This document shows, one piece after another, positions 1 through 23,378 of a stretch of DNA of 23,378 nt. Within the stretch, counting starts at the first letter, position 1; each line of letters starts with the position of its first letter. Under the pieces are notes generated by a model. It searched no databases. It had not been told where the DNA came from and worked only from the letters and a program-made list of their open reading frames with translations. The DNA is from Myxococcales bacterium (GTDB lineage Bacteria; Myxococcota_A; UBA9042; JABWCM01), in contig JABWCM010000086.1 of the NCBI GenBank assembly GCA_013360285.1, positions 1 through 23,378 on the forward strand. The letters are read 5' to 3'. The position numbers were made by a program, and so were the translations under genes.

Positions 1-771
1 AGTGACATGAATTACTACGTACTGAATATCGGCGGCCGTTCGATTCGCAGCCGTGTAGTTGGAAGAACACGCCGGACTATACGCCGCTGAGCTATAATCG
101 GGGGATGCTGGCACACTCGCCCGTGCCGAGTCGATCCGTGCCTTCAATGATGGAACTGGGTGCACGGAAATCGCGATCATAGAGCCGTCTAAAAGTTCAA
201 CTTGTTGCGCATTCGCGATCAATGCAAACACATCCGCCGCGTAACCCTGAGCGGCCGCGCCTTCAATGCCGGAATAGTCGGCGACTGCATCCCAGAAGGC
301 CAACAGGTTTCGCGAATCCGCGGCGGATCCAGCGCGCTGCCTTAACCACGCTGCCGCGGCCATTATATTAGCGTCTACAGACACTGCGACACTGGCCTCC
401 GGAACGCGTGCAAATGCCGCGGCGTCACGTACATGCGCACCACGAGAAATATCGGAACGTAAACCCATCAAACCAATCGTTTCCGGAACCTCTTCAGCGT
501 GTGTCCGACGGCTTGGTGAAAAACCCGATTCAGTATAAGCAATTGCACGTAGAATCTCGACAGGTACACCATGAGTGACCGAAGCGGAAAGAAACGCTGC
601 TTCGAACTCAAGAGCAACCGGTGATTGCGAAATCTGACTGCTAGTTGATGAATTCTGACGTGATGATGGAAGTTCAGGTTCTGAAGTGATTGTCGGATTT
701 GGATTGCTTACGTCGCATGCCTGCCCGATCACCGACCCGGTAAGTAGCAGGGACCAAAGGATCTTTCTCAT
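1..771 (-). CDS. Partial CDS (N-terminal 257 codons; continues beyond the window start): exported peptidoglycan hydrolase with a lytic-transglycosylase (SLT)-like segment followed by an N-acetylmuramoyl-L-alanine amidase (Amidase_2/PGRP)-like segment
   Basis: Manual minus-strand translation from the ATG at 769-771 is open all the way to position 1 with no stop. It is not in the ORF track because it has no stop inside the window. The product begins MRKILWSLLLTGSVIGQAC, which is a signal peptide and may be a lipobox. A GAGGAGG Shine-Dalgarno motif lies 6 nt upstream (complement of 778-784). The motifs AIAYTESGF and GLMGL match the SLT catalytic Glu-Ser and GLMQ motifs. The tail ...NRTAADIQYVVIHVT resembles the start of an Amidase_2 domain. 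Confidence 0.6.
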   Translation of the reverse strand, partial: MRKILWSLLLTGSVIGQACDVSNPNPTITSEPELPSSRQNSSTSSQISQSPVALEFEAAFLSASVTHGVPVEILRAIAYTESGFSPSRRTHAEEVPETIGLMGLRSDISRGAHVRDAAAFARVPEASVAVSVDANIMAAAAWLRQRAGSAADSRNLLAFWDAVADYSGIEGAAAQGYAADVFALIANAQQVELLDGSMIAISVHPVPSLKARIDSARASVPASPDYSSAAYSPACSSNYTAANRTAADIQYVVIHVT

Positions 772-777
772 CCGTGT

Positions 778-784
778 CCTCCTC
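778..784 (-). promoter_or_regulatory. Shine-Dalgarno (GAGGAGG) for the partial cell-wall hydrolase gene
   Basis: The complement of cctcctc at 778-784 is GAGGAGG, placed 6 nt upstream of the ATG at 771. Confidence 0.55.
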
Positions 785-853
785 GTCTTTCCATGTTGTT
801 TTGCGCAATCGTTGGACTCCGGTGCCCCACTCCGAAAGCCTGCGAAGCATAAC

Positions 854-3238
854 CTAATCTCCAGCAAAAATCGCGGTTTTTTTCCGATCCAAAACGCGAA
901 CTACCAGCATCACGACCACCCACAATAGGACACCCCAGCACGAGCGCGACCCGGTACCAACCGGATTGGATCCAGCCTGACAACCGGAAACTTTCGAACG
1001 GGACTGAGTGGCGTCATCATGGTTCGCAGACAATATGTCGCCAACATCGGACGTGTCGCCCAATACGTCTGTAACCGTGGCGGCGTCCCAAGACGTGTCG
1101 GAAAGGATGATGGACGTAGCCACCCGATACCCATCGGGATTTTCCACCATGACTTTCAACCGTCCCTCCAACGACCCACCGGGGAAGGTGGGCCAGGTAT
1201 GCCAATTGCTGTTAGTGGCTTTTACATCCCATGTGCCGTCGTAGTAATCGTCCCACCAAATCTTCCAATCCACTCCGGGCAGGCCGGATTTTGCATCTAC
1301 AACAGCCACACCCGTATTTCCGTTCGAGATTTCGGGGCGCAAGAGTAGTTCCACATCAAAACTCGAAGGTGTGTGCCCCGCTGTCCCAGCATTAAAAAAA
1401 TCGACCACTCCACCGCCAACAGATGACTCGTCTGCAAATAGTAGTTCTGCAAGATCTGCGGTCTCAACAAGAAGAGATTTTAAGTGTATTGCGGCAATTG
1501 TAGGTAAAAGTTGGCGCAACAATATTATGCCACCGGCTACATGAGCTGATGCGGCGCTAGTTCCTCCAAAAATGACCCAATCCCCGGATCGTAATTCTCC
1601 AAATGGGCTCGGGCCGCTTGTCGAAACCAATCTGTCATCTGGTGCAACGACCGTGACCTGCGGTTTGCCATCGATACGAGGTCCTCGGCCGGAAAAAGGC
1701 CGCAATTGCCCAGGAATAGACCCGTCTGGATGCACGAAACGCCCGCCAATCGCCCCGACAGCGACCACGGTGTCGGCCGTAGCGGGCGAGGTTAACGTCG
1801 TGTCACCGTTCCACCATTCGGGTGGGAACATACTCCCTGCATTTGCCCCAGCGCCAGCATTGTCTGCGATCACCCAATGGGTTACCGAAGTCTGAGTAGA
1901 ACCGCTTCCGTGAATACATACGGAGAATTTTTCTGCCTTATCCTGAAATCGTTCAACTGAGGCCGCTACTATCGTGAAAATGTGTGTCGACTTTTCGGTG
2001 GTCGCCAACAGACCCGTAATTGTCATACCGGCTTCCTCGATAGTGATCGCGGAACCATTTGGCGGCACAACAAAATCGCCATCTGCGTCGGAAAAACGAA
2101 TTAGAAACGAAGGATTAAATAATGAATCTAACCAAGTTACAGTAAGATAACGTTCAGTAACAGCCGCATTTTCGACAATAGGCACACAAATCAAATCCCC
2201 ATTACCTACCTCAACTATGGCATGGCGGTTTCCGCGACCGAGATTACCGGTGGGGGCAACAACGACCACATCGGAATCCGACAACTGATCCACCAACAAT
2301 TCCAGAGGCGACGAGCCATCTAGTGGTTCCAATGCCCATCGTGTTAGCCCGATAAGCAACACTCCGATACCCTGCTTTTCCGCCCACAATGCACCGGTAT
2401 ATGCTTCGAACTCGTTGTCTGCCGCGACAAGCACTAGGTCTGCCATCCACGCCGCGCCAACGTGTCGTTTGGGTACGTCTGGACCGATCCCTACCAGATT
2501 TGCCATCGCGGTACCGTGGAATGTTCGCTCCGCGTCGTGGGCCGCCGCCACGGCGAGATTTCGACCACGAAAAAATTCGTACGAACCACGTCGTAATGAA
2601 CGTACTCGGCTGGTTCCAAGTTGAAACAAATGTTCATTTAATGACCCAACACCATCGCCGTTAAGGTCATCTAAAACAAAAACAGGCTCACCGAGCGCCG
2701 GATCCGAATCGGAAAAACCAGCAGCCGCACCACAATCCCGCACGCCGTTTCGATTGCGATCAAGAAACAACCAATCGATAGCAGGTTGAAATTTTCGGTC
2801 AAATGACATCTGTATTAGGTTAACAACATCGGTACCAACGAACCCGTCCGGCACGTGTACCGCAACGTCAAGCCAACTCAACGTCTCCGAGCCAAAACCG
2901 ATGTCGATATCGTCAACGCCAGGGTCCAACACGTTGTTTCCATTTACATCATTCCATGCCCAAACACCGGCGTCGGCCTCAAAAAAACCCGGATTACAGA
3001 GATCAAAGTCTTGGTCAATCAGCCCAATAGTCTGATTCTCTCCCGGTTCCTCAAAACGAGTTGCGCGCAGATAGGCCACAAGCGCATTCAAATCGGATTG
3101 ACTCCAACACACAGGAGTGTGCACTCCGACAATTAACGTCGTCATCAAAAAACCAGCAAAGGCCTTTGCCACACTGCCATGCCTACTTCGATAACAAACC
3201 GGCGATATCCATGTGTCTATTTTTCTGGGGGGAACCAT
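854..3238 (-). CDS. Secreted subtilisin-like serine peptidase (MEROPS S8 family) with a C-terminal beta-rich domain and a C-terminal hydrophobic helix plus basic tail, possibly a sorting or anchor signal
   Basis: The 794-aa ORF has an N-terminal signal-like stretch, KAFAGFLMTTLIVGVHTPVCWSQ. Catalytic motifs appear in canonical order: Asp candidates (IGLIDQDFD and VFVLDDLNGDG), His HGTAMANLVG, oxyanion Asn VVVVAPTGNLG, and Ser GGTSAASAHVAGG. The C-terminus is ...CWGVLLWVVVMLVVRVLDRKKTAIFAGD. The first in-frame Met may not be the true start. Confidence 0.8.
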   Translation of the reverse strand: MVPPRKIDTWISPVCYRSRHGSVAKAFAGFLMTTLIVGVHTPVCWSQSDLNALVAYLRATRFEEPGENQTIGLIDQDFDLCNPGFFEADAGVWAWNDVNGNNVLDPGVDDIDIGFGSETLSWLDVAVHVPDGFVGTDVVNLIQMSFDRKFQPAIDWLFLDRNRNGVRDCGAAAGFSDSDPALGEPVFVLDDLNGDGVGSLNEHLFQLGTSRVRSLRRGSYEFFRGRNLAVAAAHDAERTFHGTAMANLVGIGPDVPKRHVGAAWMADLVLVAADNEFEAYTGALWAEKQGIGVLLIGLTRWALEPLDGSSPLELLVDQLSDSDVVVVAPTGNLGRGNRHAIVEVGNGDLICVPIVENAAVTERYLTVTWLDSLFNPSFLIRFSDADGDFVVPPNGSAITIEEAGMTITGLLATTEKSTHIFTIVAASVERFQDKAEKFSVCIHGSGSTQTSVTHWVIADNAGAGANAGSMFPPEWWNGDTTLTSPATADTVVAVGAIGGRFVHPDGSIPGQLRPFSGRGPRIDGKPQVTVVAPDDRLVSTSGPSPFGELRSGDWVIFGGTSAASAHVAGGIILLRQLLPTIAAIHLKSLLVETADLAELLFADESSVGGGVVDFFNAGTAGHTPSSFDVELLLRPEISNGNTGVAVVDAKSGLPGVDWKIWWDDYYDGTWDVKATNSNWHTWPTFPGGSLEGRLKVMVENPDGYRVATSIILSDTSWDAATVTDVLGDTSDVGDILSANHDDATQSRSKVSGCQAGSNPVGTGSRSCWGVLLWVVVMLVVRVLDRKKTAIFAGD

Positions 3239-3356
3239 TGTTACTTGTCTCTTCGATAAACCAGCATGTAAATGGACATTTGCGAATCAGCTTAGTGTAG
3301 ACTACCAATGAACCCGTTTTCCACGGGCTGGGTCCGCCCACCCACACCAAGGTATT

Positions 3357-3887
3357 ATGATGGTCAACACCTCAACCATGACTTGTCCGGGATGTGAACA
3401 ACCTTTGCAAATGGTCGGTGATCCCGGCAAACGAGTATTTAACTGCGAGTCCTGCGGCGGATTGGCCGTTGTACTTTCGGTGCTCCGAAAAATCGCCCCG
3501 GATGAGCTTGTAAATGAGCTATGGCGTCACACGCGTGCAACCACCGACCCAGGAAGGCGCTGTCCTTCCTGTTCGCAGTCCATGGCCCTTGTTGGTATGG
3601 GTTACGGAAATTCGCTTGAGCTGGACGTTTGCCGTGTCTGCCAAATCGTGTGGTTTGACTTGGGGGAATTGGCTGTGTTTTCGCCGTTACCAAAGCCCGA
3701 TGAACAAAACTGGCAGATGCCTCAAAACGCAAGGATATTGTTGGCACAGGCCAAATTGGATCAAATTCGCCGAGAAGTTACGCGAAACAGAGATCTCGAC
3801 GTCCGAACGGGCAACTACGATCGCGGCACAAACACGGTGCGTGGATTGTGGGATATCTTGTTGGACGTCTTTCGTGGTCTCGACTGA
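3357..3887 (+). CDS. Small tandem zinc-ribbon protein (two zf-TFIIB-like CPxC...CxxC...WFD modules) with a C-terminal helical tail
   Basis: The first module is CPGCEQP...NCESCGG. The second is CPSCSQS...CRVCQIVWFDLGELA, which matches the C-P-x-C...C-x-x-C-x-x-W-F-D pattern of transcription-factor-type zinc ribbons. The gene starts at a double ATG and is convergent with the ABC-2 operon. Confidence 0.5.
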   Translation: MMVNTSTMTCPGCEQPLQMVGDPGKRVFNCESCGGLAVVLSVLRKIAPDELVNELWRHTRATTDPGRRCPSCSQSMALVGMGYGNSLELDVCRVCQIVWFDLGELAVFSPLPKPDEQNWQMPQNARILLAQAKLDQIRREVTRNRDLDVRTGNYDRGTNTVRGLWDILLDVFRGLD

Positions 3888-3911
3888 AGTCTTTTGACTA
3901 CCCGGATTAAG

Positions 3912-4709
3912 TTAGCTGGACGCGGACGAATAACGCGCGAGCGCAAATTCCCATATTTGCCGACTCAAAAACAGAAACACGAATGAAACGACGATACTTA
4001 GCATCCCGTCACCCGCGGAGAGGTTACCGAGCAGGGCAAGGGATGGATACGTCGTCATAAGGCCAACCGGAACAACAAACGTAAACACAAACCGTAATCC
4101 ACCTCGATAAAGATCGACTGGCCACCGGCCCGCGTCCAAAACCGACTCAAGAACATATGAAAGATTATCAATTCGTACAAAAAAAAATGCCAGACTGACA
4201 ACAGCGAGCCAGAGAGAGTAAATGCAAGCCAATCCGGAAGAAAGCAATAAGAATGCCCAGATTACACTTCCAATGCTTGGTGGCTGGGGCAACTGGCCCG
4301 AAGCATAAAACAGGAGCCCGACACCACCCACCACGTGAAACAGCTTGGCCGGCATGGTTTTTGTAGTGGAAATCATCAATTGTGCGTCGACTGGTTTCAG
4401 CAAAGTAAAGTCCAGTGTTCCCATTCGCACCTGCTCCACAACCGATCGCAAATTCGGCTCGACGAAGGTGTCAAGTAGCCCTTTAAGAGTCACAAAAAAG
4501 CCAACTACAAGCAATGATTGATCATATGTCCAGCCCGCCACGCCCACACGGGTGTCAAAGACCACACGCAAAGGTACAACTGTCCACGCCAACCAGAAGA
4601 CGGCCATGATCGCCTCGAGGACGAAATTCGACCTGTACTGCAGAGCCGTCATCCACGCGGCCCGCCATAAAGCCAGAATCGAGCGAACCGCCGAAATAGG
4701 AGATTTCAC
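3912..4709 (-). CDS. ABC-2 family transporter permease (second permease of the exporter)
   Basis: The 265-aa protein is hydrophobic with about six predicted membrane helices. Its start overlaps the upstream permease gene by 4 nt (ATGA translational coupling), and it is the last gene of the ATPase-permease-permease operon. Confidence 0.7.
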   Translation of the reverse strand: MKSPISAVRSILALWRAAWMTALQYRSNFVLEAIMAVFWLAWTVVPLRVVFDTRVGVAGWTYDQSLLVVGFFVTLKGLLDTFVEPNLRSVVEQVRMGTLDFTLLKPVDAQLMISTTKTMPAKLFHVVGGVGLLFYASGQLPQPPSIGSVIWAFLLLSSGLACIYSLWLAVVSLAFFFVRIDNLSYVLESVLDAGRWPVDLYRGGLRFVFTFVVPVGLMTTYPSLALLGNLSAGDGMLSIVVSFVFLFLSRQIWEFALARYSSASS

Positions 4710-5512
4710 GATCCAAACGCCTCATATCGACGAAGTCCCATGCGCCAGACAAAGGACGCCAACAAACCAAGGGTCGTTACCCAAAAAAGCTGCAGCCCAA
4801 GTTCAAAAACAACATTTGACCAAGGTAAGCGGTTGGAGAAAACGTCCACCGGCGTTCCCAGCAAAGCGCGAAATGGAAGCCACCGTGCAACGTCGGCCAT
4901 CGACTCGGGCATTACAGCAAATGGAATCAAATAACCGGAAAACAATGCCCAGATCCCAAACCAAAGGTTGTAAAGTCCCAGAGTCTGCCCAAGCCAGAAC
5001 GCGAAACTTCCAAACAGCCATTGGATGCAGAAATTGCCTAACCACGCGAAAAGCGTTGAAATCAGAGCAATGGGAACGTAAATCGCATCGAAGTTACTGG
5101 CCAGTTCCGGACGCCACCACCAAATCAAAAGCACAATCGGCACCAAAATTACCAATCGAATCGGAATCGCGGCTAGATTTTCAGCGGCAAACCATAGACC
5201 GGGGAACACAGGCCGAAGAAGCGCGGACGACAATCCGCCTGTGCGAATCTGATGGTTCAGCTCCCACACCACCCAGGCGCCGCTGAGTTGGCGAACAATG
5301 AGAGTCGCAGCAAAGTAAAGAGCAAACTTTCCCTGATCGAATCCGCGCACTGGTCCATCCATCGCGACGCGATCCCATACCGCCAGCATGATGAGCGGCA
5401 AAGTTGCACTCAATATCCACAGCACCATTTCCGCCCGATATGCGACCATTGAGGCAGCGCCGACGTTGAGCAAGGCGGGAAATTCGCGAAGCGACCGAAA
5501 AAAATGTTTCAT
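4706..5512 (-). CDS. ABC-2 family transporter permease (first permease of the exporter)
   Basis: The 268-aa protein is a polytopic membrane protein with a Trp-rich hydrophobic composition typical of ABC-2 permeases. It overlaps both the ATPase gene and the downstream permease gene by 4 nt. Confidence 0.7.
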   Translation of the reverse strand: MKHFFRSLREFPALLNVGAASMVAYRAEMVLWILSATLPLIMLAVWDRVAMDGPVRGFDQGKFALYFAATLIVRQLSGAWVVWELNHQIRTGGLSSALLRPVFPGLWFAAENLAAIPIRLVILVPIVLLIWWWRPELASNFDAIYVPIALISTLFAWLGNFCIQWLFGSFAFWLGQTLGLYNLWFGIWALFSGYLIPFAVMPESMADVARWLPFRALLGTPVDVFSNRLPWSNVVFELGLQLFWVTTLGLLASFVWRMGLRRYEAFGS

Positions 5513-6531
5513 TGCCGACCGTTGCGAGTTTCACCTTCGCCGCGTTGGAACAACCGAGCAATAATCGATTCAAGCGAGGCGTCTTCGACGGACAGCTCGA
5601 TGTCGGGAATGTCGACTAGCAGTCGGTTTACAATTGAATTCACAACTGAAGCGTGGACGGACGCAACGGTAGACCCACCCTCGCGAACAAATGGCCCGTA
5701 GGCAGAAAGCGCATCCAAAGTCATTTCGGTATGTGAACGCAGCAGAATCCGTCGATGGGGCGCGATATTTCTCGCCAACGCGCCGAGATCGCCATCATAA
5801 ACAAGTTTTCCCCCATCAATCACAATCACTCGGTTACATAACGCGGCGATATCTTGCATATAGTGACTGGTAAGTAACACGGTTACTCCGTACCGTTGAT
5901 TCCATTCTGCGATGAAGGTTCTAACCGTTGCCTGCATGGTCACGTCCAAACCAATCGTCGGTTCGTCAAGAAACAGCACATCCGGACGATGGAGTAGTGC
6001 TACAGCGAGTTCACACTTCATACGTTCGCCAAGAGACAAGTTCCGGACCGGTCGATCGAGTAGGGCACCCAAATCAAGCAGATCGCGAAGCTGCCCCACA
6101 GTTTCCTGAAACTGCGCGCGCGAAATCGCATACAACGCTCGATTCAGCTCCAGAGACTCGTATGGTGGAAGATCCCACAAAAGTTGCTGCTTTTGGCCCA
6201 TTACAAGGGTGATACGTCGAAGAAAATCCGGATCGCGGTCCGACGGACGAAATCCGCGGACATTGATCTGACCCGACGTCGGGACCAGCAAACCAGACAA
6301 CATTTTCAGGGTGGTTGTTTTCCCGGCCCCGTTGGGACCCAAAAAACCGACGCGTTCACCCGGCTGGATTTCGAACGTAACGTTTTGAACCGCGTGAACC
6401 TGTTGCACTTCACGGGAAAACAATGATCTCAGGCTGCCAACCAGTCCGGGCGGTTTTTGGGGAACGCGGTAGGTCTTACAGAGGTTCTCAACACGTATCA
6501 CATGTTTGTCCACGCAAGTTGGGCAATCCAA
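5509..6531 (-). CDS. ABC transporter ATP-binding protein
   Basis: Motifs present: Walker A GPNGAGKTT, signature LSLGERMK, Walker B VLFLDEPT, H-loop TSHYM. The annotated start is TTG. A GTG giving VIRVENLCKTY... about 10 codons downstream looks like a more typical ABC N-terminus. Confidence 0.85.
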   Translation of the reverse strand: MDCPTCVDKHVIRVENLCKTYRVPQKPPGLVGSLRSLFSREVQQVHAVQNVTFEIQPGERVGFLGPNGAGKTTTLKMLSGLLVPTSGQINVRGFRPSDRDPDFLRRITLVMGQKQQLLWDLPPYESLELNRALYAISRAQFQETVGQLRDLLDLGALLDRPVRNLSLGERMKCELAVALLHRPDVLFLDEPTIGLDVTMQATVRTFIAEWNQRYGVTVLLTSHYMQDIAALCNRVIVIDGGKLVYDGDLGALARNIAPHRRILLRSHTEMTLDALSAYGPFVREGGSTVASVHASVVNSIVNRLLVDIPDIELSVEDASLESIIARLFQRGEGETRNGRQ

Positions 6532-6576
6532 GCACCAGCCTCAACGCCCAAATTCAGCAACCTGCACAAAATTTGA

Positions 6577-7221
6577 TTAGTAAAACTTAATACCGCACCC
6601 AAGTGCCTTGGTTGTCGCCGGATCAATAGTTTTTCCACCAACCAGCGCCAACATTGCATCCCTCAGGTAGGATTTTCTTACGTCCGTGGGTTTGTTTGCG
6701 TTGTCGTCTACGGCTCCGTAATAAACAAGCTTCCAGTCCTTGTCGAACAGAAAAATCTCCGGTGTACGACTTGCACCGAACGCTTTTGCAAGCTTAGAGC
6801 CTTCGTCTACTACGTAGGGAAACTGAAAATCTGCTGCCTTGGCTCGTTCCGCCATTTTTTCCAAACGGTCGTCGGCGTATTTTGCGGGGTCGTTGGGATT
6901 CACAGCGATCGTATGAATTCCTTTGTCTTTAAACTCCCGTGCTATCTCTGCGATCCGGCCTTCCCAAGCCTGCGCCCACGGACAATGATTGCAGGTAAAA
7001 ACCACAAGACTGCCAACTGAACCTTTTATGTCATCCAGGGAAACAGCGTCACCAACGGCAGCTTTCATTTTTTCTGTCCGAAGTGGGGCCGATGCACCGA
7101 TAGTCAGTGCCGCGGGTTTGTCTTCGTCCGCACTGGAGTGCGTAACAAAGGATGTCAACGTTAACAACAACACCACCAACACAGAAAGAATCAAGTGTTT
7201 TTCAACAATCATTATATTCAC
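6577..7221 (-). CDS. Membrane-anchored or secreted thioredoxin-fold thiol:disulfide oxidoreductase (TlpA/ResA/redoxin-like), CxxC = CNHC
   Basis: The 214-aa protein has an N-terminal hydrophobic segment, LILSVLVVLLLTLTSFVTHSSA. It carries the motif VVFTCNHCPWAQAW and has the overall beta-alpha-beta redoxin layout. Confidence 0.75.
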   Translation of the reverse strand: MNIMIVEKHLILSVLVVLLLTLTSFVTHSSADEDKPAALTIGASAPLRTEKMKAAVGDAVSLDDIKGSVGSLVVFTCNHCPWAQAWEGRIAEIAREFKDKGIHTIAVNPNDPAKYADDRLEKMAERAKAADFQFPYVVDEGSKLAKAFGASRTPEIFLFDKDWKLVYYGAVDDNANKPTDVRKSYLRDAMLALVGGKTIDPATTKALGCGIKFY

Positions 7222-7242
7222 TTGTTGTGCTCCTAAGTTAGT

Positions 7243-7854
7243 TTACTTGAACACGCTGGTCCGAATAAGATCCTGAAATTGGGTACTGGACAATTTTCCC
7301 TCACTCATGCCAAGTAATCGACCGTTGCCGTCGAAAACCAGAGTCGTAGGAAGCAATCCAGACCAGCGGGGGCTGATCCCTTCAGCGAAATTCTGGTCAT
7401 CTTCGCAATTTACGTACGCTGGCCCATGGTAACCCAGATTATGCAATAATGCCGCTGCTTTATCCCAATGTTCGTCAAAGTCCATCGACACAAATATCAA
7501 CGCGATTTGTTTTTTCTCGAACTCCGACGTCTGGGCAATCAACTCCGGGAGTTCTTCGACACATGGCTCGCAATATATCGACCACAGGTTCACTGCCACG
7601 GCGGTCGCTTTCATATCAACAATAATATTCAGCAGTTGCGACGCCGTGACCGGAACAGGGTGACTTTTTTCGAAATGATACGCAACAACCTGGGTGGGTT
7701 GTTCGATAGCGGAGTCAATCGGTGCGCATTGCGCTGTTCCAATCAAGAAAACCAAGGAGACCCATAATGAAGCAGCCCTCAGAATCACAAAGTCCTCATG
7801 TAACGCGCCAACAAACACCTTTCTTATCCTCACTGAAGACGGCTCAGAAATCAA
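7243..7854 (-). CDS. Second TlpA-like thioredoxin-fold protein, CxxC = CEPC
   Basis: It carries the motif VNLWSIYCEPCVEELPEL. The N-terminal signal-like stretch is ASLWVSLVFLIGTAQCAP. The annotated start is TTG at 7854, and a GTG at the VILRAAS... position is a plausible alternative start. Confidence 0.7.
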   Translation of the reverse strand: MISEPSSVRIRKVFVGALHEDFVILRAASLWVSLVFLIGTAQCAPIDSAIEQPTQVVAYHFEKSHPVPVTASQLLNIIVDMKATAVAVNLWSIYCEPCVEELPELIAQTSEFEKKQIALIFVSMDFDEHWDKAAALLHNLGYHGPAYVNCEDDQNFAEGISPRWSGLLPTTLVFDGNGRLLGMSEGKLSSTQFQDLIRTSVFK

Positions 7855-8167
7855 CCGATTGTGCCTCTGATTCCACTTTTGTTATCACGCGATCAGGCAC
7901 CCAAATAAACCGGTCTCCCGTCCCAACGGAGCAAAGTACACGCACTGGTTGTCTCAATTATGGGCTCTGCTATATGTGTGCGTTTATCGCGATTCAGAAC
8001 AATATCTCACAAAGTGAAGTCTCTCAAACGTCAAGATCTACCAGAATCCGCATTAAGGAAGCCAAGTCGGATGTAGATATGCGATCATTTTGTCACATTT
8101 TATCCGGGCGTGAACTGAGTTACAGTAACCAGGTTTTTTTGAGATACGTGCGGAATCGGACACTCAT

Positions 8168-8173
8168 GAGAGG
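8168..8173 (+). promoter_or_regulatory. Shine-Dalgarno (GAGAGG) for the yqiJ-like gene
   Basis: GAGAGG lies 5 nt upstream of the ATG at 8179. Confidence 0.45.
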
Positions 8174-8178
8174 ACCCC

Positions 8179-8976
8179 ATGAACGAACTGCTGGAAACGG
8201 CCATCGCATACCCCACGGTCGTTTTTACAATTTTGCTAGGAGTGCTGCTCGTCTATTGGACACTGGTTATTATTGGTGCATTAAGCATAGAAACGTTTCA
8301 TGTCGATACCGGCGTCGATGGAACGATCGACGGGGCGGCGTCTGCCAGTGGGGACGCCGCAGCCGAGTCATTCGGCGCCGAGTCGACGGGAACAGCGGAG
8401 ATCGGCGATCAGGGAGACGGTGGAGACACTCATGGTGGCACAACGAACCTTTTGGAAGCATTAGGACTAACCGGCGTTCCGATTACTGTATCGCTTAGCT
8501 TTCTGGTTCTTTGGTCGTGGCTACTGACGATTGTCGCCATCGACTGGACACGGAATTTACTTGTCGACACTACCCTGCGCCCTTGGGCTCACACTGGGAT
8601 AGCTGTTGGCTCGATTGCAGCCTCGATTTGGCTTACTGGCCTATGCATAAGGCCCCTGCGACGCGTCTTTCAAAAACATCCGACCACCGAGAGTCGAAGT
8701 TTGGTGGGCGCGGTGTGCCAAATTTCGACGCTGCGTGTGGACTCACGTTTTGGGCAAGCCTCGGTGGAGTTAACCGGTGCAAATCTGTTACTCCCCGTTC
8801 GTTGTCTGGAGCAAAACCAACTCACGAAAGGGTCCGAGGCGCTGATCATTGAATTTGACGAAACAAAAGAGGTCTTCCTGGTTGTACCAATGGACCACGT
8901 GCTGACGTCGGAGAAGCGTTCGACATCCAGTAACTTGCCATCAAACCAACGCTCCCAGGCGAACAAACAGAGTTAG
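8179..8976 (+). CDS. yqiJ: YqiJ/NfeD-like inner-membrane protein (flotillin-associated; three TM segments, acidic Gly/Asp/Ala-rich loop, C-terminal OB-fold-like soluble domain)
   Basis: Three TM segments: TM1 YPTVVFTILLGVLLVYWTLVIIGAL, TM2 VPITVSLSFLVLWSWLLTIVAI and TM3 GIAVGSIAASIWLTGLCI. A low-complexity DG/A-rich acidic linker separates TM1 from TM2. The beta-rich C-terminus (…ISTLRVDSRFGQASVELTGANLLLPVRCL…EALIIEFDETKEVFLVVPMD) is typical of NfeD/YqiJ partners of SPFH proteins. It sits immediately upstream of a flotillin gene, as in the E. coli yqiJK and B. subtilis yuaF-floT arrangements. Confidence 0.65.
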   Translation: MNELLETAIAYPTVVFTILLGVLLVYWTLVIIGALSIETFHVDTGVDGTIDGAASASGDAAAESFGAESTGTAEIGDQGDGGDTHGGTTNLLEALGLTGVPITVSLSFLVLWSWLLTIVAIDWTRNLLVDTTLRPWAHTGIAVGSIAASIWLTGLCIRPLRRVFQKHPTTESRSLVGAVCQISTLRVDSRFGQASVELTGANLLLPVRCLEQNQLTKGSEALIIEFDETKEVFLVVPMDHVLTSEKRSTSSNLPSNQRSQANKQS

Positions 8977-8978
8977 TA

Positions 8979-9010
8979 GAACATGTGGTGAGGTAACTTA
9001 ACACATGTTC
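8979..9010. repeat. Perfect 9-bp inverted repeat (GAACATGTG ... CACATGTTC) with a 14-nt loop, sitting between the yqiJ-like stop codon and the flotillin start
   Basis: 8979-8987 gaacatgtg is the reverse complement of 9002-9010 cacatgttc. It begins 3 nt after the TAG stop at 8974-8976. No U-tract follows it, so it is not a classical intrinsic terminator. Confidence 0.5.
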
Positions 9011-9070
9011 AGCGCAAAGAGGACAGTTTCTGTCAGGTATGAGCCTAAAATACGTTAATTTTCGCGACCG

Positions 9071-11182
9071 ATGGCTACCAAAAAAGGAGAAAAATTCGTC
9101 ATGTCACTTTATGCCGTATTAGTAACAGTTGGGGCAATTGTCATTTTGGTCCTGGGTATGGCCGGCCTATTAATGAAATTTTACAGAAAAGTGGACCAAG
9201 GAAAGGCATTGATTGTCAACAATCTTAAAGCCGATCCGGACGTAGTTTTCACAGGCGCCGTTGTTTACCCAATTATCCATCGTGCTGAAATTATGGATAT
9301 TTCCGTAAAAACGATCGAGATCGATCGACGCGGAAAAGAAGGACTTATATGCAAGGACAATATTCGAGCAGACATCAAGGTAACGTTCTTTGTTCGCGTC
9401 AACAAAACCCGTGAAGACGTGCTCAAGGTCGCGCAATCGATCGGCTGTGTTCGGGCGTCCGACCACAAAACTCTGGAGGATCTGTTTGCGGCAAAATTTT
9501 CCGAGGCGTTAAAAACCGTCGGAAAACGAATGGAATTTGAAAGCCTTTACGAGGAACGAGATCGTTTCCGAGACGAGATTATCGACATCATCGGCCGCGA
9601 TCTGAACGGTTATATCCTCGAAGACGCTGCGATCGACTATCTTGAACAAACGCCACTGGCGAACCTTGATAGCAATAACATTTTGGATGCTCAGGGAATA
9701 CGTAAAATTACCGAGCTGACATCGATTCAGCATGTTCGAACCAACGAGTATGCCAATAACGAAAAGAAATTGATAAAAAAACAGGATGTCGAAGCAACAG
9801 AAGCGATATTGGAGTTAGAGCGCCAACAGGCCGACGCTGAATCAAAACAAAAAAGGGAAATTGCAACCGTTAGGGCACGCGAAGATGCGGAAGTGCTTCG
9901 CGTACAAGCAGAGGAGCGTTTAAAAGCCGAGTCCGCGCGAATCAAGACCACGGAGGACTTATCAGTTCAAGAGGAGAACAAAAATCGACAAGTCGAAGTG
10001 GCGAAGAAAAACCGTGAACGTGTAGTGGCCGTTGAAGGTGAGCGTGTAGAAAGGGATCGTGTAATCGAACAAATCGGCAGGGAACGCGAAACAGAATTGC
10101 TGCGGATCGCCAAAGAAAAGGCGTTGGAAGTTGAACGAAAGGCAATTCAAGACGTGATCCGGGAGCGCATCGCGGTTGAAAAAACCGTCGCAGAAGAGGA
10201 GGAACGAATCAAGGACTTGCGGTTGATTGCAGAAGCAAAACGCAACAAAGAAGCCGTGGTGCTGGCCGCAGAAGCCGAAGCCCAAGAGTTGCTTGTCAAA
10301 GGCATCAAAGCAGCCGAGGCGGCCGAACAGGCATCCAAATACAAAGCCAAAGAACGGCTGGTCCTTGCCGACGCCGACTTGGAAGCCACCGACAAAGCAG
10401 CCAAAGCGAAAATCCGGCTTGCCGAAGGCATTCAGGCAGAAGAAGCTGCAGCCGGCCTAGCCAGAGTTCGTGTTAAAGAAGCGGATGCGATAGCGCTCGA
10501 AAAGGTCGGATTTGCAGAAGCCCGTGTCCTAATCGAAAAGGCGCAGGCAGAAGCGCAGGGAAACGAAGCGTCCGGACTGGCTCGAGCCCGGGTATTGGAG
10601 GCGGAGGCCGCCGCAAACGAAAAAGCGGGACTCGCATCGGCTCGAGTCCGACGCGAACAAGGAACAGCAGAAGCACAAGCCATCTTGGAAAAGGCCAACA
10701 GCATGCGCGCTCTTGACGAAGCAACCCGAGGGCATGAAGAATTCCGCCTGCGTGTGGAAATGGAGAAGTCGCTGGGACTGGAGGAAATCCATGCCAAACG
10801 ACAAGTTGCCGAAGCCCAGGCACGCATTTTAGGCGACGCCTTCAAAACCGCAAAGATTGATATTGTCGGGGGCGACGCGGCGTTTATCGATCGAGTCGTA
10901 AACGCGGTCTCGTATGGGAAGTCACTCGACGGGGCGGTGAAGCACAGCAACACGTTATCAACTCTTGGGGCGGACTATCTTAACGGAAAGTCACGGCTGC
11001 TGGATGATGTCAAGAAACTCATAGCAACATCCGGACTTTCTGCGACCGACCTGCAGGCATTAACAGTAACAGCATTCCTTACAAAAATGATGCGAAATGC
11101 AGACGGGGGAGCCAAAACCCATCTTCAGAATCTTTTGGCAAAAGCAACAGAACTTGGCCTAGCCGACACCAATTTAAGTTAA
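9071..11182 (+). CDS. yqiK: Flotillin / SPFH (band 7) family protein, YqiK/FloT-like, with a long Glu/Ala/Lys-rich coiled-coil region
   Basis: N-terminal membrane hairpin MSLYAVLVTVGAIVILVLGMAGLLMKFYRK. The SPFH core includes ...IVNNLKADPDVVFTGAVVYPIIHRAEIMDISVKTIEIDRRGKEGLICKDNIRADIKVTFFVRV.... About 350 aa of EA-rich repeats follow (ARARVLEAEAAANEKAGLASARV...), then a C-terminal helical domain. The real start is more likely the ATG at 9101 (MSLYAV...), which has AAGGAG 11 nt upstream, than the first ATG at 9071. Confidence 0.85.
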   Translation: MATKKGEKFVMSLYAVLVTVGAIVILVLGMAGLLMKFYRKVDQGKALIVNNLKADPDVVFTGAVVYPIIHRAEIMDISVKTIEIDRRGKEGLICKDNIRADIKVTFFVRVNKTREDVLKVAQSIGCVRASDHKTLEDLFAAKFSEALKTVGKRMEFESLYEERDRFRDEIIDIIGRDLNGYILEDAAIDYLEQTPLANLDSNNILDAQGIRKITELTSIQHVRTNEYANNEKKLIKKQDVEATEAILELERQQADAESKQKREIATVRAREDAEVLRVQAEERLKAESARIKTTEDLSVQEENKNRQVEVAKKNRERVVAVEGERVERDRVIEQIGRERETELLRIAKEKALEVERKAIQDVIRERIAVEKTVAEEEERIKDLRLIAEAKRNKEAVVLAAEAEAQELLVKGIKAAEAAEQASKYKAKERLVLADADLEATDKAAKAKIRLAEGIQAEEAAAGLARVRVKEADAIALEKVGFAEARVLIEKAQAEAQGNEASGLARARVLEAEAAANEKAGLASARVRREQGTAEAQAILEKANSMRALDEATRGHEEFRLRVEMEKSLGLEEIHAKRQVAEAQARILGDAFKTAKIDIVGGDAAFIDRVVNAVSYGKSLDGAVKHSNTLSTLGADYLNGKSRLLDDVKKLIATSGLSATDLQALTVTAFLTKMMRNADGGAKTHLQNLLAKATELGLADTNLS
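9084..9089 (+). promoter_or_regulatory. Shine-Dalgarno (AAGGAG) serving the internal ATG at 9101 of the flotillin ORF
   Basis: The sequence is aaaaaaggagaaaaattcgtcATG, and the second Met starts directly at the TM hairpin. Confidence 0.45.
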
Positions 11183-11237
11183 TGAACTGAAGTACAAAAT
11201 TAGACTATCTCGTTCAGTGTGAAAACGCGACCACGTC

Positions 11238-14200
11238 GTGGTTGATGCGCGGACACTGGGACTTGTATCCAGCAGGTCGCCGCAAAAGGTCAATACAATG
11301 ACAGCCGAAGAATCCGAACCACGGAAATCAGCAATCGATACCGCAGTAGACAAAGGAACTTATGAGGTTCTGCGTGACAGACTGGTCAAATCGTCTGCCG
11401 ATCTTGCTAACCGTGCGGACCGCCTGAATGTGAGCCGAGTGGAACACTTCGGCACAAGTCGGTTTGAAGTCATTAGCAGTGATCGAATTCGTACCATCAA
11501 CAACTGTGTCCCGCGCGATATTGTCTCAGTGGGAAATCATCTGATATTTGGATACAATGTCTTTATTGGTCTTCGTAAACAAACCGTCATAAGCGATGTT
11601 CTATCGGTTCACCGATTCCAGGACGAAGAAGGAAAATTCTCGTTTGAGCCGCTCACATCGGGCCATGAGCCGGATTATTTGGTTGATCCTCGGTTTGTGA
11701 GGGATTTCGACGAACTGTACCAGTATTATAAGGATGCTAAATTAGTACAACTAAGGGTTAGAGACCAAAAGTTATTGGCCGTATTTCAAATAGGGCAATC
11801 AATCAAGGACATTCGGGTATTACGTTGGAGTATTGCAAACGATTTTCGCTTAAATTACATCGACAACCGCGGCGAGCGTGACCACATATTTCCTCCAACT
11901 CACGATTTTGAATGGACCGCAACGACCAGGTCCGATCATCGTCACGGGTCCCACCCTCACGTGTCGATCCTGGACGAAGTCTTCGTAGAAACCATTGGTG
12001 GTGACCTTACCGTTAAAATCGAAGACAATACCGCAACTGGGCTAGGCGTATACTCAGAACCCGTGGACGATCCCCGACAGAGTTTAGACGACGCCGAGTT
12101 CTTGTACGCACGGGTGGGACCGCTTGTCCTATTGAAAATAAAACCGTATCGCGAGCTTTCTTATCGCTATCTCGTATTCAATACTCGAACTCGCACGGTA
12201 TCTCGGATCGACGCAATTGGACAATCCTGCGTACGACTGCCGGAAGACCACGGAATTATTTTTCCTGGAGGCTATTATCTCCAAAATGGCGAATTGAAAT
12301 TATTTGATCTCGATATTTCAGGAATGATCTTCAAACGTATGGTTCGTTCACCCAACGGAGAAGATGTTCTATACGTATTTCATGACAAGGACGGCGGACG
12401 ACGCATTCTCCTGCCTTACAATTTGATTCGCAAAGAGGTAGTCGCTGCCGTCCCCTGCCATGGATTTACACTGTTTCCGGACGGCAAAATGGTCCTGTTT
12501 CGTGCCACCACCGATGAACCCACACGCGTTCATCCGATGCAAGTTTGGCGAACTCCGTTTGTGTCTGACGAAATCGCCGCAATACAGCCAGTAGGAACCT
12601 CGTTTCTTGCAAAAATCGGCAACGCAGAACTGGTACGGGGCATTTCCGACGCGTTGTCGATCTGCAGGATGGTGGAGGACAGCCAACCTAGTCTGCGAAA
12701 ATACGAGGATTTGATTCAAGCAACCCGCCGTGTGTCGGACAATTATCTTTGGTACGGCGACGCAGACGCACATGACCTGAGATCGCCACTTCACGAAATT
12801 CAGTCTGTAGCTGACCTTATTGCTGATGAATTTGAAAAGGTTCAGGTGCAACGCCAAGCGACCCGGCAGGCATTGAATGGTGTCCAAGCAGATCAAGCCA
12901 GGGTTCTCAACGAGCTACGTCCCCAGGATTTTCGGGCTATTGAGTCGTTTGTGGAGACGTTGGCAACCATCCGCAACCTGCGCGGCCGCATCGTCGGCCT
13001 CCGTGATCTACGATATATCGACTTACCTGATGTCGACACACTGGAAGCTGCCAACACGGCGGCGTTTGCGATGGTCAGTAAAGAGACGGTCACCTTTTTG
13101 CTAAAGGAGGAGGCTTTAACACCTTATCTAAGTCGAATTTCAGAGTTGACCAACAGCGCAGAGAAATCGCAGACCGTAGTCGACCTTGCGACACAGCAAG
13201 AGGCTGTAGACAAAATCAGCCAGGGACTTGAACTTTTGTCGGAAATCGTCGCGTCTCTGAAGGTCGATGATGCGACAAAACGAACCAAGATTTTGGAAAA
13301 GACGTCGGAAGTCTTCTCCCAACTCAACAGAACACGTGCTATCTGCCAAACAAGGCGAAAAGAACTGCGATCAACGGAAGCAAAAGCCGAATTCAGTGCG
13401 GATTTCCGCCTTTATGCTCAAAGTGTACAAAGTGCCATTGGACTAGCCGATACACCGGAAAAATGCGACGACCAACTTGCAGCGTTGCTGCTGCAACTTG
13501 AAGAACTGGAGAGCCGCTACAGTGAGTTTGATGAGTTTCTGACCGAACTTGCGGTCAAACGCGAGGACGTCTACGAGGTACTTTCTGCAAGAAAACAGAC
13601 GCTTGTGGACGAAAGACAAAGAAGGTCCCAAAACGTCGTGGTCGCCGTAGACCGAATTCTTTCGGGTATCGCGCGGCGTAGCGCAACATTTCAATCGCCC
13701 GATGAACTGAACACCTATTTTGCGGCCGACCCAATGGTCGCAAAGGTTTACGAGTTAAGCGACAAATTGCGCACACTTGGCGATGGACTACGAGCTGACG
13801 AAATCATCAGCCGCCTCAAGGTGACAAAGGAGGAATCTGTACGCGCGCTGCGTGATCGATCCGATCTGTTCGAGGACGGCGCAAAAGTGATTCGACTCGG
13901 ACGTCATCGATTTTCTGTCAATACATCTCTTGTTGACCTTACTCTAATTCCGCGCGATGACAAACTTGTACTTCACCTTACTGGTACAGATTATTTCGAA
14001 GTGATCGACGAGCCCCAGTGGACCGAAACCAAGGAATTCTGGGCTCAACAAATCGTGTCCGAAACCGACCAGGTTTATCGAAGTGAATATTTGGCGTCAT
14101 GCATATTGGCAGAAGCAGAAAGTGAACAAAATGGCGTATCCGTCCGCGACCTCATTGAGGCGGCGCGGTTTTTTGACTCGCTATCAGCACTGGTCAACAA

Positions 14201-16850
14201 AACCGCCGCCGAGCGTTACGACGAAGGATACGAGCGAGGAGTCCACGACCATGATGCAGCGCTGATTCTTGCCAAAATAGTACCGATGTACTTCGGCGCA
14301 GGCTTACTTCGTTATCCCGCCACAGCGAGAGCCATCGGCACTTTGTTTTGGGCACGGTGCGACAATACAACTCAAAAATCCAACTGGGAAAGGCGAGCGA
14401 AAAACCTGTTGCGATTACGCGAAACCTTTGCCCACAGCAATGCCATAGACATATTTGTGGAGGAGTTGTCGGATGCGGTTCTCTCGTTTTTCTCCGCGAA
14501 TGAAATTAAGATAAATAGTGATATATCTCACTTAGCATCCAGATATTTGTTGGAAGAGGTGGGACAATCACCCGTACGCTTTGTAGTGAGCCCCGAGGCA
14601 ATTCACCTTCGTGATGCGTTGGCCAAAAAGCTCAACAGCCAGTCGGTGTTTCGTCAGCTCACCGATGATTTGGCAGGACTCTCTGGTCACCTACGACCTG
14701 CATATGAACTAGCCACAGCGTGGGTCCGCAGCTTTGTTGAACAAAGCAACGATCCAGCACTTTCAGACTATGCGCACCTTTGCGAAGAAACAGCAGTGTT
14801 GTTGTTAACGGAACCGTCTCTGCCAAGAATGGCATTTACCACAACTACCCCGACAGTTGTGGATGTTTCCGAACTTCTTGGTCAGCACCCTCGCATAATC
14901 AATCGAACCATGAGATTACGTTTGGACGAGTTTGTTTCTCGGCTTACGGTCTTTCGTAAACATCGAGCACCATCATTTAGACATTATGTCAACTCAAGGA
15001 ATCGTTTTCTTCAAACGCAACGTGCAAGATTGCGTCTGGACGAATTGAAGCCGAAAGTCATGAGCACGTTCGTGCGAAATCGACTCATCAACGATGTTTA
15101 CCTGCCGCTGATAGGAGATAATTTAGCAAAACAAATCGGAACCGTTGGCGAAACTGGTAGAACGGACAGAATGGGAATGTTGCTGCTGATTTCACCGCCT
15201 GGGTACGGAAAAACGACACTTATGGAATATGTAGCCAACCGCTTGGGGCTCATTTTCGTAAAGGTCAATGGACCCTCGTTGGGGCACGGCGTAACGTCGA
15301 TCGATCCCGACGAAGCACCCAACATGACGGCACGTCAAGAGGTAGACAAAGTCAATTTTGCATTGGAGTTGGGTAACAACGTGATGCTGTATATCGATGA
15401 CATACAGCACACCAACACGGAACTCCTTCAGAAGTTCATCTCGCTTTGTGACGCCCAGAGGAAAATCGAGGGAGTGTGGCGCGGGCAAGCCAGAACCTAC
15501 GATCTTCGAGGAAAACGATTTTGTGTGTGTATGGCTGGAAATCCATATACGGAATCGGGACAGCGGTTTCAACTACCCGACATGCTCGCAAACCGGGCCG
15601 ACACATATAATCTCGGTGAAGTGTTGTCGGGTCGTGATGAACTGTTTCGGTTAAGTTACGTTGAAAACAGCCTCACTTCCAACCCGGTGTTGGCACCCCT
15701 TGTGACACGTGATCCGCAGGATATTTCTACATTTGTAGCTATTGCACATGGTCAGAATCGGTCACCGAGTGAACTGAAGTACAGTTATAGTGCGGCCGAG
15801 CAGGAAGAAATCGTGCTCGTCCTCAGGAAATTGTTTCGGATCATTGAGGTCGTATTAGCGGTAAACCAGCAGTACATCTTGTCTGCATCCCAAGAAGACG
15901 CGTATCGAACGGAACCACCGTTTAAGTTGCAAGGTAGTTATCGAAACATGACCAAACTGGCATCAAAAGTAGTCGCGGTTATGAACCCCTCCGAACTGGA
16001 GTCGCTGATTGATGATCATTATGCCTCTGAGTCCCAGACTCTTACGACTGGAGCGGAACACAACCTTCTTAAATTAGCCGAAATACGTGGGAAATTAACG
16101 GATGAACAAAACAAACGATGGGCAGAAATCAAAAAAAGTTTTGGACGTAATCAAGTGATGGGTGGGCGCGATGCTGATCCTGTTACTCGAGTAACCCAGG
16201 TACTCGGTAGCTTGGGCGAAAGACTGGACGCAATCGCCTTGGCGGTGGATTCCGCGGTCCGCAGCGAAACAGCAAACATTTCGCCGGCGGAAAAGATCAA
16301 CCAAGGTCTTACGGATATGGGTATCCATCTTGCTGCAATCGCGAAAGCCATTACCAACGTTGAACACAACGTGGCCGCACAGCAACAATCTTCTGTGACA
16401 CTCCAATCAGCACTGCAGCCAGTGGAGAAAAACCTAACAGGAATACAGCGTGCTCTTCAGACTCTGGTCTCTGTTTCCCAAAGCGGAGCGGACAGATCAC
16501 TCACAACCGCTTCAACGATACAACCACTGATTGACCAAATGACACAACTCATAGCAACACTCGCGAAAGCTCGATTCGGCGTGGAAATTGTCAACATGCC
16601 GCCTCCGGCTGTCCATGACCTGGTCTCCAAACAAATACAAATCATTGAGCAATTGATGATTCCAGTTCTGCGCTCACTGGGTCATAACCTAAAGGGGTCG
16701 AAAGCCATTTGGGACAAACTTGGCGAGCTAATTGAAAAACTCCGTGAAACTGACATGCGGGATATCGCCAGCGCTGCCCGTACAGTAGAAATGGTCTCCC
16801 TTTTTGGAAATGAACCCAACGAAAATGACCGTAATACAAACAATGGTTAG
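11238..16850 (+). CDS. Giant (about 1,850-aa) soluble multidomain AAA+ ATPase of unknown function. It has an N-terminal beta-rich region, a long helical/coiled-coil middle, a MoxR/dynein-like AAA+ core near residue 1300-1500 and a Gln-rich helical C-terminus. It resembles the large proteins generically annotated as DNA-repair-ATPase-like.
   Basis: This is a single uninterrupted ORF. The track start is GTG at 11238, and the first ATG is at 11298 (MTAEESEP...). AAA+ motifs: Walker A LLLISPPGYGKTTLMEY (nt about 15201-15218), Walker B VMLYIDDIQH (about 15385-15410, DD rather than DE), sensor-1 CVCMAGNPYT and an arginine in MLANRADTY. I saw no hydrophobic TM segments. It starts 56-116 nt after the flotillin stop on the same strand. 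Confidence 0.8.
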   Translation: MVDARTLGLVSSRSPQKVNTMTAEESEPRKSAIDTAVDKGTYEVLRDRLVKSSADLANRADRLNVSRVEHFGTSRFEVISSDRIRTINNCVPRDIVSVGNHLIFGYNVFIGLRKQTVISDVLSVHRFQDEEGKFSFEPLTSGHEPDYLVDPRFVRDFDELYQYYKDAKLVQLRVRDQKLLAVFQIGQSIKDIRVLRWSIANDFRLNYIDNRGERDHIFPPTHDFEWTATTRSDHRHGSHPHVSILDEVFVETIGGDLTVKIEDNTATGLGVYSEPVDDPRQSLDDAEFLYARVGPLVLLKIKPYRELSYRYLVFNTRTRTVSRIDAIGQSCVRLPEDHGIIFPGGYYLQNGELKLFDLDISGMIFKRMVRSPNGEDVLYVFHDKDGGRRILLPYNLIRKEVVAAVPCHGFTLFPDGKMVLFRATTDEPTRVHPMQVWRTPFVSDEIAAIQPVGTSFLAKIGNAELVRGISDALSICRMVEDSQPSLRKYEDLIQATRRVSDNYLWYGDADAHDLRSPLHEIQSVADLIADEFEKVQVQRQATRQALNGVQADQARVLNELRPQDFRAIESFVETLATIRNLRGRIVGLRDLRYIDLPDVDTLEAANTAAFAMVSKETVTFLLKEEALTPYLSRISELTNSAEKSQTVVDLATQQEAVDKISQGLELLSEIVASLKVDDATKRTKILEKTSEVFSQLNRTRAICQTRRKELRSTEAKAEFSADFRLYAQSVQSAIGLADTPEKCDDQLAALLLQLEELESRYSEFDEFLTELAVKREDVYEVLSARKQTLVDERQRRSQNVVVAVDRILSGIARRSATFQSPDELNTYFAADPMVAKVYELSDKLRTLGDGLRADEIISRLKVTKEESVRALRDRSDLFEDGAKVIRLGRHRFSVNTSLVDLTLIPRDDKLVLHLTGTDYFEVIDEPQWTETKEFWAQQIVSETDQVYRSEYLASCILAEAESEQNGVSVRDLIEAARFFDSLSALVNKTAAERYDEGYERGVHDHDAALILAKIVPMYFGAGLLRYPATARAIGTLFWARCDNTTQKSNWERRAKNLLRLRETFAHSNAIDIFVEELSDAVLSFFSANEIKINSDISHLASRYLLEEVGQSPVRFVVSPEAIHLRDALAKKLNSQSVFRQLTDDLAGLSGHLRPAYELATAWVRSFVEQSNDPALSDYAHLCEETAVLLLTEPSLPRMAFTTTTPTVVDVSELLGQHPRIINRTMRLRLDEFVSRLTVFRKHRAPSFRHYVNSRNRFLQTQRARLRLDELKPKVMSTFVRNRLINDVYLPLIGDNLAKQIGTVGETGRTDRMGMLLLISPPGYGKTTLMEYVANRLGLIFVKVNGPSLGHGVTSIDPDEAPNMTARQEVDKVNFALELGNNVMLYIDDIQHTNTELLQKFISLCDAQRKIEGVWRGQARTYDLRGKRFCVCMAGNPYTESGQRFQLPDMLANRADTYNLGEVLSGRDELFRLSYVENSLTSNPVLAPLVTRDPQDISTFVAIAHGQNRSPSELKYSYSAAEQEEIVLVLRKLFRIIEVVLAVNQQYILSASQEDAYRTEPPFKLQGSYRNMTKLASKVVAVMNPSELESLIDDHYASESQTLTTGAEHNLLKLAEIRGKLTDEQNKRWAEIKKSFGRNQVMGGRDADPVTRVTQVLGSLGERLDAIALAVDSAVRSETANISPAEKINQGLTDMGIHLAAIAKAITNVEHNVAAQQQSSVTLQSALQPVEKNLTGIQRALQTLVSVSQSGADRSLTTASTIQPLIDQMTQLIATLAKARFGVEIVNMPPPAVHDLVSKQIQIIEQLMIPVLRSLGHNLKGSKAIWDKLGELIEKLRETDMRDIASAARTVEMVSLFGNEPNENDRNTNNG

Positions 16851-16955
16851 TTCAAATTGGGCAAAGCAACCAGTAGAACCAGACCGCACGGTTTCCGAGA
16901 TCCGTGAAGCAAACGATAGCGGTTTTACCACGATATGAGATCCGGTTAGGCAATC

Positions 16956-18068
16956 ATGATGGATCTGAACACTCTGAGAATTTGCACAAGAATAGCTTTT
17001 CGATCCTGGATGGACTCTTTTTCTCAAGGTCCGTGTAACTATTTTGTTGCAAATTCAGCATTATCGAAAAAAGTCGGGTGCGGGTCGTGGGCGAAGATGT
17101 TGCGAATTGGCCAGGGAAAAGTTGAGGAATGTCGAGAGATTGCCGTAGTGTTTTTTGCGAACGAGGCAACCCAAATTCTCCGTCACCAGCGTGCCAACTT
17201 ATTTTTGGGCAAGCCAGCGCCGTATGTGACCCATGCCTGGCTTTGTTTGGTAGTCGCCTTGCTGTCGTTCGCGTTGAATTCAGCATGTAAACATCAATCG
17301 TCACCAGTATCCCCGCCGTCCCCGACGACGACCACCGCCCATCGGGCGCCGCTGTCTGTCGTCCCTGAGTTCACATCGAAACCAGCGACGCCTCAACAGC
17401 AAGACGACGAGGCACCAATCAATCCCATCTCGGTAAATCTGAATAACACGAACCTAGGCAGCACATCGACATCGTCGGATTTGGTCTGGTTATCTCATCC
17501 AACGCTTCCGTTTTCAATCACGGCAACCGAAATTTCGGTTCAGCAATTCAAATCTTGCGTCATGAACGGAAAATGCATTCCCCAGAATCGTAAACCATGC
17601 AATTTTGGCGTAGAAGGCAAAGAAAATCATCCCATGAATTGCATAAATTACTATGGAGCGGAGGAGTTTTGTCACTTTGCCGGGGGGAGAATCTGCACTG
17701 AAACGGAGTGGCTCGCGGCCTGCTCCGGCAGCAATGGACGCGCCTTCCCCTACGGCAACGAATTCGACATTTCTGTATGTAATCACCAAAGCGCCACATC
17801 GCCGACATCGGCAAAACCAAAAGACACCGCACCCGTGAAGTCATTCGGTCAGTGTGAGGGCGGCCTGCCGGGTCTCTTCGACATGGCCGGCAACGTTACT
17901 GAATGGGTAAATGGTTGCAAGGACGACTATTGCAAATTTCGCGGGGGCGGGTTTGTAAACAACGATCCAGTGGAAAGATTTACAGGTTGCAGCGGAGTGT
18001 GTTCGGGAAACAAAAAAGGATTTCTTTCTCCCACTATCGGCATTCGCTGTTGCCGAGATGCGGATTAA
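16956..18068 (+). CDS. Exported FGE/SUMF1-domain protein (formylglycine-generating-enzyme family fold). It has an N-terminal segment, then a TM/signal helix, then a Pro/Ser/Thr-rich linker before the domain.
   Basis: The C-terminal domain carries hallmark FGE-sulfatase motifs: ...ENHPMNCINYYGAEEFCHFAGGRICTETEWLAACSG...RAFPYGNEF...FDMAGNVTEWVNG...RGGGF... followed by Cys-rich ...CSGVCSG...IRCCRD. The hydrophobic helix is AWLCLVVALLSFALNSAC (a possible lipobox if translation starts at the GTG at 17226 or the ATG at 17098). The low-complexity linker is SPVSPPSPTTTTAHRAPLSVVPEFTSKPATPQQQDDEAP. Confidence 0.7.
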   Translation: MMDLNTLRICTRIAFRSWMDSFSQGPCNYFVANSALSKKVGCGSWAKMLRIGQGKVEECREIAVVFFANEATQILRHQRANLFLGKPAPYVTHAWLCLVVALLSFALNSACKHQSSPVSPPSPTTTTAHRAPLSVVPEFTSKPATPQQQDDEAPINPISVNLNNTNLGSTSTSSDLVWLSHPTLPFSITATEISVQQFKSCVMNGKCIPQNRKPCNFGVEGKENHPMNCINYYGAEEFCHFAGGRICTETEWLAACSGSNGRAFPYGNEFDISVCNHQSATSPTSAKPKDTAPVKSFGQCEGGLPGLFDMAGNVTEWVNGCKDDYCKFRGGGFVNNDPVERFTGCSGVCSGNKKGFLSPTIGIRCCRDAD

Positions 18069-18086
18069 CACCGGTAAATCAGTAAC

Positions 18087-19121
18087 TTAAAGCCGCTGCG
18101 CTCCAGCCGCTGTCACATGTGAGAACAATGCCTCCAGGGAATTATCCCGAGCAACGACGCGATAAATGAGAGCGCCGGAAGATAAAACTACCGTCGCAAG
18201 ATCTCGATACGCCTGATCCGGCGATTCGGTTAGTAATTCAAGTACGTGGTCGCCTGCAACCTTCAGTTCTCTAACATGTGGCAACCCAATGAGAGCTTTT
18301 GCCAGTTTTCGAGCGTTGTCGACCTCAAGCTCAATCCGATGAGGATATCGGTCACGTAACTGACTTAGTAACGAGCCGATGTGGCCCATTCCGAGCAGCC
18401 GCCCGTGTGCCAAAATTCCCACTCGATCGGTTAGGCTCTCAATTTCGTGAAGAACGTGCGAGGTTATCAACACAGTACGCCCATGATTGCCCAACCATTC
18501 AATATGTTGTCGTAATCGCTGACGATTCGGCGGATCGACACCGAGAAAGGGTTCGTCCAAAAGGACAACTCCTGCATCGGCAACCAGTGCCAGACCCAGC
18601 TTGAGCCGCTGGCGCATTCCTCGGGACCAGGTTTCTACCTTACGAGCACCGTCGGCCGTCAGACCAACGAGTTCCAGCGCACTAGCAGCATTGGTTTTTG
18701 CCTCAGACACGCTGCACCCTCTCGCCAAAAACGCAATCTCTAGGTTTTTCAGCCCAGAAACATTTTCATAGAAAGCCTCAACCGCCGGAACCAGCGTGAT
18801 CTTACTTCGCACGGCCGCGCTAAAAAACGGTTCCTCACCGAAAACCGTCGTTTTTCCCTCACGTGGAAGAATTAACCCAGTTAGAACCCTCATGAGAGTC
18901 GTTTTTCCGCTGCCATTTGGACCGACAAGCCCAGTAATTCCTGGGCCAAGGCCCAACGTCACTCGACTCAACCCAACAACTTCACCGTAAAACACGGTAA
19001 CATCCCTTAAAAGGGCGACTGAATCGATCGGACTATCATCCGATGCACCCTTCAAGTTCGTCACGGAATCATCTCCTTTTTTGCGCGAGCGTGGATCCCC
19101 ATATAACCAAGCAGGCCCCAC
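18087..19121 (-). CDS. ABC transporter ATP-binding protein with a C-terminal accessory domain (the distal gene of the four-gene ABC cluster)
   Basis: Motifs present: Walker A GPNGSGKTT, signature WSRGMRQR, Walker B VVLLDEPF, H-loop TSHVL. The annotated ATG overlaps the upstream permease gene by 61 nt. A downstream GTG (about VTNLKG.. or VALLRDVTVFYGE) may be the true start. Confidence 0.8.
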   Translation of the reverse strand: MGPAWLYGDPRSRKKGDDSVTNLKGASDDSPIDSVALLRDVTVFYGEVVGLSRVTLGLGPGITGLVGPNGSGKTTLMRVLTGLILPREGKTTVFGEEPFFSAAVRSKITLVPAVEAFYENVSGLKNLEIAFLARGCSVSEAKTNAASALELVGLTADGARKVETWSRGMRQRLKLGLALVADAGVVLLDEPFLGVDPPNRQRLRQHIEWLGNHGRTVLITSHVLHEIESLTDRVGILAHGRLLGMGHIGSLLSQLRDRYPHRIELEVDNARKLAKALIGLPHVRELKVAGDHVLELLTESPDQAYRDLATVVLSSGALIYRVVARDNSLEALFSHVTAAGAQRL

Positions 19122-19852
19122 GCCAACAAGACTCCAAAGCCCAGCAACCCAATCATCGCGCGGTCCTTACCGTCATTGAACAAGAACGCAGTCAAAAATG
19201 TGGACGAGCGCACGGGACCGACTGGAACTGCGTCGGTTCCGAACATGCCCTGAGCCAACCCGTCGGGTACTGTCAAAAGTATAATTGCCAAGACGACGGC
19301 CCAACGTGTTTGTTTGGTGACGGCACTACAACCAACGGTCATTCCCGCCAACCCCGTGGCGGTTGCACCGGCGACAAGGACGGCTTTCGCAATCATCAGT
19401 CCGGATTGGGCAAAGGTCACATGTACGAGAATGCCCGCTTGCAGCAAAGCGACCACCGCGGCAGGTACGCACAACAGCAACGCAACCGGCGCCCACACCG
19501 ACGTTAACTTACCAATTGTATAGTGCCACGGTAGCACGGGGCGAGTCGCGTATAGAAACAATACATCCTCATGACGATCCCTCGCTATGCTTGGAGTCCC
19601 AAGTCCCAGCGCCAAAAGAACGACCACGCGCGTCTGGACCTCCAGAAAACGATAAACGGGATCCCAGTCCAACGTTCGTGAGAAATTCTTATCTAACCAG
19701 GCTTGCCCCACCAACACCGTGGTAATAACCAAAACCGGCAAGATACTGAACAATGCCAATATCTTCACCAGCCGGAGCTGCCATGCAAGTCGCAGTTCAC
19801 GGCGAGCGATGGTGCTCACGACATGCCTTGACGTCGGCGCCTTATGTACCAT
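19061..19852 (-). CDS. ABC-2 type transporter permease
   Basis: The 263-aa protein has six or more hydrophobic helices. It overlaps the upstream ATPase gene by 11 nt. Confidence 0.65.
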   Translation of the reverse strand: MVHKAPTSRHVVSTIARRELRLAWQLRLVKILALFSILPVLVITTVLVGQAWLDKNFSRTLDWDPVYRFLEVQTRVVVLLALGLGTPSIARDRHEDVLFLYATRPVLPWHYTIGKLTSVWAPVALLLCVPAAVVALLQAGILVHVTFAQSGLMIAKAVLVAGATATGLAGMTVGCSAVTKQTRWAVVLAIILLTVPDGLAQGMFGTDAVPVGPVRSSTFLTAFLFNDGKDRAMIGLLGFGVLLAWGLLGYMGIHARAKKEMIP

Positions 19853-20780
19853 GGTGTTCGGTACCCTCCATCATGTGAACAACCGCGTCCTCAAGGCTTG
19901 CCAACTCCGGCCCCAGCGAACGAACCTCGGCGTGACGTTCTGCTACTACACGCCAAAAGGCGCGCCAATGGCTGTCGTCATTGGCTACAAACATCACTCC
20001 GTTGGGACGAACCTTGGTGACTACGACACCGTACGACGTTAACAACGCAGCAAATGTCGCATCTATACCATATCCTTCGGCAGATATCGGACCTCCCGTA
20101 CTACCAGTGAGTTGTTGTTTCGTACCGTGATATGCCACCGTCCCCTCGCTGAGCAGCAGCATCTCATCGCAAACAACTTCCGCATCCGCCATGATATGGG
20201 TGCTCATCAAAATACGACGCCCTTGATCACGCAAATCGCGAATTAATCCGAGTAACTGAACACGACCAGGCGGATCCAAACCAATCGTAGGTTCATCTAA
20301 AATAAGTATCTCTGGATCCTGCACCAGACTCATCGCCAGTTTACACCTCTGCTTCATGCCGGTGGAAAATCCCGAAGTGGACCGGTATCGCTCCTCACCT
20401 ACAGCCAGCGCATCCAACGCACGATGGGCTCTACGCAGGGCATCTGAACGTCCGAGACCGCTCAGCATGCCGGCAAAGGCAACCGCGTCGACGCCCGAAC
20501 CTCCCGGGAAAATTCCTGCTTGTTCGGCCATCACACCAGCGCGAGCGCGCACTTCCATTGCCATTTCCGGCAATCGGTAACCTAACACGCGCACAACCCC
20601 CGATTCAGCCCGCAATACACCTAACAACGTTCCGATCAGGGTCGACTTGCCGGAGCCATTAGCACCAACCAAACCAACCGCTTTACCCCTCATCGCCGCG
20701 GAAATGTCCACCAAAACCGGCCGTCCACTGCGGCGAACGGATACATTCTCCAGTTCGATCCATGCCTCCGCCATCAACAC
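19842..20780 (-). CDS. ABC transporter ATP-binding protein
   Basis: Motifs present: Walker A GANGSGKST, signature FSTGMKQR, Walker B ILILDEPT, H-loop STHIM. It overlaps the upstream permease gene by 7 nt. Confidence 0.85.
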   Translation of the reverse strand: MLMAEAWIELENVSVRRSGRPVLVDISAAMRGKAVGLVGANGSGKSTLIGTLLGVLRAESGVVRVLGYRLPEMAMEVRARAGVMAEQAGIFPGGSGVDAVAFAGMLSGLGRSDALRRAHRALDALAVGEERYRSTSGFSTGMKQRCKLAMSLVQDPEILILDEPTIGLDPPGRVQLLGLIRDLRDQGRRILMSTHIMADAEVVCDEMLLLSEGTVAYHGTKQQLTGSTGGPISAEGYGIDATFAALLTSYGVVVTKVRPNGVMFVANDDSHWRAFWRVVAERHAEVRSLGPELASLEDAVVHMMEGTEHHGT

Positions 20781-21505
20781 AACTCCGCGAGATCCCGCTT
20801 ACTGAATGCCCGAGCCATCAGCCCAAAACAAAGAACAGCGACAACTACCAGTAAGACAATTGAACCGGTGATAGACATGTTTTCGGTCGCCAACAAGCCT
20901 CCAATGGTGATCGCGTGTTCGTGTCCGGCAATATTTGCAACATGGGCGGACAGCGCGATTTGCCTTAACGCGAACGGAACTTGCCCTATAAAATGATCGG
21001 CTGCGAGGTAGACGATCAATCCCGTAACCAGGCCGTGTTTGGTATACAAATGAACAAGTGAGAACACAGACATGTAAGCTAGACTACCGAGCAGACAGGC
21101 CAGAAGCTCTCTCAGTGTCACGTCTACTCCCAATCCTGCGGCTAGCGCCAAAGTTAATTGAACTGCGCCTAAAAATACAAACACAAGTACGCTACACAGA
21201 AGGGTACGAACAATCGCGAGCACAAAACGGTCAACTGGTCCCAATAACAGATGAAGCAACGTACGCCTCGAGAGTCCATCTCGGATTGGCACTTCCGCAA
21301 CCAAAACCGACGTGACTGCAACACCCGGAATCAATGCAAAAACCCGCAAATCAGTAATTGTGTGCGCCGGCAATTGGCCGGCCAACACCCCAACCAGCAC
21401 CGCACCGATGCCAACAATCGACCCATAAAATAACGCCCGTGTTCCTCGGGTGGCCGCCAATGTCTGAAACTGCGTTCGAATTGCGACGCCGGCACCAGTC
21501 CACAT
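20774..21505 (-). CDS. ABC-2 type transporter permease (first gene of the four-gene ABC cluster)
   Basis: The 243-aa protein is a polytopic membrane protein. A GGAG Shine-Dalgarno (complement of 21512-21515) lies 5-6 nt upstream of the ATG at 21505, and it overlaps the TAA stop of the nucleotidyltransferase gene at 21516-21518. Confidence 0.7.
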   Translation of the reverse strand: MWTGAGVAIRTQFQTLAATRGTRALFYGSIVGIGAVLVGVLAGQLPAHTITDLRVFALIPGVAVTSVLVAEVPIRDGLSRRTLLHLLLGPVDRFVLAIVRTLLCSVLVFVFLGAVQLTLALAAGLGVDVTLRELLACLLGSLAYMSVFSLVHLYTKHGLVTGLIVYLAADHFIGQVPFALRQIALSAHVANIAGHEHAITIGGLLATENMSITGSIVLLVVVAVLCFGLMARAFSKRDLAELC

Positions 21506-21515
21506 CTTTTGCTCC

Positions 21516-22544
21516 TTATTTTAGCCCTTGGCTCAACTGACTCTGTAACGATTTGATGGATTCATTGACGTCGTACCAAAGTCCAAGATGGCTGAGACCC
21601 ACCCGCTTTAGCTCCTCGGAGTATCGAGTCAACAAAGCAACATTTCGAGATATTTTGTGGTATTTGATTTCAGTTTCTGCTTTTTTCTGGGCAAAACTGT
21701 TACCATATTTCCGCTTAATGACCCATTTTTCCCTGAGTTCCTCCACCAACTCAACAACGCCCCCAATTCGGGTATCCAGCAAACGCGCACTCCACTCCGC
21801 AATTTGTCCCCGCCGGTCTCGTACCGGCTCAACATTCAAATCACGCGACACTAGGTCCTCTGCGTTTGGCAAATAATCGTAGACCCATCGGTTTTGGAAC
21901 AGAATATCGAAATAGTGTTGTCCACCGAAGAGTGGAACTGCTTTTGCCAATTCCCAAGCGATGTAAATCGATGGAGGAAATTGCCGTTTTTGGGGGCCAA
22001 CGATGTAGTTGAGGCAAAATTCCGGCTCGGAGAATCCACCGGACAATCGAGTCAGCCACCGAATAACCAGCCAGGTTGACCACAATCTCCGATCATCCAC
22101 GAGACACATCAAATCGGCATCTGCACCGATTCGACTATTACCAGCCGCCAATGATCCGGTGACCAGTGCCATACGAATTGATGGATAAGCTCTTAAGAAT
22201 CCGCCATAGTACAAACATCTGGACCAATGTTCGGCGCTAACCGTATCGGCAACCAAGCGTTGTTCAAATAACTCCTCTCGCCCACGCAAAGTAATATAAC
22301 ATACATTTTCACGCATATAACGAGCGATATGTACACAATTTGGCAACAAATCTTCGATCTCTTCTCGCGAAGCACGGTGTCCGACGAGGAACCTGTGTAG
22401 CTGCGCAGCATCCAGCGCGTAGTCGAAAAGTGAGGAGTATGTCAGCGTCGCAACAATTGCCTCAGACAGAGTGGGCGTCGGTGACCTCAGCAAATTCGTT
22501 TCTCCAAGACGATACAAATGTGGTCCCCGCCCCACACTGAGCAT
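21516..22544 (-). CDS. Pol-beta-superfamily nucleotidyltransferase-domain protein (N-terminal minimal-NTase fold, about 200-aa uncharacterised C-terminal region)
   Basis: The motif GSLAAGNSRIGADADLMCLVDD fits the G[SG]x(9-13)DxD nucleotidyltransferase signature. The gene is translationally coupled to the downstream ABC permease. Its start codon lies inside the 3' end of the methyltransferase gene. Confidence 0.6.
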   Translation of the reverse strand: MLSVGRGPHLYRLGETNLLRSPTPTLSEAIVATLTYSSLFDYALDAAQLHRFLVGHRASREEIEDLLPNCVHIARYMRENVCYITLRGREELFEQRLVADTVSAEHWSRCLYYGGFLRAYPSIRMALVTGSLAAGNSRIGADADLMCLVDDRRLWSTWLVIRWLTRLSGGFSEPEFCLNYIVGPQKRQFPPSIYIAWELAKAVPLFGGQHYFDILFQNRWVYDYLPNAEDLVSRDLNVEPVRDRRGQIAEWSARLLDTRIGGVVELVEELREKWVIKRKYGNSFAQKKAETEIKYHKISRNVALLTRYSEELKRVGLSHLGLWYDVNESIKSLQSQLSQGLK

Positions 22545-23293
22545 CTATTTTTTTTTTCGATGTCGCCAAACAGGCGAACACATGACTTTTGTAGTTTCCC
22601 TCGTGTCACAAACATCTCGGGAGGCGGCATGAAGAACCCCATCTGTTCAACGAGAACCGGGACAAATTCCGGTGAGAACAATCTTACGAACTCATCGGGA
22701 AAAAAGTAGCGGATATTTACCAATTCTGTTCCTATGCGTGCAGTGGCGGTTCCCTTTGTTAACCGGGACAACACCGTTCGCACGCCGCCAGCTTTCCAGG
22801 GAGCAAAAAAATGCCAAGGGCTAACTCTTCCCATCGGCATAACACACATGACACCATGACACTCGAGAACGCCTTCAAATGCAATACGAAGACTAGCCAG
22901 ATCTGCCTCGGCGCTTAGTGCACCAAATCCGGACACAATTGCCTGAAATGGTTCCCATGCTCTTCCATGACCGTGGTACATCTTCGCCCAATCCGAAGCC
23001 GACGCATGTACAAACCGAACACGGCTGTCGCATCCCGCCTGGTTTATCTTCCGTCGAGCTACGGCTAACATAGAAACGGACGGATCCACAGCAGTAACCT
23101 GATATCCGCGACGGGCCAAAAAAAGCGTATCATCGCCGGTACCACACCCGATATCGACAACCCTGCCCGCGGGTGGAAGAGTTTGTACCAAAATTTCGTG
23201 CCAACGACGCCGTAACCAGAAAGTAATGAAATTATTTTCAGACCCCAAACGAATATCGTAACTTTGTGCGGACAGGTCAAATGCGTGTGTCAT
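22487..23293 (-). CDS. Class I SAM-dependent methyltransferase (Rossmann GxGxG motif) with an uncharacterised roughly 130-aa C-terminal extension
   Basis: The motif VVDIGCGTGDDTLFLARRGYQVTAVDPSVSMLAVARRKI is SAM-binding motif I followed by the acidic post-I residue. The reading frame stays open upstream to the window end at 23378, so the true start could lie outside the window. The ATG at 23293 gives a normal spacing of about 45 aa to motif I. The 3' end overlaps the nucleotidyltransferase start by 58 nt. Confidence 0.7.
   Translation of the reverse strand: MTHAFDLSAQSYDIRLGSENNFITFWLRRRWHEILVQTLPPAGRVVDIGCGTGDDTLFLARRGYQVTAVDPSVSMLAVARRKINQAGCDSRVRFVHASASDWAKMYHGHGRAWEPFQAIVSGFGALSAEADLASLRIAFEGVLECHGVMCVMPMGRVSPWHFFAPWKAGGVRTVLSRLTKGTATARIGTELVNIRYFFPDEFVRLFSPEFVPVLVEQMGFFMPPPEMFVTRGKLQKSCVRLFGDIEKKNRCSVWGGDHICIVLEKRIC
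22548..22557 (-). repeat. A10 homopolymer (T10 on the plus strand) inside the 3' end of the methyltransferase CDS, 3 nt upstream of the nucleotidyltransferase ATG
   Basis: Counted directly: T at 22548-22557. On the minus strand this reads gaaaaaaaaaaTAGATG. An 11th A would create a TAG stop for the methyltransferase directly abutting the nucleotidyltransferase ATG. Confidence 0.6.
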
Positions 23294-23378
23294 AGTCGTC
23301 GCCGAAAGAATTTCGATACCGGATCGCAGGTTGCTGAATAACTCACACGGGATCCCGTTTTGAATCGTGTACGTTTTC

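Follow-up and report, generated by a model that had tools for sequence, protein, structure and literature searches.

SPFH proteins, flotillins among them, are described as building membrane-attached cages (PMC11260169). The roles of bacterial flotillins, and the build-up and turnover of their assemblies, are poorly understood; flotillin deletions are often near-silent, for example in P. aeruginosa (PMC13086221). In the yqiJK operon of E. coli and the yuaFG (floT) operon of B. subtilis, an NfeD-type transmembrane protein is followed by the flotillin, and no ATPase is present. A larger operon, combining YqiJ/YuaF, a Band-7/flotillin protein and a beta-propeller/coiled-coil/AAA+ protein, has already been described by comparative genomics (Ravi et al., mSystems 2024, PMC11237479; bioRxiv 2020). 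The passages of that paper devoted to the operon, a few sentences without quantification, report that it often occurs with PspA and a CesT-like chaperone, and that PspA-less shorter versions are widespread. In its full form, as given there, PspA and the CesT/Tir-like chaperone lie upstream.

Other membrane assemblies are served by AAA+ machines. HflK/C with FtsH is one case, in which an SPFH assembly has its own AAA+ machine at the inner membrane. FtsH, of the classical AAA clade, is anchored in the membrane and contains a protease domain; HflK/C forms its cage in the periplasm. In Vps4 with ESCRT-III (CdvC/CdvB in archaea), a ring ATPase is genetically linked to a membrane-remodelling polymer. 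PspA is the bacterial homologue of ESCRT-III. MoxR-family ATPases (NorQ/NorD, CbbQ/CbbO, RavA/ViaA) are compact proteins of ~260-500 aa that work with a VWA-domain partner.

The DNA analysed here (the window, 23,378 nt of contig JABWCM010000086.1 from a Myxococcales bacterium) carries the three-gene short form of this widespread operon. Gene order and domain architectures are the same as in the operon of Ravi et al., without its chaperone and PspA. As in E. coli and B. subtilis, the NfeD-type gene precedes the flotillin; unlike there, an ATPase gene follows. The locus had originally been predicted to define an unstudied system, should the gene pairing be conserved across genomes. This holds for the bench, as no experimental or structural study of the operon was found in the literature, but not for the operon as such, which has been on paper since Ravi et al. 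The main-text and supplementary passages searched in that paper do not contain the near-obligate two-way linkage, the start/stop overlaps, the MoxR/AAA_5 assignment or the variable C-terminus reported below. Searches on pQBR103 with SPFH and on MoxR with flotillin yielded no functional study, no paper was found that names DUF3686 or PF12458, and no ATPase is mentioned in Hinderhofer 2009.

Organization of the locus

Four + strand open reading frames, 8179-8976, 9071-11182, 11238/11298-16850 and 16956-18068, occupy the segment 8179-18068 and are bracketed by minus-strand genes at 7243-7854 and 18087-19121. The main features are:

7855..8178, + strand: upstream intergenic region, common to the unit and to a divergent thioredoxin-like gene; likely promoter region of the unit
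8179..8976, + strand: gene 1, predicted inner-membrane protein of YqiJ/YuaF type (NfeD-like), 265 aa (hydropathy, profile comparison)
9071..11182, + strand: gene 2, YqiK-type flotillin, 703 aa (Band_7 match, YqiK alignment, hydropathy)
11183..11297, + strand: flotillin-ATPase spacer, 115 nt, scanned for terminator-like and promoter-like sites
11298..16850, + strand: gene 3, soluble ATPase, 1,850 aa (Pfam, public annotation, homologue alignment); alternative start GTG 11238
16956..18068, + strand: gene 4, FGE-sulfatase domain protein (Pfam E 3.8e-25)

Coordinates and common strand agree with those first predicted for the four genes. From the flotillin stop to the ATPase start there are 115 nt (ATG 11298) or 55 nt (in-frame GTG 11238), in line with the predicted gap of 56-116 nt. 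A strong terminator between these two genes, named at the outset as evidence that would speak against their linkage, was not found: the spacer 11183..11297 holds no terminator-like or promoter-like site on the + strand, in a consensus scan whose site counts equal chance and which is informative only for the absence of a terminator there. Upstream of gene 1, a block at ~8113-8127, AACTGAGTTACAGTA, is kept in the closest relative although the rest of the spacer has diverged. A sigma-70 consensus scan of 7855..8178 gave nothing above chance.

The membrane protein and the flotillin

Hydropathy gives gene 1 three hydrophobic segments (~aa 4-40, 91-124 and 139-157) and a soluble C-terminal domain. 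Its relationship to YqiJ emerges at the profile level: a profile of 34 homologues aligns with E. coli YqiJ over 129 columns (hhalign 92.9%, E 3.7e-7), whereas the direct BLASTP comparison is not significant. No Pfam model matches gene 1 or any of the 34 profile members, and NCBIfam has no match to the full-length protein; a Hymenobacter counterpart carries the annotation DUF1449. The membrane segments, the profile alignment and the position ahead of a flotillin favour the proposed YqiJ/NfeD-like identity.

The product of gene 2 has a membrane anchor at aa 7-39, which is its single N-terminal transmembrane segment by hydropathy, an SPFH/Band-7 domain at ~aa 40-182 and then a probable long Glu/Ala-rich coiled coil, with a less conserved final stretch of ~80 aa in the conservation profile. 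Residues 1-260 match Band_7/SPFH (PF01145; E 1.6e-11; 45 bits, cut-off 23.6). Similarity to E. coli YqiK amounts to 28% identity across 422 aa (E 7e-35) and reaches aa 419. Together with the anchor, these matches confirm the flotillin call made from the bare sequence. The full-length protein matches nothing in Pfam or NCBIfam, presumably because the coiled coil trips the HMMER composition filter; such filtering is also possibly responsible for the failure to detect the Pfam Flot model in the C-terminal half. A PDB sequence search with the flotillin returned no match. Compared with those of E. coli and B. subtilis, flotillins of this module are ~150 aa longer and form a subfamily of their own that always accompanies the ATPase.

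The giant ATPase

Public annotation and homologue alignment favour ATG 11298 as the start of gene 3, giving 1,850 aa. Pfam matches are DUF3686 (E 5e-207), DUF7902 and AAA. Hydropathy detects no transmembrane segment, and the protein is soluble, as anticipated. The AF2 model shows a predicted order of N-terminal helix, propeller, long helical arm, helical domain, MoxR/AAA_5-like AAA+ module (whose nucleotide-binding motifs are intact) and variable tail:

11358-11450, + strand: N-terminal helix, aa 21-51 (AF2 model)
11466..12551, + strand: beta-propeller of roughly seven four-stranded blades, aa 57-418, core of DUF3686 (AF2, Foldseek)
12567..13865, + strand: very long helices forming a coiled-coil or spectrin-like arm, aa 424-856, including DUF7902 (Pfam, AF2)
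13938..14810, + strand: small beta unit, then an all-helical domain, aa 881-1171 (AF2)
15165..16157, + strand: AAA+ module and lid, aa 1290-1620 (AAA_5 profile, AF2, Foldseek)
16158..16847, + strand: variable helical tail, aa 1621-1850 (AF2, composition, alignment)

The propeller is modelled with a pLDDT of about 80-90, and its Foldseek matches are propeller proteins. Fragments aside, this domain is always found in proteins of ~1,600-2,000 aa. For aa 881-1171, there is no Pfam match and no recognisable family.

The AAA+ module, with pLDDT >90, displays Walker A GYGKT (K1305), Walker B LYIDD (D1367-D1368), sensor-1 N1415 and a candidate Arg finger R1433; all these named residues are invariant among homologues. 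Helix 3 and strand 4 are separated by a beta-hairpin of the pre-sensor-1 type. Walker B has Asp where Glu is usual (DD, not DE), a substitution that may make ATP turnover slow or regulatory instead of motor-like. When isolated, the AAA+ region scores 25.6 bits against AAA_5 (cut-off 22; profile positions 2-127 of 139), while the whole protein, at 20.7 bits, stays below the cut-off. Best Foldseek matches of the module are MCM, NorQ/CbbQ (MoxR) and RuvB, the E-values for MCM and RuvB being equal to or better than those for NorQ/CbbQ. The MoxR family provides the closest compact structural matches (TM 0.5-0.58). The MoxR-like assignment first proposed agrees with the profile match and would also suit the fold, in a protein that differs from MoxR proteins in the ~1,290 aa preceding the module and in having no linked VWA protein: neither the window nor the 80 loci described below contain a conserved VWA gene. 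A PDB sequence search with the ATPase gave only short Walker-A-region matches to Cdc48, Rix7 and Rpt.

In homologue alignments, conservation is concentrated in two parts. Invariant positions number 72/362 in the propeller (75 sequences) and 77/161 in the AAA+ core. The tail, rich in Ala, Leu, Val, Ile and Gln and modelled with low structural confidence, is the least conserved and most heavily gapped part of the protein, with 1/230 positions invariant and 58% alignment gaps. The conserved surfaces of the ATPase are, by this measure, the beta-propeller and the AAA core, and not the C-terminal tail, whose Gln-rich helices had been suspected of contacting the scaffold.

Two kinships were considered and rejected. 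With the N-terminal 1,190 aa as a Foldseek query, proteins in which a propeller is followed by helices (nucleoporin, IFT-A and clathrin types) rank first, but at TM ~0.1, a likeness in domain order and not a common three-dimensional fold. An identity as a Vps4-type ATPase is opposed by the lack of a MIT match and by PF00004 covering only half its profile. Compared with Vps4, the window ATPase has no MIT domain, belongs to another AAA+ clade and is ~four times larger, and its constant partner is flotillin, not PspA. Compared with FtsH, it is soluble, AAA_5/MoxR-like and devoid of a protease domain.

Conserved synteny and distribution

Relatives of the ATPase occur in at least 568 species genomes. 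The best 80 loci among them were sampled: 19 Myxococcota-type, 33 Actinomycetota, 23 Gammaproteobacteria, one Betaproteobacteria, three Acidobacteriota and one Clostridia-labelled MAG. A same-strand flotillin, 48-64% identical, lies upstream of the ATPase in 78/78 informative loci of this sample and is directly adjacent in 76 of them. Across 73 other loci the median spacer length is ~63 nt, and 15 of them show -4 or -1 start/stop overlaps. Such short or overlapping spacers make it almost certain that the trio is co-transcribed as one functional unit, often with translational coupling. The reverse sampling, led by the flotillin in 74 metagenome loci, found that the ATPase follows in all 55 informative ones. 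A YqiJ-like gene stands directly 5' of the flotillin in 137/140 informative loci, and the more similar two flotillins are, the more similar are their ATPases (Pearson 0.94 for pairwise identities). Deinococcota, Bacteroidota and the plasmid pQBR103 carry the trio as well. Collectively, these genome comparisons show a trio co-inherited without change of gene order in seven or more phyla, with a linkage that holds in both directions. The conserved pairing of flotillin/YqiJ and ATPase, originally a conjecture from one locus, is established by these counts. They are clearly the opposite of the refuting outcome named at the outset, a majority of ATPase homologues lacking neighbouring SPFH/NfeD genes.

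In the two loci where the pair is separated, the inserted genes are unrelated and not extra parts of the module. One locus has inserted NYN and nucleotidyltransferase genes. A search of 5,426 complete E. coli genomes found the ATPase absent.

Operons of Proteobacteria and Bacteroidota combine the trio with PspA and a CesT/YjfI-like chaperone. A rhomboid protease, a PLD-family hydrolase or polyamine-related genes are present as well in some loci. Pfam checks of extended operons recovered DUF2170, PspA_IM30, Rhomboid and PLDc_2. The window contains no PspA or DUF2170, and PspA is likewise missing near most Myxococcota and Actinomycetota loci; the PspA link is therefore not universal.

Gene 4, with one hydrophobic segment ahead of its FGE domain, was considered as a fourth component and rejected: it is missing in the otherwise syntenic contig of the closest relative and in essentially all other loci. 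Of the four-gene linkage first envisaged, the association of the first three genes is thus conserved far beyond chance, and the inclusion of the FGE protein falls, its adjacency to the trio not being conserved.

Proposed function

On balance, we lean slightly towards a reading in which the ATPase, docked on flotillin, would be an AAA+ remodeller that serves under envelope stress. Recruitment to flotillin microdomains and a part in membrane repair or stress were suggested at the outset and are at the level of inference. By analogy with solved SPFH assemblies, the flotillin and its YqiJ partner would build a ring- or dome-shaped structure against the inner membrane, on its cytoplasmic side. The ATPase may assemble into a ring via its AAA+ domain, with the conserved propeller and the arm docking it on the flotillin/YqiJ assembly. 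ATP would be spent on assembling, taking apart or recycling the scaffold of flotillin. In loci with PspA, the ATPase may also act on PspA; alternatively, it may act on client proteins held by the scaffold. Envelope or membrane stress would be the setting of this activity. In such a role the ATPase would parallel FtsH with HflK/C or Vps4 with ESCRT-III, while being soluble, lacking proteolysis and coming from another AAA+ clade. Several observations run counter to a remodeller. MoxR-type ATPases normally operate with a VWA-domain partner, of which there is none in the conserved neighbourhood; the Asp-Asp Walker B may mean a turnover that is not motor-like; PspA is not near most loci of the window's type; and the flotillin operons of E. 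coli and B. subtilis function without this ATPase.

It is tempting, if doubtful, to go further and to see in the ATPase the energy source so far missing for the flotillin scaffolds of bacteria (and for PspA/ESCRT-III scaffolds where present), that is, a ring-forming, propeller-armed motor docked on the flotillin dome that would drive its assembly, disassembly or recycling.

Alternative explanations

Flotillin and YqiJ could instead be a platform only, on which the ATPase unfolds, extracts or inserts membrane or membrane-associated clients in quality control, leaving the scaffold itself unremodelled. S. aureus FloA-NfeD microdomains are described as confining and stabilising unfolded proteins (PMC11222466), the MoxR-family members NorQ and CbbQ, whose folds are among the closest, remodel client enzymes, and the strongly conserved propeller could bind a client or ligand. 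This chaperone role is rather unlikely, since the trio has no conserved fourth gene that could supply a client or adaptor, and the one-to-one reciprocal linkage with a single flotillin subfamily better fits a direct partner. A DNA repair function, with the flotillin adjacency incidental, is barely credible, even though 'DNA repair ATPase' is the label of thousands of public records. The label has spread from Pfam DUF3686, titled 'ATPase involved in DNA repair', and no supporting paper or other evidence for it was found. Foldseek matches do include MCM, RuvB (AAA+) and the DNA-binding propeller YncE, but those to MCM and RuvB are generic in this AAA+ superclade, and no DNA-binding or nuclease domain was detected in the ATPase. 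The partners to which it is obligately tied, with overlapping genes in the operon, are membrane proteins, and extended operons hold envelope-stress genes, not repair genes. The database name thus finds no support here.

Conflict systems often include large proteins that join a propeller to an ATPase, and the original prediction included a phage response among possible roles. The scaffold would then sense infection and the ATPase trigger an abortive response, with PLD or rhomboid proteins as effectors in the longer versions. The copy on the megaplasmid pQBR103, the PLD-family hydrolase added in some proteobacterial loci and the NYN and nucleotidyltransferase genes inserted in one locus would fit such a system. 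Nonetheless, it is improbable: PADLOC models match none of the four proteins, a search of phages found no copy of the ATPase, and the phage role is left without support. The core trio lacks an effector domain, and flanking genes are unrelated, of housekeeping type and vary by lineage. Moreover, identities of 45-60% across phyla and a family of only a few hundred 50%-identity clusters are unlike fast-diversifying defence genes.

Significance

A very strongly conserved ATPase that is not seen apart from one flotillin subfamily offers a concrete handle on bacterial flotillins. Should the ATPase prove to be the scaffold-driving motor of the bolder reading above, it would stand for a new kind of SPFH-AAA+ machine, set apart from FtsH-HflK/C, and would be functionally analogous to Vps4, thought to be missing in bacteria: according to a 2025 review, these appear to be without a Vps4-like ATPase for ESCRT-III-type polymers (PMC7619361). 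A specific complex is predicted, and cultivable hosts carry its genes, such as Myxococcus, Streptomyces, Proteus mirabilis, Vibrio campbellii and P. fluorescens harbouring pQBR103.

Genomic organization

Four genes on one strand, bordered on either side by minus-strand genes, make up the block of interest. The original description of these genes and of their products was accurate, since the ORF, domain and hydropathy results for the four proteins agree with it. The predicted features are as follows.

854-3238, S8 peptidase
3357-3887, zinc-ribbon protein
3912-6531, minus strand, ABC-transporter cluster with two ABC2_membrane_6 permeases and an ATPase
6577-7854, minus strand, two tandem thioredoxin-fold genes (AhpC/TSA/Redoxin-like), divergent from the flotillin unit
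8179-8976, plus strand, YqiJ/NfeD-like protein (gene 1)
9071-11182, plus strand, flotillin (gene 2)
11238-16850, plus strand, giant AAA+ ATPase (gene 3; ORF with in-frame GTG at 11238)
16956-18068, plus strand, FGE-domain protein (gene 4)
From 18087, minus strand, ABC ATPase gene, downstream flank of the block
18087-23293, minus strand, second ABC-transporter cluster, separate from that at 3912-6531

Hydropathy shows three hydrophobic segments in the gene 1 product (265 aa), whose C-terminal part is soluble. Neither this protein nor any of 33 homologues is matched by a Pfam or NCBIfam model, and BLASTP gives no significant similarity to E. coli YqiJ; when 34 homologues are combined into a profile, it aligns with YqiJ across both TM region and C-terminal domain (hhalign 92.9%, E 3.7e-7), and the Hymenobacter counterpart is annotated as DUF1449, the YqiJ family. 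Gene 2 (703 aa) carries one N-terminal anchor by hydropathy. Pfam gives nothing for the full-length protein; residues 1-260 match Band_7 (E 1.6e-11), and E. coli YqiK is 28% identical across 422 aa (E 7e-35). Translation of the ATPase probably starts at the ATG at 11298, because of the length of the public protein and the homologue alignment, which leaves 115 nt after the flotillin stop. The 100% identical public record has 1,850 aa and is named ‘DNA repair ATPase’.

A conserved three-gene unit

The YqiJ-like, flotillin and ATPase genes form a co-inherited, ordered, tightly spaced and reciprocal unit. With an alignment of 24 homologues as query, relatives of the ATPase occur in at least 568 species genomes, from which the best 80 loci were taken with 10-kb flanks (19 Myxococcota-type, 33 Actinomycetota, 23 Gammaproteobacteria, 1 Betaproteobacterium, 3 Acidobacteriota and 1 MAG labelled Clostridia). 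Synteny of the ATPase with an SPFH partner, the deciding check put forward originally, held with very strong numbers, and it did so in both directions. Within these best 80 loci, tblastn finds a same-strand flotillin, 48-64% identical to the window protein, upstream of the ATPase in all 78 that have upstream DNA, and it directly adjoins the ATPase in 76. The median stop-to-start distance is 63 nt over 73 measurable junctions, with gaps of at most 300 nt at 67 and overlaps of -4 or -1, typical of translational coupling, at 15. In the reverse search by flotillin similarity (74 metagenome loci, 44-64% identity), the ATPase lies immediately 3' of the flotillin in 55/55 loci with enough sequence; 18 others are too short and one is an 85-aa fragment match only. 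In 137 of 140 informative loci, an HMM built from gene-1 homologues places that gene directly 5' of the flotillin. For flotillin and ATPase, pairwise identities rise and fall together (Pearson 0.94), which fits inheritance as one unit, shared phylogeny alone also contributing. The annotated trio is also found in Deinococcus, Hymenobacter (Bacteroidota) and the Pseudomonas fluorescens megaplasmid pQBR103, and ATPase relatives in Proteus mirabilis, Vibrio campbellii, Halomonas and Photobacterium.

The two non-adjacent cases have unrelated genes inserted between flotillin and ATPase: OmpA/DUF11-type surface proteins in one (L032), and an alpha/beta hydrolase, an NYN-domain protein and a Pol-beta-type nucleotidyltransferase (6506-9544) in Lampropedia hyalina (L061).

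Contrary to the original proposal, the FGE gene does not belong to this unit. In its product, one hydrophobic segment (aa 88-112 of the ORF) precedes an FGE-sulfatase domain, and the true start is uncertain, with candidate Met codons at ORF positions 1, 2, 19 and 48. No FGE homologue stands beside the trio in the best 80 genome loci (tblastn), and in the metagenome loci none lies 3' of the ATPase. The closest relative (L082, ATPase 81% identical) has matching flanking genes on both sides, and only two small ORFs take up the FGE place between its ATPase and ABC ATPase genes. Operon membership was rejected on this absence from the relative and from other loci, and the gene is either a recent local insertion or was lost in the relative. 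The sole FGE match comes from locus L001, where it forms the C-terminal domain of a kinase-like protein, unrelated and 6.5 kb away.

Extended operons and earlier descriptions

In proteobacterial loci, DUF2170 (YjfI/CesT-like) and PspA/IM30 genes precede the trio, and genes for a rhomboid protease and a PLD-family protein often come after it; Pfam confirms all four extensions in one locus (L035). Across the best 80 genome loci, DUF2170 is counted 17 times, PspA 13, PLD 9 and rhomboid 7. The Hymenobacter order is Tir-type chaperone, PspA, DUF1449, flotillin, ATPase. On pQBR103 (P. fluorescens SBW25, NC_009444.1 85112-97641), a yjf-type envelope-stress cluster, made up of PspA, rhomboid, DUF2491, DUF350, DUF1190 and glutathionylspermidine-synthase-like genes, is linked head-to-tail with the trio, giving the whole system in a tractable, transferable form. 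An MvaT/MvaU-type silencer gene comes after this cluster. All of these extra genes are missing from the window, which holds one more member of the operon type, in short form.

To call the system uncharacterised overstated its novelty, as the operon type has been described from genomics. The flotillin-YqiJ-ATPase association is already on record, because Ravi et al. (mSystems 2024, PMC11237479; preprint 2020) describe operons including CesT/Tir-PspA and a 3TM YqiJ/YuaF protein, joined in some Proteobacteria by a PLD hydrolase, and more widely distributed abbreviated operons of flotillin and YqiJ/YuaF, sometimes with the ATPase; a supplementary table gives exactly this gene order in Dokdonia donghaensis. 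A 2009 survey of prokaryotic SPFH operons (Hinderhofer) does not mention the ATPase, and the module is apparently not among the nine SPFH genes of P. aeruginosa PA14 (PMC13086221). Literature searches found no experimental or structural work on the module and no paper naming DUF3686 or PF12458. The present data are of value for showing how strong and reciprocal the flotillin-ATPase linkage is, in a system that is functionally untouched.

Architecture of the ATPase

The protein is a soluble AAA+ ATPase whose catalytic motifs are intact and whose N-terminal part makes up a large, conserved interaction platform. Its Pfam domains are DUF3686 (E 5e-207), DUF7902 and AAA, and it lacks a TM segment, the sole hydrophobic stretch sitting within the confidently folded lid. 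AlphaFold2 models of aa 1-1190 (52-sequence alignment, mean pLDDT 83) and aa 1150-1850 (mean pLDDT 73) predict the following elements.

aa 21-51, N-terminal helix
aa 57-418, beta-propeller of about seven blades
aa 424-856, very long helices, then a disordered linker
aa 881-903, small beta unit
aa 928-1171, helical domain
About aa 1290-1620, AAA+ core and lid (pLDDT above 90), then a low-confidence helical tail

In the homologue alignment, Walker A K1305, Walker B D1367-D1368, sensor-1 N1415 and R1433 are invariant, as are 77/161 positions of the AAA+ core. Walker B is Asp-Asp (LYIDDIQH; window 15396-15401) in all homologues examined, instead of the usual Asp-Glu, and an invariant Gln-His comes after it; slow or regulated hydrolysis could result. 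On the isolated region, AAA_5 scores above the Pfam cut-off with nearly the full profile covered; PF00004 is covered by half only. A beta-hairpin modelled between helix 3 and strand 4 would occupy the pre-sensor-1 hairpin position. Foldseek against the PDB with the aa 1150-1850 model gives MCM subunits, the MoxR proteins NorQ and CbbQ (TM 0.5-0.58 on target) and RuvB on top. For aa 1-1190, the best matches are propeller-then-helices proteins (nucleoporin, IFT-A subunits, clathrin heavy chain, Elp1) with TM-scores about 0.1, and the likeness is therefore one of domain order only. Outside the Walker A region, nothing related to the ATPase was found in the PDB.

The propeller has 72/362 invariant positions, many charged or polar. 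A search with this region among 1.84 billion representative proteins yielded 754 relatives, 262 at E <= 1e-30; complete ones measure ~1,590-2,040 aa and shorter ones resemble fragments from cut contigs, so that the propeller/AAA+ fusion appears constant in what is a compact and slowly evolving family. Its records read ‘DNA repair ATPase’, ‘DNA repair protein’, ‘MoxR-like ATPase’, ‘AAA family ATPase’ or ‘hypothetical protein’. The only apparent source of the word repair is the description line of Pfam DUF3686, and nothing in this analysis stands behind it.

Possible function

NfeD proteins are operon partners of SPFH proteins, PspA is homologous to ESCRT-III, and AAA+ rings, those of MoxR type among them, act by remodelling partner proteins. 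Flotillins and other SPFH proteins assemble into large domes or rings attached to the membrane (PMC11260169), and a 2025 review considers a Vps4-like ATPase apparently absent in bacteria (PMC7619361). The reading given a slight preference is that the ATPase would assemble into a ring, dock through its propeller and arm on the flotillin/YqiJ assembly, and, under envelope stress, spend ATP to build, dismantle or recycle this assembly or its contents. A closely related reading, in which the ATPase would act on client proteins with flotillin as a passive platform, takes most of the weight that is left. A role in anti-phage defence is unlikely: the system has no PADLOC match, no copy was found in phage, the sequences evolve very slowly, and the flanking genes are ordinary ones that differ from lineage to lineage.

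The original interpretation holds in outline, with two parts wrong: the FGE protein, and the C-terminal Gln-rich helices put forward as contact surface, a 230-aa region with one invariant position and 58% gaps.

Flanking sequences

Upstream of gene 1, ~50-65 nt ahead of its start codon, the block AACTGAGTTACAGTA (8113-8127, plus strand) is kept in L082; within it ACTGAGTTACA is identical in both, and the surrounding spacer otherwise aligns poorly. The block may be a promoter or operator element, and the sigma-70 consensus scan gave no site at this position. In the cluster at 18087-23293, two ABC ATPases are interleaved with three proteins, all three with zero Pfam matches; the cluster also has a SAM methyltransferase. 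The divergent thioredoxin-fold pair lacks a parallel in other phyla and recurs in L082.

Follow-up and report, generated by a model that had tools for sequence, protein, structure and literature searches.

The giant AAA+ ATPase encoded in the window analysed here, by which is meant the whole 23,378-nucleotide stretch of Myxococcales DNA, is a typical member of the Pfam DUF3686 + DUF7902 + AAA family and belongs to a conserved three-gene membrane module, in which its gene is strictly linked to those of a YqiJ-like membrane protein and a flotillin. As judged from the sequences, the ATPase is the cytoplasmic subunit of this module, and it appears to be functional, with an active site that is complete except for an invariant Asp replacing the catalytic Glu. 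The linkage to a flotillin gene makes scaffold remodelling, and not DNA repair, the most likely function, and the proposal that the ATPase may remodel flotillin/PspA scaffolds at the membrane, hydrolysing slowly and working like a switch, is considered to have about an even chance of being correct. The coordinates of the features discussed below are collected in Table 1.

The longest open reading frame within the window occupies positions 11238..16850 (+), and translation from the ATG at 11298 yields a product identical to the database protein P0001, which is titled 'MAG: DNA repair ATPase [Myxococcales bacterium]'. The product matches PF12458 (DUF3686) with 688.3 bits against a Pfam cut-off of 25 (E 5e-207), with aa 35-483 aligned to positions 1-447 of the 448 in the profile; for DUF7902 (PF25472), at aa 605-689, the score is 94.4 bits (cut-off 26, E 5e-27). 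The earlier note on this DNA had likened the protein to 'DNA-repair-ATPase-like' or DUF-containing AAA proteins and had proposed a profile search for any DUF over the N-terminal region; the likeness has turned out to be clear family membership, and the N-terminal region is indeed covered by PF12458. Homologues of the ATPase number at least 7,290 and are spread over many phyla, including Myxococcota, Acidobacteriota, Actinomycetota, Gammaproteobacteria, Planctomycetota and others. Among the matches listed, nearly all are 50-58 % identical over ~86-100 % of the length, one is 81 % identical and one is identical, and the same precomputed Pfam set, colinear with the ATPase, is found in most of the 120 homologues listed. 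Domain order, length and all motifs, including DDIQH, are shared with other DUF3686/DUF7902/AAA proteins, the family motifs PPGYGKTT, hhhhDDIQH, AGNPY, LANRAD and QGSYRN all being present and invariant. The NCBI product name for the family is "DNA repair ATPase". The literature search returned no paper mentioning DUF3686 or PF12458 and no experimental literature on the family; nor did it return any in which 'DNA repair ATPase' occurs together with flotillin or SPFH, and the DUF3686 ATPase is not mentioned in SPFH reviews and surveys.

The domain anatomy was derived from AlphaFold2 (AF2) models of the ATPase, to which DSSP and Foldseek were applied. In the models, a long helix (aa 21-51) precedes the beta-propeller and together with it forms the core of DUF3686. 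The propeller comprises about 28 strands, its Foldseek matches are beta-propeller proteins and it is probably seven-bladed, while its most conserved patch, which is His- and acidic-rich and consists of invariant or near-invariant columns, represents a candidate ligand- or partner-binding site. The long helical scaffold that follows includes the spectrin-like DUF7902, as well as two small beta subdomains (aa ~864-904 and ~1177-1208), the former of which is conserved and carries a GRHRFSVNT motif of invariant columns. The C-terminal tail is A/L/Q/S/T-rich and coiled-coil-like, with profile matches to designed antiparallel coiled coils only; it is absent or unalignable in many homologues, and is longer and lineage-specific here in comparison with actinobacterial and gammaproteobacterial DUF3686 members. 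The previously described beta-rich N-terminal region can now be recognized as the propeller, and the single AAA+ module was rightly placed far from the N-terminus (aa ~1250-1620 of 1850). Two other parts of that description required amendment: the stretch of ~800 aa regarded as helical is mainly so but holds the small beta subdomains, and the supposed Q/A/L-rich C-terminus of ~380 aa is confined to aa ~1621-1850, whereas aa ~1470-1620 are conserved lid and post-AAA helices of the AAA+ module.

Table 1. Features of the three-gene module and of the ATPase
Feature	Position	Strand	Details
YqiJ/YuaF-like (NfeD-like) membrane protein, gene 1	8179..8976	+	265 aa, three TM-like segments
YqiK-type flotillin, gene 2	9071..11182	+	703 aa, one TM segment
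Giant DUF3686-AAA+ ATPase, gene 3	11298..16850	+	1850 aa, soluble
Beta-propeller, core of DUF3686 (predicted)	11460..12557	+	aa ~55-420; AF2 model m974b3dc43655, pLDDT 87
Most conserved propeller patch	11856..11960	+	aa 187-221, YIDNRGERDHIFPPTHDFEW...GSHPH; alignment and conservation profile
Long helical scaffold (predicted)	12567..15047	+	aa ~424-1250; AF2 models
AAA+ module with lid and post-AAA helices	15048..16157	+	aa ~1251-1620
Walker A, GYGKTT	15201..15218	+	aa 1302-1307; invariant in 120/120 homologues
Walker B, VMLYI-D1367-D1368 followed by invariant IQH	15381..15401	+	YIDDIQH from aa 1365
Beta-hairpin at pre-sensor-1 position (predicted)	15462..15503	+	aa 1389-1402; DSSP of AF2 model residues 690-703
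Sensor-1 Asn1415	15540..15542	+	MAGNPY, from aa 1412; invariant in 120/120 homologues; end of core strand
Arg1433, candidate arginine finger	15594..15596	+	LANRAD; ANRADTY from aa 1431; invariant in 120/120 homologues
Arg1549, candidate sensor-2 arginine	15942..15944	+	in invariant QGSYRN; R in 119 representatives
Variable C-terminal helical tail	16158..16847	+	aa 1621-1850; conservation 0.09-0.31, pLDDT 30-70

Over the region of the AAA+ motifs, the AF2 pLDDT exceeds 90. VMLYID is modelled as a beta strand (aa 1362-1367) with D1367-D1368 at its end, at the Walker B position, and FCVCMAG as the next core strand, which ends in N1415, at the position of sensor 1; the beta-hairpin separates the Walker B helix from the sensor-1 strand. 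R1433 is found at a helix-to-strand junction, the usual place of an arginine finger, for which both alignment and model make it a candidate, while R1549 is a candidate sensor-2 arginine by virtue of its position in the lid. The GYGKTT motif, D1367, D1368, N1415 and R1433 do not vary among the 120 close homologues. In a more diverse set, composed of 150 representatives of 50 %-identity clusters, PPGYGKTT was found in 132, and the intact representatives all carry DD save one DN and one degenerate copy. Such retention, in every close homologue and nearly all intact representatives, is far beyond chance and no product of sequencing error, and the Asp-Asp Walker B is, on the alignments, a signature of the family and no local oddity. 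The motifs named in the earlier note (GYGKTT as Walker A, at aa 1302; YIDDIQH as a Walker B with Asp for Glu, at aa 1365; the Asn of MAGNPY as sensor 1; and the Arg of ANRADTY) are all upheld by their invariance or by their places in the model. The possibility of a wrong assignment was checked as well, and neither the alignment nor the AF2 model contains an alternative Walker B.

In an AF2-based structural comparison, the AAA+ fold appears nearest to the MoxR (CbbQ/NorQ), midasin and dynein modules. For the AAA_5, MoxR or dynein classification raised earlier, the fold is thus suggestive, and at the level of sequence no such model passed: AAA_5 scored 20.7 bits, under the Pfam cut-off of 22, and hhalign against E. 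coli RavA gave 6.8 %. The classical AAA model, PF00004, reached 27.6 bits against a cut-off of 21.2, over profile positions 1-68 of 131 only, which correspond to the Walker A half, and PDB sequence matches of the module were likewise confined to ~35-70 residues. When E. coli RuvB, FtsH, RavA and DnaA were compared with the module by hhalign, the P-loop region alone aligned, so the AAA+ clade is not assignable from sequence in this way. The predicted beta-hairpin before sensor 1 is shared with the MoxR remodellers CbbQ, NorQ and RavA and the related AAA modules of midasin and dynein, and the MoxR-type remodelling of partner complexes without proteolysis is a likely mode of action for the ATPase. 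The two differ in Walker B, which is DE in MoxR proteins and DD in the DUF3686 ATPase, in the ~1250-aa N-terminal extension of the latter, none being known in MoxR proteins, and in the VWA-domain partner of MoxR, which has no counterpart among the window neighbours or as a conserved fourth gene in 80 loci. Dynein and midasin contain six AAA modules, in contrast to the single module of the DUF3686 ATPase, and the classical AAA proteins p97, FtsH and Vps4 have DE and no insertion before sensor 1, whereas the ATPase has DD and, in the model, the hairpin.

The Asp-Asp pair itself has a parallel in E. coli DnaA, in which LLIDDIQFF contains the identical IDDIQ. However, hhalign between the two gave 2.7 %, with no detectable homology beyond the P-loop, and they are unlike in fold clade, in architecture and in context; convergence is the best reading of the DD that they have in common. 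In DnaA, a nucleotide switch, ATP hydrolysis is slow and is triggered by a partner. By analogy with this precedent, a role of DD in a slow or regulated switch is plausible for the DUF3686 ATPase, and the presence of Asp-Asp throughout the family suggests intrinsically slow, partner-triggered hydrolysis that would suit a switch or timer, not a fast processive unfoldase.

The genomic context, which falls beyond the coordinates given in the earlier note, is the main source of functional information. The product of gene 1 contains three hydrophobic segments followed by a C-terminal soluble beta-rich domain; its family profile aligned with E. coli YqiJ by hhalign at 85.8 % (E 5e-6), and Pfam YqiJ_N is matched by 3 of 25 family members, which gives moderate support to its designation as a YqiJ/YuaF-type protein. 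The product of gene 2 has the layout of a flotillin, with an N-terminal TM helix, an SPFH-like domain and a long E/A/K-rich coiled coil, and it matches E. coli YqiK both in BLASTP (E 7e-35, 28 % identity over 422 aa) and in hhalign (99.9 %). The Pfam Band_7/Flot models did not detect this flotillin, and neither protein had a match in Pfam/NCBIfam or in PDB sequence and profile searches, so that the identity of genes 1 and 2 is established by direct comparison with E. coli YqiJ and YqiK only. Wherever a related locus includes upstream DNA (75 loci), the flotillin gene lies directly upstream of the ATPase gene, with small intergenic gaps; the divergence of the two proteins is correlated across loci (r = 0.71). 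A YqiJ-like gene precedes the flotillin gene in most related loci, including some missed by tblastn. No fourth conserved gene emerged from 80 loci, and all-against-all clustering of the ORFs of 81 loci yielded, beyond the triad, only lineage-specific synteny and antisense shadow ORFs. The FGE-sulfatase gene at 16956-18068 was considered as a fourth member and dismissed, given that it is not conserved in the 80 loci and is missing from the closest relative, which is otherwise syntenic. An apparent flotillin-ATPase fusion in locus L023 was also discarded, a stop codon being present between 7952 and 7959. Promoter and terminator scans of positions 7600-18400 gave counts no higher than shuffled sequences and are thus uninformative on operon boundaries. 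The other neighbours in the window are ABC transporters and redoxins. Gene linkage of this kind shows a shared function and is neutral as to which partner is the substrate. In E. coli and many other bacteria, yqiJK is present without a DUF3686 ATPase, which indicates that flotillin scaffolds do not generally depend on this protein.

In 6 of the 80 related loci, all proteobacterial, the module is extended by DUF2170 and PspA genes, and on plasmid pQBR103 genes for PspA, a rhomboid protein and glutathionylspermidine synthase are followed by those for the SPFH protein and the ATPase. Neither PspA nor DUF2170 is encoded in the window, so the PspA link is not directly applicable to this locus, which represents the abbreviated three-gene form of the extended operon. 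The operon association is not new, since it was noted in passing in a comparative genomic study (Ravi et al. 2024; PMC11237479), in which a flotillin-YqiJ-linked 'beta-propeller + coiled-coil + AAA-ATPase' was described computationally and a role in membrane dynamics was proposed. Abbreviated operons without the dyad of CesT/Tir-like DUF2170 and PspA were also described (PMC11237479), and absence of the dyad is therefore no bar to membership. The features of that operon (PMC11237479) are found here, namely a flotillin, a YqiJ-type gene with three TM segments and an N-terminal helix (aa 21-51) with a propeller, and the locus is a typical member.

The following mechanism may be envisaged. On the cytoplasmic side of the inner membrane, the flotillin would oligomerize into an SPFH cage or cap, and the YqiJ-like protein would be its partner within the membrane. 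Docking of the ATPase on this scaffold would involve the N-terminal coiled coil, the beta-propeller and the long helical arm, while the AAA+ module would probably mediate its oligomerization, and a nucleotide-dependent conformational change could then build the flotillin scaffold, open it, take it apart or remodel it in some other way. Where the operon is extended, PspA/ESCRT-III-like polymers may be a further target of the ATPase under membrane stress. Its role would be analogous to that of Vps4 on ESCRT-III or of MoxR ATPases on their target complexes. The predicted topology, with no TM segment in the ATPase, one in the flotillin and three in the YqiJ-like protein, fits the scaffold-remodelling proposal. 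A more specific version, in which a single-module relative of MoxR, midasin and dynein grips flotillin cages, and PspA/ESCRT-III polymers at loci that have them, with a coat-like propeller and helical arm while the partner-gated DD site times their ATP-dependent opening or disassembly, is offered only tentatively. The combination of an AAA+ protein with an SPFH-family scaffold is known from FtsH with HflK/C, a coupling that for the present ATPase is drawn from gene linkage alone. Both FtsH/HflKC and Vps4/ESCRT-III differ from it in possessing a protease domain, a TM anchor or an MIT domain, none of which the ATPase has, and FtsH and Vps4 belong to the classical clade, outside which its fold appears to lie.

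In an alternative, the flotillin cage serves as a platform on which membrane proteins that are damaged or unassembled would be extracted, unfolded or held by the ATPase, as a protease-free analogue of FtsH-HflK/C whose propeller and helical arm recognize the clients. The same operon evidence would accommodate such client processing, the module is similar on its Walker A side to the classical AAA unfoldases p97, Rix7 and FtsH, a conserved GH.VTS loop occupies the pore-loop-1 position, and S. aureus FloA-NfeD is reported in the literature to stabilize unfolded proteins. It is nevertheless regarded as unlikely, given that a canonical aromatic-hydrophobic-Gly pore loop is missing, that the DD Walker B speaks against fast processive threading, that the fold appears nearest to MoxR and dynein modules and not to classical unfoldases, and that the module has no conserved gene for a protease or chaperone. 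Replacement of Glu by Asp could equally denote an ATP-binding scaffold that does not hydrolyse. The ATPase would then bind ATP, hardly hydrolyse it and coat or tether flotillin domains as a structural element, the nucleotide setting only its oligomeric state; the layout of propeller and helical arm recalls membrane-coat proteins. The invariant absence of the catalytic Glu and the very long helical region favour such a static role, as do the Foldseek matches of the N-terminal model to IFT-A, nucleoporin and clathrin heavy chain, all of which combine a propeller with a helical solenoid, although the TM-scores of these coat proteins are low (0.12-0.20) and mostly reflect the propeller. The sensor-1 Asn and the candidate arginine finger and sensor-2 Arg are all invariant, which would be unusual in a pure binder and renders the coat improbable.

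Two further readings place the ATPase outside scaffold biology. The triad could constitute an anti-phage or conflict system that senses membrane perturbation upon infection and answers it by protection or by abortive infection. The family is patchily distributed across phyla with identity still near 50 %, which suggests horizontal spread; copies occur on megaplasmids such as pQBR103, and PspA ('phage shock') is linked at some loci. On the other hand, five proteins, including the triad, had no matches among the PADLOC-DB 2.0 models, no copy was present in 50,697 phage records, and the 13 of 72,556 plasmid records with copies are mostly chromids or mislabelled chromosomes. The neighbours in the window are transporter and redoxin genes and not defence genes, and an effector domain (nuclease, TIR or pore toxin) was looked for in the module and none was found, all of which makes a defence function decidedly improbable. 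That the label of DNA repair ATPase is correct is hardly credible. It goes back to names that were passed on, in the Pfam description of PF12458 and as the NCBI product name, and finds an echo in weak local similarity to RuvB over 43 columns around Walker A only, but Pfam and NCBIfam reveal no DNA-binding, nuclease or helicase domain, neither the window nor the set of conserved neighbours contains a repair gene, the genes to which it is strictly linked encode membrane proteins, and the literature search returned no paper supporting the name.

Thousands of genes carry the database label 'DNA repair ATPase' without support, and the evidence points instead to membrane-scaffold dynamics. Bacterial flotillins form very stable SPFH cages, and the published phenotypes of their deletion are often weak. 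The strict linkage of a flotillin subfamily to a giant ATPase that looks functional offers a handle on flotillin function, and on the assembly and disassembly of the cage in particular, in a family of at least 7,290 members with ~50 % identity across phyla. The three-gene cassette and point mutants would make the scaffold-remodelling hypothesis directly testable, and the invariant Asp-Asp in an otherwise complete site may provide a natural case of an AAA+ protein turned into a slow, partner-gated switch. Should the more specific, tentative version of it be true, with the DD site timing the opening of flotillin cages, the ATPase would represent a previously unrecognized machine by which prokaryotes carry out the 'uncoating/recycling' of SPFH scaffolds at the membrane, and its activity would be the first known energy-consuming step in bacterial flotillin biology.

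The main finding concerns gene context, as the giant DUF3686-AAA+ ATPase is encoded alongside genes for a flotillin and a YqiJ-like protein that lie upstream on the same strand (Table). Neither the 703-aa nor the 265-aa upstream product gave a match in Pfam, NCBIfam or PDB sequence and profile searches, the former being missed by the Band_7 and Flot models of Pfam. The 703-aa protein, which contains one N-terminal TM helix, is identified by direct comparison as a YqiK-type flotillin (E. coli YqiK: BLASTP E 7e-35, 28% identity over 422 aa; hhalign 99.9%). The ATPase-linked flotillins share 47-67% identity among themselves across phyla, as against 28% to YqiK, and seem to form a distinct subfamily that current domain models miss. 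The 265-aa protein has three hydrophobic segments and is similar to YqiJ, which is NfeD-like and the partner of YqiK (hhalign 85.8%, E 5e-6), with 3 of 25 members of its family matching Pfam YqiJ_N.

Features of the window and of the encoded ATPase
Feature	Position	Strand	Description
Zinc-ribbon protein gene	3357-3887	+	176 aa; Zn_ribbon_TFIIB, E 1e-9
ABC-transporter genes	3912-6531	-	
Tandem thioredoxin-fold genes	6577-7221; 7243-7854	-	AhpC-TSA/Redoxin; Thioredoxin_8
YqiJ-like gene	8179-8976	+	265 aa
YqiK-type flotillin gene	9071-11182	+	703 aa; immediately 5' of ATPase gene
Longest ORF of the window	11238..16850	+	
ATPase gene	11298-16850	+	1850 aa; AAGG ~10 nt 5' of ATG
Propeller's most conserved stretch	aa 187-221 (11856-11960)		His- and acidic-rich
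DUF7902	aa 605-689		spectrin-like; Pfam
Small beta subdomain	aa 864-904 (13887-14009)		five-stranded; inside helical arm
AAA+ module	aa ~1251-1620		includes lid and post-AAA helices
FGE-sulfatase (formylglycine-generating-enzyme-like) gene	16956-18068	+	370 aa; one hydrophobic segment; 105 nt 3' of ATPase gene
ABC-transporter genes	18087-20780	-	

The three-gene linkage is strict. When the window neighbours were compared by tblastn with 80 fetched related loci, the flotillin gene immediately preceded the ATPase gene in all 75 that included upstream DNA, the other five being truncated where their contigs end. The YqiJ-like gene lies 5' of the flotillin gene in most of the 80, and copies missed by tblastn were recovered by profile comparison in locus L051 and in the megaplasmid pQBR103. 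Intergenic gaps in the related loci are mostly below 100 nt, and no fourth gene is conserved among the 80. The pairwise divergence of ATPase and flotillin is correlated (r = 0.71, 64 loci), as expected for a unit inherited together. The FGE-sulfatase-domain gene was rejected as a partner, being specific to this genome; since it is not conserved beside the module and is missing from the 81%-identical relative L084, where synteny is otherwise identical, it looks like a recent insertion.

This neighbourhood has been described before, in a comparative genomic study of the phage-shock system (mSystems 2024, PMC11237479), as a passing computational note. [quoted passage not shown] No experiment or structure was found in the literature on the operon, nor any mention of a DD Walker B, the DUF3686 name or a MoxR/dynein-like fold for its ATPase, and surveys of SPFH proteins do not mention the ATPase. 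PspA and DUF2170 genes are absent from the window; in six proteobacterial loci (four Gilliamella, one Lampropedia, one Lysobacteraceae MAG) the triad is preceded by DUF2170 (CesT/Tir-like YjfI family) and PspA/IM30 genes. In pQBR103 of Pseudomonas fluorescens SBW25 (NC_009444.1, 85112-97641), a run of PspA, rhomboid, DUF2491, DUF350, DUF1190 and glutathionylspermidine-synthase-family genes is closed by those for SPFH and 'DNA repair ATPase'. This run joins two operon types given separately in the 2024 study (PMC11237479), and does so in an experimentally tractable system. A rhomboid-family protease gene also lies just 3' of the ATPase gene in Xenorhabdus (L062, 13219-13785, +), and rhomboid may be a recurrent accessory partner of the module.

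Within the window, the module is flanked on both sides by ABC-transporter genes, one flank comprising two ABC-2 permease genes and one ABC ATPase gene, the other two ABC ATPase genes with an unannotated 263-aa ORF between them. The thioredoxin-fold pair just upstream, on the opposite strand, is arranged likewise in L084, and the zinc-ribbon protein also shows a weak match, below the model's cut-off, to the thaumarchaeal output domain TackOD1.

Family membership of the ATPase is established by Pfam profile search (DUF3686, PF12458, 'ATPase involved in DNA repair', E 5e-207; DUF7902, E 5e-27), bearing out the suggestion in the earlier note of a DNA-repair-ATPase-like, DUF-type protein. Weak partial Pfam matches include AAA, AAA_22, AAA_5 and RuvB_N, and NCBIfam gave nothing above its cut-offs. 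Homologues at E <= 1e-5 number at least 7,290; those listed share ~50-58% identity over ~86-100% of the length, except one at 81% and the identical P0001, from a Myxococcales MAG, and are mostly unnamed or called 'DNA repair ATPase', 'AAA family ATPase', 'MoxR-like ATPase' or hypothetical. With one genome scanned per species, 403 loci were recovered, distributed over Myxococcota, Acidobacteriota, Actinomycetota (Nonomuraea, Glycomyces, Dactylosporangium), Gammaproteobacteria (Gilliamella, Xenorhabdus, Wohlfahrtiimonas), Planctomycetota, Eremiobacterota and others. No paper naming DUF3686 or PF12458 was found. The window ATPase is an ordinary member of a large, already catalogued family whose operon context had been noticed, so that this locus represents no new kind; the initial observation is real and correctly described.

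The four motifs read initially from the sequence lie where they had been placed (GYGKTT aa 1302, YIDDIQH aa 1365, MAGNPY aa 1412, ANRADTY aa 1431). In an AlphaFold2 model of aa 700-1850 (pLDDT 84.9 overall, >90 across most of aa 700-1620), VMLYID forms a core strand ending in D1367-D1368 at the Walker B position, FCVCMAG forms the next, ending in N1415 at the sensor-1 position, and R1433 occupies a helix-to-strand junction where arginine fingers sit; no other hhhhD[DE] motif qualifies, and the original Walker B assignment holds. G1302-T1307, D1367, D1368, Q1370, H1371, N1415 and R1433 are invariant among 120 aligned homologues; the module also carries an invariant QGSYRN motif, whose R1549 is the candidate sensor-2 arginine. 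When the AAA module alone was searched against 1.84 billion cluster representatives (368 at E <= 1e-30), every intact sequence among the best 150 carried DDIQH, with two exceptions, one having DN and the other, P0266, being clearly degenerate. Asp-Asp, present in 120 of 120 homologues and in nearly all intact representatives, is therefore a family-defining trait maintained by selection. P0266 (1312 aa), a divergent representative, retains Walker A, whereas both Walker B (NG, in LYLNGIEH) and sensor 1 (MSAHS) are lost; it may be an inactivated paralogue pairing with an active copy.

The IDDIQ pentapeptide is shared with the Walker B of E. coli DnaA (ALLIDDIQFF), which hydrolyses ATP very slowly until its partner, Hda together with the beta clamp, triggers it, and which acts as a nucleotide switch. 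Profile comparison detected no homology to DnaA beyond the P-loop, and the shared DD would therefore be a convergent parallel. Slow or regulated, switch-like hydrolysis, as first proposed, is a reasonable reading by analogy, not proof. Beyond DD, the site is intact and invariant (Lys, first Asp, sensor-1 Asn, two Arg), which argues against a dead ATPase.

Sequence likeness to solved structures (p97, Rix7, NVL, RuvB, Rpt3) is confined to 35-70 residues round Walker A, and profile comparison gave 94.5% with E. coli RuvB over only 43 columns, 80% with FtsH over 39, 6.8% with RavA and 2.7% with DnaA. Foldseek matched the module fold to RuvB, NorQ/CbbQ, dynein, MCM and Rix7 at E ~1e-4, and in modelled shape it appears closest to the MoxR, midasin and dynein group; a beta-hairpin between the post-Walker B helix and the sensor-1 strand (aa 1389-1402) is typical of this larger assemblage. 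The ATPase is not filed as a MoxR protein, since the sequence models do not recognize it as one and a VWA partner is missing.

A second model (aa 1-720, pLDDT 87.2) comprises 20 disordered residues, a long helix (aa 21-51), ~28 beta strands (aa 55-420) and long helices thereafter. Its Foldseek matches are beta-propeller proteins (E 1e-6 to 1e-4, low TM-scores), both propeller-plus-solenoid (IFT-A subunits, nucleoporin, clathrin heavy chain) and plain (prolyl oligopeptidase, YncE), and the N-terminus is read as a beta-propeller, probably with seven blades, that leads into a helical arm; the likeness to coat proteins is no more than a lead. In appearance, the propeller's most conserved stretch (YIDNRGERDHIFPPTHDFEW...GSHPH) is closer to a pocket for ligand or metal binding or for catalysis than to a plain surface of a scaffold. 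Residues ~424-1250 are mostly helical bundles with two small beta subdomains, one containing the near-invariant GRHRFSVNT motif (aa ~868-876). The domain order outlined initially, beta-rich N-terminus, helical middle, AAA+, stands; the 380-aa C-terminus does not form one tail, its first ~150 residues being conserved and part of the ATPase domain. The last 230 residues are six low-confidence predicted helices, with conservation of 0.09-0.31 (~0.8 in the AAA core, 120-homologue alignment) and profile matches to designed antiparallel coiled coils only, and in many homologues the alignment ends near aa 1650. No TM segment is predicted, and the established topology is that of a soluble ATPase with membrane-anchored partners.

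About even chances are given to a mechanism in which the flotillin would form a cage or cap at the cytoplasmic membrane face, as in solved SPFH complexes, on which the ATPase would dock by its propeller and helical arm while oligomerizing through the AAA+ module. Slow, partner-gated ATP turnover would then open, disassemble or reset the flotillin scaffold and, where present, PspA polymers would also be acted on. That the ATPase is instead a client-extracting machine, with flotillin as its platform, is considered rather improbable, and a nearly non-hydrolysing structural coat is unlikely. A defence system appears somewhat less plausible still, given no PADLOC match, no phage copies and an ordinary neighbourhood, while the literal 'DNA repair' label, with no evidence at all in its favour, is hardly credible. 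The family is mislabelled, mechanistically intriguing and wholly uncharacterized, and it offers a concrete route into bacterial flotillin function.
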